Shown here piece after piece: positions 1 to 64,000 of a stretch of 64,000 nt of DNA. Every line of letters begins with the position of its first letter. Positions within the stretch are counted from its first letter, which is position 1. The translations under genes were made by a program, and so were the position numbers. Below the pieces are notes generated by a model. It was not told where the DNA came from. It did no database searches and saw only the letters and a list, made by a program, of their open reading frames with translations. This DNA is from Candidatus Woesearchaeota archaeon (GTDB lineage Archaea; Nanobdellota; Nanobdellia; Woesearchaeales; GW2011-AR4): the NCBI GenBank assembly GCA_016181305.1, contig JACOZN010000010.1, positions 32,001 to 96,000 of the forward strand, in the 5' to 3' direction.

Positions 1-2
1 TC

Positions 3-2171
3 TTGTTTTTTTACAGCATTTTAAGCCACAACAGGATTCTGAACAACATACATTACATCAACGACATGACATTCCTGTCTTATAATGTCAGGGACTCGGT
101 TTTCAGCCAAAAATCGCTGCATTTGTGGACTCCTTATTTTTACTCAGGGCAGCCTTTGATGGCTATACCGGAGAGCTATCTTTTTGACCTGAATTTCCTG
201 TTCATTCTGATATTCAGGAACATATACCTTGCAATGAACCTTGCAGTGATATCATATTTTTTCCTTGCCGGACTGGGGATGTACTTATTGATTATAAGCT
301 TCAAAAAAGGCAGCAGGGCTGCTTTCATCTCTGCATTGGTTTACATGCTCAACGGCTTCATGCATTCCTTTATAATTTCAGGGCATTTGAATATTCTTGA
401 AAGCTATGCGCTCATCCCATTTGTATTTTTGTTTGTGTACAGGGCCGTCAAAAACGAGAAATGGCTTTCAGACTCCATAATAGCAGGATTGTTTTTTGCC
501 ATGATGGTTCTTGCAGGAGGCATAATATTTTTTATTTACACCGGGTTTTTGATAGGAATTTTTTTGGCTTTCAGCATTGTAGGGAGAGGCTTCCTGAAAA
601 GGCTGCTGAAGGTTTTTTTAATCGGGAGCGTGCTGCTGCTGGCATTGGTCGGGTTTGCCGCAATAAAATTGCTGCCGGCTTTGGAATTCGAAGGCATTTC
701 AAACAGGAACGCCGGAGTTTCATACACGGAATACCTGGGCTATCCGGTCAAATTAGCTGACTCATGGCATGTGTTTGTCTCAAATATAGGCTTTGACGGG
801 CTTTCAGGGGCGTTGGGGATTGCCGCGTTTATTCTGCTGGCTATGGGCATTTTTTCATATAGGAGCAAAAACGTCATTTTCTTCCTTATTGTGGTTGCTG
901 TTTCCATAATGCTTGCCTCAGGCTCTTTTTTGGCTGAAATGTTCTACAACTATGTCCCCGGGTTTGGCAAGATGAGGCACATTGAAAGGGCCATGGTCCT
1001 TTTTGTCTTTTCAGCGTCAGTGCTTGCTGCATATGGCTTTGAGAATTTGAACACCAAATTAAGCAAAATTAAATTCAAGAATGCAGCTTATCTCTTTGTT
1101 GTCGCTTTAATAATTATCGAGCTTATTTCACTGCACAAAATGCCTTCTTCTGTCAAGGTTATAGACGCAAAAGACATCCCAATATTGGCGCATATAAGCA
1201 AGGACAAGGATTTCTACAGGACAATTAACATGGGGCTAAAGGAGATTATCGGCGCCGCAGGCTACAACTATAATGCGCAGCTTGGAATACCTGAAGCCAA
1301 GGGCGGCGGAGGCATATGGGTCAACGATTATGCCAGCTATCTGGCAGTTGCGCATCAGTACGCGCCGAGCAAGCTTTTGGGCATCTTGAACGTGAAATAC
1401 GCGATATCCGACAGGGAGCTTGACATTCCGAACTTCAAGCCTGCCGGGAAGTTTGCAGAATGCAGGGAATGCGCTGTGTGGAACGCATTCGGGCCTTACC
1501 TTTACGAGAACCTTGAATTATTGCCGAGGGCTTATTTTGTTGAGAACGCGATTTTGGTTGTCGGCAACAAGGATGCCTCAAGGCAGCTGATTTACTCCTT
1601 AATGCTTGACGGCAAATTCAACCCGAAAAATACTGCTGCAATGCAGGGAAAGGAAAGGATTGAAGGCTATGAAATTAATTTCTTAAAAAATTTTGATGTT
1701 GTTATATTAGCGCCGGGCTCTGTAAGCCAGGAAAGCGTTCCCATTCTCAGGGAGTATGCCCAAAATGGCGGCATTCTGCTGCCTGACATCTTAAGCGGAA
1801 AGAATGCTGTGTCGAGCGAGGAACTGGAAAATGCATTAAGCAAGCTGAAGGGAGGCTATGCAGAAGCCAAGATAACAAAATACTCAAACAATGAAGTAGA
1901 GGTTGATGCAAAAGGCAGGGGCTTCCTTGTATTAAGCGAGGTTTTTGCCCATTACCCCGGATGGAAGGCATTTGCAAATGGAAAGGAAATCGGGCTTTTG
2001 AAGGCGGATAATGCAATAACGGCTGTACTTCTCAACAATTATGATAGTATCATCTTCAAGTACAATCCAAAGTCTTTTAAGCTGGGAAAAGCCATCACTG
2101 CTGCAACAATAATCATTGTGCTGATTTATTTTATAGCAGCATTCTACCTAAAAAGGAAAAATGGACGATAA
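3..2171 (+). CDS. YfhO-family multi-pass membrane protein (GT-C-like), 5'-truncated by the window edge
   Basis: N-terminal 'LWTPYFYSGQPLMA' motif, many TM helices, C-terminal 'LVLSEVFAHYPGWKAFANG' YfhO-type motif and a final TM helix. The frame is open from the window start. Confidence 0.8.
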   Translation: MFFYSILSHNRILNNIHYINDMTFLSYNVRDSVFSQKSLHLWTPYFYSGQPLMAIPESYLFDLNFLFILIFRNIYLAMNLAVISYFFLAGLGMYLLIISFKKGSRAAFISALVYMLNGFMHSFIISGHLNILESYALIPFVFLFVYRAVKNEKWLSDSIIAGLFFAMMVLAGGIIFFIYTGFLIGIFLAFSIVGRGFLKRLLKVFLIGSVLLLALVGFAAIKLLPALEFEGISNRNAGVSYTEYLGYPVKLADSWHVFVSNIGFDGLSGALGIAAFILLAMGIFSYRSKNVIFFLIVVAVSIMLASGSFLAEMFYNYVPGFGKMRHIERAMVLFVFSASVLAAYGFENLNTKLSKIKFKNAAYLFVVALIIIELISLHKMPSSVKVIDAKDIPILAHISKDKDFYRTINMGLKEIIGAAGYNYNAQLGIPEAKGGGGIWVNDYASYLAVAHQYAPSKLLGILNVKYAISDRELDIPNFKPAGKFAECRECAVWNAFGPYLYENLELLPRAYFVENAILVVGNKDASRQLIYSLMLDGKFNPKNTAAMQGKERIEGYEINFLKNFDVVILAPGSVSQESVPILREYAQNGGILLPDILSGKNAVSSEELENALSKLKGGYAEAKITKYSNNEVEVDAKGRGFLVLSEVFAHYPGWKAFANGKEIGLLKADNAITAVLLNNYDSIIFKYNPKSFKLGKAITAATIIIVLIYFIAAFYLKRKNGR

Positions 2172-4140
2172 AAAATATGAGAGGATTGAAGCTATCGCAT
2201 TTGCGCTTGCACTCATTCCATTATTGGTTTATTCTGTCCATGTTACCGACTGGAAAAGCTCGTATCGCGAGATGTGGTATGTGTGCCTTGACTACATGGG
2301 GCAGGGCGCTTTGTACGGCGGGCAGCCGTTCTGCGAGCAGGGCGGTCCTTTTTTGTACCTGCCTCAGCTTATTTTCAAGAAGCTCTTTGGGAATTTCCAG
2401 ATTTTGACTGGTATAATGATTACAGCCCTGTATATAGCTGCTTTCTTTTTAATGACTAGGGTTTCAAAAAAAGAAACCGGAAAGCCAAACTACGCTTTTA
2501 TCGGGCTGCTTGTGCTGGCATGGCTTTACCCATGGAGCAGCTCCTACAACTACCCGTTTGGCGGCATGATTCTGTTTTTCGGATTTTATATTTTGTATTA
2601 TTCTGCCCTTAGATTTAAGGAGGTAACTGCAGGAATCCTGTTCGCAATTGCCGTTTATGTCAATATCGCAATGCTGATGCCCATACTGATAATAGCTGCG
2701 TTCTATGCGTTCAGAGTTGGCTTGGTAAAAATTGAAAGGAACGAATCAAAGAGCTTCAAAGTGTCAATAAGGTACAAAAAAATAGCCAATATTTTCATAA
2801 TATTCATTCCTGTTCTGCTGTTTTCAATCCTGTTCAGGCTGATGTATCCCAATATATTCAAGTACATAATATTCGCGCATCTTGAGGAGCCCGTACTTAC
2901 ATTCTGGCAGGCATTAAAGGACATGGTTCCTTTTGGATATGTAAACCAGTCTGTTTTCATAGTATATGTTGTGCTGGCTTTCTGCTTTCTTTTGTTCATC
3001 AGGACATTCAGCGTGATTCCTGTGCTTGGCGCACTTGAATTCTGGGTGCTGCTGAACGACCACCAGCATTTTGGCGGCCTGTATTTCGGCAGAAACCACT
3101 TCCTGACTTTCCTGTTTATTATACTTACTTTTGCAATACTCAAGGAGAAGGTGAAAAGGGCATCTTTTGAAAGAATTGCATTGTATTGCGGGCTGTTTCT
3201 TGTCATTGTGTATCCTGCGATAGTTCCACTGCCTTTTGCGCATGATTTCATAGGCAAAAAGCTTGATACCGGGATTTCAAACTTCCAGAAAGAGGTCGGA
3301 TATGGAATTAATTTTGTGCCAAAGCAGGATGGCAATATTCTTGCAGAGTATCCCGAGCTGCTTACAGGCTATGATTTTGATTTTGACATGGAAAGGCTTG
3401 ATGTTGCATCTGACACTGAATACAGGATAAACATAGACGAGTTTTCAGGGCCGAGGCTGGCAAAACTGGGCGTTACAAATTTAACAGGCTGGAGCGCCCT
3501 GAAGCTTGACGAAGCCAAGGCAAAGGCAAATGAGGAAAGGCTTGCTGAAATAAGAAGCCTGATGCATGTCAAGAACTACAGCATGATTGCCATTGGCCCA
3601 AGGTCAGGCGCCACTTTGATTGCACAGGCATTTGAGGGCATGCCTCCTGAGTTCAAGGGGCAGTACTGCAAATTGATTGCGCCCAATATGGAGCATCTGC
3701 CTGTAACAAGCATACATATTGCGACGATATACCTAAAAGACATAAAAGACTGCCAGACAACATTTGTCAGAATGGTTGACTACTATGGCAGGATATTTGA
3801 CAGGATATGCAAAAAAAGCAGGTTTGCAGCCAATAATGTTGTCAATATAATCTTAGGGGCTGTCGGAAGGCAGAAAAATTGCGATAAAGGGGGCAATTTT
3901 GTCGATAATTTTAACCACATTGCTTTCTTTCCCGAGCATCTGGCTTTTATTTTTGGAGCAATGGCTTTGTTTTTGATTTTGTACATTCCTGCCCTTAAGA
4001 AGCACAATAAATTCACCAAAAAATCGCGCATGATTTATTATATTATTATCATTGCGATGGTTGCTATTGCGGCTTATCTCGTGATGAAGTCATACTCTGA
4101 TTACAGGGAGTTTTTGGGGATTGTGGGGAGCGTGAGGTGA
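2161..4140 (+). CDS. Uncharacterised multi-pass membrane protein, possibly GT-C-like
   Basis: 659-aa ORF overlapping the upstream gene by 11 bp. About 11 N-terminal hydrophobic segments, a soluble domain and two C-terminal TM helices. Confidence 0.65.
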   Translation: MDDKKYERIEAIAFALALIPLLVYSVHVTDWKSSYREMWYVCLDYMGQGALYGGQPFCEQGGPFLYLPQLIFKKLFGNFQILTGIMITALYIAAFFLMTRVSKKETGKPNYAFIGLLVLAWLYPWSSSYNYPFGGMILFFGFYILYYSALRFKEVTAGILFAIAVYVNIAMLMPILIIAAFYAFRVGLVKIERNESKSFKVSIRYKKIANIFIIFIPVLLFSILFRLMYPNIFKYIIFAHLEEPVLTFWQALKDMVPFGYVNQSVFIVYVVLAFCFLLFIRTFSVIPVLGALEFWVLLNDHQHFGGLYFGRNHFLTFLFIILTFAILKEKVKRASFERIALYCGLFLVIVYPAIVPLPFAHDFIGKKLDTGISNFQKEVGYGINFVPKQDGNILAEYPELLTGYDFDFDMERLDVASDTEYRINIDEFSGPRLAKLGVTNLTGWSALKLDEAKAKANEERLAEIRSLMHVKNYSMIAIGPRSGATLIAQAFEGMPPEFKGQYCKLIAPNMEHLPVTSIHIATIYLKDIKDCQTTFVRMVDYYGRIFDRICKKSRFAANNVVNIILGAVGRQKNCDKGGNFVDNFNHIAFFPEHLAFIFGAMALFLILYIPALKKHNKFTKKSRMIYYIIIIAMVAIAAYLVMKSYSDYREFLGIVGSVR

Positions 4141-4211
4141 ATTTATCATATAGCAAAATTTAAATATTGCTCGAAAAAGCCTCACTTAATTGATTTTCAA
4201 GGGGTGCTGAA

Positions 4212-5249
4212 ATGAATGTCTTGATAACAGGCGGATGCGGCTTTATAGGCTTCAACCTGTCAATGTTCCTGAAAAAGAAGGGATTCAATGTCATTGCAAT
4301 GGACAATCTTGTAAGAAGGGGCACTGAGATTTCCAGAGCCGTGCTTGAAGACAACGGAGTGGAGTTTGTGCATGGCGATGTAAGGAACAATGAAGACTTC
4401 AGCAATGTTGACAGGAAGATAGACTTGATATTGAACACTGCGGCAGAGCCCTCTGCAATCGAAGGCTACAAAAACCCTTATTTTGACTTCACCAACAATT
4501 CGCTGTCAGTCATCAACATACTTGAGCTTGCGCGAAAGAACAAGATAAAGATAATCCAGTGGAGCACGAACAAGGTTTACTCAGGCGACAAGATAAATGC
4601 CATAAAGACAAAAGAGCTTGGAACAAGGTTTGAGTATGATGACGAGCTTTACAAAAACGGCATTGACGAAAGCTTTCCTATTGACGGTAATGACCATTCC
4701 ATCTATGGCCTGACGAAGCTGACAGCTGACTTGTTCTGCCAGGAATATGCAAACGCATTCAACCTGAACATCATTGTGAACAGATTCAGCTGCCTTGGGG
4801 GAGAATGGCAGTGGGGCCTGCCGAAGCAGGGATGGTTCAGCTGGTGGCCTATTGCATTTGCCTACAAGTTTCCGATAACTTACATAGGGTGGAAGGGCAA
4901 GCAGCTGAGAGACGTGCTTTACATAAAGGACATCTGCGAGCTTGTAATGAAGCAGATAGACAGTATTGATGATTTTAAGGGGGATGTTTTCAATGTCGGC
5001 GGGGGAGTGAAAAACACAATGTCGCTGATTGAAGCTACGAATTACCTTGAAAAAAAGCTCGGCTCAAAGCCCGCCATAAAAACAGAGCAAACACCGAGAA
5101 GGGCTGACCAGTGCGTTTATGTAAGCGACATAAGAAAGGTTTCAAAGACATTCAACTGGCAGCCAAAAGTGAGTCCTGAAGCAGCGTTGGACAGCATCCT
5201 GAAATGGGTGATGGAAAACAGGCAAATGCTTGACAAGGTTTACAAGTAA
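4212..5249 (+). CDS. NAD-dependent epimerase, CDP-paratose 2-epimerase (RfbE)-like extended SDR
   Basis: GGCGFIG Rossmann motif, 'STNKVY' and YGLTK (YxxxK) motifs typical of the RfbE subgroup, and 'QLRDVLYIKD'. Confidence 0.8.
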   Translation: MNVLITGGCGFIGFNLSMFLKKKGFNVIAMDNLVRRGTEISRAVLEDNGVEFVHGDVRNNEDFSNVDRKIDLILNTAAEPSAIEGYKNPYFDFTNNSLSVINILELARKNKIKIIQWSTNKVYSGDKINAIKTKELGTRFEYDDELYKNGIDESFPIDGNDHSIYGLTKLTADLFCQEYANAFNLNIIVNRFSCLGGEWQWGLPKQGWFSWWPIAFAYKFPITYIGWKGKQLRDVLYIKDICELVMKQIDSIDDFKGDVFNVGGGVKNTMSLIEATNYLEKKLGSKPAIKTEQTPRRADQCVYVSDIRKVSKTFNWQPKVSPEAALDSILKWVMENRQMLDKVYK

Positions 5250-5260
5250 AGGTTTCTATT

Positions 5261-5977
5261 ATGAGGCATAGCTTATCTGTCATAGTCGCGTGTTACAACG
5301 AGGAAAAAAACATAGCCCGCACTTTGAAAAGGATAAGCAAGATAGTCCCTTACGCCGAGATTATTGCAGTTGACGACGGCAGCGCTGACAGCACTTCCGA
5401 AGCTGCAAAAAAGGCAGGCATAAAAAATCTCAAAGTTGTATGGTACAGGCAGAACATGGGCAAGGGCTATGCAATAAGAAAAGGGGTTGATGCTGCAAAA
5501 GGGGCTGTGCAGGCGCAGGTTGACGCTGACTCGCAGTTTCCGCCTGAGGAGCTGCCAAGGCTGATAAAGCCGATTCTTGATGATAATGCCGATGTTGTCT
5601 TTGCATCGAGGTTTGTTAAGGGGAGCACTATACAGAAAGGCTCGCTGACAAAAATGAGGAGGCTGGCTAATTTTGTAGTCTCGGGGTTTACGTCAATTTT
5701 GGCTGGAAAAAGGTTTACAGACGTCAATGCAGGGTTCAAGGCATGGAAAACCAGTGCAATAAGGGACATTGATTTTCGGTGCAGGCATTTTGCATACGAG
5801 CCTGAAATTGCGATAAAGGGCATTGACAAAGGCTACAGGTTTGTCGAAGTGCCTGTCAATTACAAGGGAAGGCAGAAGGGCATCAGCAACGTTAAACTTT
5901 TAAGGGACGGGATAATCATACCATTGTATTTATTAAGGCTGAAATTATCGCTTGTGAAAAAAAGGATTTTTGGCTGA
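5261..5977 (+). CDS. GT2 glycosyltransferase, polyprenyl-phosphate sugar synthase (DPM1-like)
   Basis: 'VIVACYNEE', 'VDDGSAD', 'NMGKGYA', 'QVDADSQFPPEE', 'DVNAGFKA', 'AYEPEI' motifs. Confidence 0.9.
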   Translation: MRHSLSVIVACYNEEKNIARTLKRISKIVPYAEIIAVDDGSADSTSEAAKKAGIKNLKVVWYRQNMGKGYAIRKGVDAAKGAVQAQVDADSQFPPEELPRLIKPILDDNADVVFASRFVKGSTIQKGSLTKMRRLANFVVSGFTSILAGKRFTDVNAGFKAWKTSAIRDIDFRCRHFAYEPEIAIKGIDKGYRFVEVPVNYKGRQKGISNVKLLRDGIIIPLYLLRLKLSLVKKRIFG

Positions 5978-5978
5978 C

Positions 5979-7619
5979 ATGAAGCTTTCAGGCTTGCTGG
6001 AAAACGCATATTTGATCCTGGTATTCTCAGTCTTATTGCTCATCGGCAATGCAAATTTATGGAATCACCAGCTGTCGCATGATTTTCCTTATGGATACCT
6101 TGCGTCTGACGCGTTCCAGCACCAGATCAGGGCTGACGCAATAAAGGACGCAGGCAATTTCAGATACGAGGCAAGCTACATATCGCATGGCTTTGAGAAC
6201 GCAGTCGGAAGATACCCCCCGGTCATTTATCATCTGGCTGTAATGTTTTCATATCTGTCAGGGCTGCAGGTTTATGATGCAATATACTTCATTGTTTTTC
6301 TTTTTGCGTCCTTAGCTGCAATGCTTATGTATATCATAATTAGAGGCGCTAATAAGAACGCTGCATTGATTGCCCTTCCAATGTCATTGCTGATATTCGC
6401 AAACCCAAACTACCTTGGCTTTGCATGGGGGCACTGGCCTTCAATACTCGGGCAGTTTTTCCTCATAGCCCTCTTCTGGGGCATTCACAGGATTGGCATA
6501 GAAAAATCATTTCTGCTCATCGGGATTTTTTTAAGCGCTATAATCATGACTCATACCTCTGAGATTGTCTTTGCAGGGTTTTTCATTCTTGCTGTTATGG
6601 CGGCAAATTTTCTGCTTAAAAAATTCAATGCCAAGGACATAAAAAAATTGGCATTTGCCGGGATTTTAGCATTGATATTAACAGCCTATTATCTGATAAT
6701 TTTCCTAAACAGCTGGTTTGTTGTACAGCCGTACCAGTTCAGCGTAAAGCCAGTATGGGAGGGCAACCCGGGATTTTACCTTGCAGATTTCAAGATTTTG
6801 CTGGTGTTCATCCTGATTGGGCTGCTGCTTTTTTTTGCCACAATTAAAAACACCAATGCTGCTTTTCTGGCAGGCATAAGCATGCTGGTGATGGGCTACG
6901 GCAACTATTTCGGGTTTGACTGGAGGGCTTTCCAATTGAGGTTTTTATGGCCGATTTATCTCTCTGTATTTTTTGGATTTGCTGTCTATTATATTTTGAA
7001 ATTTTTCATAAAGAACTGGAATCTTATTTATTCAATCCTGGCAAGTGCGGTTTTTCTGGCGCTTTTATTGGGCTTGGTTAATGTTCCTTTTATTCCACAT
7101 TACCAGAAGCTTGAAACTCGGGGCATAATGGATGGATTTCATTGGCAGGCTTTAAGGTGGCTGAGCGAGAATACCCCAAGCAGTGCAAAGATTTATTTCT
7201 TTTACGGCGACATCTACAGCCAGGATGCCCTGCTGAGGAACTCCAAAAGGGTGCATTCTCAGGTTGACCCCAATGATTTTGTAAATGCAATAAACAGCAG
7301 GAAGGTTATGAGGCAGTATGCAACAGAGCTGCCTGGAGACGGAGGGGGGGGCATTGCCTACAGAAAGTCATTTTTATCATTCGGGCTTTATAACAACGAG
7401 GTGCCTGAAGACTATTTTTGGGGAAAAAAGGACATATGCCGGTTTGACTATTTTGTTTTTGACAAAGCGTCAAATCAGCAGGCGCTGGCGCAGTATAATT
7501 TAATTATAGCAAAAAAACTGGTGGAAAAAAAATCCGAGCCGGTTTTTGAAAATCAGATTGTTGCCATATTGAAAAACAACAAAGTAGGAGGCGACTGCAT
7601 TGAGGAAGGAAACTTTTGA
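5979..7619 (+). CDS. Multi-pass membrane GT-C-like protein (paralog of 8280..9830)
   Basis: TM1 followed by 'YLASDAFQH' acidic loop, 'YPPVIYH', 'WGHWP', ~11 TM helices and a C-terminal soluble domain. ATG at 5979 preferred over TTG at 5970. Confidence 0.7.
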   Translation: MKLSGLLENAYLILVFSVLLLIGNANLWNHQLSHDFPYGYLASDAFQHQIRADAIKDAGNFRYEASYISHGFENAVGRYPPVIYHLAVMFSYLSGLQVYDAIYFIVFLFASLAAMLMYIIIRGANKNAALIALPMSLLIFANPNYLGFAWGHWPSILGQFFLIALFWGIHRIGIEKSFLLIGIFLSAIIMTHTSEIVFAGFFILAVMAANFLLKKFNAKDIKKLAFAGILALILTAYYLIIFLNSWFVVQPYQFSVKPVWEGNPGFYLADFKILLVFILIGLLLFFATIKNTNAAFLAGISMLVMGYGNYFGFDWRAFQLRFLWPIYLSVFFGFAVYYILKFFIKNWNLIYSILASAVFLALLLGLVNVPFIPHYQKLETRGIMDGFHWQALRWLSENTPSSAKIYFFYGDIYSQDALLRNSKRVHSQVDPNDFVNAINSRKVMRQYATELPGDGGGGIAYRKSFLSFGLYNNEVPEDYFWGKKDICRFDYFVFDKASNQQALAQYNLIIAKKLVEKKSEPVFENQIVAILKNNKVGGDCIEEGNF

Positions 7620-7620
7620 A

Positions 7621-7959
7621 ATGATGAGAAAGGAATTGGCTAAACTGGGAATTTTATTTCTGCTGTTTATTTTAATATTCAAGATAATATACTTCAATGA
7701 GAGTTTTTTTGTTGTGTTCAGGGCAGTGATTGCAATTTTCTGGATGTTTGCATTGCCCGGCTATTTCCTAATGCTTTACTGGCATGAGAAGCTTGAGTTT
7801 CTGGAGAGATTGATTGCCGGGATTGCATTAAGCGCTGCAGTGATTGGAATCAGCAGCTATTATGCTGGTTTGATAGGGCTAAATATAAAATACCATACGA
7901 TAATTCTGCCTGCTGTGTTGATAGTTTTAGGAATAATCATCAATTTTAGGAAGCAGTAG
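7621..7959 (+). CDS. Small 4-TM membrane protein (DUF1616-like)
   Basis: Hydrophobic ORF with 'FALPGY' and 'LERLIAGIALS' motifs, directly after the GT-C-like gene. Confidence 0.65.
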   Translation: MMRKELAKLGILFLLFILIFKIIYFNESFFVVFRAVIAIFWMFALPGYFLMLYWHEKLEFLERLIAGIALSAAVIGISSYYAGLIGLNIKYHTIILPAVLIVLGIIINFRKQ

Positions 7960-7962
7960 AAT

Positions 7963-8283
7963 TTAACTTTTTTTCATGTATTTCTTAGCCATGAAAGCAA
8001 TTACAATCAATAAAATGAAGGTTATTGCTATTGCAGCCCTCAATGAAATTACCAAGCCAAGCAAATAAACAACTGACGGGAATATGCCGACGCCTATAAA
8101 GAAAGCAAAGACTATTTTTTCCTGCGCAGATAAATCAAAATTGTTTAGTATCAGATAAGCTGGCAGGATAAATAACAAAATTGTTCCTGCTATTGTCCTT
8201 AAGCCTGTTATTCCGAGGGCTGCAAAGAAGAATATTGCTGTTAAAGCCAAAATTATTGCCATGAATATTTTGTTTTCTTTCAT
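7963..8283 (-). CDS. Small 4-TM membrane protein (paralog of 7621..7959)
   Basis: 'FILPAYLIL' and 'QEKIVFAFFIG' parallel the motifs of 7621..7959. Overlaps the stop of the upstream gene by 4 bp. Confidence 0.65.
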   Translation of the reverse strand: MKENKIFMAIILALTAIFFFAALGITGLRTIAGTILLFILPAYLILNNFDLSAQEKIVFAFFIGVGIFPSVVYLLGLVISLRAAIAITFILLIVIAFMAKKYMKKS

Positions 8284-9830
8284 TTTAGCCTGTAAATCCT
8301 TATGTTATTTTTGTCATAAAGCAAAGTATATTTTTTCAGCTCATTTGATTCAAACTGCCTCAGTTTTTCAATGCCTGCCCTGTCATTCAGAAGGATTAAA
8401 TCAGTGTAGTCAACCATAAGATAATCCTGTGCTGTTGGCAGGTTCTCAAAAAAGCGGTTTAGCCTTTGCGAGAAAACCGCCATCCACGGCAGATGCCTGT
8501 ACAATGGCTCCGGAACCCCGACAACAGAGACATTGGAAGTTGGAGGTATATTGGCTCTTGCCCATTCGCTTGCCTCGTATTGTGATGGGGTAATCCTGCC
8601 AAGCCCTGCATAAGCATTTTTTAATGTTTCAGCGCTTTTTCCATTGATTGAAATTATTAAAACAGCAATTACTATGAATATGCCATACTTGATATAATCT
8701 TTATATTTGGACTTGATAAATGACGCCAAAGACAATGCCCCTATTGCTGTAATAGGCGCAAATATATGCGCGGATGCTGAAAGCGAGCGGTGTAAAAATG
8801 CTGCCTTTCCGATTATGTCGCGGTGCAGGACAAGATACAGGCTGACAAGCCATGCAAGCATGAGCAAGTCATTTCCCTGCCTTCTGAACGCCAAAACAGC
8901 TATGCCCAGAAGCAGGAAAGGCAAAGTCCACAAGCCGTGCATTTCCCCGAATGAGAAGTATGACTCCGGGACAGAGCCTGTGAAATCCTTTGGATTCGGA
9001 GCCCAGTGAACAAGCCTTGAAAGCCCGAAGCCCTTTTTTGCCTCTTCCCCCTTGACACCAAAGCGCGCAAACGTGTTGCCTGTCTGGTATGGGAAGATTG
9101 CGAGCATTACAATTATTATCAAGGCGCACAGAAGAATGTGCTTGAAATTAAACGGCGCTTTTCTTTCCTTGATGAGCAGGAATACGAACAAAACAGCTAT
9201 TCCGAGCAAAGAGTGAAATGCCGCCAACTGGTGCATGTAAAGGTTTATCCCGAATAATATTGCTGTTAAATAAAGATAGACTGTTTTTTCCTTTCCATCA
9301 GCATAGGATGTATAGTATCTGTAAAAGCAGTATAGGATTAAAGGCACATATGCATATGCAAGCCTTTCAGGCCACTGCCCCCACAGGAAAGGCAGGAAAT
9401 CAAGAGGCGAGAACACTAAAAACAAGGCTGAAAGCAAAGCAGGCAAAAACCCGAATAAGGAGTTTATTACAAAATACACTGATATTATTATTGCTGTTGA
9501 GAAAACTGCATTGAGGATGTAAATTGGCACTATTCTTTCGCCTGCTACCGCCTGTATTACTGCAAATGCCGTATGGAATGGCGGGTAGTACCACAATGTG
9601 TGCGGCTTGTAAATGTTGTCTGTGCCGTACCTGAAGTCAATGTAATGGGGCAGGTTCACAAGCGACTTGTCATTGACTGCCATATAATCAGCGACTTCAA
9701 CATGGGATATTGCATCGTACTCTCCGTAAGGCAGCCTGTTTTTCTGCAAAGGCTGGGTCCAGATGTATATTGCCGATAAGTAAAGGGCAATGAATATGAG
9801 TGTTTCAAGCCATGACTTGTTCAGCTTCAT
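8280..9830 (-). CDS. Multi-pass membrane GT-C-like protein (paralog of 5979..7619)
   Basis: 'GEYDAISH', 'YYPPFH', 'WGQWP' and 'QYEASEWARANIP' motifs mirror 5979..7619. Confidence 0.7.
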   Translation of the reverse strand: MKLNKSWLETLIFIALYLSAIYIWTQPLQKNRLPYGEYDAISHVEVADYMAVNDKSLVNLPHYIDFRYGTDNIYKPHTLWYYPPFHTAFAVIQAVAGERIVPIYILNAVFSTAIIISVYFVINSLFGFLPALLSALFLVFSPLDFLPFLWGQWPERLAYAYVPLILYCFYRYYTSYADGKEKTVYLYLTAILFGINLYMHQLAAFHSLLGIAVLFVFLLIKERKAPFNFKHILLCALIIIVMLAIFPYQTGNTFARFGVKGEEAKKGFGLSRLVHWAPNPKDFTGSVPESYFSFGEMHGLWTLPFLLLGIAVLAFRRQGNDLLMLAWLVSLYLVLHRDIIGKAAFLHRSLSASAHIFAPITAIGALSLASFIKSKYKDYIKYGIFIVIAVLIISINGKSAETLKNAYAGLGRITPSQYEASEWARANIPPTSNVSVVGVPEPLYRHLPWMAVFSQRLNRFFENLPTAQDYLMVDYTDLILLNDRAGIEKLRQFESNELKKYTLLYDKNNIRIYRLK

Positions 9831-9909
9831 GAAAAGCCCTAATTTACAGGTGTTTATAAAGATTTAGCTATCAGAAACCTTTAAATTAAGCCAATATTTC
9901 TTTTTATGA

Positions 9910-10917
9910 ATGAAAATTTTGATAATAAAGCTCGGCGCAATAGGGGACGTGCTGAGGACAACCGCCATATTGCAGGGCTTGAAAGAAAAGTACAGGAATT
10001 GCTATATTAGCTGGGCAACCAAAAAAGAGTCTTTTGGCATTTTGAAGAACAATAAATTCATTGACAGGATATTTTTGATTGGCAATGGGGCAAAAAATGA
10101 GCTAAAAGAAAAAGAATGTGATTTAGTCATAAGCTTGGATGATAATTATGAAGCTTGCGAATTTGCTTCTGGTGTAAATCCAAAAAAATTAGTTGGGGCT
10201 TACCTAAAAGATAATAAAAGAGCCTATACAAAAGACTCTGCCTTGTGGTTTGACATGGGATTGATTTCAAGGTTTGGGAAGAAAAAAGCTGATATCCTAA
10301 AGGCAAAAAACAAAAAAACGTATCAGGAAATAATGTACAAAATGCTCGGGCTGAAGTACAAAAAGCAGGAGCCTATATTGAACTTGACTAAAAAGGAGCT
10401 TGATTTTGGCAGAGAGTTTGCGCAAAAAAATAAAATAGGCAAAAAAGATTTGGTTATCGGCATTAATACAGGTGCAGGGGGAAGATGGCATGACAAGAAG
10501 CTAAGCATTGAAAAGGCTGCTGAGTTGGTTGATGAATTGAATAAAATAAAAAATGCAAGGTTATTGCTTTTTGGCGGCCCTGAAGAAAAGGAAAGAAATG
10601 GGCGGATAAAAAAATTAATTAAAACAAAAATAATTGATGCTGGCTGCAGCAACTCATTGATGGAATTTGCCTCTTTGGTCAATTTATGCAATATCTTGGT
10701 AACTTCTGACAGCCTTGCAATGCACATTGGAGTTGCCCTGAAAAAGAAGGTTGTTGCATTTTTCTGCCCCACAAGCCCCTATGAGATTGAATTATACAAC
10801 AGGGGGATAAAGATAGTGCCGAGAAAAGGGTGTGTCTGCTGCTACAAAGAGAAATGCGATATTACTCCGGAGTATGATGTGGATGAGATTGTGAGGGGTG
10901 TGAAAAAGTTAATTTAA
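9910..10917 (+). CDS. GT9 glycosyltransferase (heptosyltransferase WaaF/RfaF-like)
   Basis: 'KILIIKLGAIGDVLRTT', 'IGINTGAGGRW', 'LVTSDSLAMHIGVAL' and 'FCPTSP' motifs. Confidence 0.88.
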   Translation: MKILIIKLGAIGDVLRTTAILQGLKEKYRNCYISWATKKESFGILKNNKFIDRIFLIGNGAKNELKEKECDLVISLDDNYEACEFASGVNPKKLVGAYLKDNKRAYTKDSALWFDMGLISRFGKKKADILKAKNKKTYQEIMYKMLGLKYKKQEPILNLTKKELDFGREFAQKNKIGKKDLVIGINTGAGGRWHDKKLSIEKAAELVDELNKIKNARLLLFGGPEEKERNGRIKKLIKTKIIDAGCSNSLMEFASLVNLCNILVTSDSLAMHIGVALKKKVVAFFCPTSPYEIELYNRGIKIVPRKGCVCCYKEKCDITPEYDVDEIVRGVKKLI

Positions 10918-12518
10918 CTTTTTTTCTTAAATATAAGCTTATACCAGAAGATTACACCAAATCCAAAAATTACTAATAATGTTGTACCGGCTACAAATTC
11001 CCTGGTCTTTAGTTTTGACAATAACTGGGTTGCACCCCTTCTTGCAATTTGATTTAAACTTTCATTTTTCAATGTTAATCCAGAAGTTTGAGTCGTTTGT
11101 GCTGCTACTTGAGGCTCTATTTTTGCATTCTTCGCTTCGGTTATTGATTCTTCTTCTTTTACTTCACATTTTTTACTAGTTATCAGAGGTTTTGATTCTT
11201 CGGGACATGGAGTTTCCTGTGAATGCTGAGGAACTTTGACGAAGTTGCACTGCCTTGTTTGTAGTCCATCAATGCAATCACTCCATTCACTACATTGCCA
11301 ATCCATATTGCAAACATAACTAATGCCGCTGCCGCCTCCACCACTTCCGCCTCCGCCGCCTCCAGAGCTGCCACCGCCAGAAGAGCTTCCTGAACTGCCA
11401 CCGCTACTATCCCCGCTACTGGCAGGCGCCTCTTGGGTAGTATAGGTGCTAAATTGTGTAACATTAAAAATCAAAGTACCATCTGAATAATTCACTATTT
11501 TGCATATTGTATCTGGGCATTCAATGCCATCTTTCAAAATTTTTGGGGTTGTATTGTATGTTAGATTATATAGATAAAGTGTGGAGCTTTTGTTTAATGA
11601 CGGAATAGCGCTGCTGTTTATTTCAATTCTATTGCTGGAGATTTTTATATATTTACTAATATCTGATACTCCATCCAGACTTACAGCTTCGGCAAATTTT
11701 ATTTTGCCAGAATCAACTTGTTCAAAAGTCAGGTTCTCTATCCTTGACATATTGACTTGGGTAAAATCCGTTGTTTCGCCTGAAAAATTACCTATTACAA
11801 TTAAAGTGAATCTTCTTGTTCCAGTTATGCTTTCAAAACCTGCGGCATCTGTACAAGCAATACTCCAATTATAGTATTGTATACTTTCAATAGTTGTTGA
11901 AATATTTATTTTAATTTCTATCCAATTCATTATTATAGAGAAGTAGTCTGTCTTATTTACTTTGTTATTGAATATTAAAGAACAGTTTGCCAGTGGTGAT
12001 GCATCAGTTATAGAATATGCAAATGTTAATTCTTTTGAAATATTATTTGAAATATTTGAATTATCTACACTAAAAGCGCTATTATTTACTGGTCTATTAA
12101 TATTAGAAATTATTGGGGGGAGTCTATCCAGAGTTATTCTTTTGGATGATACCGCTGTAGTAGAAGCAGTATTATTTATCCTGAAGCTAATGTTATAAAA
12201 ATGCTGGTCTGCATTTGAAATGTTCCAAGGATAAGAACAATTCCCGCTTAAATAATCAGCTGAATAATTTGTAGTAACATTGACAGTAGACCATTCTACA
12301 TTGCAATCACCATCTTCAGCTATACATAACTCGCAAGAGTTATTAGCATTAAAGCCAACCCCAGAGTCTGAAAAATTAGCAAATAATACCAAGTTATCGA
12401 TTGTAGTTATATATGAGGATAGAGATTTATCAATCTCAATGATAGGAATCGCTCTAACGTATAAAACTGACACTAACAAAAATAGCGAGGCAATTAGCAG
12501 CAAGGCTGGTTTCTTCAT
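10914..12518 (-). CDS. Secreted, C-terminally membrane-anchored surface glycoprotein with Gly/Ser linker and TSP1-like Cys/Trp motif
   Basis: Signal peptide (MKKPALLLIASLFLL...), about 25 N-x-S/T sequons counted by eye, SSGG/GGGG linker, 'WQCSEWSDCIDGLQTRQC', C-terminal TM helix plus basic tail. DNA is visibly AT-rich. Confidence 0.8.
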   Translation of the reverse strand: MKKPALLLIASLFLLVSVLYVRAIPIIEIDKSLSSYITTIDNLVLFANFSDSGVGFNANNSCELCIAEDGDCNVEWSTVNVTTNYSADYLSGNCSYPWNISNADQHFYNISFRINNTASTTAVSSKRITLDRLPPIISNINRPVNNSAFSVDNSNISNNISKELTFAYSITDASPLANCSLIFNNKVNKTDYFSIIMNWIEIKINISTTIESIQYYNWSIACTDAAGFESITGTRRFTLIVIGNFSGETTDFTQVNMSRIENLTFEQVDSGKIKFAEAVSLDGVSDISKYIKISSNRIEINSSAIPSLNKSSTLYLYNLTYNTTPKILKDGIECPDTICKIVNYSDGTLIFNVTQFSTYTTQEAPASSGDSSGGSSGSSSGGGSSGGGGGGSGGGGSGISYVCNMDWQCSEWSDCIDGLQTRQCNFVKVPQHSQETPCPEESKPLITSKKCEVKEEESITEAKNAKIEPQVAAQTTQTSGLTLKNESLNQIARRGATQLLSKLKTREFVAGTTLLVIFGFGVIFWYKLIFKKKS

Positions 12519-12652
12519 TAAAATTCTCCTCTTATGGAAAAACAAAAAAAAACCACTTTTTAGTATATAAAATGAACAATTTATTTAAACTTTCCTATAA
12601 AATTTAAGAGGATAACTAAATTTATAAATGCCCATATATGCCATTGAAATAG

Positions 12653-13369
12653 ATGAAAACCTTTGTAATGATTCCAACATACAATGAAAGCGAGAATATA
12701 AAGAATTTGATAAATAAAATTCTAAAATTAAGGATAAATAATTTGCATATTGCTGTAGTTGACGACAACAGCCCTGACGGGACATGGAAAATAGTGCAAG
12801 ACATCTCCAAAGCCAAGAAAAATGTCCATCTTTTATTGAGAAAAAAAGACAAAGGAAGGGGCTCGGCTGGAAAAGACGGCTTTATTTACTGCCTGAAGCA
12901 TGGTGCTGATGCAATAGTCGAGATGGACGCAGACATGTCGCACAATCCCAAATACATTCCCGAAATGCTGAAAGGGATAAAAAACCATGACATTGTGCTT
13001 GGCTCCAGACGGGTTAAAGGCGCCAAAGAGGTCGGAAGGGGCTTTATAAGAAGATTGATAACTTATATTGCAAATTTATACATAAGGCTGATGCTCGGCA
13101 TAAAAGTCAGGGACTGCAACTCGGGATTCAGGTGCTTCACAAGGGAGATCATGGAAAAGATACAGCCTGAAAAGCTTGAGTCAAAAGGTCCCTCGATAGT
13201 GCAGGAAGTCTTATTCAAGGCGCACTTAAAAAACGCAAGGATAAAGGAGATTCCGATAGTTTTTGTCAACAGGACAAAAGGGCATTCAAAGCTTGGGATT
13301 CCGCAATTAGCTACCGGGTATTTCATGGTGCTGAAACTGAAAATGCTGTCAGTAATGGGGAGAATATGA
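12653..13369 (+). CDS. GT2 polyprenol monophosphomannose synthase-like glycosyltransferase
   Basis: 'VMIPTYNESEN', 'VDDNSPDGT', 'EMDADMSHNP', 'DCNSGFRCF' motifs. Confidence 0.9.
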   Translation: MKTFVMIPTYNESENIKNLINKILKLRINNLHIAVVDDNSPDGTWKIVQDISKAKKNVHLLLRKKDKGRGSAGKDGFIYCLKHGADAIVEMDADMSHNPKYIPEMLKGIKNHDIVLGSRRVKGAKEVGRGFIRRLITYIANLYIRLMLGIKVRDCNSGFRCFTREIMEKIQPEKLESKGPSIVQEVLFKAHLKNARIKEIPIVFVNRTKGHSKLGIPQLATGYFMVLKLKMLSVMGRI

Positions 13370-14382
13370 AGATAGCGATTTTAACCCCGACATTCTCGCA
13401 CTACAGCGGGATAGACAGGGTTGTGCAGCAGCAGGCAGAAGAATATGCAAAAAAAGGGCATAAAGTTGCTGTTTTTGCGCTTGAAGGCGGCATAAAGCCA
13501 AAAAATTTCAGGCTTGAGCTGCTTGGAATGCCAAAAAGCCTGTTTTTGCAGAGATTGTACAGGCTGTTTTTCTTCCTTGATTTCATTAAAATAAAAAAGG
13601 CTGCAAAGAAGCTCAAGAATTACGATATTGCCATATCGCACCAGTACCCGATGAATTTAATAGCCTCGAGGGCAAAAAAGTATTACAAAACAAAGTACAT
13701 TTACCACAACCACGGCATTGGCTATGACTATCTGTTCGGCAGCATTTTTGAAAAATTATACATGAAATTGTTTGGGTGCTTTACAAGGCTTTCCCTGAGA
13801 AATGCCGATTCTGCCTTTTCTGTCAGCAAATTCCTGAGAAACGAGCTGATGGGGGAAACAGGAATTAAGAGCAAAGTTTTATACAATAAAATCAATCCAA
13901 GATACAAAAAAAAACTGGATGGCTCAAAAATAAGAAAAAGGCTGGGCATAAAAAACAATGAAAAATTATTATTCTTTATCGGAAGGCTGTCGCCGCACAA
14001 GAATGTGCACACTTTATTGAAGATTTTTGAACTGGTTAATGAGGAAATGCCAAGCGCAAAGCTGCTTATCATTGGAAAGCCGACTTTCAGGGGCTATTTC
14101 AGGAAATTGAAGGCAATGGCAGGCAGGAATGTAATCTTTAAGGAGTCCATAGAAGACAGTAACCTGCCTTATTGCTATGCTGCATGCGACTTGTATGTGA
14201 CTGCATCTTTATGGGAAGGCTTCAACCTGCCGATTGCAGAGGCGCAGGCATGCGGCAAGAAGGTTGTTGCATTCAGCATCGGCTCGCATCCTGAAGTTGT
14301 TAAAAATGGAGTTTTAGTAAAAGAAGGCGACATTAAAGGATTTGCAAATGCCGCAATAAAAATACTGGAATCTAAACAATAA
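13366..14382 (+). CDS. GT4 glycosyltransferase
   Basis: 'FIGRLSPHKN' and 'EGFNLPIAEAQACG' (EX7E) motifs. Confidence 0.9.
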   Translation: MKIAILTPTFSHYSGIDRVVQQQAEEYAKKGHKVAVFALEGGIKPKNFRLELLGMPKSLFLQRLYRLFFFLDFIKIKKAAKKLKNYDIAISHQYPMNLIASRAKKYYKTKYIYHNHGIGYDYLFGSIFEKLYMKLFGCFTRLSLRNADSAFSVSKFLRNELMGETGIKSKVLYNKINPRYKKKLDGSKIRKRLGIKNNEKLLFFIGRLSPHKNVHTLLKIFELVNEEMPSAKLLIIGKPTFRGYFRKLKAMAGRNVIFKESIEDSNLPYCYAACDLYVTASLWEGFNLPIAEAQACGKKVVAFSIGSHPEVVKNGVLVKEGDIKGFANAAIKILESKQ

Positions 14383-15328
14383 ACTTAGGCTTAAACATAT
14401 ATTTCTCGCTGAAAACTTTTAAAATGTAAGAATCATCTGCTTTTCTGAATTTCTGGGCTTCTTTTCTTTTTTCGAGGATTTTATTGAAATTGAATAATAT
14501 ATAGAATACCGCCTTTATCCTTGCAAAAGCAATAGCAAACTGGAAGCTTAGGATATCCTTTGTTATTGCAATAAGCCTCATAAGCAACGCATAAGGCAAA
14601 TATAGGACTATATGCCTAAAATCCATTATCCTGAAAAATGTAGTAAGCAAATTCCTCTCCATCAGAAATGCCGTAAAGGCTTTGCTTTTTTTCCGGGTTG
14701 TGACTGCATGCATATGGTACATCACAGCCTTCGGCTCAAAGACAGCCTTTTTGCCGCTGAGCCGTATCCTCATCCCCAAATCCAGATCTTCCGCATAGAT
14801 GAAATAATCAGGCTCAAACAAATATCCAAACAAATCAACAAAATCCTTTCTTATCAAGCCGACACCGAGATAAGGAATCTCTCTGGAACTTCCATTTCCT
14901 CTTATATGCCCGTTGTAGAATGCCCTTGAAACCCACGTGCCTCCTGATTTCAGCTTTCTGTCATAAAAATTGACAAGCCTTGGCGCAGCCATCGCAACCT
15001 CTTTATCGGAGTTTATGGATTCAACCAAAAATTTGATGCAGTCCTTGTCAAGCTCCATATCATTATTGAGAAACAGGATATACTCCCCATTGCAATGCTC
15101 CAGGGCAGAATTTATGCCGGAATAGCCAAGATTTTTTCCATTTTCAACGAGCTTTACATTTTTGTAATTCTTTCTGACAAGCTCCTGGCTGCCGTCGCTT
15201 GAGCTGTTGTCTGCAACTATTATTTCATAGTTTTTAAAGGATGATTTTTTAATAGAATCAACAAGCGCCTTCAGAAGCCCTTTGCCGTTGTAGTTAACTA
15301 TTATAATTGAAACTAAGCCTTTTTTCAT
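14372..15328 (-). CDS. GT2 glycosyltransferase (rhamnosyltransferase-like)
   Basis: 'SIIIVNYNG', 'ADNSSSDGS', 'FLNNDM', 'YAEDLDLG' motifs. ATG at 15328 chosen as the start. Confidence 0.88.
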   Translation of the reverse strand: MKKGLVSIIIVNYNGKGLLKALVDSIKKSSFKNYEIIVADNSSSDGSQELVRKNYKNVKLVENGKNLGYSGINSALEHCNGEYILFLNNDMELDKDCIKFLVESINSDKEVAMAAPRLVNFYDRKLKSGGTWVSRAFYNGHIRGNGSSREIPYLGVGLIRKDFVDLFGYLFEPDYFIYAEDLDLGMRIRLSGKKAVFEPKAVMYHMHAVTTRKKSKAFTAFLMERNLLTTFFRIMDFRHIVLYLPYALLMRLIAITKDILSFQFAIAFARIKAVFYILFNFNKILEKRKEAQKFRKADDSYILKVFSEKYMFKPKFIV

Positions 15329-15857
15329 TTTTCTTCTTGACAACCCTGAGCGTGAAGTCTATTTTCACTATTATTTCGCCGAGCAGATAGCTCATTAAAT
15401 GCCTTAAGTCCAAGACATTTGGAAACAATGACTTTGGCACAGGCAGAGGCGGAATAATCCATCCTATTTTTGACGGAATCAATTTGATTTTCTCGAGCCT
15501 GAAGCCCGGGTAAGAGTCGTATTTCCTGTCGGTTTCAGTGAAAAATTTCATGCTGTCGACGTTAAAAAAATAGTAATGGTTTGGATAGAATGCCCCTGAC
15601 GAGTGCCAGTATGGCACAATAAGCCTCACAACAGCTCCGTGCTTTGATATGCGGTGTATTTCCTGCATTGCCATGAACAAATCTTTCAAGTGCTCAATCG
15701 CGTCCCTTCCGTAAACCTCGTCAAAATAATTGCTCGGGAAAGGCCATGGGTACTTGTCAAGGTTGTGCACTATGTCAACCCCTTTTATTTTTGACTTGTC
15801 AAGGTTGATGTAGCCTTTTTTTATGTCTGCGCCGCACCCAAAATTAAGCTTTTTCAT
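15294..15857 (-). CDS. Class I SAM-dependent methyltransferase (type 11-like)
   Basis: 'KLNFGCG', 'YINLD', 'DAIEHL', 'LIVPY' motifs. Confidence 0.82.
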   Translation of the reverse strand: MKKLNFGCGADIKKGYINLDKSKIKGVDIVHNLDKYPWPFPSNYFDEVYGRDAIEHLKDLFMAMQEIHRISKHGAVVRLIVPYWHSSGAFYPNHYYFFNVDSMKFFTETDRKYDSYPGFRLEKIKLIPSKIGWIIPPLPVPKSLFPNVLDLRHLMSYLLGEIIVKIDFTLRVVKKKNEKRLSFNYNS

Positions 15858-16249
15858 TTTATTAATTCTGCAGGGTAAGTGTCCGGGTTTTTTGGATTGT
15901 AGGGCGTGTCAACATAGTACAGCAGGTAAAGCATATCCTTGCCTATGTTCTTGAACCCGTGCGCTGTTCCTGCCTTTATCCTGACCAGCTTCAGTTCATC
16001 TTCACCAAATATGGCTTCCTGCATTTTGCCTGTTTTCATGTCCTTCAAAACCAGCTTCATCTTTCCCTTAATGACGCAATACCACTCGTTTTTCTTCCTG
16101 TGGTAATGGTTTGCCTTGCACACGCCAGGATGCGCTGTTGTTATGTTAACCTGCCCAAACTTGCTGCCAATAATTTCAGGCTTGAATATTTCAGCAAGCC
16201 ATCCCCTGCCGTCCCTATGCACTGCAATGCTTTTTGTCTCCAAGCTCAT
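15854..16249 (-). CDS. Cupin-fold NDP-sugar epimerase/isomerase (WxcM/FdtA/RmlC-like)
   Basis: 'HRDGRG', 'KANHYH...EWY' and 'AHGFKN' cupin motifs. ATGA overlap with the upstream reductase. Confidence 0.8.
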   Translation of the reverse strand: MSLETKSIAVHRDGRGWLAEIFKPEIIGSKFGQVNITTAHPGVCKANHYHRKKNEWYCVIKGKMKLVLKDMKTGKMQEAIFGEDELKLVRIKAGTAHGFKNIGKDMLYLLYYVDTPYNPKNPDTYPAELIK

Positions 16250-16968
16250 TTTATTCTGTACTTTTTCCATCTTTTTGTCGAAAGGCTCATGTCAACTGTC
16301 AATGGCGGGCCGTTGTACTCTTTCAGCGCCATCCTGCCGACATTCCTTGAGCCGGCAAGCAGCGCCAATTCGTACATGCTCATTCTCTTGCCGCCTGCAA
16401 TATGGATGATGCCTATTGGCTTTTTTTTGCAGACATCACTGATGCCTTTTGCCACCCCCTCAGCAAACAGATAAGTCCCGAACCTGTCAGTGAACGCCTT
16501 TGGGTACTTCCACTGCTGCTTTGGCGCAAAATTTGTCCTTATGATGCATGTATTGCCGTATTGCCTTGTTGCAATCTCGCCGCATAACTTTGTAAGGGAG
16601 TAGTAATTTTTCGGGCTCGGAACATCGTCTTCTGTGTAGAATTTATTGTGTTCTCCTGCAAAAACGCATGCTGTTGACATATAAATAAGGTAGCAGTTGT
16701 TGTCCAGTTTTTTTAGTGTGTTGACTATATTTTGCGTGCCCTCTACATTTACAGCCCATGCTTTCTGCTTGTCTTCCTCGCACTCTCTTATGCCGACTAA
16801 TGCTGCCGCATGTATCAAAATGTCTGGCTTGTAGCTTAAAATTACCTTATTGACAGACTTTGGATTAGCTATATCCATTTCTTTATGTGTCGGGCAGAAT
16901 GAATTCCTGAATACTTTTTTTAGCGACTGCCCAAGGGCTCCTGAAGCGCCTGTTACTAAGACTTTCAT
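16246..16968 (-). CDS. dTDP-4-dehydrorhamnose reductase (RmlD)-like SDR
   Basis: 'VLVTGASGALG', 'IHAAA', 'YMSTACVF', YSLTK (YxxxK). Start at ATG 16968, with a TATA box about 25 bp upstream. Confidence 0.82.
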   Translation of the reverse strand: MKVLVTGASGALGQSLKKVFRNSFCPTHKEMDIANPKSVNKVILSYKPDILIHAAALVGIRECEEDKQKAWAVNVEGTQNIVNTLKKLDNNCYLIYMSTACVFAGEHNKFYTEDDVPSPKNYYSLTKLCGEIATRQYGNTCIIRTNFAPKQQWKYPKAFTDRFGTYLFAEGVAKGISDVCKKKPIGIIHIAGGKRMSMYELALLAGSRNVGRMALKEYNGPPLTVDMSLSTKRWKKYRIK

Positions 16969-16990
16969 GGCACGAAGTACTTTGGTGCCA

Positions 16991-16998
16991 TATTTAAA
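16991..16998 (-). promoter_or_regulatory. Archaeal TATA box for the rmlD-like gene
   Basis: TTTAAATA on the minus strand about 23-30 bp upstream of ATG 16968. Confidence 0.55.
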
Positions 16999-17013
16999 GC
17001 TTATCTTAGAAGT

Positions 17014-17175
17014 GGCTTTGTGTAGAAAGTATGTTTTGCCATCTTTATTTGTGAGCATCTTTAACAAATGTTATTCAGCAAAAAGGAAATTGCAATGGGA
17101 ATTTTTGCAATAAATAATCTGCTTAACATGCGAACTGATGGCAAAACCGATTTAAAGCGACTTTTACACAAAGCC
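17014..17175. mobile_element. MITE-like 162-bp palindromic element
   Basis: TIRs GGCTTTGTGTAGAAAGT / ACTTT-TACACAAAGCC (16/17), flanking repeats TTAGAAGT (17006-17013) and TTAGAAAC (17176-17183), nested inner inverted repeats, and no coding capacity. Confidence 0.62.
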
Positions 17176-17178
17176 TTA

Positions 17179-17192
17179 GAAACGTTTATAAA
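17179..17192 (+). promoter_or_regulatory. Archaeal BRE/TATA for the nucleotide-sugar dehydrogenase gene
   Basis: GAAACG-TTTATAAA ending 23 bp before ATG 17215. Confidence 0.6.
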
Positions 17193-17214
17193 TCAAGGAC
17201 ATGTCTTTTGCCGA

Positions 17215-18498
17215 ATGAAAACCATAACAATAGTGGGCCTGGGCTATGTCGGCTTGCCTGTGGCATGCCTGTGCGCAGAAAAGGGCAACAAGGTTTACGG
17301 GCTGGATGTGGACAAGAGCAAGATAGAGCTAGTCAACAAGAACCAAAGCCCTATTGATGACGAGTACCTGATCAGCAAATTAAAAAACCTGAAAAAAGGC
17401 ATATCGGCAACAGCCAACCCGGCTGAATGCATACCGAATTCTGATGTCATCATAGTATGCGTGCCAACCCCTGTAGACAGGAACAATTCGCCTGACTTGA
17501 CAGCCTTGATGGAGTCTGTTTCAGCAGTCTCGAAGTTCATCAGGCAGGGCACACTTTTAGTAATAGAATCAACAATTTACCCCGGCACGATTGAGGAAAT
17601 TGCCGTTCCGATACTGAAAAAGCAGAAGTTTGACGCTTATAAAAACGACATTTTTGTGGCGCACTGCCCTGAAAGGATTGACCCGGGCAACAGGAAATGG
17701 AATGTTGAAAACCTGCCAAGGGTTGTTGGAGGAGTAACAAAGGAAGCTGGAAAGAAGGCTGCCGAGTTTTACAGGAGCATAATAGATGCAGAGGTTGTTG
17801 AGCTTAGCAGCGTCAAGGCTGCTGAAGCAACCAAGATAATGGAAAACACATTCAGGGATGTGAACATAGCATTTGTCAACGAGATGGCGCAGAGCTTTGA
17901 CAGGGCAGGCATTGACGTAATTGAGGTCATTAAAGGCGCTTCAACAAAGCCGTTTGCATTCATGCCGCATTATCCGGGAGCTGGGGTAGGGGGGCACTGC
18001 ATAAGCATTGATCCTTACTATCTGATTGAAAAAGCGAAGCAGCTTGGATTCAACCACAGGTTCTTAATGCTCGCAAGAGAGATTAACAGCAGCATGCCGC
18101 ACTATACAGTTGAGCTGCTGGAAAATGAAATGAGAAAACTGAAAAAAACAATCAAGGGCGCAAAAGTCGGGGTGCTTGGCATAGCGTACAAAGCGAATGT
18201 TGATGACATCAGGGAAAGCCCTGCATTTGAAATCATAAATATACTGAAAACCAAAGGCGCTGATGTTTTTGTCTTTGACCCGCATGTGGGCAAAGGAAGC
18301 AACGTAAAAGATATGAACGAGCTGCTGAACAAAAGCGACTATATTATCCTGGCAACAGACCACATTGAGTTCAAAAACATGGACTTAAGCTTGTTAAAGA
18401 AAAACAGGGTATTGGCAGTTATAGACGGCAGGAATTGCCTGGACAAGGAGAAGATAAAGGAAATGGGCATACTTTACCACGGAATTGGAAGGGGCTAA
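17215..18498 (+). CDS. UDP-N-acetylhexosamine 6-dehydrogenase (WecC/WbpA family)
   Basis: 'IVGLGYVGLP', 'CVPTP', 'IESTIYPG', 'HCPERIDPG', 'KIMENTFRDVNIAFVNE', 'GVGGHCISIDP', 'YKANVDDIRESP' motifs. Confidence 0.92.
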   Translation: MKTITIVGLGYVGLPVACLCAEKGNKVYGLDVDKSKIELVNKNQSPIDDEYLISKLKNLKKGISATANPAECIPNSDVIIVCVPTPVDRNNSPDLTALMESVSAVSKFIRQGTLLVIESTIYPGTIEEIAVPILKKQKFDAYKNDIFVAHCPERIDPGNRKWNVENLPRVVGGVTKEAGKKAAEFYRSIIDAEVVELSSVKAAEATKIMENTFRDVNIAFVNEMAQSFDRAGIDVIEVIKGASTKPFAFMPHYPGAGVGGHCISIDPYYLIEKAKQLGFNHRFLMLAREINSSMPHYTVELLENEMRKLKKTIKGAKVGVLGIAYKANVDDIRESPAFEIINILKTKGADVFVFDPHVGKGSNVKDMNELLNKSDYIILATDHIEFKNMDLSLLKKNRVLAVIDGRNCLDKEKIKEMGILYHGIGRG

Positions 18499-18501
18499 TA
18501 G

Positions 18502-18858
18502 ATGAAAAACTTAGCACCAGATTTAACTAGGCAGAGATTGTTAATAGAAGGATTCTATAAAATAAAAGTGGATAGAAAAATAATAGGGAATTATTTTAAG
18601 CATATTACAAAATCATTAAAGTTAAGGATATATGGTAAACCAATAATTTTTTCTCCAGGGGGCATTGGAAAAGAAGAAAATCAAGGCTATGATGCTTTTG
18701 TACCGTTAATTGATTCTGGTATTGCAGTTTATATATGGTCAAATGCAAAGTTTTTCTCAATAGTGATTTATACATGCAAAAGTTTTAATGATAAAGAAGC
18801 TATAGCTGCCACAAAGAGGTTTTTCAAATCAAGTAAGGCAGTTTTTAAGAGTTTTTAA
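18502..18858 (+). CDS. S-adenosylmethionine decarboxylase-like (pyruvoyl-dependent) protein, divergent
   Basis: 'GYDAFVPLIDSGIAVYIW...IVIYTCKSF' aligns with the SpeD-type 'GVVLLAESHISIHTW...DIFTCG' pattern. AT-rich gene. Confidence 0.62.
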   Translation: MKNLAPDLTRQRLLIEGFYKIKVDRKIIGNYFKHITKSLKLRIYGKPIIFSPGGIGKEENQGYDAFVPLIDSGIAVYIWSNAKFFSIVIYTCKSFNDKEAIAATKRFFKSSKAVFKSF

Positions 18859-18868
18859 TATAATTAAA

Positions 18869-19774
18869 TCAATTATTCTTCATACTCTCTAGAATCTTCT
18901 TAATCCCTTCCCTTACCATTGTCTTTGGCTGCCATCCGAGGCTTTTCATTTTTGAGATGTCGGGAATCCTGTACTCTATCTCCCTTTCTTTCAGCCTTGT
19001 TTCCTTCCCGAACCCTACTTTGACAATTTCGGACTTGCTTTTTGCCAGTTCCTTTATAATCTGCGCCAATTCAAGTATTGTTGTCGGCTGGCTGTTGCCT
19101 ATGTTGTACGCTTCGCAATTTTTTCCTTTTTCTAAGACTTTCATGACTCCGTCTGCAATATCCCCGACATAAGTGAAGCATCTTGTCTGGGCGCCGTTGC
19201 CAAAAACCTTTATCGGCTCGTTTTTCAATGCCTTGTTCAAGAAAATTGGAACAACCCAATTGCTCTCCTGCCCAGGACCGTAGACATTGAAGAACCTCAC
19301 AATCCTAATGTTCGTGTTGAACTCCTGATTGAAGGCTTTTGCATAAATCTCAGCAGCAAGCTTTGATACTCCGTAAGTTGACACAGGGCCTTTCACGCTG
19401 TCTTCTTTTATCGGAAGCTCTCTCGGCTCGCCGTACACTTCAGACGAGGACGAGTAAATCATGCTTTTGACTCCCGCATCAATTGCCGACTTGAATACAT
19501 TGACAGAGCCCTCAAGGTTTATCTTCATGGTTTCCAGGGGCTTTTTGTCGGAGTTGTCAACTCCAAGCAGCGCGGCAAAATGAAAAACTGCGTCGCATCC
19601 CCTGATGTCATCGGCTATTTTATCAAGAATTGACTTCTTCACGAACTCGAGTCTTTTATGCCTTATCCCGGGCTCTTTCAAATCAAGAATTTTCACGCTA
19701 TGCCCGTTTTCAAGAAGATGGCCTGTTATGCAAGTGCCTATAAACCCAGAGCCCCCAGTTACTAATATTTTCAT
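18869..19774 (-). CDS. NAD-dependent epimerase/dehydratase (UDP-glucose 4-epimerase / UDP-glucuronate decarboxylase-like)
   Basis: GGSGFIG, 'SSSSEVYG', YGVSK, 'RFFNVYGP', 'QTRCFTYV' motifs. Confidence 0.88.
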   Translation of the reverse strand: MKILVTGGSGFIGTCITGHLLENGHSVKILDLKEPGIRHKRLEFVKKSILDKIADDIRGCDAVFHFAALLGVDNSDKKPLETMKINLEGSVNVFKSAIDAGVKSMIYSSSSEVYGEPRELPIKEDSVKGPVSTYGVSKLAAEIYAKAFNQEFNTNIRIVRFFNVYGPGQESNWVVPIFLNKALKNEPIKVFGNGAQTRCFTYVGDIADGVMKVLEKGKNCEAYNIGNSQPTTILELAQIIKELAKSKSEIVKVGFGKETRLKEREIEYRIPDISKMKSLGWQPKTMVREGIKKILESMKNN

Positions 19775-19861
19775 TGGCACGGCAAACTTTGGATTATTTA
19801 TAAACTTATCGAGGGGATTTTCTTGAATAGATTTATAAATTGATATTTTTTACAGGGTATA

Positions 19862-21028
19862 ATGAGATACCTGAAATATGCATTGCACGGGCTGAAGCCC
19901 TCGAATTTCTACAGCATCAGTTCAATTTCCCTGAAAAATTTCCTGAATAAAAAATACAATGCTTATTCAAGCGACGTGCATATAAAAGCAGCCATGGAGT
20001 GGCTTGTCAATGCGCAAAATGTGGCAGGAGATGGAGGGGTAAGCGCAATGTACTCCCTGGTTGGGGGCTGGGCTCCCTCGTATGTTGAAACAACAGGCTA
20101 CATAATATCAACATTCTTCAATTACGCGGAAATCTCAAAAAATCCTGCATACAGGAAAATGGCAGTAGAGATGGCTGAGTTTGAGCTGAAAAACCAGCTG
20201 CCAAGCGGGGCTTTTCCTGGGGCAGGCAGGAAAGATACCCCAATTGTGTTCAACACAGGGCAGGTTATTTTCGGGCTGTGCAGGTCTTACCAGGAGACAA
20301 AAGACGAGAAGTACAAAAAGGCTGCTGAAAAAGCAGCTGACTGGCTTGCATCAGTAATGGACAATGACGGCTGCTGGAGAAAAAATGACTATCTTAATCG
20401 CATACACACTTACAACACCAGAACAGCGTGGGCGCTTCTTAATGCGCACAAGATAAGCGGCAATGAAAAATACAAAGAAGCTTCGATAAAAAACATTGAT
20501 TGGGCATTGGCACAGCAGCTTGAAAACGGATGGCTAAGCAACAACGGATTTTTTCCGGAGCAGGAGCCGCTGGTTCACACAATAGCTTATTCCATAAGGG
20601 GTATTTTGGAGTCTGCAATATACCTGAGGAAAAAGAAATATCTTGAGTCTGCAATAAAGGCGGCAAAGCCGCTTGCAGAAGCCCAAAGGGAGGACGGCTC
20701 GCTGGCCGGGAGCTTCAACAAAGAGTGGGAAAGCAGCGTAAAATGGAGCTGCCTGACAGGGAATTCGCAGATGTCAATAATCTGGCAGAAGCTGCACATG
20801 ATAACAAAAGATGAAAAATTTCTGGATGCTGCCAAAAAAAGCAATGCTTTCATGAAAGGCATGCAGGACATAAATTCTACAAATCCTGCAATAAGGGGCG
20901 CTATCCCGGGCGCTTTCCCGATTTACGGGTGGTATGCCCCGCTATGCTTCCCGAACTGGGCTGCCAAGTTCTTTGCAGATGCCTTGATGCTGGAAAGCAA
21001 CAGGAAAATAGCTGAAAAGCTTGCCTAG
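19862..21028 (+). CDS. (alpha/alpha)6-barrel protein, prenyltransferase/squalene-oxidase-repeat-like
   Basis: Repeated 'QLPSGAF', 'QLENGWL', 'QREDGSL' (QxxDGxW-like) motifs, 'SYVETTGY' and 'FNTGQVIFGL'. Confidence 0.7.
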   Translation: MRYLKYALHGLKPSNFYSISSISLKNFLNKKYNAYSSDVHIKAAMEWLVNAQNVAGDGGVSAMYSLVGGWAPSYVETTGYIISTFFNYAEISKNPAYRKMAVEMAEFELKNQLPSGAFPGAGRKDTPIVFNTGQVIFGLCRSYQETKDEKYKKAAEKAADWLASVMDNDGCWRKNDYLNRIHTYNTRTAWALLNAHKISGNEKYKEASIKNIDWALAQQLENGWLSNNGFFPEQEPLVHTIAYSIRGILESAIYLRKKKYLESAIKAAKPLAEAQREDGSLAGSFNKEWESSVKWSCLTGNSQMSIIWQKLHMITKDEKFLDAAKKSNAFMKGMQDINSTNPAIRGAIPGAFPIYGWYAPLCFPNWAAKFFADALMLESNRKIAEKLA

Positions 21029-21918
21029 CCTTTTGTGCTGTAGATTGTGATATTTTTCTTTGCCAACCTTTCCATGCAGTCTGCAACATCCCTTGCCTTT
21101 ATGACCCTCAATTCTGTGCCGAAAAATGGGAATATTCCCATGAGATTTTCCTCCAGAAAGTGCTTTTCAAGCATGTTGTTGTCCCTTATCCTGTACAGAT
21201 TCGGCAAATGCCACCTTGCATAGATTACTTTTTTGCTCCCGTTATTGAAAGTGACAAGAACTTTGTTCGGCTTTGTCCAAACCTTGAACGGAAACTTTTT
21301 GTACCTGTCCTCGACGATGTGGATTGAGGAGTTTGCAAGCTGGTCAACTCCTATAAGGAAGATTTTTGCATCCAATTCATAAAGCCTGTAGAACGGGCTT
21401 TTGCCTGCATAAGGGCTGCTGCATTTTTCATGCCCGCCTGCAAACCATTTTGCATTTTTGCCCTTGGCTATCAATGAGTGTGTCGGGGACACGCTCCTGA
21501 AAACATTTTTCATATGCCTGAATGTCTCGGGAACGCTGCCTGTGTAGCAAGGGGTTTTTTTAACGTCAAAAACATACATTTTCTTTTTTTTGTCATAATG
21601 CAGGGCTGAGAATGCAGGCATAACCAATAATCCTTTGCTGCCTATTACATCAAGAAAAGAGTCAATAAGGGCTTTTGCGCCGCCGTCAATGTAGCCAATC
21701 CTGCTCAATGACGAATGCACTATGACTGCATCGCCTTTTTTAAGCCCTGCCTTTTGCAGCTCTTTCTTTATGCCTTCTTTTGTTATTTTGCCCTGAAGCT
21801 GTATCCTGAGCAGCCTTGCTTTTTTTACAATGTTGCCGTAAAGGAACTTCTGGACTGCAAAAGGGAGAAAATGCTTTATCCGTGCCTTTATCCTGCTTTC
21901 TCTTACTTTGCTTTCCAT
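21025..21918 (-). CDS. AAC(3)/YokD-family N-acetyltransferase
   Basis: 'GDAVIVHSSLSRIG', 'LVMPAF', 'RSVSPTHS', 'KIFLIGV', 'SSIHIVE' motifs. Confidence 0.85.
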   Translation of the reverse strand: MESKVRESRIKARIKHFLPFAVQKFLYGNIVKKARLLRIQLQGKITKEGIKKELQKAGLKKGDAVIVHSSLSRIGYIDGGAKALIDSFLDVIGSKGLLVMPAFSALHYDKKKKMYVFDVKKTPCYTGSVPETFRHMKNVFRSVSPTHSLIAKGKNAKWFAGGHEKCSSPYAGKSPFYRLYELDAKIFLIGVDQLANSSIHIVEDRYKKFPFKVWTKPNKVLVTFNNGSKKVIYARWHLPNLYRIRDNNMLEKHFLEENLMGIFPFFGTELRVIKARDVADCMERLAKKNITIYSTKG

Positions 21919-22036
21919 ATAGCCTGCAAATTGCGCCTTATTTTTAAAATTTCCTAATAGGGCAAATGAGGTTCTGGTGCGTTAAAGGTTGATTTGCCCT
22001 AAAATCAACAAAATGGTGCGTTATGGTTGGTAAGAA

Positions 22037-22300
22037 TTAGAGTTGTGAAACATCATTCACTTCATTAATAATTCTTGAGACTTCTTTCATTTTGTGAGGA
22101 TTAATTGCCAACTCCTTGTTATTATTAGAACTTTTTGATTGGAGAAGGAAGTTGTTGATAAGATATTTTAAGGCTATTTCAGTGAGACCCCAACGCTTGA
22201 GTTGCGTTATCTCAACATGGATTCCTCCAATCCTATGTTTATTTATTAGTTTTCTAAGTATGTGTTTCATAGAAGCTAAATCATTATTATCTATAACCAT
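22037..22300 (-). CDS. Small hypothetical protein, possibly winged-helix; element cargo
   Basis: 87-aa ORF ('ILRKLINKHRIGGIH...ELAINPHKMKEV') divergent from the HTH gene, inside the element. Confidence 0.5.
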   Translation of the reverse strand: MVIDNNDLASMKHILRKLINKHRIGGIHVEITQLKRWGLTEIALKYLINNFLLQSKSSNNNKELAINPHKMKEVSRIINEVNDVSQL

Positions 22301-22406
22301 ACGCACACAACACCTGTTATTATATATAAAGTTTTCCTATTATTTTATACAACATTGCTTAAATTAAATAGAAATATTTAAATAGTAGTATGTTAATACC
22401 ACCTGT

Positions 22407-22859
22407 ATGTCAAAAAAAACAATACAAGTAGATACTTCTCTTTTCATTAAGGCAGTGGGAGATTGCATTAGAAATAAGATTTTAGAATTTTTTATTGAAG
22501 GTAGAGAATTTGACTACCCTATAAAATATTTGGCAGAAGAAATAGGAGTCAATAGGAATACCCTATATAAGGCAATAGACGAATTATTATCAAGTAAATT
22601 GATAGCTTTTTCAAGAAGAATTGGGTCATCAAAATTTTACAAATTAAATTTATCCGACCCGATTGCTTTGGACTTTGTTAAATTATTTGACAAAATTATC
22701 AATATAGAAATGGAGAAATATATTGAAAGAGAGAAACCCATCTTTGGTAATGATATAAACTTTACATTGATTACTAAAGATTATCCTGAAATGGGCGAAT
22801 CTAACATAAAATATTGTAACATTAAAGAAGGATTGATAGAAATAAGAGAAACGGCTTGA
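22407..22859 (+). CDS. ArsR/MarR-like winged-helix DNA-binding protein; element cargo
   Basis: 'NKILEFFIEGREFDYPIKYLAEEIGVNRNTLYKAIDEL...SRRIGSSKFYKLN' HTH plus wing. TTTAAATA box upstream. Confidence 0.75.
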   Translation: MSKKTIQVDTSLFIKAVGDCIRNKILEFFIEGREFDYPIKYLAEEIGVNRNTLYKAIDELLSSKLIAFSRRIGSSKFYKLNLSDPIALDFVKLFDKIINIEMEKYIEREKPIFGNDINFTLITKDYPEMGESNIKYCNIKEGLIEIRETA

Positions 22860-23185
22860 TGTGTATTGAAATGAAAAAGGAAAAACAGGAAAACAAAAAA
22901 GAAGAAAAGCCAGATATGTTAAGGCCTCAAAACCACGTTAAAATTTATGCAACAAATTCTTTCTTAGGATGTAGCAAACAGGATTTCAGAATAAACCTAT
23001 GTAATGAAAAAATAAGGAATGAAAAAAATACTAAATGGGGGTATATTATAGATGCTACAGTAATCCTCACACCAATGGGTGCGAAGAAAACATTTAACTC
23101 TTTAAAGAAATGCTTAGAAGAGTTTGAAAAGGAGCATGGTAAAATAGATATAGACCAAGAAGAAGACAAAATAAAATTTGATTAA
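22859..23185 (+). CDS. DUF3467-like small protein; element cargo
   Basis: 'IYATN...DFRI...VILTPMGAKKTFNSLKKCLEEFEKEHGKI' matches the DUF3467 pattern as recalled. Start overlaps the HTH stop codon. Confidence 0.62.
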   Translation: MCIEMKKEKQENKKEEKPDMLRPQNHVKIYATNSFLGCSKQDFRINLCNEKIRNEKNTKWGYIIDATVILTPMGAKKTFNSLKKCLEEFEKEHGKIDIDQEEDKIKFD

Positions 23186-23208
23186 TTTTTAAAAATAAAT
23201 TAGAGCTA

Positions 23209-23358
23209 ATGACTTCTGCTTTTAGGAATTACTACAATTTCATAAGACCTCATTCAACTTTAGGAATAACGCCAACACTTAAAGCTGGGATTGGCGTTGA
23301 AATGGAAGGCAACAGATGGATGGCTCTTTTGAAAAAGAGTTTTGATAGCATGGGGTGA
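23209..23358 (+). pseudogene. C-terminal relic of a DDE transposase/integrase
   Basis: Manual translation MTSAFRNYYNFIRPHSTLGITPTLKAGIGVEMEGNRWMALLKKSFDSMG*. 'YNFIRPHxxL-xTP' is the C-terminal motif of rve/IS6-like transposases. An in-frame stop lies at 23179-23181, so the catalytic domain is absent. Confidence 0.72.
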
Positions 23359-23363
23359 TTATA

Positions 23364-23879
23364 ATGAATGAACAAGCAGATTACTATCTTAAAAAGGATG
23401 ATTATACTTTCATATTTAAAGATATTTTTGATATAATTAATGATAAACATTTAGAATTAAGAAAAAAATTGCTTACTGGAGAAATTTCCAAAAGTAAGTA
23501 TGATGAGGAATATTCTAAAGGAATTGATATTATTGGAAAAGCGTCAAAGTCGAAAAACACGAAAAAAGAATTTATCAATGAGTATTTAAAGTTTAAATTT
23601 CCTGAAAAAATAGCCAAAGAACAATGGAAGCACGAAAGAGAGCATTATAATAAAATAAAACAGAAAGGAAACAAAGCTGAAATTAGAATTATTTATCTTA
23701 TAATAAGGGAAAATTTACAGAAGGTTGGTTTAATTCCAGTAACTCTGGATTGGAGCTTTGACTCATTAGAAGGGTGGTCATTAGATAAGTTTAGAGAACA
23801 TTCTTTAGAACTTTTAGATGTTAAATCTTTAAGTGATATGGATATAAAACAAAAAGAAGTATTAAGCAACCAACCATAA
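23364..23879 (+). CDS. Hypothetical charged helical protein; element cargo
   Basis: 171-aa AT-rich ORF whose stop codon falls inside the right inner inverted repeat. No family recognised. Confidence 0.55.
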   Translation: MNEQADYYLKKDDYTFIFKDIFDIINDKHLELRKKLLTGEISKSKYDEEYSKGIDIIGKASKSKNTKKEFINEYLKFKFPEKIAKEQWKHEREHYNKIKQKGNKAEIRIIYLIIRENLQKVGLIPVTLDWSFDSLEGWSLDKFREHSLELLDVKSLSDMDIKQKEVLSNQP

Positions 23880-23971
23880 TGCAACAAAAAGGCAAAAAAT
23901 GACAAAACAACCGCTTACGCACCAGAACCGCAAATGAAAAATTTTATAAACCGACCTGATTACTTCGGGCT

Positions 23972-24832
23972 ATGGCAAAAATAACAATTGTGGTGCCTGT
24001 TTTCAACGAGGAAGAGGCGATAAAGAGCGCTATAGATGATGTAAAGAATTCGCTGAAGGGCCTCAAGGATGATTTTGAGATAACAGCAGTGAATGACGGA
24101 TCAACAGACGGCACAGGAAAAATACTGCATTCCATAAAAGGCATAAAAATCATCGAGAACAGCGAAAACAAAGGCTATGGGTCCTGCCTCAAGCGCGCCA
24201 TAAGGGAGTCAAATTCAGACTATATTCTCATAATAGACGGGGACGGCACCTACCCGGCAGGCAAAATACCGGAGCTTGCAGGAAAGTCAAGGCAGAATGA
24301 CATGGTTGTCGGCGCAAGGACAGGCAAATACGTGAAAATGCCTTTTTTCAGGAAGCCTGCAAAATGGCTTCTGAAGCACTTTGCCCAGTACCTGACAAAG
24401 ACAAAAATACCGGACTTGAACTCAGGGATGAGAATATTCAGGAGGGAGATTGCAGCGAGGTACATGAACTTGTTTCCGGACGGGTTTTCGTTCACGACAA
24501 CCCTTACAATGATTTGCCTTACAAACGGGTTAAAGGTCGAGTACGTGCCGATAAACTACTACGATAGAAAAGGCAAGTCAACAATCCACCCAATCAGGGA
24601 TTTCATCGGCTTCAGCAACCTCATATTCAGGCTTACAATTTTCTTCAAGCCGCTGAATGTCTTTATCCCAATCAGCGCTGTTTTATTTCTGGGAGGCGTT
24701 GCAAAGCTTACAAGGGACTTCATCCTGCTCAACCAGTTCGGGCTTGGGGGGGCGCTGCTCATACTAACCTCTATCCAGATTGCATTTTTGGGCATACTGG
24801 CTGAATTGGTGATTAAAAGGACATCTGTTTGA
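23972..24832 (+). CDS. GT2 glycosyltransferase with C-terminal TM helices
   Basis: 'VVPVFNEEE', 'VNDGSTDGT', 'IDGDGTYP', 'DLNSGMR', 'GFSFTTT' motifs. Confidence 0.9.
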   Translation: MAKITIVVPVFNEEEAIKSAIDDVKNSLKGLKDDFEITAVNDGSTDGTGKILHSIKGIKIIENSENKGYGSCLKRAIRESNSDYILIIDGDGTYPAGKIPELAGKSRQNDMVVGARTGKYVKMPFFRKPAKWLLKHFAQYLTKTKIPDLNSGMRIFRREIAARYMNLFPDGFSFTTTLTMICLTNGLKVEYVPINYYDRKGKSTIHPIRDFIGFSNLIFRLTIFFKPLNVFIPISAVLFLGGVAKLTRDFILLNQFGLGGALLILTSIQIAFLGILAELVIKRTSV

Positions 24833-24838
24833 ATTAAA

Positions 24839-26722
24839 ATGTGCGGCATCTGCGGCTTTAATTTCGAAGACAAAAGGCTTCTGAAAAGCATGGCTGATGA
24901 AATAAGGCACCGGGGCCCAAATGCAGCAGGCTATTTTACCAGTAAAAATGTATCGCTCGGCAGCAGAAGGCTGAGCATAATTGACCTGTCAAAGGCAGGC
25001 AACCAGCCAATCTACAATGAAGACAAGTCCATTGCCCTTGTCTACAACGGGGAGATTTTTAATTTCATTGGGATAAGGGAGGATTTGGGAAAAAAACACC
25101 GATTTATATCAAATACAGATTCTGAAGTCGTAGTGCACGCGTATGAGGAGTACGGCATTGACTGCCTGAGCCATTTCAACGGATTCTGGGGATTTGCATT
25201 GTACGATAGCAAAAGGAAAATTCTTTTTCTTGCAAGGGACAGGCTTGGCATAAAGCCATTGTATTATTACTATGACGGAAAGAAGCTTGTTTTTGCGTCT
25301 GAAATTAAGGCTATATTAAAGGATCCCGGCATCAAAAGAAAAGTCAATTACAAAGCGCTCAGCGACTTCATTACATACAGGTATATTCCGTCTGATTTGA
25401 CAATATTCGACGGCATAAAAAAGCTGAAGCCCGGGCATTATGCATTGCTTGACCTGAAAACCGGAAAGCTGAAGGTTGAAAAGTACTGGGATGTTCCATT
25501 AAAAACCAAAAGCAGGGGCAAAGCTATTGTTGAGAAGGACATCATAAGCCTCTTAAGGGACTCTGTGGAAAAAAGGCTGATAAGCGATGTCCCTCTTGGA
25601 GTTTACCTAAGCGGAGGCATAGACTCTTCAAGCATAGTTGCCATGATGAAATATTTTACTAACGAGATAAGCACCTTCTCGCTTGCATTCGAGCATGACA
25701 AGATAGGCAATGAGCTGGGCTATGCCAAGAAAGTTGCAGAGCATTTCGGAACAAGGCACAAAGAAATTACAATAAGCACGAACATTGTGAAAGACTTGCC
25801 GAAGATTGTGTGGCACCTTGACGAGCCTATGGCAGACCCTGCTGCTGTGCCGGTCTACTATCTGTCGAAAGAGGCGAAAAAGAGCGTGACTGTGATACTG
25901 ACCGGGGACGGCGCTGACGAGCTTTTTGCAGGCTATGACCAGTACAAATTTCTGGCTTTGGGGCATAAGATGAGGTTTTTGCCGCATCCGATCAAGAAAA
26001 TGCTGCCAGCATCTGCAAAGATGATTCCAAAATCCATGCTGGACAAAATCTACAGGTATTCGTCTGCAACAGGCGAGCAGATGTTTGGCAGGATGGGCAG
26101 GATGCTGCTGAGCATCAAAACCAACAAGGCAAAAGCCTATGCAGAGGTGGTTGGTGTTTTTGACGATGATGAAAAAAAAGAACTGCTTAATTTTGATTTT
26201 AGAGATAATTACAATGCAATAAACAGGGGGTTCTTCTCCAAAGGTGATTTTTTAACACAGCTGGCCTATTATGACGTGAAGAATTACCTGGCAGAGGACC
26301 TGCTTATGAAGCCTGACAAGATGTGCATGGCGCACAGCATAGAGGCAAGAGTCCCTTACCTTGACTACAGGCTTGTTGAGTATTCTTTCAGCATACCTTC
26401 CAGTTTAAAGCTCAGGAACAGCAAGACAAAATACATACTGAAAAGTGCGCTGAAAAATTATCTTCCAAAAGATATTATTTACAGGAAAAAGCAGCCGTTC
26501 CAGATGCCACTGGATGAATGGTTTTCAAAAGAACTGAAGAGCTATTTTTTAGACTTGCTTGAAGAGCCAATAAATTCAAAGCTGTTCAACAAAAGATACA
26601 TCAAGAAGGTATTTGACAATTATGAAAGCTCAAAGCTCTATTACGGAAGGCAGCTGTGGAGCCTTGGGATGTTTAACCTTTGGCATAAGATTTTTATTGA
26701 TGGGGAGAAAATCAACGCTTAA
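24839..26722 (+). CDS. asnB: Asparagine synthase (glutamine-hydrolysing) family amidotransferase
   Basis: N-terminal MCGICG, 'HRGP', 'RLSIIDL', 'YNGEIFN', 'LSGGIDSS', 'TGDGADELFAGY', 'EARVPYLD' motifs. Confidence 0.93.
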   Translation: MCGICGFNFEDKRLLKSMADEIRHRGPNAAGYFTSKNVSLGSRRLSIIDLSKAGNQPIYNEDKSIALVYNGEIFNFIGIREDLGKKHRFISNTDSEVVVHAYEEYGIDCLSHFNGFWGFALYDSKRKILFLARDRLGIKPLYYYYDGKKLVFASEIKAILKDPGIKRKVNYKALSDFITYRYIPSDLTIFDGIKKLKPGHYALLDLKTGKLKVEKYWDVPLKTKSRGKAIVEKDIISLLRDSVEKRLISDVPLGVYLSGGIDSSSIVAMMKYFTNEISTFSLAFEHDKIGNELGYAKKVAEHFGTRHKEITISTNIVKDLPKIVWHLDEPMADPAAVPVYYLSKEAKKSVTVILTGDGADELFAGYDQYKFLALGHKMRFLPHPIKKMLPASAKMIPKSMLDKIYRYSSATGEQMFGRMGRMLLSIKTNKAKAYAEVVGVFDDDEKKELLNFDFRDNYNAINRGFFSKGDFLTQLAYYDVKNYLAEDLLMKPDKMCMAHSIEARVPYLDYRLVEYSFSIPSSLKLRNSKTKYILKSALKNYLPKDIIYRKKQPFQMPLDEWFSKELKSYFLDLLEEPINSKLFNKRYIKKVFDNYESSKLYYGRQLWSLGMFNLWHKIFIDGEKINA

Positions 26723-27659
26723 ACCTGTTTTCCATGTACCACTCGCACAATATCCTGAGCCCCTCCTCAACTTTTGTTTTTGGGCTGTAGCCGAGAAGCT
26801 TTTTTGCCTTTGAAATGTCTGCATAGGTTTGCTTGACATCACCGGGCTGCATTTTTTCCTTTACAATCTTTGCTTTTTTGCCGAGGTTTTTCTCGATTAT
26901 GCCTATGAATTCCCTCAGCTCCACAGGATTTCCGCAGCCCAGGTTTATAATTTCATATTGGGCATCCAAATCCATGCTTTTCATGATTCCGGAAACAACA
27001 TCCGCTATGAAAGTGTAGTCCCTTCTTGTTGAGCCGTCGCCGTACATTTCTATCTGCCTGCCGTTGGCAATGCTGTCAACAAACTTGTAAGGAGCCATGT
27101 CAGACCTGCCGCAAGGCCCGTAAACTGTGAACAGCCTAAGGCACACGCTTGGAATCCTGTAAAGCGAGCTGTATGTGCAGCACAACAGCTCCCCTGCTTT
27201 TTTTGTAGCAGCATAAGGGGATATCGGGGAATTTGTAATGTCATCTTCAGAAAACGGCACTTTGTCCCTGTTGCCGTATACGCTTGAGCTTGATGCAAAA
27301 ACAAATTTTTTAATTTTATTATGCCTCGCAAGCTCCAGCAGGTTCAGGGTGCCCCTCACATTGACTTCCTCGTAAATGAAAGGGTTCTGTATGCTTGGCC
27401 TTACGCCAACCATGGCAGCAAGATGTACTATCTTGTCAATCTTGTTCTCGGAAAATATCTTCTGCAGGCCTGCAAAATTCCTTATGTCCTCCCTGTAAAG
27501 CCTGACTTTAACATCCTTTATGTTCTGCTCCTTGAATTCGGGATTGTAATAATCGTTGAAGTTGTCCACTCCGACAACGCTGTGCCCCTGTCTGACAAGC
27601 TCTTTTGAAGCCCGGCTGCCTACGAATCCTGCTGCCCCTGTAACCAGTATTGCGCTCAT
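26712..27659 (-). CDS. NAD-dependent epimerase (UDP-glucuronate 4-epimerase-like)
   Basis: GAAGFVG, 'HLAAMVGVRPS', 'ASSSSVYG', 'SPYAATKKAGE', 'FTVYGPCGRSDMA', 'QPGDV' motifs. Confidence 0.88.
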   Translation of the reverse strand: MSAILVTGAAGFVGSRASKELVRQGHSVVGVDNFNDYYNPEFKEQNIKDVKVRLYREDIRNFAGLQKIFSENKIDKIVHLAAMVGVRPSIQNPFIYEEVNVRGTLNLLELARHNKIKKFVFASSSSVYGNRDKVPFSEDDITNSPISPYAATKKAGELLCCTYSSLYRIPSVCLRLFTVYGPCGRSDMAPYKFVDSIANGRQIEMYGDGSTRRDYTFIADVVSGIMKSMDLDAQYEIINLGCGNPVELREFIGIIEKNLGKKAKIVKEKMQPGDVKQTYADISKAKKLLGYSPKTKVEEGLRILCEWYMENRFKR

Positions 27660-29164
27660 TTTCTTTTGTAGATTACGACATTAGTTTCGTTGTTTTCATA
27701 AACCTTTTGGAAATAAGGCAGGTAGTAAGCCATTGCGTCCTTTTTTATCGGACTGTGGACTTTGCTGTTGATGTCCAGAATATAGCCTATTTTTTCCATG
27801 GGGGGCTCAAGGCTTGGCACAAGGTTGTAGCCTGTGCCTCTTGCAGGAAATGACTGCCTTCCAATCCTGTAGCCAAGGCACTGCCCGGGAACAATAAACA
27901 ATGCGTTCTTGCCAGTGTTTTCCTCAACCCACTCAAAATCCTTGTCAAGATTTTTCCATTGATGGGTTATTACTGCGGATTTGACGGCCTCTGAAACAGA
28001 AAATACAAAAATGAATAAAACCAGAAAAGCAACTGCAATTGTCTTATTCAGCTTGAGCAGCCTCTTGATTCCGAATGCCCACAAAATGCCGAGAAACGGC
28101 ACAGCTGTGAGCATGTACCTTGTTGATGTGTTGCCGTAATTGAACTGGTAAAAGTAGAGGAAGAACAGGTAGGGCAGCACAACCCAGAGCGCAAGCCGGA
28201 AATTTTTATTTCTGAAGCACTTCTTTTTGAAAATGAATAAAAGCGGCACCAAGGATATGATTGTAAAAACAACCCACAGGGCTATCCCGGTACTGAACAG
28301 ATTATTTCTGAACAAAAACAGATTTTCGTATTTTCCATCCGGGACTCCAAACAATGCAAGATGAACCTCTATGTAAGCGTCCTGCACATTAAGCATGTAA
28401 GCAAGCTTGTCGGGCTTGAAGTCGTGGGCTGACTTGTAATAGCCGCCAAAAAAGGAATTGAGAAACGGCCAGACCGGGTTGTGCAGCAGCGTGTAATTTC
28501 TTGCATACCATGGAGATGCAACCAAAAATCCTATCATGAAAAAAACGAGAAATTTGCCAAAAAAATTTTTCCTGTATTTTCTGAAGATAAGGTAGGCAAG
28601 GGCAGGCGCCATGAACAAGGAGTTTATCCTGCCAAGCAATGAAAGCCCGAATGCAATGGACGAGAAGTAAAACCTGCCAATAAGCAAAAGGTAAAAGCTA
28701 AGCAAGGCGAAAAACGCGCCTGCCATGTCTATGTGCGCTGTTGTCGAGTGGTAGGTGCTCAAAGGCAGGAATGATGTGAATATTACTGCAAGCAACGCTG
28801 TGTATTTGTCAAAAAGCCTTCTTGAAATCAGGAATGCAAGCACGACCATGCCGCTCCCGAACAAAGGGCTCACCATGCCTATCCCAAGGCTGCCTTTGCC
28901 GAATATCCCGAATAAATTGTAGAGAACTGCCCCTGCAACATGGAACAACGGCTCATGCGCAAATATCTCCCTCCCGATGTAGTCAAAAAGCGGGAACCTC
29001 AGATTCTTGGCGAGGAAGCTTGCCGCAGAGGCGTGGTAGCAGGGATCGCCGCCCTCGATTGTGTAGGAAGCGATGGCAAACCTCAGGATAACGGCAAAAA
29101 TGATTATGGATATAGTTAATTTCGAAATGAAATCTTGCTCTCTGAAATTTTTTATTATATTCAT
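27656..29164 (-). CDS. GT39/ArnT-like (PMT-family) multi-TM glycosyltransferase
   Basis: 'GGDPCYH', 'HEPLFH', 'AHIDMAG', 'SPWYARN' and a TM pattern with C-terminal extracellular domain. Confidence 0.78.
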   Translation of the reverse strand: MNIIKNFREQDFISKLTISIIIFAVILRFAIASYTIEGGDPCYHASAASFLAKNLRFPLFDYIGREIFAHEPLFHVAGAVLYNLFGIFGKGSLGIGMVSPLFGSGMVVLAFLISRRLFDKYTALLAVIFTSFLPLSTYHSTTAHIDMAGAFFALLSFYLLLIGRFYFSSIAFGLSLLGRINSLFMAPALAYLIFRKYRKNFFGKFLVFFMIGFLVASPWYARNYTLLHNPVWPFLNSFFGGYYKSAHDFKPDKLAYMLNVQDAYIEVHLALFGVPDGKYENLFLFRNNLFSTGIALWVVFTIISLVPLLFIFKKKCFRNKNFRLALWVVLPYLFFLYFYQFNYGNTSTRYMLTAVPFLGILWAFGIKRLLKLNKTIAVAFLVLFIFVFSVSEAVKSAVITHQWKNLDKDFEWVEENTGKNALFIVPGQCLGYRIGRQSFPARGTGYNLVPSLEPPMEKIGYILDINSKVHSPIKKDAMAYYLPYFQKVYENNETNVVIYKRK

Positions 29165-29200
29165 CTATCCTCGGCATTGGCGCATGTTTTATAATGTTTT

Positions 29201-29216
29201 CGGAAACATTTAAATA
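29201..29216 (+). promoter_or_regulatory. Archaeal BRE/TATA for the FkbH-like gene
   Basis: CGGAAACA-TTTAAATA ending 24 bp before ATG 29240. Confidence 0.6.
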
Positions 29217-29239
29217 GTAAACTCTATACTTTTCGGCTG

Positions 29240-30298
29240 ATGAAGAGGATAAAGGTTGTTGTGTGGGACGGCGACAACACGCTCTGGAACGGGACTGTTT
29301 TCTATAAGGACAAGGAGAATGTAAGCCTGAAGCCCGGCACAAAAGAGGCTTTGAAGGAGCTTGACAAAAGAGGCATAAAAAGCACGATATGCAGCAAAAA
29401 TTATTATGAGGACGTTGAGTCGATTCTTAAAAAATTTGAGATTGCAAAATATTTCCAGCACCCCCAAATTGGGTGGGGGCTGAAATCAGACGCGATAAAG
29501 AATCTCGCAGGAACGTTCAATGCGCAGTTTGACGAGATGATCTTTGTCGACGATGACCCGTTCCAGCGCGCAGAGGTTGCATCGCAAATACCGGGCATAA
29601 ACATAGTGCCGATTGACGACCCGATAGACATACTCGGACTGGAGGGGGTCATGCCCCTGAATGCAAGCGAAGAGGACAGGAAAAGGGTGCAGCTACTGAA
29701 AGAGCAGAGGAACAGGGAGGAGGCTGAAAAAAATTTCAAAGGGGATTACAGGGATTTCCTGAAGCAGTGCAGCATGGTCATGACCGTTAGGCCGATAGAA
29801 GAGGAAGACTGGACAAGGGTAACCCAGTTGCTGAACAGGACAAACGAATTGAATGCGACGGCAAACAGGTACACCCTGGAGCAGCTAAAGGGGTCTTATG
29901 AAAAAAATAACGATGTCATAATGGTTGTTGAATTAAAGGACGTGTTTGGGGACTACGGAATCATTGCAGAGACTATACTGGAAAACAGGGATTACGGGTG
30001 GTTTGTAAGGGACTTGGCGGTTTCGTGTAGAACAATGGGCAGGGGCATTGGAAGCGCATTGGTTGTTGCTGTGCTGAACTATGCAAAGGAAAACGGCATC
30101 AAAAAAGTTGTCGGGAGGCTTGTCGAAACAGAGTCAAACTGGCGCATCAGGCCGCTTTACGAAAAGCGCAATTTCAGGAAAATCTCGTCTGACGACAAGG
30201 CAACATCGTATGAGTTTGACCTGTACAAAGACGAGATGCCCGAGTACCCCCCGTGGATGAAGGTTAATTTCCTTATGAAAGAGATTGCGAAGGAATAG
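29240..30298 (+). CDS. FkbH/BryA-family protein (HAD-IIIC phosphatase + GNAT-like domain)
   Basis: 'VVWDGDNTLW', 'CSKN', 'FVDDDPFQRAEV', 'QLLNRTNELN', 'DVFGDYG', 'VSCRTMGRGI' motifs. Confidence 0.85.
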   Translation: MKRIKVVVWDGDNTLWNGTVFYKDKENVSLKPGTKEALKELDKRGIKSTICSKNYYEDVESILKKFEIAKYFQHPQIGWGLKSDAIKNLAGTFNAQFDEMIFVDDDPFQRAEVASQIPGINIVPIDDPIDILGLEGVMPLNASEEDRKRVQLLKEQRNREEAEKNFKGDYRDFLKQCSMVMTVRPIEEEDWTRVTQLLNRTNELNATANRYTLEQLKGSYEKNNDVIMVVELKDVFGDYGIIAETILENRDYGWFVRDLAVSCRTMGRGIGSALVVAVLNYAKENGIKKVVGRLVETESNWRIRPLYEKRNFRKISSDDKATSYEFDLYKDEMPEYPPWMKVNFLMKEIAKE

Positions 30299-30503
30299 TT
30301 TTGTTTTTTATTCTATTATTTTAATTTTTATTTGGGTATCGCGCACCTCACATTGATGCAAATAAGCTTGTAAAAATTAGTTTATACAATTGAAAATATG
30401 CCAAAAAACAAGAGATAGTATTATTTGATAGTATTATTTATTTTCTATATTGTAAATTACTCTAAAATCCGATTTATTTTCCATATTGTTTTCAATATTG
30501 AAG

Positions 30504-31598
30504 TTAATTTAACTTGCTTGTAAGAACCTTAAAAATCCTTTCTGCTGCTTTGCCGTCCCAAAACTGCGGTATTTTGGCTTTAACGGCATCTCCTTTGATA
30601 AGCCTTTGGCATACCCTGGTAATTTTTGCCTTATCTGTGCTTACTACCATGTTAGTGCCTTGGCTTATGGTCACGGGCCTTTCCGTGTTGTTCCTTAAAG
30701 TCACGCAGGGCACTCCAAGAACAGTAGTTTCTTCCTGAATGCCTCCTGAGTCAGTAAGCACAAACCTGCTGCCTGACATGAGGCACAAAAAGTCAAGATA
30801 ACCCAATGGCTTTGTTATTATGAGATTATCGATGCTTCTGATTCTTTTGTCCAGCCCAAATGACTCCAGGTTTTTTTTTGTCCTTGGATGCAAAGGAAAT
30901 ACTATTTTTATTTTTGCGCCTATGGCTTCCAGAATATCCAGTATGTTTTCAAAGGACTTCCTATTATCTACATTGCTTGGCCTGTGCAGGGTTAAAACAC
31001 AATAACCTTTTTTACGCAGCTTTAACTGCCCAAGTATTTTGGATTTTTCAGCTTTTTTCCTGTGGCTCAGTAAAGTGTCAATCATCACATTGCCGACAAA
31101 AAAGATTTTGTCCCTGCTTATGCCTTCATTTAAAAGGTTTTTATTCGCGCTTTTTTCAGTTGTAAACAAAAAATCGCTTATTTTGTCCGTGCGTATGCGG
31201 TTGATTTCCTCGGGCATGGTGTTGTCAAAGCTCCTTAATCCTGCCTCAACATGCGCAACCTTAATGCCCAATTCATGCGCTGCCTCTGCCCCGGCAACTG
31301 TTGAATTTACATCCCCCACAACAATAACTAAGTCGGGCTTTTGCCTTTCAAGCGCAACTTTGATTATTTTTTTAAGAAAGCTTCTTTGCTCATCCACTCC
31401 AATGCCCGTTTGGCAGACTAAGTGTTCATCCGGTTTTGGCAATCCAAGCTCCTCAAAAAAAAGCCTGCTCATGGAAAAATCATAGTGCTGCCCGGTATGA
31501 ATCAAAACATGCCCTATTTTATGCCTCTTGAACTCAGTAACCAGCGGAGCTATCTTCATAAAATTCGGCCTTGTGCCGACAATGCTTGCAATTTTCAT
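30504..31598 (-). CDS. wecB: UDP-N-acetylglucosamine 2-epimerase (non-hydrolysing)
   Basis: 'VGTRPNFMK', 'HTGQHYD', 'VGDVNST', 'HVEAGLRS', 'PEEINR', 'TLHRPSN', 'TDSGGIQEE' motifs. Start at ATG 31598. Confidence 0.93.
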   Translation of the reverse strand: MKIASIVGTRPNFMKIAPLVTEFKRHKIGHVLIHTGQHYDFSMSRLFFEELGLPKPDEHLVCQTGIGVDEQRSFLKKIIKVALERQKPDLVIVVGDVNSTVAGAEAAHELGIKVAHVEAGLRSFDNTMPEEINRIRTDKISDFLFTTEKSANKNLLNEGISRDKIFFVGNVMIDTLLSHRKKAEKSKILGQLKLRKKGYCVLTLHRPSNVDNRKSFENILDILEAIGAKIKIVFPLHPRTKKNLESFGLDKRIRSIDNLIITKPLGYLDFLCLMSGSRFVLTDSGGIQEETTVLGVPCVTLRNNTERPVTISQGTNMVVSTDKAKITRVCQRLIKGDAVKAKIPQFWDGKAAERIFKVLTSKLN

Positions 31599-31648
31599 CG
31601 GGAAAAGCAACCCAAATATATTTAAATAGTTTCCTATTGCAGGATAGC

Positions 31649-32785
31649 ATGAAAAAAACCAGGATAGCGAGCGTAATCCCGCCTCATGTAACAACGCAGT
31701 CATTTGTAAACCTCTCAAAAGTCTATTCCTACATCTCAAAAAAATACAATGCCGAGATAACGGTGTTTGCTGATGACAAGCTGGATTACAAGCCAAAAAG
31801 CCTGAAAACAAGGAGGGTTTTCGGGATTGACGGCCATTTCGGGCTGTACAAGATTTTGTTTTTTCTTGGCTTGCCCAGGTTTTATTATCCAAGGCTTGTA
31901 GAGGAGCTTGATGGCTTTGATGTCATAGAGTCAAGCACTCCGGAGTTTTACATCTATGCCCTGCAGGCTTACCATGCAGCAAAGAGATATAAATCGAGGC
32001 TGGTTTTAAGAACAAGCCAAACGACATACGATTTTTTCCTGTTTCCGTACACAAAGTTCATAGCGTTGTATTTTGCGATAAAAGCCTGCAGATTCGCGTC
32101 GTGCCTCTGCTTCACACATCCTGAATCAAGGGACGCATATAAAAAAATGGGGCTGATTAAGGGAGATGCAGGCAAAAAAATCAGGATTATAGGGCACGGA
32201 GTTGACACAAAAATATTCAGGCCGCTTAACCTTAAAAAAGACGGCAAAAAAACAATCCTGCTTTCAGTGGCTGCCATGATAAAAGTCAAGGGGCACCAGA
32301 ATATAATAAAAGCCGCCAAGATTCTTGCTGATAAAAACCACAAAAACATTGAGCTGTGGATTGTCGGGGACGGAAACTACAAAAAGGAGCTTGAGGAGCT
32401 TGCTGAAAATCTTGGGATAGCAAATCATGTGAAGTTTCTTGGCGCTTTGCCGCACAGCCGGCTTGTTGAAATTTACAACAGAGCGCATATATTTGTTTTC
32501 AGCAATCTTACAGATGTGACTCCTGCTGTGAGCGAAGCCATGCTGTGCAGCCTGCCTGTTGTGGCTGCCAGGTGCAGCGGACTGGCTTTTGTAATCCCTT
32601 CTGGAAAGCATGGAATTATAACAAAGCACAATGATGCAGAGGACTTGGCTAGGGGCATAGAGAAATTAATGGCAGATAAAATGCTGCAGAATAAACTGGC
32701 TAAAAATGCAAGAAAATATATTTTGGAAAATTTTTCCATAGAGAAGGTTGGCGACAAGCTTTACAGGGCCTATATTGGGAAATAA
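31649..32785 (+). CDS. GT4 glycosyltransferase
   Basis: 'HGVDTKIF', 'VAAMIKVKGH', 'WIVGDG', 'SEAMLCSLPVVA' motifs. Start at ATG 31649. Confidence 0.88.
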   Translation: MKKTRIASVIPPHVTTQSFVNLSKVYSYISKKYNAEITVFADDKLDYKPKSLKTRRVFGIDGHFGLYKILFFLGLPRFYYPRLVEELDGFDVIESSTPEFYIYALQAYHAAKRYKSRLVLRTSQTTYDFFLFPYTKFIALYFAIKACRFASCLCFTHPESRDAYKKMGLIKGDAGKKIRIIGHGVDTKIFRPLNLKKDGKKTILLSVAAMIKVKGHQNIIKAAKILADKNHKNIELWIVGDGNYKKELEELAENLGIANHVKFLGALPHSRLVEIYNRAHIFVFSNLTDVTPAVSEAMLCSLPVVAARCSGLAFVIPSGKHGIITKHNDAEDLARGIEKLMADKMLQNKLAKNARKYILENFSIEKVGDKLYRAYIGK

Positions 32786-32790
32786 AGGCG

Positions 32791-32806
32791 AAGAAAGCTT
32801 TAAATA
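32791..32806 (+). promoter_or_regulatory. Archaeal BRE/TATA for the small YIDP protein gene
   Basis: AAGAAAGC-TTTAAATA ending 25 bp before ATG 32831. Confidence 0.55.
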
Positions 32807-32830
32807 GTACTATTCCACCCATAAAACAAA

Positions 32831-33058
32831 ATGAGAAGCAGAAATTTCAGATTTTTGTTTGTAATTGCAAGCTTTGCAGGCCTGGCTGCAAGCGCCTCTG
32901 CATACATAGACCCAAGCACAGGAGGGGTTTTGCTCAACACAATATGGCCCTTCGTTGTTGCCGTTTTCTCCGCGATACTGGCTTTTTTTGTGAAGTGGTT
33001 CTGGAAGCCAATCAAGAAAACTTTTGGGAGACTGAAAGGCGAGGCAAAGGGCAAATAA
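32831..33058 (+). CDS. Small membrane protein with signal peptide and 'AYIDP-x-TG' motif
   Basis: 75 aa: signal-like N-terminus ending ASA, then YIDPSTGG, one TM helix and a basic tail. Has its own TATA box. Confidence 0.7.
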   Translation: MRSRNFRFLFVIASFAGLAASASAYIDPSTGGVLLNTIWPFVVAVFSAILAFFVKWFWKPIKKTFGRLKGEAKGK

Positions 33059-33850
33059 TCACTCTGGATTGTAGAATTTTCTTATGCTTTTATTCTTCAC
33101 CCATTTAATCGCTTTTTCATAATCCTCATTGGTGTCGAATTCCATCCAGCCGTGCTTGATTGGCACAGGATACACTTTCTGCCCTGAATTTATTATCAGC
33201 TGGAGCATGTCAGTCATGTAAAGCTTTTTGAATGACCTGGAGTTCATGAACCTTTCATCTTTGCCCCAGTAAATCCTTTTGCTTTTATTGTATAATTTTT
33301 TCAAAACAGCAATGCCTTTTTCTGAGAACTTTATTAAGCCGACGTACCTGAAATTTGCCTTGCTAAGGGGGCAGTCTGGAACGCCAACTTCGACAATGCT
33401 GCCGTCTTTTCCAATTACAAGGCTTTCTGTATCCTCCTGCCATTTTTTGCCAAGCCTTGCCTTCCAATAATCCAAGTAATCAATGTCAACTGCAACCCCT
33501 ATGTCAACAGGCGCTTCAATCACCTGCTTTGCGATTCTTTTTTCATACAATATGTCGCCATAGCACACAAGAATGCCGTCATTTAATTCTTTCCCGGCGC
33601 ACATAAGGCTGGCAACCATATTTGTGCTTGCGTAATTCGCATTGTGGCAATAGTCTGCATTCTTTATTTTTATTTTATCTTTCATGTAACCTGTTACAAT
33701 GACGATTTCATTAATGCCGCAGGCTCTCAAAGTTTCAACCTGCCTTTCAATCAGCGTTTTTCCGTTGAAATTGAGCATGCACTTAGGCAGAGTCTTTGTG
33801 TACTTGTCCAATCTTGTGCCCATGCCAGCTGCGAGGATTATGGATTTCAT
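33059..33850 (-). CDS. LicC-like NTP transferase; putative CTP:phosphoglutamine cytidylyltransferase (Cj1416-like)
   Basis: 'IILAAGMGTRL...PKCML', 'TNMVASL', 'YGDILYE', 'GWMEFDTNEDY' motifs, in an operon with Cj1417- and Cj1418-like genes. Confidence 0.78.
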   Translation of the reverse strand: MKSIILAAGMGTRLDKYTKTLPKCMLNFNGKTLIERQVETLRACGINEIVIVTGYMKDKIKIKNADYCHNANYASTNMVASLMCAGKELNDGILVCYGDILYEKRIAKQVIEAPVDIGVAVDIDYLDYWKARLGKKWQEDTESLVIGKDGSIVEVGVPDCPLSKANFRYVGLIKFSEKGIAVLKKLYNKSKRIYWGKDERFMNSRSFKKLYMTDMLQLIINSGQKVYPVPIKHGWMEFDTNEDYEKAIKWVKNKSIRKFYNPE

Positions 33851-33857
33851 CTGAAAA

Positions 33858-34547
33858 CTATTTTTCCCAAAACAATTTTCCTTCAACAAAAGCCTTGACC
33901 AACTTCTTATTTGTCTCCTTATCGCACCCTTCCCTTTCAGGATGCCAAAGAATGCCTGCAATCATGTGCTTTGGATGGTAAAACCCCTCTATAATGCCAT
34001 CATCGGAAACTGCAAAAGGCTTTAATTGCCTTGACAATGTGCTTTTGTCAACGCCCTGCTTGTGGTAGGAGTTCACAACAAATTTCTTACTGCCAAGAAA
34101 TTTTTCAGCTTTTTTGTCCATAATTTGAACATCATGCTTAACGCGCACATGGCTAATGCCTGTTTTTTCCTCAATGTCCTGAACAAGCTTTCCACCGAAA
34201 AAGACGTTGACAAACTGCCCTCCCCTGCATTCCCCAAGCAAAGGCAATTTTCTTTTCAAAGCAATTTCAATAATCTTTTTTTCAGTGGCGTCTCTTTCAT
34301 TTGAAAAATCCCCATTTTTGGGCTTGGCGCCGTAAAGCGCAGGGTTTATGGAATTGCCGCCGCTCAGGATTATTCCCTTTATGGGCATCTCCTTAAAATA
34401 TTTGTCCAGATTCCTGCTTACATTCGGCACAGGAACCAATGCAATGCCGAATTTCTCGTAATACCCGATGTAGTCATTTTCAAGGGCATCTCGGCAAGCG
34501 CCTTTGTCCATTTTCATGCTTCTTTGGGAGATCGCTATGAGCATCAT
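33858..34547 (-). CDS. Class I glutamine amidotransferase / peptidase C26; putative gamma-glutamyl-CDP-amidate hydrolase (Cj1417-like)
   Basis: 'IILSGGN', nucleophile 'GECRGGQ', 'VNSYH', 'WHPER' (Cys-His-Glu triad). Confidence 0.8.
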   Translation of the reverse strand: MMLIAISQRSMKMDKGACRDALENDYIGYYEKFGIALVPVPNVSRNLDKYFKEMPIKGIILSGGNSINPALYGAKPKNGDFSNERDATEKKIIEIALKRKLPLLGECRGGQFVNVFFGGKLVQDIEEKTGISHVRVKHDVQIMDKKAEKFLGSKKFVVNSYHKQGVDKSTLSRQLKPFAVSDDGIIEGFYHPKHMIAGILWHPEREGCDKETNKKLVKAFVEGKLFWEK

Positions 34548-37531
34548 GCACCCCTGATTGGCTCTATTTTATGCGCCTTGCAGTCAAGATGCACGGAATC
34601 GGCATTGACCAAATTGTCAAATATTACTCCGCAGCCGATTGCTGCAGGAATCCCGAATTCAGCGCACCTTATTGACATATGCGAAGCCACTCCGCCGTAT
34701 TTTGTGATTAAGCCTGCAATGTTTCTTGTAAATACCCAGTCATAGCCCGGGTCGCCGCTCTCGATAAGGACAACCTTGTTTTCTATGTCACCAACGCTTT
34801 TTCCGTCAAACTTGCTTAGGTTTACCAGCTGGGCATTTACATTCTTTGCAGTTATGTAGTTGGGCCTTGGTGCATAGTAAGTAACAACATCCAAGTCACT
34901 TTCCGAGAAAATTATAGGCGGCAGCTCAATTTTGTTATTCAGCTCCCTTTCTTTTCTCCTTGAAGTTATTGCCCCTTTCCATTTCCCGGTAAGCTCCTCC
35001 CTGCCAAGATTTGCATTGCTGAACAAGGCATCAGCATCCAGCATGGCAAGCTCCTGCCTTGTAAAGCCCATTTCCTCTCCGGCAAGCGCTATAAGCTCGA
35101 GCGCGTCGCTCAGGTTTTTTGTGAACTGGAATTTTGAGAGCTCTCTTGCCTCCAAAGCTGATTTTGTGAATTCAAGCAGCTGCATTGCATCAAATTTCAG
35201 GCCTTCCTGCTTCAGGATTTTTGTAATTCTCTCATAAGCATCATTGTCTACTATAAAAGAATCTGAATGATCTTCATGCAAATCAAAGCTTAGGGTTTTC
35301 AATAGCCCGGGGTTTGACTCGTACCTTGGGCTTGTAATGTCGTAAGAGCCAGGCCTTAAGTGGTAGTATTTCTTTACGAAGTCGTCATGATTCATCGCGC
35401 CTGAGCCAAGCAGCCTGAAGTCCCTGCTCATTTCCTTGGCGACAGTGCTTATGGAGTTCATGAAATTGTCATAGAAGACAGAGCCTATTATGCTTTTGCG
35501 CACAAGGCTTTTCAATATTATTTTGCCGACAAATGCCAGCCTTGCCAGCCTTGAAAACTCAACTGTGCCCTTTTTCCTGCAGTCGCCAAGCAGGAATTTT
35601 GCATTGCCAAGCATGGCTTCAACTGAATTGCCATGGGCTGAATTTTTCCTTATCCTTTCCCTGTTTGATTCCATTTCCTTGAGGCGCTTCAAATCCTCCC
35701 GGATTGATTCTTTGGAATGCACCACAAGGCTGTTGGTTAGCTTTATCAGTGCTTGCTTAAGCTCTTCAATATCCTCTCTTGCAAAGCCTGATTTTGAAAG
35801 CTCCTCTGACCTTTCGCCAAACGCCATGTCATAGCATGTAAACAAAACCTCAAACTCCACCTTGTCCTGCATATCCGGATTTTTCTCGAGCTTGTCGAGA
35901 TAAAAGTCAACGAGCTTCTCGCGCAGCTTCTGCGACAATGCAGCAGGCACGAATGAGTTAAAAGTGTTCCTAACGTCGATATAAGGCTTGTTGCCGAGCA
36001 AAACAACAAGCTTTGCCGGGTTTACATTATAATATCCCTGCGATGTCCTTGCCTCGTGCCATGCGCTGCCTGTTATGAGATAGTCATAAAGCGAATAGTC
36101 AAGATAATTCGGGTTGTCGCCTATTATTTCAGCAGGATTCCAGTCCGGCATGTCGGCAAGGATTGTCCTTTTCCCGGCAAGATGGGGCTTTCTGGCTGAA
36201 AGCTCGGCGAACCTAGCCTTTAGCAAGTCAATCCTGCTTTTGACTTCAGCATCGTCAGTCTCGTATTTGTTGCTTGTTGTCAATGGCCTTACCTGAAAGA
36301 TTATCACTTCGTTTTTGTTGTTTACTGCAAACTCTATGTCAAGCCCTATATTCGGGGCTATGCCTTCTATCTCTTTTACAGCTGCCAGCAGGTTTTGCAT
36401 GCTGCCAGGCAGCGAGCTTATTTCAGCAAACCTTGATATTTTCATTGTATTGCTCTCGACGCCTTTTGTGACTGTATCTGATTTTCCGGTTGAGCTGTCA
36501 TAATTGACTACATAATAAGGAGAATTTTTTTCCAAGGATCTTGTAAGTATCACGCCGCTCATTACAATATTCTCTGTCTGCTGCTGAATAAGGACTTGGT
36601 TGAATGAATTCTCGGATGACTTGTGCTTGTACGAGCTTATTACTTTCTTTACAGCAGCCTCGATCTCCTTTGAATCTGCTGAGCCAACATTAAGCTCTGT
36701 TGCAAAATAGCCTGCCATTGAGCTGTCAAGAGTATCTTCGTTGACAGCAGAGCTCCTGACTGCGATTTTGAAAGGCTGGAATTCCTCTTTTACTCTTTTG
36801 AGCAGTTCGTCTTTTTTGTTCTTCCAGTCTGAGACAGAAAACACATATGATTTTTCAATCCTTGATTTTTTAAGCAACGGCTTGAGCGCAGTCAATGTGT
36901 CTGCTTTTGTCGAGATTATAACCTTGTTGCCTTTTTGGTACTCCTTGTCAAGCTTGACTTCCCCCTTTATCAATGACTCAAAGTGGATAACATCCTTCAG
37001 CTTGTCCTTGCTTTCTATAAGCTCTGTTATGATTTTATATGTTGAAAGCCTTCCATAATATGGATGTTGTATGACTTTGCCGCCTATTTGGCTTATGTAT
37101 TCAGAGCCGTGCACATAGCTTAAGTCAGAGCCGTGGACAAGTGTTATTTCTGCATCAGGGAACTCCTCGTGTATCTTCTTGAGGTTCTCTGTTGGGTCTC
37201 TTGAGTCCTGCACCATAACCCTGTCAACGCAGTTGAGGCTTGAAATTATGGATTTTCTTTCCTGAAGATTGGCAATCGGCTTTGCCCTGTATTCCTCCAC
37301 AGCCTTGTCAGTCAGCACACCAACTATATTATAGTCAGAAATAGACTTGGCAAACTGGATTGAATGCAGATGCCCGTAATGAAACAAATCTGCTGCAACT
37401 CCGCTGTATGCTATTCTCTTTATAGATGCTCTTTTTACCTCTACTATATCGCCTTCCCTGATGCTTGAGCCTGTAGGAATTGTAATGCACAGCTGGTTAT
37501 TGGATTTGTTTTTCCATACTATCTTTTTCAT
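34544..37531 (-). CDS. AbrB-like + HxGH cytidylyltransferase + PEP-utiliser-family kinase fusion; putative L-glutamine kinase (Cj1418-like)
   Basis: N-terminal 'NNQLCITIP...IREGDIVEV', 'ADLFHYGH', ATP-grasp 'AVRSSAVNED' and 'LDIEFA...IFQVRP', central 'MPDWNPAEIIG', C-terminal phospho-His 'TKYGGVASHMSIRCAEFGIPAAIG'. No PEP/pyruvate-binding barrel. Confidence 0.85.
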   Translation of the reverse strand: MKKIVWKNKSNNQLCITIPTGSSIREGDIVEVKRASIKRIAYSGVAADLFHYGHLHSIQFAKSISDYNIVGVLTDKAVEEYRAKPIANLQERKSIISSLNCVDRVMVQDSRDPTENLKKIHEEFPDAEITLVHGSDLSYVHGSEYISQIGGKVIQHPYYGRLSTYKIITELIESKDKLKDVIHFESLIKGEVKLDKEYQKGNKVIISTKADTLTALKPLLKKSRIEKSYVFSVSDWKNKKDELLKRVKEEFQPFKIAVRSSAVNEDTLDSSMAGYFATELNVGSADSKEIEAAVKKVISSYKHKSSENSFNQVLIQQQTENIVMSGVILTRSLEKNSPYYVVNYDSSTGKSDTVTKGVESNTMKISRFAEISSLPGSMQNLLAAVKEIEGIAPNIGLDIEFAVNNKNEVIIFQVRPLTTSNKYETDDAEVKSRIDLLKARFAELSARKPHLAGKRTILADMPDWNPAEIIGDNPNYLDYSLYDYLITGSAWHEARTSQGYYNVNPAKLVVLLGNKPYIDVRNTFNSFVPAALSQKLREKLVDFYLDKLEKNPDMQDKVEFEVLFTCYDMAFGERSEELSKSGFAREDIEELKQALIKLTNSLVVHSKESIREDLKRLKEMESNRERIRKNSAHGNSVEAMLGNAKFLLGDCRKKGTVEFSRLARLAFVGKIILKSLVRKSIIGSVFYDNFMNSISTVAKEMSRDFRLLGSGAMNHDDFVKKYYHLRPGSYDITSPRYESNPGLLKTLSFDLHEDHSDSFIVDNDAYERITKILKQEGLKFDAMQLLEFTKSALEARELSKFQFTKNLSDALELIALAGEEMGFTRQELAMLDADALFSNANLGREELTGKWKGAITSRRKERELNNKIELPPIIFSESDLDVVTYYAPRPNYITAKNVNAQLVNLSKFDGKSVGDIENKVVLIESGDPGYDWVFTRNIAGLITKYGGVASHMSIRCAEFGIPAAIGCGVIFDNLVNADSVHLDCKAHKIEPIRGA

Positions 37532-37534
37532 ATT

Positions 37535-37570
37535 TCACTAGTGAGACTAGTAAAACTATTTAAAGATTAC
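37535..37570 (-). promoter_or_regulatory. TATA box plus palindromic ACTAGT-N3-ACTAGT candidate operator upstream of the phosphoramidate operon
   Basis: Minus-strand CTTTAAATA at 37565-37557. Perfect palindrome TCACTAGTGA at 37535-37544 and a second ACTAGT at 37546-37551, between the TATA box and the ATG. Confidence 0.45.
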
Positions 37571-37632
37571 TATTTATGATGTTATTTAATATATAGGTTA
37601 AAATATAGATGTTTAAGAATAGAATAGTTATG

Positions 37633-38922
37633 TTAAATTAAACCTTTATTTTTCAAGCTATTATAAACAATCCCAGCCACAACTTTGCTGCCATAGTTGG
37701 AGTAGTGCCCGCCGTACTTGTTGTCATCAGAGTAGATGCCATTCAGGTCCTTGCGGTTAATCAAGTTCTGTGTAAGGTCAATCACATTCAATTTTTTGCC
37801 TGCACTTTCAATGAAATCACCATAATACGGCTTTTTTCTTTTCCTGTTGAAAAGCAGGTCATCCTTCTGCGGCATCAGTAGGAAAACAGGAACGAATTTG
37901 TTTTTCCTGCCGTAATTTGAAAATTCCTCGAGCAGTTTTTCAAACAGCTTTACAGCGTATTTGTTTTTTTGGTAAAGCCTGCACCTCAGCTTCAGGTTAA
38001 CCAACATAATGACTTTCATCGGCGCTGGATAAGGCTGGAGCTTGCCTTCTTTCCTGAACAATTTGTCCCATAAAACCAAAAATATAAGCGGGATGTTCCT
38101 TAAGGGGCTGCCCAGAATCGATACAAAATACGGGAATCTTATCATCTCTTTCCTGAACTTGTTCTCGTAGAAGTAATCGTGCTTCCTTATCCGGGGCAGG
38201 TATTTTTTGTAAACAAGAAATTTTTCCTCGCTGTCTATGAAATTCTTGACTAATTTCAGCTTTCCGTTTTTCAGGATAAACCTCGGCTTGAACCCGAATA
38301 TGTTTCCAAATTCATTGTAGTGCTTCCACATGTCCATTATCCTGACGATTGTCGAGGGGACAACAGCCATTATCACTATTTTTGTCCTGTTTCTTGGATA
38401 TTCCCTTTTCAGCCTCAAAAATGCCTGATCAATGCCGTAATTGCCGACTCCAAAATTCAGTACATTGGTTTTTGTAAGCTCTGAAAGATGCCACTGGCAT
38501 GTCTCGTTGTCATTAACCTGCCTGCCGAATATGAAGGAATCGCCATAAAAGGATATTTTCTTTGGGAGCTTTTCATGCCCGGGGTTGCTTCTTGAGCCGT
38601 TTTTGCCAATATGGTATTTTGTTATCCCGAACTTGCCGATTTCATCTTTTTCAGTATTGGGCTTTCTTGCCCAGCCAATCTCAGGATCATAGCCGTGGCT
38701 TATGAACTTTTTGAGCCCCTCCCTGCTGAATTCAGGATGCTCGTCTTCGGGAGTTATAAGCCACTGGAAGCTTTTCTTCAGGCTCTTAATCAGGAAATAC
38801 GACAGGATTTCCAGAACTAAAAGCGCTATGATATAATAGGCAAAAAGCCTGTAATATTTTATGAAAAGAAATATGCCTGCAAAAACAAGGACAGTGCATG
38901 CAATAAGCCTTTTTGTTTCCAT
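37633..38922 (-). CDS. Membrane-anchored SGNH/GDSL-family protein
   Basis: Two N-terminal TM helices, 'FYGDSFIFG', 'NFGVGNYGIDQA' and C-terminal 'GGHYSNYG'. Confidence 0.75.
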   Translation of the reverse strand: METKRLIACTVLVFAGIFLFIKYYRLFAYYIIALLVLEILSYFLIKSLKKSFQWLITPEDEHPEFSREGLKKFISHGYDPEIGWARKPNTEKDEIGKFGITKYHIGKNGSRSNPGHEKLPKKISFYGDSFIFGRQVNDNETCQWHLSELTKTNVLNFGVGNYGIDQAFLRLKREYPRNRTKIVIMAVVPSTIVRIMDMWKHYNEFGNIFGFKPRFILKNGKLKLVKNFIDSEEKFLVYKKYLPRIRKHDYFYENKFRKEMIRFPYFVSILGSPLRNIPLIFLVLWDKLFRKEGKLQPYPAPMKVIMLVNLKLRCRLYQKNKYAVKLFEKLLEEFSNYGRKNKFVPVFLLMPQKDDLLFNRKRKKPYYGDFIESAGKKLNVIDLTQNLINRKDLNGIYSDDNKYGGHYSNYGSKVVAGIVYNSLKNKGLI

Positions 38923-38939
38923 TTGCTGAAATTACCGAT

Positions 38940-40109
38940 TTATCTGTTTTTGTTTAAAAAATCAATTATGAACCTGGCGCCTGCGGCTGAAGAGCTGCCA
39001 AGGTTGAAAACGTGCTTTTTTCTTGCTTTTATAATTTCTTTCCTGTACTTAGCTTTTTCTTTTATCAGCTTTGCGGCTATTGAATCAATCTTGCCAACAT
39101 TATCCGGATGCAAAACAAACCCAATTTTGTTCCTTATTTTGATGTCGATAGGCTCTGTGCTGAATTTTCTGTATTCGGGGTTGTTTATTTTTATGGGAGT
39201 GTCTATGAACAGCACAGGCCTTTCTGTCCCGAAAGCATACTCATATACAACCCCTGACCAGTCGCTTATCATTATATCGGAGCTGTAAAAATTTTCAAGC
39301 GACGAGACATTCTCTTCTGCCATAAAATTTTTGAAATTCCTGAATTCATCATAAAGCGCGTCCAGAAATTCGGGATATTTTTTCCTTGTCATAGGGTGAG
39401 GCCTCAGAATCACTTCATAGTTTGACTCGAGCAGTTTTCTTACCAGTTTGCTGCCGCAGATGTCCAGCATGCTTGTCCTTTCCCCCCACGGGCCCCAGCC
39501 AGGCGCAACAAGTATCCTGGCCTTGAACTTTGTTTTCCTTTTTTTGCCTGCGCTTTTCCATTTTTTGTAGTCCCTATGTATTTTGTCCAGCCTGTAATAG
39601 CCGAATTTTACGATTTTTCTTTCAGGCAGCTTGTAAAGCTCCTCCTCATTCCTCAGCTCCCTGATATGATGGGGGCCGACTGCAAACATTATGTCATAGT
39701 AAAAAAGCCCTCCATGCCTTATTACATGGAAATAGCTGCCGATGTTGTGGAACAAATAAGCATGGCTGGCTCCCCTGACGGACTTTTTGATATGGAACTG
39801 GTTCAAGTCAGGCATTGTCATCAGCACAAGCTTTGAGTCCAGAAGCAGCATGAAAAATCCAAGCAAATGCCTTATGTAGAATGCATTAACGTTCTTTCTT
39901 TTGCTGTGCAGCATAGGGTCATTGCACTCTGATGTGACATAGCACAGCTTCATGTTGTGCCTGCCTGCAAGCTCGCCTATAATCCCCTCAAAAAAGGTGT
40001 AGTATGAGCTGTCTTCGGAATAAACCACAACATCCCTCTGGGCTTTGTCTAATTTGAAGAACCTGCGAAATTCCCTGAATTCCTTTGCAAACAGAGTCCA
40101 TTCTTTCAT
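38940..40109 (-). CDS. CDP-glycerol:glycerophosphotransferase (TagF/TagB)-like protein
   Basis: 'MTMPDL', 'YLFHNIGS', 'FGYYRLD', 'ILVAPGW', 'LRPHP', 'MISDWSGVVYEYAF..ERPVLFID' motifs. Confidence 0.8.
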   Translation of the reverse strand: MKEWTLFAKEFREFRRFFKLDKAQRDVVVYSEDSSYYTFFEGIIGELAGRHNMKLCYVTSECNDPMLHSKRKNVNAFYIRHLLGFFMLLLDSKLVLMTMPDLNQFHIKKSVRGASHAYLFHNIGSYFHVIRHGGLFYYDIMFAVGPHHIRELRNEEELYKLPERKIVKFGYYRLDKIHRDYKKWKSAGKKRKTKFKARILVAPGWGPWGERTSMLDICGSKLVRKLLESNYEVILRPHPMTRKKYPEFLDALYDEFRNFKNFMAEENVSSLENFYSSDIMISDWSGVVYEYAFGTERPVLFIDTPIKINNPEYRKFSTEPIDIKIRNKIGFVLHPDNVGKIDSIAAKLIKEKAKYRKEIIKARKKHVFNLGSSSAAGARFIIDFLNKNR

Positions 40110-40122
40110 AATAATTGGTTAA

Positions 40123-42006
40123 TTAATTTTGTTCGATTTTCTCGAGCTCTTTCTCCAAAAATCTTCTTTTTGTTATATTTACGTTATAAAGATTTAGTTT
40201 CTCCTGCGGGTCAGCATTGATATTAAACAGGGAGGAGTACATCCTGTTTTTCGGATCTTCCGGCTTTATCAGGAGAAGCTTCCACCCATCGTCAAAAATT
40301 GCCTGCTGCACGCTCTCATTCAGTTTTGGCCTTCCATAAAGCTCAGAAATCACGTAACTGCCGACAGGGCTTTTGTTAGTCTTAATCAGGGGGAGCAGGC
40401 TGGCGCTATCCACATTCCCAGGCGATTCGGTATTTGCCACGTCAAGCACTGTTGAAAATATGTCAATTGTGCTGACAGTCTCCTTTATCCTTTTTGGAGG
40501 CAGTTTGGCAGGGTAATAAATCAGCAAAGGAACGTGCACGTTCTCGTAGTATAAAGTATGGTGCATAAAGCCGCCGTGGTCGTAGAACTCCTCCCCGTGG
40601 TCTGCCGTGATTATTATCATTGTCTTGTCCTTCAAGCCCAGCTGGTCAAGCTTGCCAATCAGCTTTCCTATGCTGCTGTCAACAGAGTAGATTTCAGCAT
40701 CATAAAGCGCTTTTGCCATCTCTATTGTTGAGTTCGGAATCGGCAGGTACCTTTCAATTGCGTAAGAAGGCTTTGGCCTGTAAACAGTTGCAAGCTGTAT
40801 GTCTTTGTTTGTTTTCCAGACGTCATAAAGTGTTATCCTTTCATTGGAGAACATGCTCCTGTATTGCAGGCCGCGGTTGTAGGGATGATGGGGCTCGATG
40901 TAATGAACCCACAAAAAGAATTTGTTGTTTGAATTCTTCTCCAGAAACCTGAAAGCATCTCGGTTTATTTCCTCGGCTTTCCTCTCGCCGTCAGTCCTGA
41001 AAATGAAAGTGCGCATTCCGGGCATATAGTCAAGCAGCCTCTTCATGCTGAACTTATTGTAAGTCTGCGTGTATTCAAAAAAATCAAGCCTGTCCCTGTA
41101 TTCCATAAAGCCCTGTCCAGCCCCGTACTTTGACTTGATGTAAACAGCGCTAATCATGCCTGTTGTCACATAGCCCTTATCTTTCAGCAGTTCGCTGATA
41201 AGAAGCTCTTTTTCATTAATCACCGGATTCCTTAAGGTAGTATTATGGCGGTACTGGTATCTGCCGGTTAAAACAGACGCCATTGAAGTTTGGGTGTCCG
41301 GGCCGGGAGCTATGGCATTGTCAAATACAACAGAATGTTCCGCCAATTTGTTGAGATTTGGCGTGGTGTTCAGTTGATAGCCATAAAGAGAAAGGTGGTC
41401 AGCCCTTGTCGCGTCTATTGTTATCAGGATTATATTTGAGTAGTCTTTAAGCCTGCTGTCTGATTTGTAACCCGGGCTGTAATGCAGCATGTACACGTCA
41501 ATAAAAAGCGACACTGCAGCAAATACAAACATTGCAAAGATATAGTTTCCCAAAAACTTTTTTACTCTTGGCTTTTTCAGTTGCAGGAGAATCTGTGACA
41601 AAACATTCTTTCCTTTTAGGAAAATGGCAAAGCAGAATATCGCTGAAACTGCAACAACAAGCAGGCTGAGGCTGAACGATGCAGGCTCTATTATGCTCAA
41701 AGGGCTCAGCAGGAAGTTGTTTACAAGCACCAGGCCATAGAACATCAAAATAAACGATATTGTGCCAGCAACATAAGCATTCCTGGCTTGTTCCTGCTTT
41801 AGGGGTTTTCCGAACAACCAAACAAAAAATCCAAAAGCCAGAAAGAACAGCACAGACGCAGCAATCGATATAAACAATGCCTGGTAAAGCTCGAACCATT
41901 CGAAGCTCCATGAGAATATTCTGGCCAGTACATCAACTGTGCCGATTAAAGAGCCGGCCAGCAATCCTGCTGCGGCTGCGAGCTTTAAATGCCTTGTCAA
42001 TTTCAT
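40123..42006 (-). CDS. Membrane-bound sulfatase-fold (alkaline phosphatase superfamily) transferase, LtaS/EptA-like architecture
   Basis: About 5 N-terminal TM helices, 'NIILITIDATRADH', 'TTPNL', 'PDTQTSMASVLTG', 'WVHYIEPHHPY', 'ITADHGEEF' motifs. Confidence 0.82.
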   Translation of the reverse strand: MKLTRHLKLAAAAGLLAGSLIGTVDVLARIFSWSFEWFELYQALFISIAASVLFFLAFGFFVWLFGKPLKQEQARNAYVAGTISFILMFYGLVLVNNFLLSPLSIIEPASFSLSLLVVAVSAIFCFAIFLKGKNVLSQILLQLKKPRVKKFLGNYIFAMFVFAAVSLFIDVYMLHYSPGYKSDSRLKDYSNIILITIDATRADHLSLYGYQLNTTPNLNKLAEHSVVFDNAIAPGPDTQTSMASVLTGRYQYRHNTTLRNPVINEKELLISELLKDKGYVTTGMISAVYIKSKYGAGQGFMEYRDRLDFFEYTQTYNKFSMKRLLDYMPGMRTFIFRTDGERKAEEINRDAFRFLEKNSNNKFFLWVHYIEPHHPYNRGLQYRSMFSNERITLYDVWKTNKDIQLATVYRPKPSYAIERYLPIPNSTIEMAKALYDAEIYSVDSSIGKLIGKLDQLGLKDKTMIIITADHGEEFYDHGGFMHHTLYYENVHVPLLIYYPAKLPPKRIKETVSTIDIFSTVLDVANTESPGNVDSASLLPLIKTNKSPVGSYVISELYGRPKLNESVQQAIFDDGWKLLLIKPEDPKNRMYSSLFNINADPQEKLNLYNVNITKRRFLEKELEKIEQN

Positions 42007-42108
42007 TAAACATTACCTTTTGCAGGCTTAATATGAGTCGATAAAGCTCATAGCAAAAGACAGGCATTTTAAAATGTTTTGCTTTGATTTGCAGGACATA
42101 ATTTGCAC

Positions 42109-42960
42109 TTACCTTTCCAGAAGTATGTTGGCATACCTGCTTCCCTGGCATAATCTAATCAGCGAGGAGCTGCCAATCGGCTCTGTCCGCTTCTTTTTCT
42201 CGTTTATCAGCCTGATTTTGAATCCATGGCTTTCCAGCCTGCTTAAGAACTCCTGAGGGGAATCGCCGCATTTCATCAAGCCCTTTGGATAAAACTCGCA
42301 CACCAGCCTTATGACTTTACTTGACTCCAGCAATTTGGCCATGCCCTTCACTGCCAGAAACTCGGCGCCTTCAGCGTCAATCTTGACAAAATCTGGCTTT
42401 GCCTTGTTTCTGACGAAATTGTCTATCGTTATTGAATCCACTTCTATGGGCTTGCTTCCCGCGCCAAGATCTGACATGCTGTGGTCTCCCTTATAGGCTT
42501 CTGACACAAAAAATTTCACTTTTCCGGATTTGTCAGAAACGGCTTTTTTGACTGCTCTGACGTTTTTGCAGCTGTTTGCTTTTATGTTTTTTACGAGCAG
42601 CCTGTAGTTCTCAGGCTCCGGCTCGAATGCGTAAACCACCCCATTTTTGCCAACCAAATCTGAGAAAATTAAAGTGTAATAGCCTATGTTTGCCCCTATA
42701 TCATAAACAACCATTCCCTTTCTGACAATCCTGCCCAGCAGCTTTGCCTCAAAAGCCTCAAGCGCAGAAAACTTCCACAGCAGCAGCGCGAAAATCCTGT
42801 CAAGCGTGCCTGCATACATTTTGTGCATGCCGACTTTTACCATGATGTCTTTTCCAGGGCTAAAATGCCTGTTGACAAAACTGGCTATTTTTTTAGCCAT
42901 GCCACTGGAAGCAAGGCTCACAATAAATCCCGAAGCGCCATTCAGAACATTGAAGCCCAT
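42109..42960 (-). CDS. FkbM-family methyltransferase
   Basis: 'YDIGANIGYY', 'AFEPEP', 'KIDAEGAE' motifs. Confidence 0.9.
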   Translation of the reverse strand: MGFNVLNGASGFIVSLASSGMAKKIASFVNRHFSPGKDIMVKVGMHKMYAGTLDRIFALLLWKFSALEAFEAKLLGRIVRKGMVVYDIGANIGYYTLIFSDLVGKNGVVYAFEPEPENYRLLVKNIKANSCKNVRAVKKAVSDKSGKVKFFVSEAYKGDHSMSDLGAGSKPIEVDSITIDNFVRNKAKPDFVKIDAEGAEFLAVKGMAKLLESSKVIRLVCEFYPKGLMKCGDSPQEFLSRLESHGFKIRLINEKKKRTEPIGSSSLIRLCQGSRYANILLER

Positions 42961-43107
42961 TTTGGTTTTTAGAATCCAGCATTGTATATAAAATTATTGA
43001 AACAATGGCAAAACGCATTTGCATTTCCCTGAATCCTGCGTTTTTCACTACAAATTCAAAAGGGCAAAGTTTTAAAATAGGCGTTTTTTATAGGGTATTT
43101 TTGACAG

Positions 43108-44586
43108 ATGAAAACAAAGCCGTTGGTTTGGGGGCATAAAAGCAGCACTTGGCTTCTGATTATTTTAGCTTTTGCCCTTGCCCTGAGACTCGTGTTCTTT
43201 ACAGGCACTGACGCTTCTGACCCGCTGGCTTATACAAAATACGCAGACATGCTTGCGAAGGGCGAGCCGATAAATGTTGAGAGGGGCGATGCATTCAGGA
43301 TAGGGCTGCTGCTGCCTGTTTCTGTGCTGTACAGGATATTTGGATTTAATGAGTTTTCATCAAATGTGCTTGTTATCCTGGCTTCATTGGCTTCAATAGC
43401 CCTGATATACAAGTTTGGGGCAATGCTGTTTAACGAGAAAGCCGGCCTGCTCAGCGCATTTTTGCTGAGCTTTTTCCCATTTGACGTGCTGTATTCTACA
43501 AGGCTTATGACTGAGCTGCCTTCGGCATTTTTTGTTTCATTGGCTGTTTATTTGTTTCTGAAATCTGAAAAAACCGCAAATAAAAGAAAATCATATGCTT
43601 ACTGCCTTTTCTCGGGCTTGGCTGTTGGAATGGCGTACCTGATAAAGGAGCTGTCTGTATTAATCATCCTATTTTTTATCGCCTACACTATCTATTATAA
43701 AAAAATAAGAGCCAGATACTGGCTGATTCCATTGGGATTTGCAATAATATTTTTTGTAGAGGCGCTTTATTTTTTAAAGACGGCAGGCAACATGCTCTTT
43801 AGGTTTGACACTATAACAACGGCAACATACTCCATAGTGCTGGAAAATTATGGCAGGGGCAGCCTTCCATTTTCCCTTTTCCACTTCTTTTACATTGCGT
43901 TCACAGACAGCAGCTTGGGGTTGTTTTACCCGTTTATATTCGTGGCAATATTTTTCTGCATAGCCAGAAAAAAGAAAGATACCTACAACCTGTTGTTATG
44001 GTTCATACCTTTGTTTTTGTATATCAGCTTCGGCTCAATCAGCTTTACAAAATACATACTTTTCCCGGTTACAACACGGCTGTTTTCGATAGTCACCTTT
44101 CCGGGAATTTTGCTGCTGGCATATTTACTTTCGCAGGAAGATAAGCTAATCAAAAGAACGCTGATGCCAATCATCTTAATACTTCTTTTCGTGACATCAA
44201 TAGGCTATATACATGTCTCGCGCCAGAAATCCTTAATCGACAGTGAAAAGGCAGCGTACGAATTCGTAAAAGGGCTTGACAACAGCATATACACTGACGA
44301 AAGGACTTTTAATATTTTTGATTATTTATCAGGCTACGATCTGCCGGACAACATCAGGAAGTTCAGCCACTACGAGCCGCTGAACCCGCAGAACACAAGC
44401 GCTGTGGAGCTCGGCAAAATAACAGATTCTTATGTTGTAGTAAACCGCAAGCTGGTAAATTTCTATTTGTCTTACAAGAAAGGCGCCAAGTTTCCCGCTG
44501 AAATTTTTAACGTGCCAAAAGAATGGATTTTAAAAAAAAGCATTGGAAAAGGGGAAAACAGCATTGAGGTATATTACATCCCTTAA
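43108..44586 (+). CDS. GT39/ArnT-like (PMT-family) multi-TM glycosyltransferase
   Basis: 'GTDASDPLAY', 'RLMTELP', 'AYLIKE', 'VTTRLF' and a C-terminal extracellular domain. Confidence 0.8.
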   Translation: MKTKPLVWGHKSSTWLLIILAFALALRLVFFTGTDASDPLAYTKYADMLAKGEPINVERGDAFRIGLLLPVSVLYRIFGFNEFSSNVLVILASLASIALIYKFGAMLFNEKAGLLSAFLLSFFPFDVLYSTRLMTELPSAFFVSLAVYLFLKSEKTANKRKSYAYCLFSGLAVGMAYLIKELSVLIILFFIAYTIYYKKIRARYWLIPLGFAIIFFVEALYFLKTAGNMLFRFDTITTATYSIVLENYGRGSLPFSLFHFFYIAFTDSSLGLFYPFIFVAIFFCIARKKKDTYNLLLWFIPLFLYISFGSISFTKYILFPVTTRLFSIVTFPGILLLAYLLSQEDKLIKRTLMPIILILLFVTSIGYIHVSRQKSLIDSEKAAYEFVKGLDNSIYTDERTFNIFDYLSGYDLPDNIRKFSHYEPLNPQNTSAVELGKITDSYVVVNRKLVNFYLSYKKGAKFPAEIFNVPKEWILKKSIGKGENSIEVYYIP

Positions 44587-44618
44587 TTATTCCATGATTG
44601 GCTGGATTTTATCTTCTT

Positions 44619-45383
44619 CTATTCTTGCAGCTTCTTTTCCCTGTAATACACCACAATCAGGTTGTCAATCGGCTTGTTGTGCCATATGGCTTCCAGGCCG
44701 CATTGCCCGCCCAGCGCTATCATATCCCTTAGGCGGAAATAGTAAAGGTGCTCTGTCGGCATTATGTGCTTCCAAGCCCTTCCCTCTTTCCTGTGGTTGC
44801 TGCATTCAAAATCATGGGTGCCTATGGCTATCACTCCGCCTGCAGCCAGCCTTTTCCGCATCTCAATTAAAAGCCTGTCAGGACTTACCAAATGCTCTAT
44901 TGTGTTGTAGCATGTTATTGCATCAAACTTTTCAAGCGGATAATTTTCCAGCGTGCTTCTTATAAGCTTTACATTGTATCTTTTCCTTCCCTCTTCAAGG
45001 GTTTTCTCGCTTAAGTCAATTCCAACTGCATCAAATCCTGCATCCTTGGCGGCCTTCACAAGAAAGCCCATTGAGCACCCTACATCAAGAAATTTTCCTT
45101 TTGCCTTGAATTTTGACAAAAATTTGATTCTTTCCCTTGATATCTCCATAAACTCATTAAGCCTTTCGTGTATGTCCTTCTCGCCGACTGACACCTGATA
45201 GCTTTCCCAGTAATCTCCTGCATACACATCCTGGAAATGCCCGTCCTCAGGCATGGGAAAAACAAATGCAAAGCCGCAGCCGCTGCACTTCACAATATTT
45301 TGCCTTTCAAAATCATACACAATCTTATGCTCTTTTGAGCCGCACAGAAGGCAGCTGCCTTTGCCATATTTTGGCTTTTCCAT
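44619..45383 (-). CDS. Class I SAM-dependent methyltransferase with N-terminal CxxC...CxxC motif
   Basis: 'CLLCG...CSGCG', 'FLDVGCSMG', 'NTIEHL', 'EHLYYF'. ATG at 45383 overlaps the upstream TAA. Confidence 0.85.
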   Translation of the reverse strand: MEKPKYGKGSCLLCGSKEHKIVYDFERQNIVKCSGCGFAFVFPMPEDGHFQDVYAGDYWESYQVSVGEKDIHERLNEFMEISRERIKFLSKFKAKGKFLDVGCSMGFLVKAAKDAGFDAVGIDLSEKTLEEGRKRYNVKLIRSTLENYPLEKFDAITCYNTIEHLVSPDRLLIEMRKRLAAGGVIAIGTHDFECSNHRKEGRAWKHIMPTEHLYYFRLRDMIALGGQCGLEAIWHNKPIDNLIVVYYREKKLQE

Positions 45384-46333
45384 TAGTGGTTCATCCCGTA
45401 CCATTCCAATGTTTTCTTTATGCCTTCCCTCAGCTTTGTCTGCGGCTCCCAGTTCAGCTTTTCCTTCATTTTGTCCACGACAAGTATTTTTTTCATGGCT
45501 CCGTCAGGCTTTTCCGGCTGCAGGACAAACTCACCTTCCCATCCGACAGTTTCTTTTATTATATTAGCCAACTCAATCACCGAGATGCCTTTTGTCACTC
45601 CAATGTTCATTATCTCATTGCGCTCAAACTTGTCAAGATTTTCAATGGCTTTCAGTATTCCCTCGGCAGCATCCTTCACATAAATCCATTCCCTTACAGG
45701 CTTGCCGGTGCCCCATATCTCAACAATTTTTTTGTCCTGTTTTTTTGCATCGACAATTTTTGTGATGAAAGCCCCCAGGGCATGCGACTTTACAATTTCA
45801 AAATGGTCATTTGGGCCGTACATGTTCGGAAACACCAGATGTATGGGCCTGAATTCCGGGTTTTTCTGGCAGTAGGCAAAGCAGTCTCCCCAAAACATCT
45901 TTCTTGGAAGCCCGTAAGTAAGGACGCTGTCATGTATGGGGCCGTCCCAGAACTTTGACTCCTCGTATTCCTCCAGATGCCCTGGGTAAGTGCAGTTCGG
46001 CATTATGTTAACCAGATTATTGACTTGAGATTCGCTGCAAGCCCTGACAACACTCAGTCCAATGCTGACATTGTCCTCGAATACTTCCACAGGATGCAAA
46101 GCGTTGTATGCTATTCCGCCTACATGCGCGGCGCAGTGAACCACTAATTCGGGCTTGAGTTTATCGACAAATTCCTTGAATTGGCTGTAGTTCCGGATAT
46201 CAATGCCTTCCCTCCTGCTGCATGAATGCACGTCAAACCCCCTGTTTCTGAGCAATTCCACTACATTGCTGCCCAAAAATCCGGTTCCTCCTGTTACAAG
46301 CACTTTCATTTTAGCCATTTTTGTTTTTTTCAT
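45383..46333 (-). CDS. GDP-L-fucose synthase (Fcl/WcaG)-like epimerase/reductase
   Basis: GGTGFLG, 'HCAAHVGGI', 'NMYGPND', 'WGTGKPVREWIYVKD', 'KPDG' motifs. Confidence 0.83.
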   Translation of the reverse strand: MKKTKMAKMKVLVTGGTGFLGSNVVELLRNRGFDVHSCSRREGIDIRNYSQFKEFVDKLKPELVVHCAAHVGGIAYNALHPVEVFEDNVSIGLSVVRACSESQVNNLVNIMPNCTYPGHLEEYEESKFWDGPIHDSVLTYGLPRKMFWGDCFAYCQKNPEFRPIHLVFPNMYGPNDHFEIVKSHALGAFITKIVDAKKQDKKIVEIWGTGKPVREWIYVKDAAEGILKAIENLDKFERNEIMNIGVTKGISVIELANIIKETVGWEGEFVLQPEKPDGAMKKILVVDKMKEKLNWEPQTKLREGIKKTLEWYGMNH

Positions 46334-47420
46334 AAAATTCCCTGATTGAGCCGCAGATGTATTTTATCTGCTCGTCTTTAAGGCTGTAAAAGACAGGCAG
46401 TGACAATCCTTCGTCATAAGCCTTGTTCGAAACTGGAAACTCATCTTCTTTGTAGCCAAGGTGCGCAAGGTAGGGCTGCCTGTGCAATGGGTAAAAAAGG
46501 CGCCTTGTCTGAATGCCTTTGCCCTCAAGGAAAGGTATCAATTCCGCTAATTTTTCCGCCCATATGTTCACCCTGAAAGGGACAAAATTTGAAAAATCGT
46601 TGCCTTTCAAGAAGCTTACATTTTTAACATCTCGAAGCAGCCTGCGGTAAAGCTCATAATGCTCCAGCTTTACCTTTTCAATCTTTTTGAATTTCCTGAT
46701 CTGGGCTACGCCGACAGCGCACTGCAAATCTGTCATCCTGAAGTTCATTCCCAGGCCCGGGTGCACAAATGTGCCGCTGTGCGGCCTTCCCTGGTTTCGC
46801 AGCAGCTTGAGCCTGCTGTAAAGCTCTTCATTGTTCGTGAGCACAACAGCGCCCTCTCCGGTTGTTATTGTCTTGTCTGCAAAAAAAGATATTATTCCCA
46901 GGTCGCCTATTGCGCCGACATGATTTCCCCTGCAATAAACTCCAAAGCCCTGCGCCGCATCCTCGAGCACCTTTATGCCGCGCCTGGCTGCAATTTCCAT
47001 AATCTTTCCCATGTCGCAGCTTCTGCCGTAAATATGCACGGGCATTATGGCCTTGGTTTTTGGCGTTATTGCCTGCTCTATTTTACCTGTGTCTATGTTT
47101 AAGTCATCATCAAGAACATCGACAAATTTTGGAACAGCTCCCCTGAATATCACAGGCGATGCCGAGGCGCTGAAGGTGAAGTCCGGCAAGATTACCTCAT
47201 CGCCTTCCCTGATGCCCAATGCCGCCAAAGAAAGGTACAATGCCAGTGTGCCGTTGCTGGCCAAAACAGCGTACCTTGCTTTTGTGAATTTTTTTATATC
47301 CTCCAGAAACTCCTCGGAAAAAGGGCCTTCTGTTATCCACCTGGTTTCTATGACTTTTTTCAGGTTGTTCAGCTCGTCTTCGTCAAAATACGGCTCCAAT
47401 TGGGGAACTTTGTATTTCAT
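46311..47420 (-). CDS. DegT/DnrJ/EryC1/StrS PLP-dependent NDP-sugar aminotransferase (perosamine synthase-like)
   Basis: 'SNGTLALYL', 'MPVHIYG', 'EDAAQGFG', 'SFFADKTITTGEG', 'NFRMTDLQCAVG', 'LSLP' motifs. Confidence 0.92.
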   Translation of the reverse strand: MKYKVPQLEPYFDEDELNNLKKVIETRWITEGPFSEEFLEDIKKFTKARYAVLASNGTLALYLSLAALGIREGDEVILPDFTFSASASPVIFRGAVPKFVDVLDDDLNIDTGKIEQAITPKTKAIMPVHIYGRSCDMGKIMEIAARRGIKVLEDAAQGFGVYCRGNHVGAIGDLGIISFFADKTITTGEGAVVLTNNEELYSRLKLLRNQGRPHSGTFVHPGLGMNFRMTDLQCAVGVAQIRKFKKIEKVKLEHYELYRRLLRDVKNVSFLKGNDFSNFVPFRVNIWAEKLAELIPFLEGKGIQTRRLFYPLHRQPYLAHLGYKEDEFPVSNKAYDEGLSLPVFYSLKDEQIKYICGSIREFYEKNKNG

Positions 47421-47424
47421 GCAG

Positions 47425-48192
47425 TCACCTTAGCTTACAGACAAAGTTTATTTTCCAGTCATTTTCGGCAATTTTTTTGCTTGGCTCCTTGTAAGGGAAT
47501 GCCTGCACGACTTTCAGGCCTGAAGCATCAAGAGCACTCGCAATCTCGTTGTATGTGAAAAAGTTGATTACAATGCTGGGATTGGCGCGCTCTGCAAGCC
47601 TGCCGTTCTTATAAGCTTTTATGTCATACTTCAGCGTGCAAACCTGCCTTAAAAAATCAGTCTTTGGGATTGCTTTCCTCTCAATTTTTAACCCTTTCCA
47701 TTCGATTGTCTTTGTTTTTATTTCCGGGGGATGCAGAAAAACAGCGCTGCCGTTCCATGCATCGAAAATGAATATTGAGCCATTTTTCATGTTTTTAGCC
47801 ACTGAACTGAAAAAGCCCACAAGATTCTTGTACGGGCCAAGCGCATTCACGACATCAAACAAGGATATGATTACATCAAACGGCTCATTTACATCTTTAA
47901 AGCTTTTGCACTCAAAATGCAGCCCTGTGGACTTGCCTCTTGCAATGCCAATCATGTGCCTTGACACATCAAATCCATATGCCCTGTAGCCCATCCTGGA
48001 AAATGCAATGGTGTGGTTTCCGGTGCCGCAGCCCACATCAGCCAGCTTAAGGCTTTTTTTCCCTGAATTTTCTTTCTTTAAATATTTCCTTATGACAGAA
48101 TCTATTACTCTGGCTTCTCCATCATAGTCCTTGCCCTTGTTTATCAAATCGTAATACTTCGAAAATGTCCCGCTGTAATTGGTGTTTTTCAT
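47425..48192 (-). CDS. Class I SAM-dependent methyltransferase, TylM1/DesVI-like
   Basis: 'YYDLINKGKDYDGEA', 'DVGCGTGNH', 'FIFDAW' motifs. GGTGA-type ribosome-binding site before the next gene. Confidence 0.8.
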   Translation of the reverse strand: MKNTNYSGTFSKYYDLINKGKDYDGEARVIDSVIRKYLKKENSGKKSLKLADVGCGTGNHTIAFSRMGYRAYGFDVSRHMIGIARGKSTGLHFECKSFKDVNEPFDVIISLFDVVNALGPYKNLVGFFSSVAKNMKNGSIFIFDAWNGSAVFLHPPEIKTKTIEWKGLKIERKAIPKTDFLRQVCTLKYDIKAYKNGRLAERANPSIVINFFTYNEIASALDASGLKVVQAFPYKEPSKKIAENDWKINFVCKLR

Positions 48193-48194
48193 GC

Positions 48195-49610
48195 CTATAC
48201 CCTGAATTTGAACAGTTTCATTGCCTTCAATGATATTTTAAGCAGCATCCAGCCGTGCTTGATGGCATTGATTTTTGTTTTACCATACTTCCTCGGCAGG
48301 TATGTTATCGGGACCTCAACCAGCTTAAGGTTGTTCTTCATGCACCAGAATATCATCTCAAAATCGCCAAAAGGATCCAAGTCCCTGAAAAAGTTTTTTT
48401 GCTTCTCAAACTGCCTGTACCTTTCCCTGGACATGGCTTTCACTCCTGAAAGCGTGTCTGTAAACCTCTGGCCAACTATCCATGTGAATATTTTTGCGAA
48501 CATGCCGTTTCCGAAATAATTAAGCTTTGGCATGGCTTTTTTGTTCATCCTGTAAACAAGCCTTGATCCCTGTATGTACTCGCCGTAGCCCTTTTTATAG
48601 ATGTCCCAGACATATGATATTTCTTCAGGAGGCGTTGTGAGATCTGCTTCCAGAAGTATGATAAAGTCGCCTTTTGCATACCCAAAGCCCGTGTAAATTG
48701 CGTCTTTTGGGCCGATGCCCTTCTGCTTCAGCAGCTTTATGTCCTTTTTCGGGTATTTTTTAATCATCTCCCTTATCTTGCCGTAAGTATTGTCCTTTGA
48801 GCCGCCTTCCACAAAAATCAGCTCTGTATGCCCTCCCATGCTTGGCGTTCTTTTTACAAGCTCCTCTATGTTGCCCTCTTCGTCCTTGCAGGTCAGGACA
48901 ACAGACACATTTTTTGCATCTTTAGGGGCTTCATTCAGCCTGAAAATAAGGAATTGGTTGATGCACAGGCCGTTAATTAAAGGCAGCTTTGCAAGCACTT
49001 TGTTTAAGAATGCCGACAGAATCGGGATATATTTGGGCATCAGCCCGAATTTGTCCCTTTTTATCAGCTGGTAGCCGTTGATGTTTATGATATTCTCTAT
49101 GTCCTTGACGGCAAGCTCGTTTATCTTGACTTCAGGCATCTTGAGCCTCAGCTTCTCTGAGAGCCTGAGCAAAGGAGACCAAATCCGGTTGTACTCGGAG
49201 ATTATTATCCTTGTGTCATGATTGCAGGATTTTTTTATGTTCTGCAGCAGTTTCTGCATGTTGGTTATGCTTAAAATGCCGGATATTATTATATAGTCAA
49301 ATTTCTCTTTTGTGCTGAAATCATCATAGGCTGAGCATACAAACTTGATGCCGGGATAGCTTTTTCTTGCAGCCTTGATTGTTTCATCGCTGAAATCAAC
49401 TCCGACTCCGTAAGACGGATTGAGGCTGCCTATTATGTAGCCTATGCCGCAGCCAAGCTCAAGAACCCTGCTATTCTCGGGCACCACGAAAGAATAGTAT
49501 TTCAGCATCTGCCCGTGATAATATTTGTTTTTCCTTATCCACTGGTGCCTTTCTTTCGCGTAAGAGTCGTAATGCTCCCGTATATTCCTTAAAAGATTCC
49601 TGTCTATCAT
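48195..49610 (-). CDS. Methyltransferase-like + GT2 fusion protein
   Basis: N-terminal 'VLELGCGIG', C-terminal 'VVLTCKDEEGN', 'FVEGGSKD', 'LEADLTTPPEE', 'DTLSGVKA', 'DPFGDFEM'. Confidence 0.85.
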   Translation of the reverse strand: MIDRNLLRNIREHYDSYAKERHQWIRKNKYYHGQMLKYYSFVVPENSRVLELGCGIGYIIGSLNPSYGVGVDFSDETIKAARKSYPGIKFVCSAYDDFSTKEKFDYIIISGILSITNMQKLLQNIKKSCNHDTRIIISEYNRIWSPLLRLSEKLRLKMPEVKINELAVKDIENIININGYQLIKRDKFGLMPKYIPILSAFLNKVLAKLPLINGLCINQFLIFRLNEAPKDAKNVSVVLTCKDEEGNIEELVKRTPSMGGHTELIFVEGGSKDNTYGKIREMIKKYPKKDIKLLKQKGIGPKDAIYTGFGYAKGDFIILLEADLTTPPEEISYVWDIYKKGYGEYIQGSRLVYRMNKKAMPKLNYFGNGMFAKIFTWIVGQRFTDTLSGVKAMSRERYRQFEKQKNFFRDLDPFGDFEMIFWCMKNNLKLVEVPITYLPRKYGKTKINAIKHGWMLLKISLKAMKLFKFRV

Positions 49611-49641
49611 AAGAGTTTTTGCCCCCTAAAAAAGCCAAAAT

Positions 49642-50580
49642 TCAGACATTTGAATAAACCCTTGGCACCTGTATGACTTCCATTGCGCGTATAAGCTCCT
49701 TGATGCCCTTGTGTATGTCTATGACTGTGCGGAAGCCAAGGCTGTTGATTTTTTTATATGACACTTCGTAGTTTCTTTGGTCCTCATCCTTGCCGCTGTC
49801 GGCAAAATGCAGGTAGTAATCCTTGTATTTCTTTAATATGAGGGCTATGTCCTCCTTGCTGTAGTTCATGCCATTGTCCCCGACGTTGTACACCTGCCTT
49901 GCCATCTTACCCCTGTTTTCCAGAGCGAATATTACGGACCTCGCTATGTCCCTTACATGGATGAAAGTCCTTTTGAATTCCTTTTCATAAATTAAAAGGT
50001 AGTTGTTTTTTACCATCTGGTAGACAAAGTCGTTAATCAGCAGGTCCAGCCTCATTCTTGGGGAAACCCCGAATGCAGTTGCATACCTGTATATGACTAC
50101 ATTGCATGACTTGTTTGCGAGAAAATGCCTTTCTGCATTTGTCTTCGTCTCGCCGTAAACTGTCAACGGGCTTAAAGGCGTTTCTTCAGTGCATACTTCG
50201 TCAGTTACAGCGCCGTAATTGCTTCCGGTTGATGTGAACACGACCAGCTGCTCAGGGCTTACGTTATCGGCAATGAATTTTGACGAGTCCTCGTTTATCT
50301 GCTTTGCAAGCACAGGGTCTTTTTTGCATGCCGGATAGCCCACTATAGCGGCTAAATGTACTATTGAGTCGGCATCTGAAATAGCTTTCTTCAGCGCATT
50401 TCCATCGCGGACATCCCCTTTGATAAAATGGAAGCTGTCATTATGGAAAAGCGGCAATATGCCGTCGCCGCCATACATAAGGCTGTCAAAGACTGTGACA
50501 TCATAGCCTTTCTCCAGCAGCATAGGAACCAGCACAGAACCTACATATCCTGCCCCGCCGGTAACAAGCACTTTTTCCAT
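49642..50580 (-). CDS. NAD-dependent epimerase/dehydratase (extended SDR)
   Basis: GGAGYVG, 'VHLAAIVGYPAC', YGETK, 'SPRMRLDLLIN', 'DQRNYEV'. Start at ATG 50580. Confidence 0.86.
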   Translation of the reverse strand: MEKVLVTGGAGYVGSVLVPMLLEKGYDVTVFDSLMYGGDGILPLFHNDSFHFIKGDVRDGNALKKAISDADSIVHLAAIVGYPACKKDPVLAKQINEDSSKFIADNVSPEQLVVFTSTGSNYGAVTDEVCTEETPLSPLTVYGETKTNAERHFLANKSCNVVIYRYATAFGVSPRMRLDLLINDFVYQMVKNNYLLIYEKEFKRTFIHVRDIARSVIFALENRGKMARQVYNVGDNGMNYSKEDIALILKKYKDYYLHFADSGKDEDQRNYEVSYKKINSLGFRTVIDIHKGIKELIRAMEVIQVPRVYSNV

Positions 50581-50676
50581 AGCTCTTGGTATTGAATGCG
50601 CTCTTTTAAAGTTTTCGATAGGGCATCGTCTTGGGCTCGGCATTCTGAACATTGACAAGGCGCAAATTCAAAATCA

Positions 50677-50690
50677 AAAACGTTTAAATA
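50677..50690 (+). promoter_or_regulatory. Archaeal BRE/TATA for the flippase gene
   Basis: AAAACG-TTTAAATA ending 23 bp before ATG 50713. Confidence 0.58.
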
Positions 50691-50712
50691 AAGACTGGGC
50701 AAACCACTGAAA

Positions 50713-52203
50713 ATGGAGAACTACACCAAGTTTGCCATCAGGGGCGCTGCCATAGTGTTTGTCATTTCAATTATAGCAGCCTTTATGGGATATATTGTCA
50801 GGATACTGCTGGCAAGGAATCTGAGCATAGAGGACTTTGGCTTGTTTTACGCTGTTGTCTCATTCCTGGGGCTCATAGGGGTTTTTAAGAGCCTTGGGTT
50901 TGACAGGGCGCTGACAAAGTTCATTCCTGAATTCGAGAGCAAAGGCAGGAATGACCTGATAAAAAGCTCAATAATCTATGTTTTGGCTATACAAGTTGTG
51001 GTAAATTCTGTCGTCATTATTGCCGTTTATCTTCTCTCGAATTACCTCAGCTCTCATTTTTTTCACAATGCAAATGCGGGCTTTGTGCTTAAGCTGATGG
51101 CAATAGCATTCTTCATAGACAGCTTTACGATAGTGCTGAAGTTTGCTTTCCAGGGATTCAGGAAGATGTGGTATTTCTCATTGGTGGATTTGGTCAGGAT
51201 GCTGCTGATCATAGGCATAATTCTTATCGGGCTGAAAACTGGCTTTGGATTGAAGATTCCTGTATATGCCTATATACTAACGCCGCTTATTCTGACGATA
51301 ATTTTCGGCTTTATTTTTGTGAAAAAAGTTTTCCCAAAGTTCTTTGAGTCAAAATTTTCCTGGAGCAGGAGACTGTTCAGGAGGATATCAAAATACAGCA
51401 TATTTGTGCTGGCAAATGATGTTGGCGGCGTTATTTTGGGAAATACTGATGTGACAATGCTGACTTATTTCACTGACTTGAAGAATGTTGCCTTGTACAG
51501 CGTTGCTTACCCGACAGCAAGGGTTCTTCTGTACTTTCCGAGGGCTACAGGGCAGGTGCTGTTTCCATTGACAAGCGAGCTGTGGGCAAAGAAAAGAAAA
51601 GACCTTCTCAAGGCAGGCATCGAATCATTATACAAGTATTCCATAATAACAATAATACCAATAGTTTTTGTGGTGTTTTCATTTGCCGACCTTATAATAA
51701 GCACGTTATACGGGAAAGATTACCTGCTCGCGGGCAATGTGATGAAAATACTTGTTTTGGGCATCATGTTTGCAGTCATACACCATGTCAACGGAAATTT
51801 TTTTGCAGGCATAGGAAAGCCGCAGGTAACGAGCAGGATTGTTTATGCGGCTGCTGTTTTCAACTTTGCCGCAAACCTTGCAATGATTCCATTTTTGGGC
51901 ATACTGGGGGCTGCCATCACGACTGCAGCAGGATATCTTATAATGATGGTTATGGGGCTTATTGAAATCAGAAAATTCATCGCAATTTCTTACCCCATAA
52001 AGCCGTGGCTGGGCACTCTTGCTGCAGGCATTGCTGCCACAGCAGCAATATGGCTTCTGAAGGAAGCAATTTCCCTTAATGTATGGCTGGAAACAGGAAT
52101 AATTTTAGCAATATCAGGGCTTTTGTACATAGCTGTGCTGTTTCTGCTTAGGGTTGTAAAGGTTCAGGAATTGAAAGATTTGTACAAAAGAGTGTTAAAA
52201 TAA
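50713..52203 (+). CDS. Wzx/RfbX-type oligosaccharide flippase (MOP superfamily)
   Basis: About 14 TM helices, 'LARNLSIEDFGLF', 'DVTMLTYF...VALYSVAY', 'LAMIPFLGILGAAITT' motifs. Confidence 0.9.
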   Translation: MENYTKFAIRGAAIVFVISIIAAFMGYIVRILLARNLSIEDFGLFYAVVSFLGLIGVFKSLGFDRALTKFIPEFESKGRNDLIKSSIIYVLAIQVVVNSVVIIAVYLLSNYLSSHFFHNANAGFVLKLMAIAFFIDSFTIVLKFAFQGFRKMWYFSLVDLVRMLLIIGIILIGLKTGFGLKIPVYAYILTPLILTIIFGFIFVKKVFPKFFESKFSWSRRLFRRISKYSIFVLANDVGGVILGNTDVTMLTYFTDLKNVALYSVAYPTARVLLYFPRATGQVLFPLTSELWAKKRKDLLKAGIESLYKYSIITIIPIVFVVFSFADLIISTLYGKDYLLAGNVMKILVLGIMFAVIHHVNGNFFAGIGKPQVTSRIVYAAAVFNFAANLAMIPFLGILGAAITTAAGYLIMMVMGLIEIRKFIAISYPIKPWLGTLAAGIAATAAIWLLKEAISLNVWLETGIILAISGLLYIAVLFLLRVVKVQELKDLYKRVLK

Positions 52204-52205
52204 GG

Positions 52206-53009
52206 TTATTTTACATACCCAAAGAACTTCCTCCTTACCAAGTCAAAGTCGTCAAACCTGTATAATGCAAAATCGAGCTTATCCAGCAGATTAAGCCTTT
52301 TGAGGTGGTGCAGTGCAAGCAGGTGGCTTGAGCATTGGCATTCCTTTAGATATGAATCAAGATTATCATAAAGCGCTGCAAACCTGTCCATGAAATCTGA
52401 GTTGGAGAAGAAAAACAAGTCAGACAGCCCTTCGTTGTTGTGTGGGTAGCCAATCGGCTTTTTTGCATATTTGGACATGTCTGCTTTCTTCGCGACATCC
52501 CAGTATTGGCTGTTTGGGACTTCCTTTCCGTCGGGGCTTACATACCTGTAAGCATGGGGAGCGTAAAATCTGCCCAGATCATAATTCTCAAATGTAACAT
52601 CGCTGAAAAATGCCAAGTCAAACCTTGAGATGAAAACGCAGTCGTACCTGAAATTGTTTTCTTCCTCATATTGTCTTTTAAGCCCTATGGCTTTTTTAGT
52701 GCTGTACCACCTGCTGGAAGTGGCGTGCTTCATGTAGGGGCGCTTGTCAATTATTTTTTTCAGGAAATTCGGCTTGTCAAAGATTATCTGCTTCTCAAAA
52801 AGGCTCTTTTTCGGCTTGTATACCTTTTTAATTTCGTCCTCAAACTGCACGCTCCATGTATGCAGGAATACATCACAGTCATTTTTGTCAAGAATATGCT
52901 TTTTGTAGTGCTCGTAGCCTATCTTGAAGTCAACAGGCATTCCCTCGTATTTCTCACTTAACCCTCCTGCCAGTCCATGCAAACAGAATGCAACTTTCAT
53001 CACAACCAC
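52206..53009 (-). CDS. Putative glycosyl/phosphotransferase-like protein of unknown family
   Basis: 'KVAFCLHG', 'DVFLHTWS', 'YDCVFISRFD', 'DLFFFSNSDFMDRFA' pattern typical of glycan-locus proteins. Confidence 0.55.
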   Translation of the reverse strand: MVVMKVAFCLHGLAGGLSEKYEGMPVDFKIGYEHYKKHILDKNDCDVFLHTWSVQFEDEIKKVYKPKKSLFEKQIIFDKPNFLKKIIDKRPYMKHATSSRWYSTKKAIGLKRQYEEENNFRYDCVFISRFDLAFFSDVTFENYDLGRFYAPHAYRYVSPDGKEVPNSQYWDVAKKADMSKYAKKPIGYPHNNEGLSDLFFFSNSDFMDRFAALYDNLDSYLKECQCSSHLLALHHLKRLNLLDKLDFALYRFDDFDLVRRKFFGYVK

Positions 53010-53040
53010 TTTGTAATTCCTGCCAGATTGATTGTTCTCT

Positions 53041-53445
53041 TTACTGCGAATGCTCTGAATCTATCCTGCCGTCAGGCCTTCCGGCATCGTCCTCTATCCT
53101 TATCACATCATCCACTTCAGGAGTCGAGACTTCCTGCAGGATTACATCAGTCAATGCTATCACGCGGTGCTTTCTGGGCGGCTTGACTGTAAAAAAGCTG
53201 CCTTTTTCCATGATTTTTTCCTCCACAATTCCTTTGTCGTTCTCGAGCCAGACTTCGGCCTTTCCGTCTATTATATAATTGGTTTCAAGCTTTTTTTTGT
53301 GGTACTGGAAGCTTGTCCTTGCGCCCTTGTTGATGCAGATCCGCTTATAGCAGTATTTTTCGTTTAATTCCAGCCAGATCTCCTTTCCCCACGGCTTCCT
53401 TACGATTTTTGGGAACCCGCCGCCATCAAGGTTTTTTTCTGCCAT
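53041..53445 (-). CDS. Cupin-domain protein (mannose-6-phosphate isomerase type II C-terminal-like)
   Basis: 'KPWG', 'RTSFQYH..KLET', 'KHRV', 'EVST..VDDVIRIED' motifs. Confidence 0.85.
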   Translation of the reverse strand: MAEKNLDGGGFPKIVRKPWGKEIWLELNEKYCYKRICINKGARTSFQYHKKKLETNYIIDGKAEVWLENDKGIVEEKIMEKGSFFTVKPPRKHRVIALTDVILQEVSTPEVDDVIRIEDDAGRPDGRIDSEHSQ

Positions 53446-54442
53446 ATGCTGATTGGTAATGCCCGATTACTTCCATTATGCTGTTTATTATAGTTTCCTG
53501 GATTTCCACCCTTTTTTCGAGCAGCCCAATTATCTTTTTATAGCCATCAGAGGCAAAATGGTAGTGCCCTGCCATAAGCGCGCACAGGAACTTGTTTTCA
53601 GGATTGCTGCTGTGCATCCATTTCTTCCATTTTCCTCCCCTGTAAACTTCCTCGGCGAAATCATCAAACTTTATCCCGTATTCAAGGCATTTGCCCAGCA
53701 CAACGCTTGTCTGCACCACCCCGAGCTGCGGCGCTATGTTCATAGCATCAACAATGCCAATCCTATCGGAAATCTCTTCCCTAGAAAGGTAGTCTGCATT
53801 ATGCTCCTTTAATTTGAGGCTGTTTTCCTTTAAGATTGGGCGGACTTTTTCTATGAATTTTTTGTTGAAATTGCCGACCTGGCTGATTTCCTTTACAAGG
53901 CTGCCTGTCTGCACCACATAAAACTCAGGATTGCAGAAACCCTTGAAAAAGCTGATTTCTTCCCTCAGCTCCGGCACGTTCATAAACCCGAAATTCATTC
54001 CTGTGTTTTCATCAGTGCCGACTTCCAGAAGAATTTTGGGGTTTAATGACAGGCACCTCTCAATCGCTTTTTTTGACTCTTCAAACCTCTCGTCCTTGCT
54101 TCCCTTGAAATGGCAAAAATCTATATGAATCAGGTCGAAGCCGTTTTTGATATCGGTTTCAATGGTTTTGTAAGTGTCCTCCAAATCATAAATTCCATTA
54201 AAGCCGGGCCCGCAATGGTCCCTGCACACCTTGACGCTGCTGAAATGATATTTTTTCCCCATTTCATTCAGAAAGCCGGCATACTGGCTTGTTGTCCAAT
54301 TGTTGACATATCCTCCAGAATGGTCTATCTGGTTTTTTGAAGCTATCAGCATCAGCTCTGTTCTTTGGTAATTTGAGTACCTGAACGCAGCTTCTATAAT
54401 CTCAGAACTTAACGGGCCGATTCCAAGGTTTGATTTGAGCAT
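53426..54442 (-). CDS. GatZ/KbaZ-like TIM-barrel protein (tagatose-6-phosphate 4-epimerase / class II aldolase-related)
   Basis: 'LMLIASKNQID..GGY', 'RDHCGPG', 'IHID', 'EVGTDE', 'KEHNADY' motifs. Confidence 0.72.
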   Translation of the reverse strand: MLKSNLGIGPLSSEIIEAAFRYSNYQRTELMLIASKNQIDHSGGYVNNWTTSQYAGFLNEMGKKYHFSSVKVCRDHCGPGFNGIYDLEDTYKTIETDIKNGFDLIHIDFCHFKGSKDERFEESKKAIERCLSLNPKILLEVGTDENTGMNFGFMNVPELREEISFFKGFCNPEFYVVQTGSLVKEISQVGNFNKKFIEKVRPILKENSLKLKEHNADYLSREEISDRIGIVDAMNIAPQLGVVQTSVVLGKCLEYGIKFDDFAEEVYRGGKWKKWMHSSNPENKFLCALMAGHYHFASDGYKKIIGLLEKRVEIQETIINSIMEVIGHYQSAYGRKKP

Positions 54443-54468
54443 AAGCTAATGCCTCATGGCTTTCTTTT

Positions 54469-56058
54469 TTAGCCAGATTCCTTCAGGGATTTATAAAGCA
54501 TGCTCTTTCCAAGGTAGTACAGCATCAGGTCAAATGGGTCGTTGTGCAGCGGCGCCATGTTCAGGAATATGAGGGAGGTGAGTATTTTTACCTTGCTGAT
54601 ATCAAAATTGTTTCTTTTCAGGAACCTTTCATATTCTTCCTTTGCCTCGAGCAAATCGCTTTTTATGTAGTAATTGTAATAGACGCTTGAGCCGCTTGTG
54701 TCAAAAGAGAACATGCCCTCTTTAATTAGCTGGTAAGAGATAATAACGCCGCCGTAAAGCTTTGCAAGGTCATAGTACAGGTCGCCTGCCTTCATAAACC
54801 CACCAAAGTCCTGGCGCCAGTCCAGCAGGATAAATTTTTGAAGGTGGCTTTTCTCGTCTCGGGCAGCCAGAATATTGTCAAACTGCAGGTCTCCGTGGAA
54901 CATTACAGGGATTCCGTCGCATACGCTGTCCCAGTTTATTTTCTCCAGAAGCTCCTTAAGCATCGGGACTGATACGCCGTTGATGTTGTTTGAATGGTCA
55001 ATCACCCCTGTTTTGCCGTAAAAGCGCTCCAGCCTGTTCATGGTCTTGTCGTAGTAAAATTTGCGGCATGCTTTCCTGAATTCTTCAAGCTCCTCTTTCT
55101 GCAGCTCCGGATTCTTCCAGAGGTTTGTTTTTGCCCAATAAAGGAAGTCGGTGACTATCTGGGTGTTAAGGACGCTGTAGAGCACGTTGCCGTCTATTTT
55201 TCTGTACGCAAAGAAGCTGCCTTTTTGCGACTCTATCCCGGGCACAAGCCCTTTCAGGTAGCGGGCGCGCTCGCACCTTTTTCTTGTAACTTCAGGATCT
55301 GCAAAATATTTTATAACCTTGCCGTTGATAAAGTAAATGAACCCGTCTGCCTTGCTGAAGTCAAATTTCTGCTCCCCTCCTGAAAAGTTCTTGTTGGTCT
55401 CCGCATAATTTTCAAAAGTCCCTGTGTCAAACCATGTGAATCCTATCGGGACAAGCTTTTTTTCTATGAGCTTCTTGAAGCCGTTTGAAACCTGGATTTC
55501 CCCGCTTACCGGCTCCTTGTTTTTTTCCAAGGCCTCAAAAAAAGCCCCGTAATCATAAACACCTGCAAGGCCTATGAACGCGTACTTGTTGTCTGTTTTA
55601 ATCTTGTCGTCCAGCTGGTAAATAAGCTCGTTCCTGATTTTCACAGTGCAGTATTTCTCTGTTTCCTTTACAGGCGCTATGCCAAACCAGTTTTTGTCTG
55701 GAACAGGCACATCTTCAAGCACTATTGTGTCGGCAGCAAAGAATATGAAAGGGCACTGGAGCAAGTCCCTGCACTGCAGCAAAGAATACCCAGGACCGGT
55801 CCCGGGACCCATGTACCTGTCCACTGCAACAAAGCTGAATTTTCTCTCAGGATAAGCTATTGACAGGTAGTCTATTACAGTCTCCTTCTTATGCCCGACA
55901 GCTACGACTATCTCTATATCTTTTGGAAATTTCTCGACAATGTAAGAAATCACGCCCTTGAAATTCACAGGGAGTATTGCCTTGTTGACATGGTTGTAGA
56001 TATCGCCCATTCTGCTTCCTATGCCTGCCGCCAAAATGCATACTTTGTAGTTCATCAT
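54469..56058 (-). CDS. NTP-transferase + APH/choline-kinase-like phosphotransferase fusion
   Basis: N-terminal 'ILAAGIGSRM...NKAILP', 'GWFDTG'-type end of domain; C-terminal 'HGDLQFDNIL', 'LLDWR', 'GDLYYDLAKL'. Confidence 0.82.
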   Translation of the reverse strand: MMNYKVCILAAGIGSRMGDIYNHVNKAILPVNFKGVISYIVEKFPKDIEIVVAVGHKKETVIDYLSIAYPERKFSFVAVDRYMGPGTGPGYSLLQCRDLLQCPFIFFAADTIVLEDVPVPDKNWFGIAPVKETEKYCTVKIRNELIYQLDDKIKTDNKYAFIGLAGVYDYGAFFEALEKNKEPVSGEIQVSNGFKKLIEKKLVPIGFTWFDTGTFENYAETNKNFSGGEQKFDFSKADGFIYFINGKVIKYFADPEVTRKRCERARYLKGLVPGIESQKGSFFAYRKIDGNVLYSVLNTQIVTDFLYWAKTNLWKNPELQKEELEEFRKACRKFYYDKTMNRLERFYGKTGVIDHSNNINGVSVPMLKELLEKINWDSVCDGIPVMFHGDLQFDNILAARDEKSHLQKFILLDWRQDFGGFMKAGDLYYDLAKLYGGVIISYQLIKEGMFSFDTSGSSVYYNYYIKSDLLEAKEEYERFLKRNNFDISKVKILTSLIFLNMAPLHNDPFDLMLYYLGKSMLYKSLKESG

Positions 56059-56255
56059 TTTTGCTCAAAATTTGTTATGCCAAACCAATGCATAAAATGT
56101 AAAGTTAGTCTTTTTGATTTGTCAAAAACCATTCATTATCAGGTAGTATGCTTGCTTTTATAAAACATTTGCATGATTTTGGACACTCAAAATTACGCTA
56201 ATTTTACCTTTGGTTTTCACACAAAATTCCATGATATGTATTCGTTACAATTCTT

Positions 56256-57089
56256 CTATTTCAGACGAGTGGAATTTTGTTGTTTAAAGCTGTCTAATGC
56301 CTGCCTGATGAAACTTTCCGGCAGCTCTTTTCCTGCGTATATCCTGAACTGCTCAGCAGCCTGGTAAACTGCCATTTTGCAGCCGGGTATTATTATTTTT
56401 TTTTGCCTTAAAGCCTCGTGAATAAGCTGTGTTTCGGGTATTACAACGTCCATTACTGCATAAAAATTTGAAACCGTCTTTTTTGAAACAGCGGTCTCGC
56501 TTTTGCTGTCCATTCCAATGCTTGTTGCATTAACCAGCAAATATCCTTGTTCTTTTGCAATGTCTTTCCAGCCTATTAAAGATGCTTTCAATGCTTTTGC
56601 AAGCATCTCGCCATTGTTTTTTGTCCTGTTGGCGATTGCCAGTTTCCCGCCAAGCTCCTTAACAGCGTGGCCTATTGCCCTTGCCGCCCCTCCTGCGCCG
56701 AGCATGAGCACCTTTTTGTTTTTGACTGAAAGCGTCTTTTGCAGCGCCGTTTTTGCGCCGTAAAAATCAGTGTTGTAGCCCTTTAATTTTCCATTCTGGT
56801 TCAATATTGTGTTCACTGCGCCTGTCTTTTTTGCTGAATCGTCAAGAGCATCAACCATGCCTGCAGCACGAGCCTTGTGGGGCATTGAAACGCTGCAGCC
56901 ATGAAAATTGCGCCTGACTAATCCAATCACAGGCTCAAGCTCCCCATAGCTGACTTTTAGCGGGAAATATATGTAGTTAAGCCCGAGCAGCGCATAGCCT
57001 TTATTGTGGAATTCAACTCCAAAAGTGCCTGGCTTTTCGGCGATTGAAATGCACTTTTTTGTGTTTTTGTCGAATCTGGCGGATGTCAT
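56256..57089 (-). CDS. Shikimate dehydrogenase-like protein (SdhL/HI0607-type subclass of the AroE family)
   Basis: 'TKKCISIAEKPGTFG..FHN', 'SVSMPHK', 'AVNT', 'YNTD', 'LGAGGAARA', 'VNATSIGM', 'QAAEQF' motifs. Confidence 0.8.
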   Translation of the reverse strand: MTSARFDKNTKKCISIAEKPGTFGVEFHNKGYALLGLNYIYFPLKVSYGELEPVIGLVRRNFHGCSVSMPHKARAAGMVDALDDSAKKTGAVNTILNQNGKLKGYNTDFYGAKTALQKTLSVKNKKVLMLGAGGAARAIGHAVKELGGKLAIANRTKNNGEMLAKALKASLIGWKDIAKEQGYLLVNATSIGMDSKSETAVSKKTVSNFYAVMDVVIPETQLIHEALRQKKIIIPGCKMAVYQAAEQFRIYAGKELPESFIRQALDSFKQQNSTRLK

Positions 57090-57227
57090 TTTGTCGGATG
57101 AATGCCTTTAAATACAATTCTCAGCGAATATATGGTTAATTATATTTTACCCCATCCACGATAAACTCCATCAATATTTAAAGATTACTCTCTCTTAGTG
57201 CTGCAAACTTTGGAGAGACAATAGAAA

Positions 57228-58349
57228 TTATTGCATACCCTGAAGCTGCTCCCACAACTGACTTTCTATCGCGGGCTCTTTCCCAGCGAGATTTTTGGCT
57301 TCGGACTTGTCTTTCTCAAGATTGTAAAGCTCTTTCTTTTTACTTGTCTCGTTGTATATTAGCTTCCAATTGTTTGTGCGCACAGCCTTAACGTTATGCT
57401 TTTCCGGAGAAGGTGTTGGTCCGCCCAAGCCGCCTGTTTCTGAGTATGCAATCCTGTCCTCTTCTTTTCCGTGAATAATATCCAAAAATGATTTTCCCTG
57501 AACCGGCTTGTAGCCGTTTTTTTCTATTATATCAAGAATTTCAAGTATGGTTGGCATTAAGTCAATGCTCCTTATCTGGGAGTTTATTATTTTGCCTTTT
57601 GGGAACTGCTTCCCTATTGCATAAAGAAAGCATCTTATTGTGTAATCATAAAGATACACTCCATATGCCTTTTCGCCAATCCTGTCTCCCACACTCACTC
57701 CATGGTCCGTGAAAATAAAAATTATTGAATCGTCCCATAAGCCAAGCTCTTTTATTCTGCCTAGAATTATCTTGAGGTAGTCGGCGCTTGACCGCAATGA
57801 GTTTAGATAATTCTTAAGATTTGCTTCCTTGTTCTTAAAGTATTCCTCATCAAAATCAGTGTATTTCTTGATTACATTTTTGAGAAGCTCGGGGTGAATC
57901 TTGACATAATCCAGGTAGAGAAAAAAAGGCTGCTTTGGCTTTATCTGGTTGAGGACTTCCAAGTGCCTTGCGGTTAAGTCATCTTTGAACTCATCGTAAA
58001 CTCTTACCTTGTCAAAGCCCTGGGTTGGAAGCACATTTTCATTGTGAATGTCTGTTTCTGTGCAGTAGCCATTGCCTTTGAGGTACTGCGCCAGCGTGAA
58101 GCACCCCTTCTTGTCAAAGCCGAAGCTTTTGTAGTAGCCGTTGACGCCGTTTGAATTGCCGTACATGCCCGAGAATGTGGCGTGCAAAGAAGCGATAGTA
58201 TAAGGAGCGTAAGTAATCATTGACGGGAAGAACGTTGATTCTTTTTTCAGCTCCTCGTAGATTGGAACTTTGCCTATCAGGTCATGCCTGGCGCCATCTA
58301 CCAGAATCATAATTACGTTCGGTTTTTTCTTTTTGAAGAGGCTCAGCAT
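57228..58349 (-). CDS. Soluble sulfatase-fold (alkaline phosphatase superfamily) enzyme
   Basis: 'PNVIMILVDGARHD', 'APYTIASLHATFSG', 'FTDHG', 'WKLIY', 'LYNLEKD' motifs. No TM helix. Confidence 0.85.
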   Translation of the reverse strand: MLSLFKKKKPNVIMILVDGARHDLIGKVPIYEELKKESTFFPSMITYAPYTIASLHATFSGMYGNSNGVNGYYKSFGFDKKGCFTLAQYLKGNGYCTETDIHNENVLPTQGFDKVRVYDEFKDDLTARHLEVLNQIKPKQPFFLYLDYVKIHPELLKNVIKKYTDFDEEYFKNKEANLKNYLNSLRSSADYLKIILGRIKELGLWDDSIIFIFTDHGVSVGDRIGEKAYGVYLYDYTIRCFLYAIGKQFPKGKIINSQIRSIDLMPTILEILDIIEKNGYKPVQGKSFLDIIHGKEEDRIAYSETGGLGGPTPSPEKHNVKAVRTNNWKLIYNETSKKKELYNLEKDKSEAKNLAGKEPAIESQLWEQLQGMQ

Positions 58350-58362
58350 TTTAATTGAGGCT

Positions 58363-59739
58363 TTATTCCATATAGCCCAGCTCTCTCAGCAGCTTTTTTG
58401 ATTTATCATCCATGCTTGACAAGTCAGCATCACCTTCATTGCTTTGCTGCTTTAAAAAATCCAGCATCTTTTGTTTCATTTCAGATGCAACTTCTTTTTC
58501 TTTATTTATCAGATTATTTGTCTCATTGGGGTCGTCCTTTAGGTTGTAAAGCTCAAAAATATCGTTTTGTGGGTGCGGAATGTAGATGAGTTTCCAGTCT
58601 CCTATTATCATCGTACGCCATTTTCCCCTTATTCCCGGGAAGAATATTCTCTTATGCCCCTTGAAATGCTCTTCAAGGCTCTCGGCAAAGACAAACTCCC
58701 TGCCTTTTAGGGTTTCTCCCTTAATTAAAGGCAGCAGGCTCATGCCGTCCACCCTGTCAATCAAAGGCACGTTGAGCATGTCCATTATCGTGGGCATTAT
58801 GTCGATGTTCTGCACTCTTTGCTTTATAATCTTGCCCTTTGGAACCAGTTTTGGATGCCTGAATATTAAAGGTATCCTCAAGCTCGGCTCATAGAGGCTT
58901 GCAGCATGCTGGAAGTAAAAATCATGCTCGCCGAAATTCTCGCCATGGTCCGATGTAAGAATGACTAAAGTTTCATCTTCAAGCCCAGTCTCCTTTAACG
59001 TGTCCAGGATTCTGCCAATCTGGGTGTCAACATATTTTATAGCTCCGTCATAATGCGCTATTGCATGCTCCATCTCCTCTTTTGGAAACTTGACATGCCC
59101 GAACAAGATGTCGCCTCTTGCCAGTTTCCCATCGGCTAATGTGTTGAAGTCGTGGCTGCCTTTATAGCCGGAATCAAACATATGTTCATAGGGCTTTGGA
59201 GGCCAGTAAGGCCAGTGCAGGTCTATGGGATGGTGGCATAAAAAGAATTTTTCATTGGAGTGCTTTTTTATCCACCTTATCGCTATTTGAGTATGCTGCT
59301 CAGTCAGGCCAAGAAAATTCTTGGGATTTAATATTTTATAAATGCCCCTTTTGATTTTGTTTTCAATTTTCCACGTGAGCGGATTGAACTCCTGAAACCC
59401 TTTTTTCATGGCTGGCTCGCTCAGAACGTCTACATCAAGGTATGCATTCCTGAAGCCGTGGCTTTGAAGTATTTCAGGCAATGTTGTTACAGACTCATTG
59501 AACTTGTTGTTGGAGACAAGCCTTATGCCATGGTTATGCGGATAGACTCCTGTGAATGCGGACAATATGGATGAATTTGTCCATGGAAAAGGGCAATACG
59601 CGTTCGAGAAGCTCGTGCCTTCTTTTGCCAGCCTGTCTATGTTCGGGCTTGTAGCCCTTGCATAGCCGTTTGCGCTTAAATGGTCAGGGCGCAGTGCATC
59701 CACTATAAACATGATTATGTTCATTTTGCCTAAGGGCAT
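58363..59739 (-). CDS. Soluble sulfatase-fold (alkaline phosphatase superfamily) enzyme
   Basis: 'NIIMFIVDALRPDH', 'TSPNID', 'FPWTNSSILSAFTG', 'DLHWPY', 'LTSDHGENF', 'LYNLKDDP' motifs. No TM helix. Confidence 0.87.
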   Translation of the reverse strand: MPLGKMNIIMFIVDALRPDHLSANGYARATSPNIDRLAKEGTSFSNAYCPFPWTNSSILSAFTGVYPHNHGIRLVSNNKFNESVTTLPEILQSHGFRNAYLDVDVLSEPAMKKGFQEFNPLTWKIENKIKRGIYKILNPKNFLGLTEQHTQIAIRWIKKHSNEKFFLCHHPIDLHWPYWPPKPYEHMFDSGYKGSHDFNTLADGKLARGDILFGHVKFPKEEMEHAIAHYDGAIKYVDTQIGRILDTLKETGLEDETLVILTSDHGENFGEHDFYFQHAASLYEPSLRIPLIFRHPKLVPKGKIIKQRVQNIDIMPTIMDMLNVPLIDRVDGMSLLPLIKGETLKGREFVFAESLEEHFKGHKRIFFPGIRGKWRTMIIGDWKLIYIPHPQNDIFELYNLKDDPNETNNLINKEKEVASEMKQKMLDFLKQQSNEGDADLSSMDDKSKKLLRELGYME

Positions 59740-59775
59740 ATTCACTAGTTTAAAAATCTATATTAAGCATGCAAA

Positions 59776-60639
59776 TCAGCCGGTTCTGCGATTCTTTAAT
59801 GCCGCCAATACTTTATAGGGAACTTTAAGTTTTCCGAGAACCTGCCCTTCCCTTCCGTGAAAGTCAGAGCCGCCTGTCTCGAGAAGCCTGTATTTTCCGG
59901 CTATATTCCGGAACTTTTTGTTGATTTTGCTGCTTTGCGCAAAGCCTGTGTGGTATCTTGAGCTTTCATAATTGTAGTATGTCTCCAGCCCGTCTCCGCC
60001 GTTTTTTATAAAGTATTTTATGAATTCTTCAATGCTGAAATTGCTGTACACGCCGGGATGAGATATTAAAGCAAAGCCTTTTGCAGAGTGTATTGCATTT
60101 ATCGCCTGCTTTATGCCTATCTTGTTTTTTCTCTCAGCATAAGCCTTTTTGCCCACTGCAAGGTACTTATCAAAAATCTTATCTATAGAGTTTACTTTAT
60201 CGGGGTTGTTCTTTAGGATTGCTTTGGCAATATGCGGCCTTCCTATCTCGCCTTTTGCGAGTTTCTTGACTTCTTGGTACGTGATTTTGAAGCCCAGTTT
60301 TTGGAATTTTTTAATTATGTCTTTTTTTTGGCTTTCCCTGTATTGCTGGGCTTTTCTCAACAGGGAATTTAAGGATTTGTTTTTATGGTTGATAAACAAT
60401 CCGAGAATATGTGTATCCACAAATCCTTTGTCATCGCAGCTTATCTCAACACCCGGAATAACCTCTATGCCTTTTCCCTTGGCGGCGCTTAAAGCCTCGT
60501 CTATGCCGCCTACAGAGTCATGGTCTGTTATTGCTATTGCTTTCAGCTTTTTCCTCAAAGCCAGCCTGACAAGCCCTTTCGGGGTTAATGCCCCGTCAGA
60601 AGCTGTTGTGTGGCACTGGAGGTCTATGTTTTTTGGCAT
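59776..60639 (-). CDS. PHP-domain phosphoesterase (TrpH/YciV-like)
   Basis: 'DLQCHTTASDG', 'AITDHD', 'GVEISC', 'HILG', 'GRPHIA', 'SHP', 'TGGSDFHG' motifs. Confidence 0.88.
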   Translation of the reverse strand: MPKNIDLQCHTTASDGALTPKGLVRLALRKKLKAIAITDHDSVGGIDEALSAAKGKGIEVIPGVEISCDDKGFVDTHILGLFINHKNKSLNSLLRKAQQYRESQKKDIIKKFQKLGFKITYQEVKKLAKGEIGRPHIAKAILKNNPDKVNSIDKIFDKYLAVGKKAYAERKNKIGIKQAINAIHSAKGFALISHPGVYSNFSIEEFIKYFIKNGGDGLETYYNYESSRYHTGFAQSSKINKKFRNIAGKYRLLETGGSDFHGREGQVLGKLKVPYKVLAALKNRRTG

Positions 60640-60658
60640 TTTTATTTTTGATATTATT

Positions 60659-62035
60659 TTAATAAGCCGGCGCAAATACAGCCGAGTAAGCTGCTTTTTT
60701 GCCGCAATGCACGCATTTGCCTGACTTTATCGGACGAACAACCCTAACTGAATTTTTGTTTGCCTTTTCCCTTATCTGCTTTGCGCAGCCTATACTGCCG
60801 CACCATAATGCCTCTATAAACCCTTTCTTTCCGGAAGCAATTTTCTCAAATTCCTGCCATGAGCCTACTTTTGAGATATGGCTGCTGTGGAATTCTTTGG
60901 CTTTCCTGCAGAGGTTGTCCTGAATTGAATTTAATGTTTTTTGTATTTCTTTTAATAATAAATTTTTACTTGTCTTGGTTTTTTCCAATGTGTCCCTTCT
61001 AATTAATGTAAAGTTATTTTTTTCAGATAAAACTATGATCGGGGCGCCCATCAAAATCCAATAGCCAATTTTTTCATTATTGCTTTTTTTTGACTCATCA
61101 TTAAAAACCCTGATTCCATTATTTTTTAATAAATCAAACATTTTTTCATTGAAATCCGCAAAAACAACTTGATAAGGCGCGATTTTCGGCGGAATTACCA
61201 GCCCTTTGTTGTCGCCATGAAGCATGGCTAATGCCCCGATAACCCTCGTTGTTATCCCGTTGCAGGCTTGATAGGCAAACTCGCCTTTTCCGCTTTTATT
61301 CCTGAATTTTATGCTGAATGCCTTGCTGAAATTCTGCCCTAGATAATGCGATGTTGCAGTCTGGACTGACTTGAAGTCAGGCATCAGCGATTCAAGGGCA
61401 AGCGTGTATTCAGCGCCCGGGAACATCCTATGCTCCGGCTTAAAGCCGCTTATTACCGGCATTGCAAGGCAATTTTCATGCAAATCCCTGTAGACATCCA
61501 GTATCTTCCTGACATATTCGTCTGCCTCTTTTTTTGTGGAATGGACTGAATGGCTTTCCTGCCACAGGAACTCGTTGCCTCTCAATAAAGGCATATTCGG
61601 CTTGAACGACTCCCATCTCATCACAGAGCAGTATTGGTTTATGCACAGAGGAAGATGCTTTTCCTCCTTGACCCATTTTGCTAGGGATTCATAGATTATT
61701 GCCTCTGAGGTTGGCCTTATCACATATTCCTCCTCAAGAGTGCTGTGCCCTGCCTTGGACACAACAAGAACTTCCCTGAAGAAATCCTCAAAGTGCTTTG
61801 TCTGCTTCTTGAAGGACTTCAATGGAATGAGCGCAGGGAAGTAATATTCTTTAAATCCCAACGGCATTAATTTATTGTCTAAATAGCTCTTTATCAGGCT
61901 CCATATCATAAGGCAGTATTCATGATAAACGACGCAGCCTTTCACTGCAGAAAAATCAACAAGCTTGGAAGCTTCTATAACTTCATGGTACCACTTCACA
62001 AAGTCTTCTTCCTTATTGGTTTTGACAGAAATCAT
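60659..62035 (-). CDS. proS: Prolyl-tRNA synthetase, archaeal/eukaryotic type, divergent in the anticodon-binding domain
   Basis: 'IRPTSE', 'VMRWE', 'EFLWQESH', 'QTATSHYLGQNF', 'HGDNKGLVIPP', C-terminal Zn Cys residues and terminal Tyr ('FAPAY'). Confidence 0.85.
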   Translation of the reverse strand: MISVKTNKEEDFVKWYHEVIEASKLVDFSAVKGCVVYHEYCLMIWSLIKSYLDNKLMPLGFKEYYFPALIPLKSFKKQTKHFEDFFREVLVVSKAGHSTLEEEYVIRPTSEAIIYESLAKWVKEEKHLPLCINQYCSVMRWESFKPNMPLLRGNEFLWQESHSVHSTKKEADEYVRKILDVYRDLHENCLAMPVISGFKPEHRMFPGAEYTLALESLMPDFKSVQTATSHYLGQNFSKAFSIKFRNKSGKGEFAYQACNGITTRVIGALAMLHGDNKGLVIPPKIAPYQVVFADFNEKMFDLLKNNGIRVFNDESKKSNNEKIGYWILMGAPIIVLSEKNNFTLIRRDTLEKTKTSKNLLLKEIQKTLNSIQDNLCRKAKEFHSSHISKVGSWQEFEKIASGKKGFIEALWCGSIGCAKQIREKANKNSVRVVRPIKSGKCVHCGKKAAYSAVFAPAY

Positions 62036-62044
62036 ATTGGCGAA

Positions 62045-63118
62045 TCAGCGCTGAACCTTTATATATTCTTCACCCCTTCTTGTTGTGTAGCTTTCAAAAT
62101 AGCCTATTACAATCCTGTAGTATTCTTCCCCGCTTTTCAGCGGAGTAACCTTTTCCAGGATGCCTGCTGCAACTATGCTTTCCCCCTTGAAAGCCTGCAG
62201 CATGAAATCCCTCGCGTATGTTACAACTTTCTTTACATTGACATCAGGACCCTGGATTACTCTTGCATTTTCCAGTTCATAGTAGCCCGGGCGCACAACT
62301 CCATTGTAATCATCCTTGACTTTTCCTTTTACGGTAGCCATTCCCATGGGGGTGTATTTTTCATCACCCCACTTGACGGATAATTCATCAGGATTCTCAA
62401 CGCCGAAAACCGAGACAACTGTCTCTCCAAAATAGACGTCAATAAATTTCCTCCTTGAATGCCAGATAAACTCGTCCTCTGAAATGAACAGTCCGGCATT
62501 GTAAGAGGCGAAGTATTTCTTCCACTCCTCAAGGCTTTTCCATCTCAGCCACGGGTGCTTTGCATTTTGTATGAAATTTATATATTTCCAGTAATTATCC
62601 TTTCCAAAAACTATTATATCAATATCCGACCTTCCATAAGTATAAGTGCCAAGCAATGTGGAGTTGGTTACTCCCAAGTCAGAGGCTTTCAAGCCGCTTT
62701 CCAAAACTAAGCTTAAAAATCCATGCGCCCTCTTCATGTAATCGTCCATCTCAGAGCCTTTCATCGCAAGGATTCTTTTCACGCCGTCTTTTGGATTGGG
62801 AAGCTTTGCTATCTTGTTTCTTGGAACCCCCATAAACCACGTTTTATGCAGTGGGCTGTCATACATGTAGTCCGGGTACGCTTTTCTGAAGTCATCTATG
62901 TACGACTTCAGCCTTTTCTCGTCAACTGCCCAATAGTCAAACCTTCTCACGTCGCTGCCATGTATGTTTCTTTCCTGGAATCCCGAGCAGTCTATCTTAT
63001 GCCTTGGAATGTATTTTGGCTTTGCTATCACAAAGCCGTCAGGATGGTCGTTTGCATAGCTCTTCAGCTGCAGTCCATCATCGCTCCACATTATCATGGA
63101 CTCGTAAAAGTGCGTCAT
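62045..63118 (-). CDS. Predicted archaeal Pol-beta-superfamily nucleotidyltransferase (COG1665-like)
   Basis: 'HPDGFVIAKPKYIP', 'GVTNSTLLG...SDIDIIVFG' (G-S...DxD), C-terminal OB-like 'QAFKGESIVAAGILEKV'. Confidence 0.7.
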   Translation of the reverse strand: MTHFYESMIMWSDDGLQLKSYANDHPDGFVIAKPKYIPRHKIDCSGFQERNIHGSDVRRFDYWAVDEKRLKSYIDDFRKAYPDYMYDSPLHKTWFMGVPRNKIAKLPNPKDGVKRILAMKGSEMDDYMKRAHGFLSLVLESGLKASDLGVTNSTLLGTYTYGRSDIDIIVFGKDNYWKYINFIQNAKHPWLRWKSLEEWKKYFASYNAGLFISEDEFIWHSRRKFIDVYFGETVVSVFGVENPDELSVKWGDEKYTPMGMATVKGKVKDDYNGVVRPGYYELENARVIQGPDVNVKKVVTYARDFMLQAFKGESIVAAGILEKVTPLKSGEEYYRIVIGYFESYTTRRGEEYIKVQR

Positions 63119-63999
63119 TTTGCCTCCTGTGAATTTGCTACAAATTTGCTTTTACCCATATATTCCAGAAACTCCCTTACATTGTGAATTTCAAGAAGGT
63201 TTGTCCTTTTTGACTTGCTGTGGAAGATGGACGCTATTATGGCTATCTGGTCCGTTTTTCCTATAAATCCCTTTTTTAGCGCCTTCATAATGACTTTCTT
63301 TTTGTCGTTGTTTGATATGTCATCAGTGTCCATATCAACATGCAGCGGGCATATGCCCCATAACAGATGAAGCTGCCTGAAAATTTTCATTCTTGAGGTT
63401 GCCGCTATGGTTTTGCATTTCAGCCTTTTGCCCGATATCATCCTTGCAGAATACCCCCCCGATGTCATTATAAGCAAGGCGTCTATGCACAAAATCTTCT
63501 CCAGCTCTGAAACTGCATCGCCTATGAATCTCGTCAAGTCATGGCTTGCGCTCCTGGAAGCTTCTTCAACTGCAATCTCAGCATTCTTTATAATTCTGGA
63601 AAGTGTTTCGACTGATTTGAGCGGGAATTTCCCAGCTGAGGTTTCATCCGACAGCATTATGCAGGATGCACCTTCAATAACGGCATTTGAAATGTCGTAT
63701 ACCTCCGGCTGCATCAATGGTTCTCCTGAAACCGAGGAGTTAAGAATATTGCCCGATATTATGACGGGCTTTCCATAAGCGCTGCACTTATTGATGACTT
63801 CTTTCTGGAATTTCGGTAGGGCTTCAATGCCAGCGCCTGCAAAACTGCTCCTGTCGAAAACAATTCCGTAAGCCTCATCAATTATCTCTTGATTATTTTT
63901 CAGCGATTTCCTGCCAATTTTTGCTATTACCTTGATTTTGTCGCCTATGACTTGACTTATATCGCTATAGCCCAGAAGCCTGCTGACTTGGCGTATGTC
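63115..63999 (-). CDS. pyk: Pyruvate kinase-like protein, C-terminal part, with degenerate active-site motifs (5' end outside the window)
   Basis: The frame is open to the window edge. Manual translation gives 'KVIAKIG...GIVFDRSSF...FQKEVINKC..YGKPVIISGNILNS...DISNAVIEGASCIMLSDETSAGKFP', followed by a PK C-terminal domain. Confidence 0.78.
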   Translation of the reverse strand, partial: DIRQVSRLLGYSDISQVIGDKIKVIAKIGRKSLKNNQEIIDEAYGIVFDRSSFAGAGIEALPKFQKEVINKCSAYGKPVIISGNILNSSVSGEPLMQPEVYDISNAVIEGASCIMLSDETSAGKFPLKSVETLSRIIKNAEIAVEEASRSASHDLTRFIGDAVSELEKILCIDALLIMTSGGYSARMISGKRLKCKTIAATSRMKIFRQLHLLWGICPLHVDMDTDDISNNDKKKVIMKALKKGFIGKTDQIAIIASIFHSKSKRTNLLEIHNVREFLEYMGKSKFVANSQEAK

Positions 64000-64000
64000 C

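Follow-up and report, generated by a model that had tools for sequence, protein, structure and literature searches.

Campylobacter is the only organism in which phosphoramidate on a glycan has been demonstrated by chemical means; there it influences interactions with phages and serum (PMC3907429). The donor of O-methyl phosphoramidate (MeOPN) in Campylobacter jejuni is synthesized by the L-glutamine kinase Cj1418, the phosphoglutamine cytidylyltransferase Cj1416, the gamma-glutamyl-CDP-amidate hydrolase Cj1417, and the CDP-amidate 3'-kinase Cj1415 (PMC11800397, PMC6429109). A MeOPN-like cluster, assigned on the basis of structure, has also been proposed for the Borg elements of Methanoperedens (bioRxiv 10.1101/2024.11.05.622173). 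A genome scan found the donor module in at least 587 species of prokaryotes. The archaeal operon described here is a widespread variant of this known module and has a consistent form in DPANN archaea.

The operon lies in a 64,000-nucleotide stretch of contig JACOZN010000010.1 (hereafter the window) from a Candidatus Woesearchaeota archaeon. The contig is archaeal, with a TBP gene on it and no sigma-70 found, and the host is a tiny, uncultured DPANN-type archaeon whose assembly of 1.07 Mb has a completeness score of 78%. The operon is set in a glycan island comprising epimerases, a DegT aminotransferase, GT1/GT2, a Wzx-like flippase, and PMT_2 proteins, from which it is reasonable to infer that the phosphoramidate would be carried on the surface glycan of the host. 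The features of the operon and of the adjoining gene string are as follows:

33059..33850, minus strand: LicC-like nucleotidyltransferase, 263 aa, candidate CTP:phosphoglutamine cytidylyltransferase (PF12804, NTP_transf_3)
33858..34547, minus strand: C26/class I amidotransferase-type hydrolase, 229 aa, candidate gamma-glutamyl-CDP-amidate hydrolase with Cys107/His202/Glu204 (PF07722, 131 bits)
34544..36931, minus strand: glutamine-kinase-type domain, residues 201-995 of the kinase fusion, with ATP-grasp, family-specific middle region, and swivel phospho-His domain carrying His951 (NF004508/PRK05849, PF01326, PF00391)
36932..37420, minus strand: fused HxGH-type cytidylyltransferase domain, residues 38-200 (PF01467, E = 3e-10)
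37421..37531, minus strand: 37-residue N-terminal extension with short predicted beta-strands, conserved in relatives
37532..37632, minus strand: AT-rich 101-bp spacer with TATA-like runs upstream of the fusion gene, read directly from the sequence
37633..38922, minus strand: 429-aa protein that recurs beside the cassette, with GDS...GxN...H motifs (SGNH-like on motif evidence alone)
38940..40109, minus strand: TagF-like phosphotransferase of the CDP-glycerol type, candidate for the acceptor-side step with a CDP-linked donor (PF04464, E = 3e-13)
40123..42006, minus strand: sulfatase/LtaS-fold protein, 627 aa, in the same gene string (PF00884, 180 bits)
42109..42960, minus strand: FkbM-type methyltransferase (PF05050, 78 bits)

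As in C. jejuni, a PPDK-like kinase with a swivel histidine, a LicC-like protein, and a C26 hydrolase with a Cys-His-Glu triad are combined in a tight operon, within a surface-glycan locus that has a methyltransferase nearby. The likeness lies at the level of family membership; the link to Cj1416-Cj1418 was drawn from NCBIfam models, KO names, and cassette architecture, with no Campylobacter locus among the 80 retained from the genome scan. In contrast to the C. jejuni system, the host is a DPANN-type archaeon, its genome is without an APS-kinase-like 3'-kinase, and its glutamine-kinase-type enzyme adds an HxGH cytidylyltransferase domain and the 37-residue N-terminal extension. An earlier note on this DNA had read the locus as a Campylobacter-type cassette. 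This reading stands insofar as the three proteins clearly belong to the three families of that cassette; the fused HxGH domain had been overlooked. The catalytic motifs that the note called intact are indeed conserved in all three proteins (His951, Cys107/His202/Glu204, and G9-G11-R13...K23).

The tight coupling of the three genes, also claimed earlier, is exact in both distances. The kinase fusion (34544-37531) and hydrolase (33858-34547) genes share a 4-bp overlap, and the LicC-like gene (33059-33850) starts at the ATG at 33850, 7 nt past the TAG of the hydrolase gene; the open reading frame that contains it spans 33059-33961 on the minus strand. The identical trio order recurs in each of the 8 related archaeal genomes and in all 36 fused-type loci counted in our census (those with at least 4 kb of flank), so the gene order is not due to chance. 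The same trio also occurs on bacterial plasmids. The spacer at 37532..37632 is a probable promoter, and the trio may thus form its own transcription unit.

The kinase fusion is a protein of 995 aa, residues 201-992 of which match NF004508/PRK05849 over model positions 6-788 of 789 with 857 bits (cut-off 501), compared with 932 bits for an Azospirillum cassette kinase. We take this family to include Cj1418. Both PPDK_N (PF01326) and a C-terminal PEP-utilizers swivel domain (PF00391) are present, and His951 in GGVASHMSIRC together with the RSS..ED..S.AG block is invariant across archaeal and bacterial members. Identity to bacterial cassette kinases is 30-35% over 95-99% of the length, with strong conservation of the family-specific middle region across domains of life, and relatives that are 54-64% identical bear the KO-based JGI label 'glutamine kinase'.

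Residues 38-200 place a second nucleotidyltransferase in the module. Their closest PDB sequence match is the CyTase domain of Fom1 (5x3d, 30% identity), which is also the best fold match of the AlphaFold model (pLDDT 84.6; E = 2.6e-10, TM 0.82 on target), followed by HldC, TagD, and ECT; all have the same fold and HxGH motif as this domain. Conservation of HYGH at residues 51-54 and of the RLST.K motif suggests that the domain is probably active, and H51, G53, H54, and S163 are invariant among 17 relatives. In Fom1, too, the domain is joined to the enzyme that opens a pathway to an unusual phosphorus compound; there the partner is PEP mutase, in the archaeon a glutamine-kinase-type enzyme. Six of the eight related genomes have the N-terminal extension at 57-76% identity; a Pfam search returned no family for it at E < 0.07.

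The hydrolase gene directly follows the kinase gene. Among 18,950 NCBIfam models, the top match of its product is the gamma-glutamyl-CDP-amidate hydrolase model NF045546 (104 bits), with PuuD next at 57 bits. The score lies below the equivalog cut-off of 250 bits, but bacterial cassette hydrolases encoded beside APS-kinase-like genes likewise reach only 75-107 bits, so the cut-off appears narrow. Of 60 cassette homologues, 98-100% retain C107, H202, and E204. The LicC-like protein matched no specific NCBIfam model; its top PDB matches are LicC (1jyk) and PntC (6pd1), and relatives at 59-60% identity are labelled 'L-glutamine-phosphate cytidylyltransferase' by JGI, again from KO. G9, G11, R13, P22, and K23 are conserved, leaving the G-loop and lysine intact; the G9-G11-R13...K23 loop and the hydrolase triad are retained in 93-100% of cassette homologues. 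With HMMs built from bacterial cassettes that contain the 3'-kinase, the hydrolase scored 144 bits (next paralogue 35) and the LicC-like protein 219 bits (next paralogue 51). The LicC-like protein is the sole transferase in those cassettes, and the archaeal gene is its clear orthologue.

The earlier note had reported no APS-kinase-like gene in the window, and none was found there, that is, within about 30 kb on each side of the operon. The absence of a Cj1415-type kinase extends to the whole 1.07-Mb assembly by three models: the best matches were 20.4 bits with PF01583 (CoaE, on contig C5), 16 bits with NF004041, and 18.5 bits with a cassette-specific kinase HMM (50 positions, P-loop only). 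Three relatives (G035, G051, and G230; 100, 98, and 93% complete) carry the same operon and have no APS-kinase-like gene anywhere in their genomes, which argues that the absence is not an assembly gap.

In the census, which covered flanks of 10 kb on either side, the fused kinases make up one clade. Seven of the 36 fused loci have a cassette-type 3'-kinase, versus 61 of 66 unfused loci; the loci are phylogenetically related, so these counts overstate independence. Two of the seven are triple fusions of APS-kinase, cytidylyltransferase, and kinase; in these relatives (P0066 and P0100), PF01583 lies at the N-terminus ahead of the cytidylyltransferase domain, and the 37-residue extension is absent. 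Wherever the census found the 3'-kinase, it was fused to the cassette or within about 10 kb. Loss of this kinase is the usual state of the fused clade (29/36), not a peculiarity of the host archaeon, and the variant is defined by the HxGH fusion, not by kinase loss alone. The amidohydrolase and the LicC-like gene are retained in every fused locus (36/36). On one tree, the five-part bacterial cassette (APS-kinase-like, methyltransferase, kinase, LicC-like, and hydrolase) grades into the archaeal form.

The surrounding genes also recur. A TagF-like or CDP-alcohol phosphotransferase lies near 28 of 36 fused loci versus 8 of 61 unfused loci that contain the 3'-kinase. TagF-like genes also stand beside 8 bacterial cassettes with the 3'-kinase, so that a TagF-like partner alone does not imply a kinase-free donor. 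In the window, the TagF-like gene sits 1.4 kb upstream of the operon. Homologues of the sulfatase/LtaS-fold protein occur near 12 of 36 fused loci and those of the 429-aa protein near 16 of 36; the latter had no Pfam match, and its G127-D128-S129, G160-N161, and H406 are invariant. A complete MeOPN system would add class I SAM methyltransferases and dedicated phosphoramidate transferases (Cj1419-Cj1422 types); upstream of this operon lie the TagF-like transferase and the FkbM-type methyltransferase, which could supply an O-methyl group. A class I methyltransferase takes this place in about 80% of bacterial cassettes, and none of this cassette type adjoins the operon.

Bacterial cassettes provide further points of comparison. 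On plasmid AZO_p6 of Azospirillum lipoferum 4B, the order is again kinase (932 bits with NF004508), hydrolase (107 bits with NF045546), and LicC-like gene. However, cassettes of this kind, including AZO_p6 and the APS-kinase::kinase fusions of Acidobacteriota, have an APS-kinase-like domain at the kinase N-terminus or an adjacent gene for it (61/66 loci), almost always a class I methyltransferase, and frequently sulfotransferase-like genes. The cassette on plasmid pYa108 of Vibrio alfacsensis (NZ_AP024168.1) is free of the 3'-kinase, has a nucleotidyltransferase-like domain fused to the N-terminus of its kinase, and encodes kinase, hydrolase, and LicC-like protein followed by a TagF-like gene of the CDP-glycerol glycerophosphotransferase family, as TagF-like genes do at other loci too. 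In this bacterium, the fused domain is of the LicC-like and not the HxGH type, and its nucleotide loop is degenerate. The Borg cluster is archaeal-associated as well and lies within a glycoconjugate region, where a glutamine kinase, a hydrolase, and cytidylyltransferases are predicted, but one of its cytidylyltransferases is fused to PEP mutase; in the available part of the preprint, no discussion of a kinase fusion or of a kinase-free state was found (bioRxiv 10.1101/2024.11.05.622173).

The reading we favour, with moderate confidence, is that the operon is a MeOPN-type phosphoramidate-donor module in an HxGH-fused variant, whose cytidine diphosphoramidate would be used directly with release of CMP. 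The proposed steps are drawn from family membership and conserved gene order. The kinase would form N-phosphoglutamine from ATP and glutamine. A cytidylyltransferase would link CMP, from CTP, to phosphoglutamine; the LicC-like gene is the orthologue of the one predicted to serve this step in single-transferase cassettes, and the fused HxGH domain may share it or take it over. The C26 hydrolase would strip glutamate to give cytidine diphosphoramidate, which would not undergo 3'-phosphorylation. A phosphotransferase, most likely the TagF-like one, would then use the CDP-linked donor, releasing CMP and attaching phosphoramidate to a glycan of the cell envelope. This scheme does not account for the second cytidylyltransferase, which is apparently active.

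It is quite improbable that the canonical pathway operates here with an unrecognised 3'-kinase, either CoaE, a bacterial-type dephospho-CoA kinase, or a gene in the unassembled part. Dephospho-CoA kinase phosphorylates a ribose 3'-OH, CoaE gave the best weak APS-kinase-like match, and the assembly is incomplete by its score. Moreover, because seven fused loci, two of them triple fusions, keep the cassette-type kinase, the downstream enzymes of the clade may still use a 3'-phosphorylated donor. Yet the census kinases lie in or close to their cassettes, the roughly 30 kb on each side of this operon hold none, and the three near-complete relatives carry the operon without such a gene. The intact motifs of the HxGH domain support a different reading, in which this domain, not the LicC-like protein, cytidylylates phosphoglutamine by channelling from the kinase domain, and the two transferases then make CDP-amidate and a CDP-alcohol (e.g., CDP-glycerol) or phosphonate-CMP. 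TagF-like or CDP-alcohol enzymes would consume the second donor, and the product would be a phosphodiester head group carrying or accompanying a P-N group. The nearest solved HxGH relatives (Fom1 CyTase, TagD, and ECT) use small phospho- or phosphono-alcohols, the fusion correlates with CMP-releasing phosphotransferases, and triple fusions unite three pathway activities in one chain. We nevertheless regard this reading as rather unlikely: the LicC-like orthologue of the bacterial cassettes' sole transferase is kept in every fused locus, no gene supplying glycerol-3-phosphate or a phosphonate was identified in the operon, and the degenerate loop in the N-terminal LicC-like, kinase-fused domains of Vibrio and Pseudohalocynthiibacter indicates that a transferase-like domain at the N-terminus does not have to be catalytically active.

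Highly improbable, in our assessment, is that no phosphoramidate is made, with the PRK05849-type enzyme phosphorylating another substrate and the operon building a different CDP-activated head group. To our knowledge, and according to reviews, Cj1418 is the sole characterised member of this family; the archaeal kinases share only about a third of their residues (30-35%) with the bacterial ones, and the hydrolase falls under its equivalog cut-off. However, the strict co-conservation (36/36) of a gamma-glutamyl-type C26 hydrolase is sensible only with glutamine as the carrier, the bacterial and archaeal forms intergrade on one tree, and the kinase middle region is highly conserved across domains. 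Beyond the favoured donor-module reading, we tentatively raise a broader possibility, namely that the HxGH fusion marks a distinct, kinase-independent phosphoramidate transfer common in DPANN archaea. A second nucleotidyl transfer would replace 3'-phosphorylation, and CMP-releasing TagF-like or CDP-alcohol phosphotransferases, perhaps with SGNH-like and HIT proteins, would put P-N groups on the envelope or lipids.

A literature search found no description of the DPANN form, in which the kinase is fused to a cytidylyltransferase, the 3'-kinase is mostly missing, and a CDP-type phosphotransferase is the partner. Its second cytidylyltransferase poses a concrete enzymology question. If the proposed chemistry holds, the operon offers an alternative to the PAPS-like 3'-phosphorylated donor that can be tested, and points to a P-N mark on the surface of episymbiotic archaea, which contact their hosts through their envelopes. 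Should the kinase-independent reading be true, P-N-decorated surfaces would be a regular feature of ultra-small archaea and not a speciality of Campylobacter.

The candidate phosphoramidate operon comprises three genes on the minus strand, and an SGNH-like gene lies directly upstream:

34544-37531, minus strand: gene 1, glutamine-kinase-type fusion protein (995 aa)
33858-34547, minus strand: gene 2, C26 hydrolase (229 aa)
33059-33850, minus strand: gene 3, LicC-like cytidylyltransferase (263 aa; 33059-33961 in the ORF listing)
37633-38922, minus strand: SGNH-like protein of 429 aa (assigned by motif only: invariant GDS, GxN and a C-terminal His; also at loci L136-L212)

Genes 1 and 2 overlap by 4 bp. 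The junction between genes 2 and 3 reads TAG, seven nucleotides (TTTTCAG) and an ATG at 33850, which fixes gene 3 at 33059-33850; in this 263-aa form it is identical to a database protein of equal length. The operon coordinates, 4-bp overlap and 7-bp gap in the earlier note were therefore right. An AT-rich spacer of 101 bp with TATA-like runs lies 5' of gene 1. No 16S rRNA gene was found in the source assembly (1.07 Mb, 22 contigs, completeness score 78%), in which the window spans G000:C15:32001-96000. Nevertheless, the operon's own contig encodes TBP and a search for sigma-70 found none, which identifies the host as an archaeon. Close homologues belong to bins of Woesearchaeota and Nanoarchaeota.

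Residues 201-992 of gene 1 cover the entire NCBIfam model NF004508 (PRK05849) at 857 bits (cut-off 501), and Pfam recognizes PPDK_N and a PEP-utilizer swivel domain in this part. Alignments extending to bacterial members show no variation at the swivel His951 (GGVASHMSIRC) or in the ATP-grasp block. A full-text literature search found no mention of PRK05849; the KO-based JGI name of gene 1's close relatives is 'glutamine kinase', and that of gene 3's is 'L-glutamine-phosphate cytidylyltransferase'. Gene 2 is a Peptidase_C26/class I amidotransferase with a conserved Cys107/His202/Glu204 triad. Its best NCBIfam match, NF045546 (gamma-glutamyl-CDP-amidate hydrolase), reaches 104 bits, under the cut-off of 250; this cut-off appears narrow, because the hydrolases of bacterial cassettes containing the 3'-kinase reach 75-107 bits. 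Gene 3 has an intact G-loop. With orthology HMMs made solely from such bacterial cassettes, gene 3 scores 219 bits and gene 2 144 bits, and the next paralogues in the source genome score 51 and 35, respectively.

The tie of this trio to Cj1415-Cj1418 is indirect, and the pathway itself is already known from C. jejuni. From family membership and gene order, we infer that donor synthesis would begin with N-phosphorylation of glutamine via phospho-His951, followed by cytidylylation of phosphoglutamine and removal of glutamate to give cytidine diphosphoramidate. These three steps would match the Campylobacter donor scheme outlined in PMC11800397 and PMC6429109. In contrast to that scheme, in which 3'-phosphorylation is the fourth step, the archaeal operon would lack it.

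The earlier note had reported no APS-kinase-like gene in the window, and this absence extends to the whole assembly. A PF01583 search returned only CoaE (20.4 bits); NF004041, an APS-kinase subfamily model that gives the Smac51 cassette kinase 143 bits, matched nothing above 16 bits; and an HMM of the APS-kinase-like domains from the first census (83 hits) found only P-loop fragments (best, 18.5 bits). Elsewhere in the assembly, locus L001 (G000:C5:53058-56411) carries adjacent genes for bacterial-type CoaD (PPAT) and CoaE (dephospho-CoA kinase) at 782-1860, beside a tyrosine recombinase. In a sample of 301 genomes of the phylum, the glutamine-kinase family occurs in 10, and eight of these relatives keep the trio in unchanged order. 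Genome-wide searches found no convincing APS-kinase-like gene in G035, G051 and G230 (100, 98 and 93% complete), and only a weak match of 23 bits in G202. G084, G111 and G127 encode APS kinases of the ordinary kind, and G215 is the only relative with a cassette-type kinase. Three related operons in archaea have an APS kinase nearby; those of G111 and G127 were considered as Cj1415-type enzymes and rejected, as they group with ordinary APS kinases; that of G111 is fused to CysQ, that of G127 adjoins a PK-PUA-ATP-sulfurylase gene, and both lie beside sulfotransferases. Because relatives that are 93-100% complete carry the same trio and also lack the kinase, its absence is a recurrent biological state, not an assembly gap.

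A wider census places this state in the family. In a genome-collection scan, at least 587 species had a member of the glutamine-kinase family. The best 80 of these matches are all bacterial, with no Campylobacter, and almost all have an APS-kinase-like domain fused at the glutamine-kinase N-terminus or a neighbouring 3'-kinase gene; almost all of these cassettes also include a class I methyltransferase, a LicC-like gene and a hydrolase. A metagenome scan yielded 80 archaeal-type loci.

Companions of glutamine-kinase-type genes at loci with at least 4 kb of flank on each side (counts are descriptive, not independent tests, because the loci are related to one another)
Gene; HxGH-fused loci; unfused or APS-kinase-fused loci
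C26 hydrolase near cassette; 36/36; 58/66
LicC-like gene near cassette; 36/36; 63/66
Cassette-type kinase; 7/36; 61/66
TagF-like or CDP-alcohol phosphotransferase; 28/36; 10/66 (8/61 of kinase-containing loci)
SGNH-like 429-aa protein; 16/36; 1/66
HIT-domain protein; 12/36; 0/66

Two of the seven kinase-positive HxGH-fused loci are triple fusions of APS kinase, CTase and kinase. In a tree of glutamine-kinase domains, all HxGH fusions form one clade, and the 3'-kinase is mostly present in its unfused sister group. Cassette-type kinases stand apart in the APS-kinase-domain tree from ordinary APS kinases, which are CysQ-fused or adjoin a PK-PUA-ATP-sulfurylase gene, with sulfotransferases alongside.

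The HxGH cytidylyltransferase domain (PF01467) that defines the fused clade occupies residues 38-200 of gene 1 and was absent from the earlier note. By both sequence and fold, its nearest solved relatives are the Fom1 CyTase domain (5x3d), then HldC, TagD and ECT; the predicted model has a pLDDT of 84.6. The domain looks active, as its HYGH and RLST.K motifs are kept in 17 relatives. Residues 1-37 are conserved among relatives and match no Pfam family; an AbrB-like DNA-binding domain was considered here and had no Pfam support. A stand-alone HxGH paralogue of 163 aa lies upstream of the window on the same contig (G000:C15:16514-17005) and scores 61 bits on the fused-domain HMM. In bacteria, LicC-like domains were fused to the N-terminus of the glutamine kinase independently, on plasmids of Vibrio alfacsensis and Pseudohalocynthiibacter whose loci also lack the 3'-kinase. 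The GxGxR...PK loop of these fused domains is missing or degenerate (L050:7443-8200; L053:7269-8100), which suggests a non-catalytic transferase-like domain. This weakens the case for reading every N-terminal transferase fusion as a catalytic substitute for the 3'-kinase.

On the same strand directly upstream of the operon lie the SGNH-like gene, a TagF-like gene (38940-40109), a sulfatase/LtaS-fold gene and an FkbM methyltransferase gene. The surroundings encode epimerases, a DegT aminotransferase, methyltransferases, GT1/GT2, a Wzx-like flippase and PMT_2 proteins. The same glycan island encodes a two-domain HAD-phosphatase and GNAT acetyltransferase protein (29240-30298, plus strand; Pfam). 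The 429-aa protein has no Pfam match, and its presence near 16/36 fused versus 1/66 other cassettes makes it a strong candidate pathway component. The Smac51 plasmid cassette encodes two hypothetical proteins of 413 aa, which were rejected as kin of the 429-aa protein (hhalign probability <1%). The fused cassette is most often accompanied by a small CDP-alcohol phosphatidyltransferase (21/36 loci; for example, L159:19020-19748), and a cassette-linked type of CDP-alcohol phosphotransferase is encoded just past the window end, about 27 kb from the operon (C15:96665-97570). A CDP-alcohol phosphatidyltransferase-type gene also ends an Agrobacterium vitis plasmid cassette. Nucleoside phosphoramidates are substrates of HIT/Hint hydrolases. 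A 148-aa HIT-domain protein lies within or next to the cassette at L024:12021-12467 and 11 more fused-type loci; none adjoins the operon in the window.

Related archaeal islands encode a 748-aa fusion of pyruvate-kinase barrel, PUA and ATP sulfurylase (L027:10630-12876) and a 440-aa fusion of APS kinase and CysQ-type phosphatase (L190:7415-8737). Both lie next to sulfotransferase-like genes, an apparent glycan-sulfation set beside the phosphoramidate cassette. Close to its cassette, G230 encodes a homologue of the sulfurylase fusion, yet its genome contains no APS kinase. About 50 kb away from the operon, three genes for B12-binding radical SAM proteins are grouped together (G000:C15:116119-120715), and homologues lie within 10 kb of 9/36 fused-type cassettes.

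A MeOPN-like cluster is proposed for an archaeal Borg element in a preprint (bioRxiv 10.1101/2024.11.05.622173). A literature search found no link of the module to DPANN archaea and no description of the HxGH fusion or of the 3'-kinase-free form. The regular presence of CMP-releasing phosphotransferases near the cassette suggests that the CDP-linked donor would serve directly as substrate, in this archaeon for the TagF-like enzyme. This is the least secure step of the scheme, because TagF-like genes also lie beside eight 3'-kinase-containing bacterial cassettes; the MeOPN transferase was also considered as TagF-like, which PMC8949473 does not show. In a clade whose loci mostly lack the cassette-type kinase, the fused HxGH domain may serve phosphoglutamine channelling, supply an additional CDP donor or make up for the missing 3'-kinase in some other way.

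What the first reader, a model, noticed from the sequence alone, without database searches (positions are those of the whole stretch)
34544..37531. Unusual triple fusion: AbrB-like DNA-binding domain + second cytidylyltransferase + glutamine kinase
Seen: residues ~1-36 (KKIVWKNKSNNQLCITIP..SIREGDIVEV) resemble a swapped-hairpin AbrB/SpoVT domain. Residues ~37-170 are an HxGH cytidylyltransferase (ADLFHYGH, VGVLTDKA, VHGSD, PYYGRLST) of the type I recall fused to PEP mutase in phosphonate clusters. The remainder is Cj1418-like. The operon therefore has two unrelated cytidylyltransferases. Inference: a self-regulating enzyme, and either a second activated product or a replacement for the missing Cj1415 step.
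Basis: partly seen in the sequence, partly recalled or inferred. Interest (0 to 1): 0.75.

Follow-up and report, generated by a model that had tools for sequence, protein, structure and literature searches.

The report
Self-regulating phosphoramidate enzyme with own operator
A tiny groundwater archaeon fuses a short DNA-binding-like tail and a cytidylyltransferase onto the enzyme that starts making a rare phosphorus-nitrogen surface group, and the same palindromic DNA site sits in front of the gene wherever that tail occurs, so the enzyme probably switches its own operon on and off.

Summary
The 995-aa ORF (34544-37531, minus) is intact. It has three parts. Residues 1-36 are a conserved tail ("N-ext"). 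Residues 37-175 are an HxGH cytidylyltransferase (CT) closest to Fom1 and ECT. Residues 201-992 are a PRK05849-type kinase (857 bits against a cut-off of 501), followed by Cj1417-like and Cj1416-like genes.

The CT-kinase fusion is common and uncharacterised: 104 of 116 protein hits, in archaea and many bacterial phyla. The Cj1416-like gene is kept whether or not CT is present, so CT is an add-on. APS-kinase-CT-kinase fusions exist, so CT does not replace Cj1415.

N-ext is a sub-threshold relative of AbrB/MazE (hhalign 78-84%; 0 of 500 shuffles reach it).

New here: ACTAGT-N3-ACTAGT lies between a TATA-like box and the ATG.
- It occurs once in the 1.07-Mb genome.
- It is present (at most 1 mismatch) in 13 of 13 N-ext loci and 0 of 67 loci without N-ext.
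- It is present in 79 of 80 metagenome N-ext loci, including stand-alone N-ext+CT genes that head phosphonate operons.

Best reading: a NadR-like self-repressing enzyme. The CT substrate is unresolved.

The parts
37557..37564 (-). TATA-like box (TTTAAATA), 26-33 nt upstream of the ATG
   Evidence: Read directly. An A/T-rich block sits at the same offset (-12 to -5 from the motif) in 70 distinct metagenome segments. Its function as a TATA box is inferred from archaeal promoter geometry, which I recall.
37537..37551 (.). Operator-like element ACTAGT-CTC-ACTAGT: two palindromic hexamers with a 9-bp period, ending 5 nt before the ATG
   Evidence: It is the only exact ACTAGT-N3-ACTAGT in the 1.07-Mb genome. 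It is conserved in 13 of 13 N-ext loci and in 0 of 67 loci without N-ext. It is present in 8 of 8 N-ext genes of a 301-genome sample and in 79 of 80 metagenome loci.
37424..37531 (-). N-ext, residues 1-36: conserved hairpin-turn-strand module with a GD-box. It is a remote AbrB/MazE (cradle-loop barrel) relative and the candidate DNA-recognition element.
   Evidence: Conservation is shown. hhalign against 27 PF04014 segments gives probability 78-84%, and 0 of 300 and 0 of 200 shuffles reach the score. Sub-threshold PDB hits are DPBB designs and AbrB regulators. Atlas gives TM 0.47 to a MazE cluster. There is no Pfam hit.
37007..37423 (-). HxGH cytidylyltransferase domain, residues 37-175 (HYGH at 51-54, RLST at 161-164), Fom1/ECT-like
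36932..37006 (-). Linker, residues 176-200
   Evidence: It lies between the CT match and the NF004508 match and is variable in alignment A2.
34547..36931 (-). Glutamine-kinase-like PEP-synthase-type phosphotransferase, residues 201-995. It has an ATP-grasp (PPDK_N) part at the N-terminal end and a mobile His domain at 917-985.
   Evidence: NF004508 scores 857 bits against a cut-off of 501. Pfam finds PPDK_N and PEP-utilizers. Only PEP synthase is found among solved structures. JGI names four homologues 'glutamine kinase'.
34679..34681 (-). Codon of His951, the predicted phospho-carrier histidine (GGVASHM)
   Evidence: It is invariant in 53 homologues and lies inside the PEP-utilizers mobile domain. 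Its role is inferred from the family.
33858..34547 (-). Peptidase C26 / class-I amidotransferase gene, Cj1417-like. Its start overlaps the stop of the fusion gene by 4 nt.
   Evidence: Pfam Peptidase_C26 6.2e-38. The best NCBIfam model is NF045546, gamma-glutamyl-CDP-amidate hydrolase, at 104 bits, below its cut-off of 250.
33059..33850 (-). NTP_transf_3 nucleotidyltransferase, Cj1416-like (263 aa from the ATG at 33850), with the GxGTRL motif intact
   Evidence: Pfam. The best solved relatives are LicC 1jyk and PntC 6pd1.

Best explanation
The gene encodes a three-part 'trigger enzyme' that starts phosphoramidate (P-N) head-group synthesis and most likely represses its own operon.

(1) Kinase part, shown by homology. 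The C-terminal 795 residues are a PRK05849-type, PEP-synthase-like kinase. By family and synteny it phosphorylates the amide N of L-glutamine through phospho-His951. The next two genes are a C26 amidase and a LicC-like nucleotidyltransferase. By analogy with Cj1417 and Cj1416 they turn glutamine phosphate into CDP-glutamine and then CDP-phosphoramidate.

(2) CT domain, shown by homology, role inferred. Residues 37-175 are an intact Fom1/ECT-type HxGH cytidylyltransferase. It is an add-on to a pathway that already has its Cj1416-like enzyme, and it has been lost again in one lineage. I infer that it binds CTP or a CDP/CMP conjugate of the pathway. It could act catalytically on a P-N or phospho-alcohol substrate, as a sensor of the end product, or both.

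(3) N-ext, inferred from conservation. Residues 1-36 form, as a dimer, a small AbrB/MazE-like beta-barrel that recognises the two palindromic ACTAGT hexamers. These lie between the TATA-like box and the start of a probably leaderless transcript. Bound enzyme would therefore block RNA polymerase, with the nucleotide state of the CT domain setting the affinity. The logic resembles NadR (DNA-binding domain, HxGH adenylyltransferase, kinase).
For: Architecture and family.

Synteny:
- The order kinase > C26 > NT3 holds in all classes. By tblastn, both partner genes are present in 12 of 13 class A, 39 of 45 class B, 16 of 20 class C and 2 of 2 class D loci. Most misses are at contig ends.
- The NT3 motif GxGTRL is intact in every class.

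CT is dispensable: three DPANN loci nested in the N-ext clade have lost N-ext and CT but keep kinase, C26 and NT3.

Operator:
- One exact site in the genome, while the hexamer ACTAGT occurs only 54 times in 1.07 Mb.
- 13 of 13 against 0 of 67 loci.
- In 301 genomes the motif is no commoner than its reversed control (29 against 26 sites). Even so, 6 of the 27 sites examined sit 5-17 nt before an N-ext start, and all 8 N-ext genes carry it.
- 79 of 80 metagenome loci carry it, with 0 exact copies elsewhere in 409 kb.
- Both hexamers are invariant in 70 distinct segments while the spacer and flanks vary.
- It accompanies N-ext in three architectures: CT-kinase, stand-alone N-ext+CT of about 180 aa, and ORFs of at least 1432 aa.
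- The one locus without it has N-ext changes K9I and S10A.
- No other gene family is shared by more than 16 of the 80 loci, so no dedicated neighbouring regulator is seen.
- This genome has one N-ext protein and one operator.

Fold hint.

Parallel in print: about 60% of PEP mutases are fused to PF12804 or PF01467 nucleotidyltransferases (PMC6697681, passages).
Against: - The fold of N-ext and its dimerisation are therefore untested.
- N-ext fails Pfam PF04014. An AbrB HMM built from relatives does not reach it in a six-frame search of the genome at E up to 10. The aligned stretch lacks the AbrB helix.
- The tail and the motif lie within about 25-130 bp of each other. Their joint loss could reflect single deletions rather than function. 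Only 3-4 independent contrasts exist on the kinase tree (sign test p = 0.25).
- A regulator encoded elsewhere could bind the site.
- The promoter geometry (TATA position, leaderless start) is inferred, not measured.
- The identity of the kinase with Cj1418 rests on an unnamed NCBIfam model, JGI names and synteny. No Campylobacter sequence was compared.
- The CT substrate is unknown.
Confidence: 0.55

Rival explanations
1. The CT domain is purely catalytic and makes a second CDP-activated head group, such as CDP-glycerol, CDP-ethanolamine or a CMP-phosphonate. The neighbouring TagF-, LicD- or CDP-alcohol-type phosphotransferases would use it. The N-terminal tail would be only a structural extension, a dimer clamp or lid, of that enzyme. 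The upstream palindrome would be bound by some other regulator.
For: - CDP-type phosphotransferases lie within 10 kb of 32 of 54 CT-bearing loci but only 3 of 22 CT-less loci.
- The window has a TagF-like gene two genes upstream.
- The closest solved relatives act on phosphoethanolamine and hydroxyethylphosphonate.
- L003 carries both a CT-PEP mutase and a CT-kinase.
- TagF-like FtaD uses an unusual CDP donor (bioRxiv 10.64898/2026.02.12.704994, passages).
- HxGH is kept in 49 of 55 stand-alone forms.
Against: - There are only 2-3 independent contrasts, so the association has no statistical weight.
- The same transferases could use CDP-phosphoramidate itself.
- In the gene strings of several bacterial loci a single LicD gene sits next to the fusion, C26 and NT3 genes.
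- L059 and L041 carry a further separate CT beside the fusion.
- No stand-alone CT is found in any of the 22 CT-less loci.
- This reading does not explain why the tail and the palindrome are co-conserved in 79 of 80 loci.
Confidence: 0.25
2. The CT domain is the channelling partner of the kinase. It cytidylylates glutamine phosphate (or free phosphoramidate) directly on the fusion protein, in parallel with or ahead of the Cj1416-like enzyme. This would resemble ATP sulfurylase paired with APS kinase.
For: - The fusion is strict across archaea and at least 8 bacterial phyla, and the nearest CT relatives are almost all kinase-fused.
- APS-kinase-CT-kinase triple fusions exist.
- Class D loci fuse a degenerate Cj1416 paralogue at the same position.
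- PEP mutase fusions to the same two nucleotidyltransferase folds are a precedent (PMC6697681).
Against: - The Cj1416-like gene with intact motifs is retained nearly everywhere, which would make the activity redundant.
- CT was lost in L030, L031 and L036 without loss of the pathway genes.
- In Fom1 the fused CT acts three steps after the mutase, so fusion does not imply adjacent steps (PMC6697681).
Confidence: 0.2
3. The CT domain replaces the missing Cj1415 (3'-kinase) step.
For: No APS kinase is found above the cut-off in this genome: best 20.4 bits against 21.1, with the genome 78% complete.
Against: - P0316 and P0324 carry APS_kinase, CT and kinase in one chain, and P0316 is 53% identical to this protein over residues 37-992.
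- APS-kinase genes lie in 9 of 54 CT-bearing loci and 6 of 22 CT-less loci.
- A nucleotidyltransferase does not perform a 3'-phosphorylation. This last point rests on recalled family chemistry.
Confidence: 0.03
4. The ACTAGT repeat is not a protein operator for the tail. It could be a hairpin-forming or recombination element inherited together with the 5' end of the gene.
For: - The two hexamers can pair as a 6-bp stem with a 3-nt loop, as read from the sequence.
- The motif and the tail are physically adjacent, so they co-inherit.
- The module appears in front of different operons.
Against: - A hairpin needs only complementarity. Yet both arms keep the same self-palindromic sequence in 70 distinct segments, with no covarying alternatives.
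- One-mismatch variants are not compensated.
- From the TATA-like position, the motif lies upstream of the expected transcript start (inferred).
Confidence: 0.1

Closest known systems
Campylobacter jejuni MeOPN precursor pathway: Cj1418 L-glutamine kinase, Cj1416 phosphoglutamine cytidylyltransferase, Cj1417 gamma-glutamyl-CDP-amidate hydrolase, Cj1415 CDP-amidate kinase (PMC11800397 and PMC6429109, passages)
   Same: The kinase has a PPDK_N part and a mobile His domain. The gene order is kinase, C26 amidase, MobA/LicC-like nucleotidyltransferase. The best NCBIfam model for the amidase is the Cj1417 function.
   Different: The kinase carries an extra HxGH cytidylyltransferase and a 36-aa tail. 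No Cj1415-like kinase was found in this genome. The candidate transferases are TagF-, sulfatase- and SGNH-type. The organism is a DPANN archaeon. The amidase scores below the equivalog cut-off.
Fom1 (cytidylyltransferase fused to PEP mutase) and the Ppm-nucleotidyltransferase fusions of phosphonate clusters (PMC6697681, passages; PDB 5x3d)
   Same: It has the same CT subfamily (6.9e-14 over residues 38-167) at the N-terminus of the enzyme that makes the unusual P-X bond. The clusters often hold a second nucleotidyltransferase of the other fold. N-ext+CT also occurs fused to PEP mutase (P0052) and next to CT-PEP mutase genes.
   Different: The partner is a P-N-forming kinase rather than a P-C-forming mutase. 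The substrate of the CT is unknown. Neither the tail nor an operator is described for Fom1 in the passages I read.
NadR of enterobacteria: DNA-binding domain, HxGH NMN adenylyltransferase and ribosylnicotinamide kinase. The enzyme activities come from the abstract of PMC7221760. The repressor role comes from a title in that paper's reference list and the search listing of PMC12421817. The domain order is recalled.
   Same: An N-terminal DNA-binding element, an HxGH nucleotidyltransferase and a kinase sit in one chain. The proposed logic is an enzyme whose nucleotide state controls repression of its own pathway.
   Different: NadR uses a helix-turn-helix and a P-loop kinase and controls several promoters. 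Here the element is a 36-aa beta module, the kinase is PEP-synthase-like, and each genome examined has a single site at the gene's own promoter. The two are analogous, not homologous.
AbrB/MazE/SpoVT swapped-hairpin DNA-binding domains, including the minimal archaeal Sso7c4 (PMC3159460, abstract)
   Same: They share a strand-proline, turn, GD-box, strand signature, aligned over 19-23 columns. They are small, dimer-forming DNA binders common in these archaea, found in 21 of 21 relatives.
   Different: N-ext is below the Pfam threshold, is 36 rather than about 45-50 residues long, has a 4-residue gap where the helix lies, and runs directly into the first Rossmann strand of an enzyme.

Membership tests
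AbrB/MazE/SpoVT (Pfam PF04014) | Match to the family HMM at or above the gathering score | tested here: not met
   There is no PF04014 hit for residues 1-46 at E up to 10. An HMM built from 27 PF04014 segments of relatives does not list the N-terminus in a six-frame search of the genome at E up to 10.
AbrB/MazE/SpoVT (Pfam PF04014) | Profile-profile similarity beyond chance | tested here: met
   hhalign gives probability 77.8-83.7% and score about 25. 0 of 300 and 0 of 200 column shuffles reach it (maxima 20.1 and 17.5).
AbrB/MazE/SpoVT (Pfam PF04014) | Complete strand-strand-helix-strand-strand unit of about 45-50 residues | tested here: not met
   Only 36 residues precede the first Rossmann strand. 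The alignment has a 4-residue gap at the helix.
AbrB/MazE/SpoVT (Pfam PF04014) | Homodimeric swapped-hairpin barrel | not testable with these tools
The Atlas model of homologue P0040, residues 1-40, gives TM 0.47 to a MazE cluster. Sub-threshold PDB hits are DPBB designs and AbrB regulators.
AbrB/MazE/SpoVT (Pfam PF04014) | Sequence-specific DNA binding | not testable with these tools
   The evidence is indirect only: a conserved palindromic site at the gene's own promoter.
GCT/CCT/ECT-type cytidylyltransferase (Pfam PF01467) | Family HMM above the gathering score | tested here: met
   40.8 bits against 21. TIGR00125 scores 36.6 bits against 27.7.
GCT/CCT/ECT-type cytidylyltransferase (Pfam PF01467) | HxGH signature and the C-terminal nucleotide-binding motif | tested here: met
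   HYGH is at 51-54, with H51 and G53 invariant. Y159 is invariant, and L162 and S163 are at least 90% conserved. That RLST corresponds to the family's 'RTxGISTT' motif is recalled.
GCT/CCT/ECT-type cytidylyltransferase (Pfam PF01467) | CTP-dependent transfer to a defined phospho-substrate | not testable with these tools
L-glutamine kinase family (Cj1418; NCBIfam NF004508/PRK05849) | Full-length match above the curated cut-off | tested here: met
   857.3 bits against 501, covering residues 201-992 and profile positions 6-788 of 789. That Cj1418 belongs to this model is recalled, since the model's own name is 'hypothetical protein'.
L-glutamine kinase family (Cj1418; NCBIfam NF004508/PRK05849) | ATP-grasp (PPDK_N) part plus a mobile phospho-His domain with a conserved His | tested here: met
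   Pfam finds PPDK_N and PEP-utilizers. H951 is invariant in 53 sequences.
L-glutamine kinase family (Cj1418; NCBIfam NF004508/PRK05849) | Operon partners: C26 amidase and MobA/LicC-like nucleotidyltransferase | tested here: met
   Both partners are present in 69 of 80 related loci.
L-glutamine kinase family (Cj1418; NCBIfam NF004508/PRK05849) | Direct sequence similarity to Cj1418 itself, and glutamine as substrate | not tested
   No Campylobacter sequence was available from any tool. JGI names four homologues 'glutamine kinase'.
Trigger enzymes (enzyme plus own repressor, NadR/BirA/PutA type) | A DNA-binding element and an operator at the controlled promoter | tested here: inconclusive
   An operator-like site is shown by conservation. 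Binding by the tail is inferred, not shown.

The most novel reading that the evidence does not exclude
N-ext+CT is a previously undescribed family of ligand-sensing autorepressors in DPANN archaea. A 36-aa mini AbrB-like barrel reads a YACTAGT-NN-YACTAGT operator that overlaps the promoter. A cytidylyltransferase-fold domain senses, and perhaps makes, the CDP/CMP-activated end product. Stand-alone or fused to the first enzyme, the module sits at the head of operons for organophosphorus surface chemistry. These include P-N (glutamine kinase), P-C (PEP mutase, Ppd, Fe-ADH, B12 radical SAM) and phosphonate uptake (PhnDCE). In the window, this explains why the operon has two cytidylyltransferases: one catalytic (Cj1416-like) and one regulatory.
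Probability: 0.4. Interest if true: 0.8.

Novelty: new variant of a known kind. Interest (0 to 1): 0.72.

Why it matters
Phosphoramidate (P-N) surface groups are documented experimentally only in Campylobacter in the papers I found. For archaea, my four literature searches turned up only one in-silico mention, the Borg preprint.

This locus and its relatives add three points:
- The glutamine-kinase route is widespread: 567 confirmed relatives among species genomes.
- Most copies among the best 80 loci carry an uncharacterised second cytidylyltransferase.
- In DPANN archaea that domain has acquired a tiny tail, paired one-to-one with a conserved promoter palindrome.

If the tail binds that site, three things follow. 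It would be one of the smallest sequence-specific DNA-binding modules fused to an enzyme. It would be an archaeal counterpart of NadR-type trigger enzymes. It would also be a directly testable switch for organisms that cannot yet be grown, since the 180-aa stand-alone form and a 30-bp duplex suffice for the test. The same module links P-N and P-C (phosphonate) operons, which suggests shared control of organophosphorus cell-surface chemistry.

Tried and rejected
1. Structure route.

I replaced it with my own ORF calling, all-against-all clustering and Pfam scans of cluster representatives. My greedy ORF caller mis-called some genes, for example the NT3 of L028. tblastn counts and one search corrected this.

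3. 'CT replaces Cj1416' is rejected. NT3 is retained with intact motifs. The two long loci without it were checked genome-wide: the L016 genome has it elsewhere, and L028 has it inside the locus. The class C L042 genome lacks an orthologue.

4. 'CT replaces Cj1415' is rejected.

5. Statistical association of CT with LicD, TagF, CDP-OH transferases, sulfatase, HIT, APS kinase and others gave raw counts only. There are 2-3 independent contrasts, so nothing is significant.

6. The AbrB test by plain HMMs was negative at genome scale. Small-database scores of 10-14 bits were not used as evidence.

7. A regulon was sought for the motif. There is no second exact site in the genome. The two one-mismatch windows are one overlapping the site itself and one on contig C19 that was not followed. 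A single ACTAGT half-site lies before another sulfatase-fold gene and was left as a note.

8. Direct comparison with Cj1418, Cj1416 or Cj1417 sequences was not possible. The primary papers PMC5629633 and PMC5938751 are not held, no tool returned a Campylobacter sequence, and no solved structure of these proteins turned up.

9. The long forms (1147-1335 aa) share residues 1-418 with this protein and then carry a His domain and a second PPDK_N. They were not followed further.

10. Supplementary files of papers were not requested. Those of PMC6697681 and of the Borg preprint may list fusion inventories that bear on how new the architecture is.

Full report
OBSERVATION

The minus-strand ORF 34544-37531 is open for 995 codons.

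Pfam places CTP_transf_like at residues 48-137 (40.8 bits, cut-off 21). It also finds PPDK_N from residue 242 and the PEP-utilizers mobile domain at 917-985. NCBIfam NF004508/PRK05849 covers residues 201-992 at 857 bits against a cut-off of 501.

A search with residues 1-200 returned 116 proteins. Of these, 104 carry PF01467 together with PF01326 at 930-1335 aa. The fusion is therefore real and recurrent, not an assembly artefact. In 53 aligned homologues, H51 and G53 of the HYGH motif and the swivel His951 are invariant.

The CT domain is closest to ethanolamine-phosphate cytidylyltransferase (3elb, 3.5e-14) and to the cytidylyltransferase domain of the PEP mutase Fom1 (5x3d, 6.9e-14, residues 38-167).

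Downstream, and translationally coupled, lie two genes:
- A Peptidase_C26 gene (33858-34547). Its best NCBIfam model is gamma-glutamyl-CDP-amidate hydrolase, at 104 bits, below the 250 cut-off.
- An NTP_transf_3 gene (33059-33850), LicC/PntC-like.

Its genome of 1.07 Mb is 78% complete and has no APS kinase above the cut-off.

HOW COMMON IS THE ARCHITECTURE

A scan of one genome per species confirmed 567 relatives of the kinase, and I studied the best 80 loci. BLASTP against the window protein sorts them as follows:
- Class A, 13 loci: tail (N-ext), CT and kinase.
- Class B, 45 loci: CT and kinase without the tail. This count includes the 2.4-kb fragment L034, in which only the C-terminal part of the kinase is seen. 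The class spans DPANN archaea and bacteria, including Halanaerobium, Anaerovibrio, Bacteroidota, Lachnospiraceae, Treponema, Synergistales, Melainabacteria and an alphaproteobacterium.
- Class C, 20 loci: kinase alone. These include Nitrosopumilus, Leptospira, Planctomycetota, Omnitrophota and some Pacearchaeota.
- Class D, 2 loci: a degenerate NTP_transf_3-like domain in front of the kinase.

The two-domain fusion is thus ordinary in distribution. None of my four literature searches on the pathway or on AbrB found it described. The only archaeal mention of this pathway is a structure-based annotation in Borg elements, where the genes are separate.

WHAT THE SECOND CYTIDYLYLTRANSFERASE IS NOT

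The order kinase > C26 > NT3 holds in every class. By tblastn, both partner genes are present in 12 of 13 class A, 39 of 45 class B, 16 of 20 class C and 2 of 2 class D loci. Nearly all misses are at contig ends. The two long loci without NT3 were checked genome-wide. The NT3 GxGTRL motif is intact in all classes. CT is therefore an addition to the pathway, not a substitute for Cj1416.

It is also not a substitute for Cj1415:
- APS-kinase genes lie in 9 of 54 CT-bearing and 6 of 22 CT-less loci.
- Two protein clusters, P0316 and P0324, carry APS_kinase, CT and kinase in one chain. P0316 is 53% identical to the window protein over residues 37-992.

On a FastTree of the kinase domain (76 rows), three DPANN loci without CT (L030, L031, L036) are nested inside the tail-bearing clade (support 95-99). 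CT can therefore be lost while the core pathway stays.

CDP-type phosphotransferases (LicD, TagF-like, CDP-alcohol type) are near 32 of 54 CT-bearing loci and only 3 of 22 CT-less loci. With 2-3 independent contrasts this is descriptive only.

The closest published parallel is in phosphonate clusters. About 60% of PEP mutases are fused to PF12804 or PF01467 nucleotidyltransferases, and some clusters hold a second one (PMC6697681, passages).

THE N-TERMINAL TAIL

Residues 1-36 (MKKxVWKNKSNxQLCxTIPxxSxIKEGDxVEV) are more conserved than the enzyme behind them.

Negative results:
- They do not match Pfam PF04014 at E up to 10.
- An AbrB HMM built from 27 PF04014 segments of related genomes does not reach them in a six-frame genome search.

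Positive results:
- Profile-profile comparison gives 78-84% probability over 19-23 columns (LCITIP, a 4-residue gap, IREGDIVEV). 0 of 300 and 0 of 200 column shuffles reach the score.
- A profile search of solved structures gives only sub-threshold hits, but they are cradle-loop barrels sharing the GD-box. They are designed double-psi barrels, including 43-48-residue chains that the depositors named as halves, and three AbrB-family regulators.
- The Atlas model of homologue P0040 gives TM 0.47 to an archaeal MazE cluster and TM 0.85 to a 187-aa stand-alone tail+CT cluster.

The tail always precedes this CT type. It is also found on CT-PEP mutase (P0052), CT-CT (P0118), stand-alone CT (P0121) and longer kinases.

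THE OPERATOR-LIKE SITE

I compared the upstream regions of the tail-bearing loci. All carry two ACTAGT hexamers three bases apart, just after a TATA-like box and just before the start codon.

In the window the site is at 37537-37551. It is the only exact copy in the 1.07-Mb genome, where the single hexamer occurs only 54 times.

Evidence from the three data sets:
- The 80 species loci (1.47 Mb). The site, with at most 1 mismatch, is present in 13 of 13 tail-bearing loci, and in 0 of 45 class B, 0 of 20 class C and 0 of 2 class D loci.
- 301 genomes of the same class. The pattern is no more frequent than its reversed control: 29 sites in 27 genomes against 26 sites in 21 genomes, by my count from the table. 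Even so, 6 of the 27 sites examined lie 5-17 nt before a tail-coding start. All 8 tail-bearing genes of that sample have the site, 6 exact and 2 with one mismatch. Four of the 8 are stand-alone tail+CT genes of about 180 aa. Three of the 8 are the window or loci already counted above.
- 80 metagenome loci selected only for the tail. 74 have the exact site and 79 have it with at most 1 mismatch, while no exact copy occurs elsewhere in their 409 kb. The distance to the ATG is mostly 4-5 nt. In 70 distinct segments both hexamers are invariant while the spacer and flanks vary. The consensus is YACTAGT-NN-YACTAGT-R, and an A/T block lies 5-12 nt upstream.

The one locus without the site has K9I and S10A in the tail. 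No neighbouring gene family is shared by more than 16 of the 80 loci, so no dedicated separate regulator is evident. This genome has one tail and one site.

With a TATA box about 26 nt before the transcript start (recalled geometry), the transcript would begin at or just before the ATG. The site would then cover roughly -18 to -4 relative to that start. That makes it a DNA element where archaeal repressors act, not an RNA leader.

CAVEATS

- The tail and the site are adjacent, so joint loss may be a single deletion.
- The kinase tree offers only 3-4 independent contrasts. All go the same way, with p = 0.25.
- Binding is inferred.

CONTEXT OF THE STAND-ALONE FORM

59 of the 80 metagenome loci encode complete tail+CT proteins of 168-192 aa. 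HxGH is kept in 49 of 55 distinct sequences.

Among the representative neighbouring genes that I scanned with Pfam:
- Some belong to phosphonate synthesis: CT-PEP mutase, a TPP decarboxylase, an Fe-alcohol dehydrogenase and a B12 radical-SAM enzyme.
- Others belong to phosphonate uptake: a PhnD-like binding protein, an ABC ATPase and a permease.
- One locus has a second CT and an MFS transporter.

The module therefore heads operons of P-C as well as P-N chemistry.

READING

The best-supported account is a trigger enzyme. The kinase starts phosphoramidate synthesis. The Cj1416-like and Cj1417-like enzymes complete CDP-phosphoramidate. The tail represses the operon at its own promoter. The CT domain supplies nucleotide or product binding, with or without catalysis. 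NadR is the nearest analogue in logic (domain order recalled).

Two rival roles for CT are not excluded: making a second CDP-activated head group, or channelling glutamine phosphate. Its substrate is open.

NOVELTY AND SCORE

- The domains are known kinds.
- The CT-kinase fusion is common but uncharacterised.
- The tail-operator pair and its link to organophosphorus operons are, as far as my searches show, undescribed.

I rate it a new variant of a known kind, with interest 0.72.

Noticed in passing
window 59739-59749 (minus strand; gene 58363-59739): A single ACTAGT half-site with the same 3' flank (ACTAGTGAATATG) lies directly before the ATG of a second sulfatase-fold gene (Pfam Sulfatase 2.7e-52). 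It could be a weak second target of the same regulator, or chance: the genome has 54 such hexamers.
   Followed up: partly
L078 and L079, 9287-12397 (class D loci; an uncultured bacterium and an Aliifodinibius MAG): The kinase is fused to an N-terminal NTP_transf_3-like domain that has lost the GxGxR motif (FIFGAARVKS). An intact Cj1416-like gene sits downstream. This is a second, independent fusion of a nucleotidyltransferase fold at the same position.
   Followed up: partly
P0316 and P0324 (1130 and 1143 aa, metagenome proteins): These are APS_kinase, CT and glutamine-kinase-like domains fused in one chain. The APS-kinase domain occupies the place that the tail has in the window protein.
   Followed up: partly
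P0037, P0039, P0058, P0060, P0062 (1147-1335 aa): These are longer relatives, all with the CT domain; P0037, P0039 and P0058 also carry a tail-like N-terminus. P0058, the one compared, shares residues 1-418 (tail, CT, first ATP-grasp-like part). All five then carry a PEP-utilizers domain followed by a full second PPDK_N, an order reminiscent of water dikinases (recalled). Their function is unknown.
   Followed up: partly
L207 2442-8115 and similar metagenome loci: This is a Fom-like phosphonate gene set in presumed DPANN or marine archaeal contigs: B12 radical-SAM, tail+CT, CT-PEP mutase, TPP decarboxylase and Fe-alcohol dehydrogenase. In other loci tail+CT heads a PhnD/ABC/permease set.
   Followed up: partly
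L010, L011, L026, L037, L043 and others (component 15; representative L026 10630-12876): 748-aa fusions of a pyruvate-kinase barrel, a PUA_2 domain and ATP sulfurylase sit next to APS-kinase genes in 9 phosphoramidate loci. They could serve sulfate activation or an unknown nucleotide step.
   Followed up: no
L005, L009, L015, L023, L037, L046, L055 (between the C26 and NT3 genes): A HIT-family gene is inserted in the core operon in 7 CT-bearing loci and in none of the 22 CT-less loci. Some HIT enzymes hydrolyse nucleoside phosphoramidates (recalled), so it may act on a P-N nucleotide.
   Followed up: no
L030, L031, L036, about 20-35 nt upstream of the kinase start: The three DPANN loci that lost the tail and CT share a different palindrome (TAATTATGnATAATTA) after their TATA-like box. 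This suggests a different regulator there.
   Followed up: no
L004 10001-12891: The closest species-genome relative (91% identity) has the fusion gene in three overlapping ORFs. This is a frameshifted assembly or a pseudogene, yet it keeps the exact upstream site.
   Followed up: no

Follow-up and report, generated by a model that had tools for sequence, protein, structure and literature searches.

The protein P0001, a homologue of archaeal/eukaryal-type (E-type) prolyl-tRNA synthetase (ProRS), is probably a non-housekeeping adenylate-forming ligase that serves glycan decoration. It comprises 458 amino acids and is encoded at positions 60659–62035 (stop codon included) of the window, by which we mean the whole 64,000-nucleotide stretch of DNA analyzed. 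The gene was delimited by its open reading frame and translation and by Pfam and NCBIfam matches; it and all other features described below lie on the minus strand. The source of the DNA is a groundwater archaeon, whose genome (G000) is a 78%-complete metagenome-assembled genome (MAG).

Pfam searches of P0001 returned tRNA-synt_2b (PF00587, 6e-22) for the class II catalytic domain (residues 1–284, 61184–62035), ProRS-C_1 (PF09180, 7e-11) for the C-terminal domain, and a weak match to HGTP_anticodon (PF03129, 2e-5, 25 bits). With the NCBIfam model TIGR00408, P0001 scored 438.4 bits, the cut-off being 437 (437.6 in the genome search), and a clade member from the Aenigmarchaeota MAG G055 scored 271.7 bits, under the cut-off, with positions 8–287 alone aligned. 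The best PDB matches had E values from 5e-90 to 3e-73. The catalytic domain contains RPTSE, motif 2 RWE, TSH, ACNG, and motif 3 TTR, and the TxE loop and the arginines of motifs 2 and 3 are present. The original prediction had a retained proline-activation core. RPTSE, RWE, FLWQE, and TSHYLG were indeed found, as was the terminal Tyr (...FAPAY), and all four Cys of the Zn domain at the C-terminus are present as well. In an alignment with 20 ProRS, the F, E, and V of GF.PEV, at positions matching the A76/proline pocket, are also retained.

Within this core, several positions differ from canonical ProRS in a manner conserved across the clade. Motif 2 and its loop (residues 140–162, 61550–61618) read RWESFKPNMPLLRGNEFLWQESH, compared with the canonical RWE-FKxxKPFLRTREFLWQEGH; the clade consensus, “RWEsfKpNmPL.RgNEFLWQESHS” (capitals, ≥90%), is one residue longer and has R replaced by N. 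The motif 2 loop has a role in acceptor-stem recognition (PMC12152171). Directly before motif 3, ACNG (residues 257–260, 61256–61267) replaces TSWG, as predicted from the sequence alone; the Trp is missing in 41/41 full-length clade members. All paralogs read Q(A/S/T)(C/S)(N/H/S/A)G at this site, whereas canonical enzymes read T(S/C)WG. The SW of TSWG presumably lines the proline pocket. In human ProRS, the neighboring Gly1274, Gly1238, and Trp1169 form a sub-pocket (PMC8346053). Together with the TSWG to ACNG change, GTSH to ATSH and QEGH to QESH alter neighbors of the amino-acid pocket and are conserved in the clade.

The anticodon-binding domain (ABD) is shrunken and AT-rich (residues 285–375, 60911–61183), and it accounts for the weak PF03129 match. 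P0001 was compared with 20 ProRS from its genus and order and 75 database ProRS, and the anticodon motif, which had been described as eroded, proved to be absent on alignment with both sets. The canonical “TPGWKFNEWELKGVPxRIEIGPRD” becomes “SNNEKIGYWILMGAPIIVLSEKNN” in P0001, in which WILMGAPIIVLSEKNN (residues 326–341, 61013–61060) replaces WELKGVPxRIEIGPRD. Approximately 13 residues are deleted past the first ABD strand and five more in the RIEIGP loop, and the class IIa ABD has lost the helix and loop that bear the conserved anticodon motif. The predicted shortening holds as well: the ABD spans 91 aa in P0001 and 73–94 aa in the clade, versus 107–110 aa in canonical enzymes. The motif WE(L/M)KGVPxR(I/V)E(I/V)GP(R/K)D is missing in 41/41 full-length clade members; since its loss and that of the TSWG Trp are common to all of them, these losses are not due to chance. 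The Glu, Arg, Glu, and Asp of the motif are said, from the work of Cusack (1998) and Yaremchuk (2000), to read G35 and G36. These two bases are the main identity elements of E-type ProRS (PMC11229370; PMC12152171).

The AT-richness noted at the outset was also borne out, with a G + C content of 0.295–0.30 at 60900–61199 versus about 0.42–0.48 elsewhere in the gene. An assembly chimera at this part was considered and rejected: in Logan contigs from what is probably the source run, 60876–61983 recurs with zero differences, so the odd ABD region is not a product of misassembly. Exact pieces of the P0001 gene are also present in a second groundwater study.

The C-terminal Zn-binding domain with its terminal Tyr (residues 376–458, 60662–60910; PF09180) carries a net charge of +12, versus −2 to +8 in the aligned ProRS of the genus and order. 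The whole protein has a net charge of +18, versus about +1 to +6 in same-genus ProRS. C412, C417, C441, C444, and Y458 are invariant in the clade alignment, which has 71 invariant columns in all, including R107–E111, R140/W141/E142, T228/S229/H230, and R264, as well as the TTR of motif 3.

Judged from the phylogeny and the genomes of its relatives, P0001 is a paralog and not the housekeeping ProRS of its lineage, in agreement with the original prediction. In the ProRS tree it groups with other metagenomic proteins in a clade of 42 or more members (SH-aLRT 100, stem 0.51) that is separate from the canonical clade of the genus and has indels and substitutions in common. Within the genus, the variant occurs in G000, G015 (86% identical to P0001), and G052 (76%), with a fragment in G041. 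Canonical and variant copies are found together in G015, G052, and G055. Contamination was rejected as the origin of the second ProRS in G015, the same pair being present in another MAG of the genus and in a DPANN MAG of another lineage. The 37 other genus genomes with a ProRS match have the canonical enzyme or a contig-end fragment, except G041, in which the sole match is the C-terminal fragment of the variant. The canonical motif is intact wherever the region is readable, so the relatives' housekeeping ProRS do not share the substitutions of P0001.

The search for a second, canonical proS gave a divided result: G015 and G052 have one, and profile and genome searches of the 78%-complete G000 found the variant alone. 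A counterpart of the 20 kb surrounding the canonical proS of G015 is absent throughout G000; this region also encodes FttA/aCPSF1, PRPP synthase, and a YbaK-like editing protein. FttA/aCPSF1 is conserved across archaea. Because G000 is incomplete, the missing canonical proS is best read as an assembly gap, not gene loss; going by the relatives and this gap, the region of the canonical copy appears simply to be unassembled.

The P0001 gene is under purifying selection. Between P0001 and the G015 copy of the variant, the overall dN/dS was 0.135; by domain, it was lowest in the core (0.06), intermediate in the ABD (0.16), and highest in the C-terminal domain (0.29), with dN of 0.23 in the ABD versus 0.03 in the core. 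A pseudogene was excluded by the overall ratio and by an open frame in every member.

Nine nucleotides before the P0001 start lies the gene for P0121 (62045–63118, 357 aa), a putative Pol-beta nucleotidyltransferase (NTase) and OB-fold protein. A precomputed Pfam domain (PF01909) was present in only one distant member among its 77 homologues. The PF01909 match of P0121 itself was weak (E 0.019, under the gathering score), and 32/42 members were matched (best, 1.2e-6). In the NTase signature hG[GS]...D-x-[DE], G149, S153, S164, and D165 do not vary, and D167 reaches ≥90% conservation. The AF2 model of P0121 (pLDDT 94) was resolved by VIA-align into an NTase domain (120–240) and an OB fold (254–357). 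The NTase domain matched TUT7, TUT1, Trf4, MEAT1, and Pol X (Z 6.4–7.5), and the OB fold matched SSB, RPA, MCM-N, and AspRS/AsnRS anticodon domains (Z 6.5–8.5), values below 8 being in the range of common folds. Foldseek of P0121 against the PDB returned nothing at E ≤ 0.001, with weak OB and poly(A)-polymerase rows. No fold is assigned to the N-terminal 118 residues, because when folded alone (pLDDT 84.5) they gave Sm/SH3-like rows with Z ≤ 3.7 at best. A profile of the NTase-OB alignment had a single match among PDB sequences, the putative NTase AF0614 at 14 bits, and the alignment matched nothing in NCBIfam.

An NTase-OB gene adjoins the paralog in 7/7 loci (the window, G015, G052, L046/L047, L048, L051, and the P0040 locus), and 12–13 further ProRS-like/NTase-OB pairs lie on the same contig, as judged by identical size. 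The start/stop overlap or 9-nt gap between the two genes suggests translational coupling. The NTase-OB and ProRS-like genes thus form a conserved, unannotated two-gene unit. In four proteins, NTase-OB is fused to an alkaline-phosphatase (AP)-family protein.

At the head of the operon, a gene for a pyruvate-kinase-like protein (63115–64000 and beyond the window end, 467 aa in all), with PK and PK_C matches under NCBIfam cut-offs, overlaps the NTase-OB start by 4 nt. Downstream, a PHP-family phosphoesterase gene (59776–60675, 299 aa; PF02811) overlaps the ProRS-like stop by 17 nt. Sub-threshold NCBIfam matches of its product were to RNase RNM (172 bits) and 3′,5′-nucleoside bisphosphate phosphatase (163 bits), and a PHP or Inositol_P/CysQ-like gene is present in 14/16 cassettes read. 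It is followed by genes for two AP/sulfatase-fold proteins. One (58363–59745, 460 aa; PF00884 2.7e-52, PF01663 2e-16) has Thr at the aligned nucleophile position, and the other (57228–58349, 373 aa; PF00884 4e-26) is encoded by the final tightly spaced gene of the operon. These AP-family genes of the window and the AP-462 genes found in other cassettes are not orthologues, and orthologues of AP-462 and AP-514 were not found in the 78%-complete G000.

A survey of the neighborhoods of this clade, which the original prediction had called for, placed it in glycan islands beside nucleotide-handling enzymes. All loci read are flanked by genes for glycosyltransferases, DegT, epimerases, Wzx flippase, STT3, and AsnB-like and TagF-like proteins. 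The island in the window includes a TagF-like glycerophosphotransferase and LtaS-like sulfatase-fold proteins, and the window also encodes a fusion of a cytidylyltransferase and a PPDK-like kinase. A single paralog locus has a FemAB/Acetyltransf_6-like gene at its edge. No tRNA genes were found in the window or near any paralog locus, and Rfam gave zero matches at gathering thresholds in the window. G000 has a tRNA-Pro gene with anticodon CGG elsewhere, at C10:7738–7843. The sequencing runs listed as containing the sequence included no RNA run.

The two-gene unit belongs to a wider cassette of DPANN and some Asgard genomes, consisting of AP-462, an NTase-OB pair, and HIT-like, pAp-phosphatase-like, and APS-kinase-like genes; in most genomes this cassette is without an aaRS-like gene. 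In the type A cassettes (10 read), the slot of the ProRS-like gene is occupied by a second NTase-OB and a HIT-like protein. The second NTase-OB is degenerate, with SDIN versus SDID (D to N) in both copies read. The proteins that follow NTase-OB in L049 (359 aa) and L050 (570 aa) were examined as cryptic aaRS cores and rejected, as they are second NTase-OB paralogs. Type A cassettes combine the NTase, an APS-kinase-like gene, a PHP/CysQ-like phosphatase, and AP-family enzymes, and the slot swap points to nucleotide-linked chemistry.

Loss of the anticodon reader and linkage to an NTase in surface-sugar clusters suggest that P0001 probably places proline or a look-alike onto a target other than tRNA(Pro), in line with the original prediction of a non-ribosomal acceptor. 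P0001 appears to retain all parts for binding ATP and an amino acid and for forming an aminoacyl-adenylate, and would activate proline or a related imino/amino acid as the adenylate. The activated residue would then be passed to a non-tRNA(Pro) acceptor, presumably one of the glycan pathway, giving an aminoacyl decoration on a surface polymer or a nucleotide-linked precursor. The cassette as a whole may be devoted to adenine-nucleotide handling in DPANN surface-glycan islands, by NPP-type AP-family proteins and a pAp-phosphatase-like PHP/CysQ-like enzyme. Against the ligase reading, the TIGR00408 score is just over the cut-off, and the E-type architecture is kept whole, so P0001 may still charge some tRNA(Pro). 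The high positive charge and the partner OB fold would also suit unspecific RNA binding. One joint reading of the pair, which we put forward as speculative and on balance doubtful, is that NTase-OB would adenylylate a glycan, polyol-phosphate, or lipid-linked precursor, whose terminal 5′-AMP would mimic tRNA A76, and that the ProRS-like protein would esterify proline or an analogue on the AMP ribose or the polymer. Recycling of the nucleotides would fall to the PHP/CysQ-like and NPP-type enzymes.

We consider it rather unlikely that P0001 charges an RNA (tRNA(Pro), another tRNA, or a small RNA) without itself reading the anticodon, with the OB partner binding RNA in trans like Trbp111 or Arc1p and the aminoacyl-RNA feeding a tRNA-dependent glycan or lipid transferase. 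The nucleic-acid-binding folds that best match the partner OB domain (SSB, RPA, MCM-N, AspRS/AsnRS anticodon domains) are consistent with this, as is the proximity of its NTase domain to RNA terminal uridylyl/adenylyl transferases, but such matches at Z < 8 are in the common-fold range. The strongly basic P0001 retains the E-type architecture and the A76/proline-pocket residues, and ProRSx and the ABD-less CysRS* provide precedents (PMC9437257); yet tRNA and Rfam RNA genes are absent near every paralog locus, and the neighbors act on sugars and nucleotides and not on RNA. The Fem-like gene that could supply the transferase is limited to one locus edge. Furthermore, the cassette is mostly without an aaRS-like gene, which argues that NTase-OB is not there to serve an aaRS. 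Still less probable is a second genuine tRNA(Pro) ProRS, kept as a duplicate that resists stress or inhibitors, as with IleRS2, SerRS2, or BtProRS2. Auxiliary aaRS duplicates are common (PMC9437257), the catalytic motifs are all intact and under purifying selection, and P0001 scores 1.4 bits over the TIGR00408 cut-off; however, deeper members fall far under it (271.7 bits, positions 8–287), and the anticodon motif, through which E-type ProRS chiefly read tRNA identity, is deleted and the region variable in the clade. The pocket-adjacent residues are changed clade-wide, the invariable linkage is to NTase-OB in glycan islands and not to translation genes, and the YbaK-like editing gene of G015 lies near the canonical proS, not near the paralog.

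The single ProRS match in assembled G000 would fit a sole housekeeping ProRS, with the erosion of the domain as a trait of its lineage of reduced DPANN genomes. We regard this as very improbable: all other members of the genus keep the canonical motif where it was read, the two closest variant-bearing relatives also have a canonical copy, and G000, at 78% completeness, is without the region holding canonical proS, FttA, and PRPP synthase in G015. It is more improbable again that P0001 has no catalytic activity and acts as a scaffold or a regulatory subunit for NTase-OB, having replaced the degenerate second NTase-OB. P0001 does occupy the genomic slot of that probably inactive paralog (SDIN for SDID), but the motif 2 and 3 Arg, TxE loop, TSH, and C-terminal Tyr are invariant in a deep clade with a core dN/dS of 0.06. 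Invariant catalytic residues and a low core dN/dS are typical of a working active site.

As a probable adenylate-forming ligase derived from ProRS, P0001 can be compared with several known systems. It has in common with E-type ProRS (TIGR00408; Thermus thermophilus 1H4Q and Methanothermobacter thermautotrophicus 1NJ1) the three-domain layout, class II motifs, Zn C-terminal domain, and terminal Tyr. It differs from them in its short, motif-less ABD, ACNG, a motif 2 loop that is different and one residue longer, the +18 charge, the glycan-island cassette, and the canonical copy found alongside in relatives. Streptomyces ProRSx is likewise a duplicate of ProRS in which the part that recognizes tRNA is altered, with a housekeeping enzyme alongside. 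ProRSx is bacterial-type; its ABD still works but has been adapted to an Ala anticodon, and it has a tRNA(ProA) of its own to which it is genetically coupled. A 2022 review gives it as the only ProRS paralog, still a tRNA synthetase (PMC9437257). In P0001, by contrast, the ABD motif is deleted and a linked tRNA gene is absent.

The aaRS-like ligases with non-tRNA acceptors include MshC (CysRS-like, Cys onto GlcN-Ins), the SerRS-like amino acid:carrier-protein ligases, AsnA, and PoxA/EpmA (PMC9437257). P0001 resembles them in keeping the adenylate-forming aaRS core, in the loss or degeneration of tRNA/anticodon binding, and in its pathway context. However, none of these is ProRS-derived and most are without a tRNA-binding domain entirely, whereas P0001 keeps a shrunken ABD that serves as the link to its C-terminal domain. 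The D-alanylation of teichoic acid by DltA/DltC is a functional analogy only, in that an amino acid activated with ATP is added to an anionic surface polymer; DltA belongs to the ANL family of adenylating enzymes, works with a carrier protein, and has no homology to P0001, and no carrier protein was recognized in the P0001 island. Type A cassettes resemble pathways of the PAPS type and the Campylobacter MeOPN type (NTase, APS-kinase homologue, transferase, and pAp phosphatase), but in the 78%-complete G000 ATP sulfurylase was not found and APS kinase gave a 20-bit sub-threshold match alone. To our knowledge, none of the known PAPS/MeOPN-type pathways has an aaRS homologue or a Pol-beta NTase and OB protein.

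Proteins of the clade are annotated as “proline--tRNA ligase”, for example in a Nanoarchaeota record, and this naming can hide the absence of a housekeeping proS when completeness and metabolism are assessed in reduced archaeal genomes. The clade defines an unannotated NTase-OB and ProRS-like unit and a wider DPANN/Asgard cassette, and is a natural experiment in which anticodon recognition has been stripped from an E-type ProRS. Repurposed aaRS paralogs (MshC, PoxA, the amino acid:carrier-protein ligases, and AsnA) have each uncovered new chemistry. If the joint reading of the pair were true, an archaeal surface polymer would be aminoacylated by an aaRS-type enzyme without any tRNA, in a process analogous to bacterial D-alanylation but assembled from components of translation.

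Pfam searches of the window's ProRS-like protein (P0001; a 458-aa ORF at 60659–62035, minus strand) detected a class II catalytic core (PF00587, 6e-22) and, C-terminally, the Zn domain of ProRS (PF09180, 7e-11), whereas the match to the anticodon-binding domain (ABD) was weak (PF03129, 25 bits). Its score against the ProRS equivalog TIGR00408 was 438.4, 1.4 bits above the cut-off of 437, and the closest solved structures were eukaryal and T. thermophilus ProRS (E ~1e-89). Alignments with the ProRS of 20 same-genus or same-order genomes and, separately, with 75 database ProRS bore out the original observation of an intact proline-activation core combined with an eroded anticodon motif. P0001 retains RPTSE, RWE, FLWQE, TSH, the terminal Tyr and four Cys; “SNNEKIGYWILMGAPIIVLSEKNN” stands where canonical enzymes have “TPGWKFNEWELKGVPxRIEIGPRD”, TSWG has become ACNG, and the ABD is shortened to 91 aa vs 107–110 aa, with deletions of ~13 residues past its first strand and five in the RIEIGP loop. 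The AT richness noted for this part was also found (G + C 0.295–0.30 at 60900–61199). Positions 60876–61983 were matched without any difference by contigs of the probable source run, and exact pieces of the gene were also present in a second groundwater study.

Among 5.8 billion proteins searched, 32 relatives were found at 55–86% identity and ~10 more at 42–48%, all of 415–465 aa and most without a PF03129 match. Forty-two proteins formed one clade (SH-aLRT 100, stem 0.51) separate from the canonical clade of the genus, which is also backed, independently of branch lengths, by shared indels. No clade member has the anticodon motif or keeps the TSWG Trp; at the latter site they read Q(A/S/T)(C/S)(N/H/S/A)G. 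The motif 2 loop, the class II element meeting the acceptor end (PMC12152171), is one residue longer in the clade and has a strongly conserved form of its own, RWEsfKpNmPL.RgNEF. Between the P0001 gene and that of the same-genus genome G015, dN/dS was 0.06 for the core, 0.16 for the ABD and 0.29 for the C-terminal domain (dN of the ABD, 0.23 vs 0.03 for the core), and the gene is under constraint.

The minus-strand gene order, with tight or overlapping spacing, is a pyruvate kinase (PK)-like gene, a Pol-beta nucleotidyltransferase plus OB-fold gene (NTase-OB; P0121, 357 aa, 62045–63118), the ProRS-like gene, a PHP phosphoesterase gene and genes for two sulfatase/alkaline-phosphatase (AP)-fold proteins of 460 and 373 aa (57228–59745). 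The operon head encodes a 467-aa pyruvate-kinase homologue (63115–64000, continuing to G000:C15:96518) that scores far under PK family cut-offs (154 vs 306 bits). In both sulfatase-fold proteins, the residue aligned with the nucleophile is Thr (PWTNSSILSAFTG and PYTIASLHATFSG), and neither is orthologous to AP-462 or AP-514 of other cassettes. The window PHP protein matched the G015 PHP gene (L040, G015:C11, 1535–2390) as two pieces in different frames, explained by a frameshift or else by an error in sequencing.

Both flanks of the operon form a sugar island of >50 kb, comprising methyltransferases, epimerases, two DegT aminotransferases, GT2 and GT4 glycosyltransferases, a Wzx flippase, PMT_2 proteins and a UDP-GlcNAc 2-epimerase. 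Its two AsnB-type glutamine amidotransferases (24839–26722, plus strand; G000:C15:98491–100293, minus strand) probably act in sugar amidation, not in asparagine synthesis. By domain match, a 995-aa protein (34544–37531, minus strand) fuses cytidylyltransferase-like, PPDK_N and PEP-utilizers mobile domains; it is adjoined by a TagF-like glycerophosphotransferase (38940–40109) and a 627-aa sulfatase-fold protein (40123–42006), a group recalling the kinase plus cytidylyltransferase logic of activated phospho-donor pathways.

In the AF2 model of P0121 (pLDDT 94), residues 120–240 form a Pol-beta NTase domain matching TUT7, Pol X and Trf4 (Z 6.9–7.5), and residues 254–357 an OB fold matching SSB, MCM-N and AspRS/AsnRS anticodon domains (Z 6.5–8.5); a fold search with the N-terminal beta domain yielded no assignable fold. 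Only one distant member of its 77 homologues, those named being from Aenigmarchaeota, Diapherotrites and Woesearchaeota, had a precomputed Pfam domain (PF01909), which was weakly matched in 32 of 42 family members; a G..S...SD.D signature is conserved. Four proteins of 817–1080 aa from Pacearchaeota and Hodarchaeota (P0202–P0205) are Rosetta-stone fusions of a PF01663 AP-family domain with NTase-OB, the 1080-aa forms having an additional middle part of ~260 aa.

At the loci of deep clade members (P0040; P0038, L046/L047; P0036, L048; L051), a P0121 homologue is adjacent to the ProRS-like gene in each case and PF01663 genes lie close by, surrounded by glycosyltransferase, flippase, STT3, DegT and B12-radical-SAM genes. 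The locus of the same-genus genome G052 has the same arrangement, and 12–13 further ProRS-like/P0121 pairs share contigs of identical length. In these glycan islands, the ProRS-like gene is locked to the NTase-OB gene as part of cassettes that handle nucleotides.

Among 401 sampled genomes of the order, 15 (14 genera) had P0121 homologues, a count including the unpublished G358, used for this count alone. Each of the 14 besides G000, the genome holding the window, gave at least two matches, mostly adjacent tandem genes; family loci were noted in the window and at L049, L050 and L056–L063. In type A cassettes (10 loci), the order is a ~80-aa small ORF, AP-462, NTase-OB-A, NTase-OB-B, a 197-aa protein and a PHP or CysQ-like phosphatase, with an APS-kinase-like gene at the end in six. 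NTase-OB-B has SDIN instead of SDID in both copies read (P0200 and P0201), and the 197-aa protein, bearing CxxC and EHLHIKIFPFR, looks HIT-like by motif. This set looks like a conserved cassette. In type B cassettes, the window's included, the ProRS-like gene takes the place of NTase-OB-B and the HIT-like protein, and no APS-kinase-like gene was found nearby. Type A occurs even in the same-genus genome G044, so the cassette is a component of glycan islands that is patchy and exchangeable.

P0001 was the only ProRS found in G000 (1.07 Mb, 22 contigs, 78% complete), and a search for a second, canonical proS there found none. Within the genus, the variant is also carried by G015 (86% identity), G052 (76%) and G041 (a contig-end fragment, 71%), alongside a canonical copy in both G015 and G052. 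The Aenigmarchaeota MAG G055 likewise has a canonical ProRS (576 bits) and a clade member (272 bits, matched over the catalytic core only). ProRS matches were present in 37 of 42 other genomes of the genus; full-length copies are 40–45% identical to P0001, and those aligned keep the motif. The variant loci of G000 and G015 are collinear, whereas nothing in G000 corresponds to the first 20 kb of the G015 contig bearing canonical proS. On that contig also lie genes for a YbaK-like editing protein, PRPP synthase and FttA/aCPSF1. Since FttA was not found in G000 either, the canonical-proS region is unassembled there, not lost, and that P0001 is the sole ProRS is very improbable. The free-standing YbaK/ProX-like aminoacyl-tRNA editing domain (L041, G015:C7, 3149–3586, minus strand) lies ~660 nt from the start of the canonical proS ORF and not near the paralog. 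Very few tRNA genes were detected in G000 (four intron-less and ~10 intron-containing by ARAGORN; 12 above the Rfam cut-off), many with long introns, as is typical of archaeal MAGs that are incomplete and have unusual tRNA genes. P0001 is a ProRS paralog that is maintained by selection and is not the housekeeping enzyme.

A plain second ProRS would accord with the retained catalytic motifs; however, E-type ProRS depends mainly on G35/G36 (PMC11229370), and in P0001 the anticodon motif is deleted, pocket-adjacent residues are altered and the loop of motif 2 differs from the canonical one. We consider this reading unlikely. The paralog is far more basic than same-genus ProRS (net charge +18/+19 vs +1 to +6; clade mean ~+17 vs +1.5), suggesting that its partner is polyanionic. 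The main rival, in which the OB-fold partner would present an RNA as the acceptor, is doubtful, though less so than a plain second ProRS.

The only ProRS paralog in a 2022 review is ProRSx, a bacterial enzyme that has its own tRNA and whose ABD is retained but re-tuned, unlike P0001 with its deleted motif; aaRS paralogs without tRNA binding are amino-acid ligases for other acceptors (PMC9437257). We found no description of the ProRS-like clade or the NTase-OB family; database entries, where named, call the former “proline--tRNA ligase” and the latter either “predicted nucleotidyltransferase” or “hypothetical protein”. NTase-OB, with its N-terminal beta domain, Pol-beta NTase and OB fold, is an unannotated archaeal protein family. 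In the reading we favor, P0001 would activate proline or a relative and hand it to an acceptor other than tRNA(Pro) in a glycan pathway; an AMP-capped precursor produced by NTase-OB is an attractive candidate for that acceptor.
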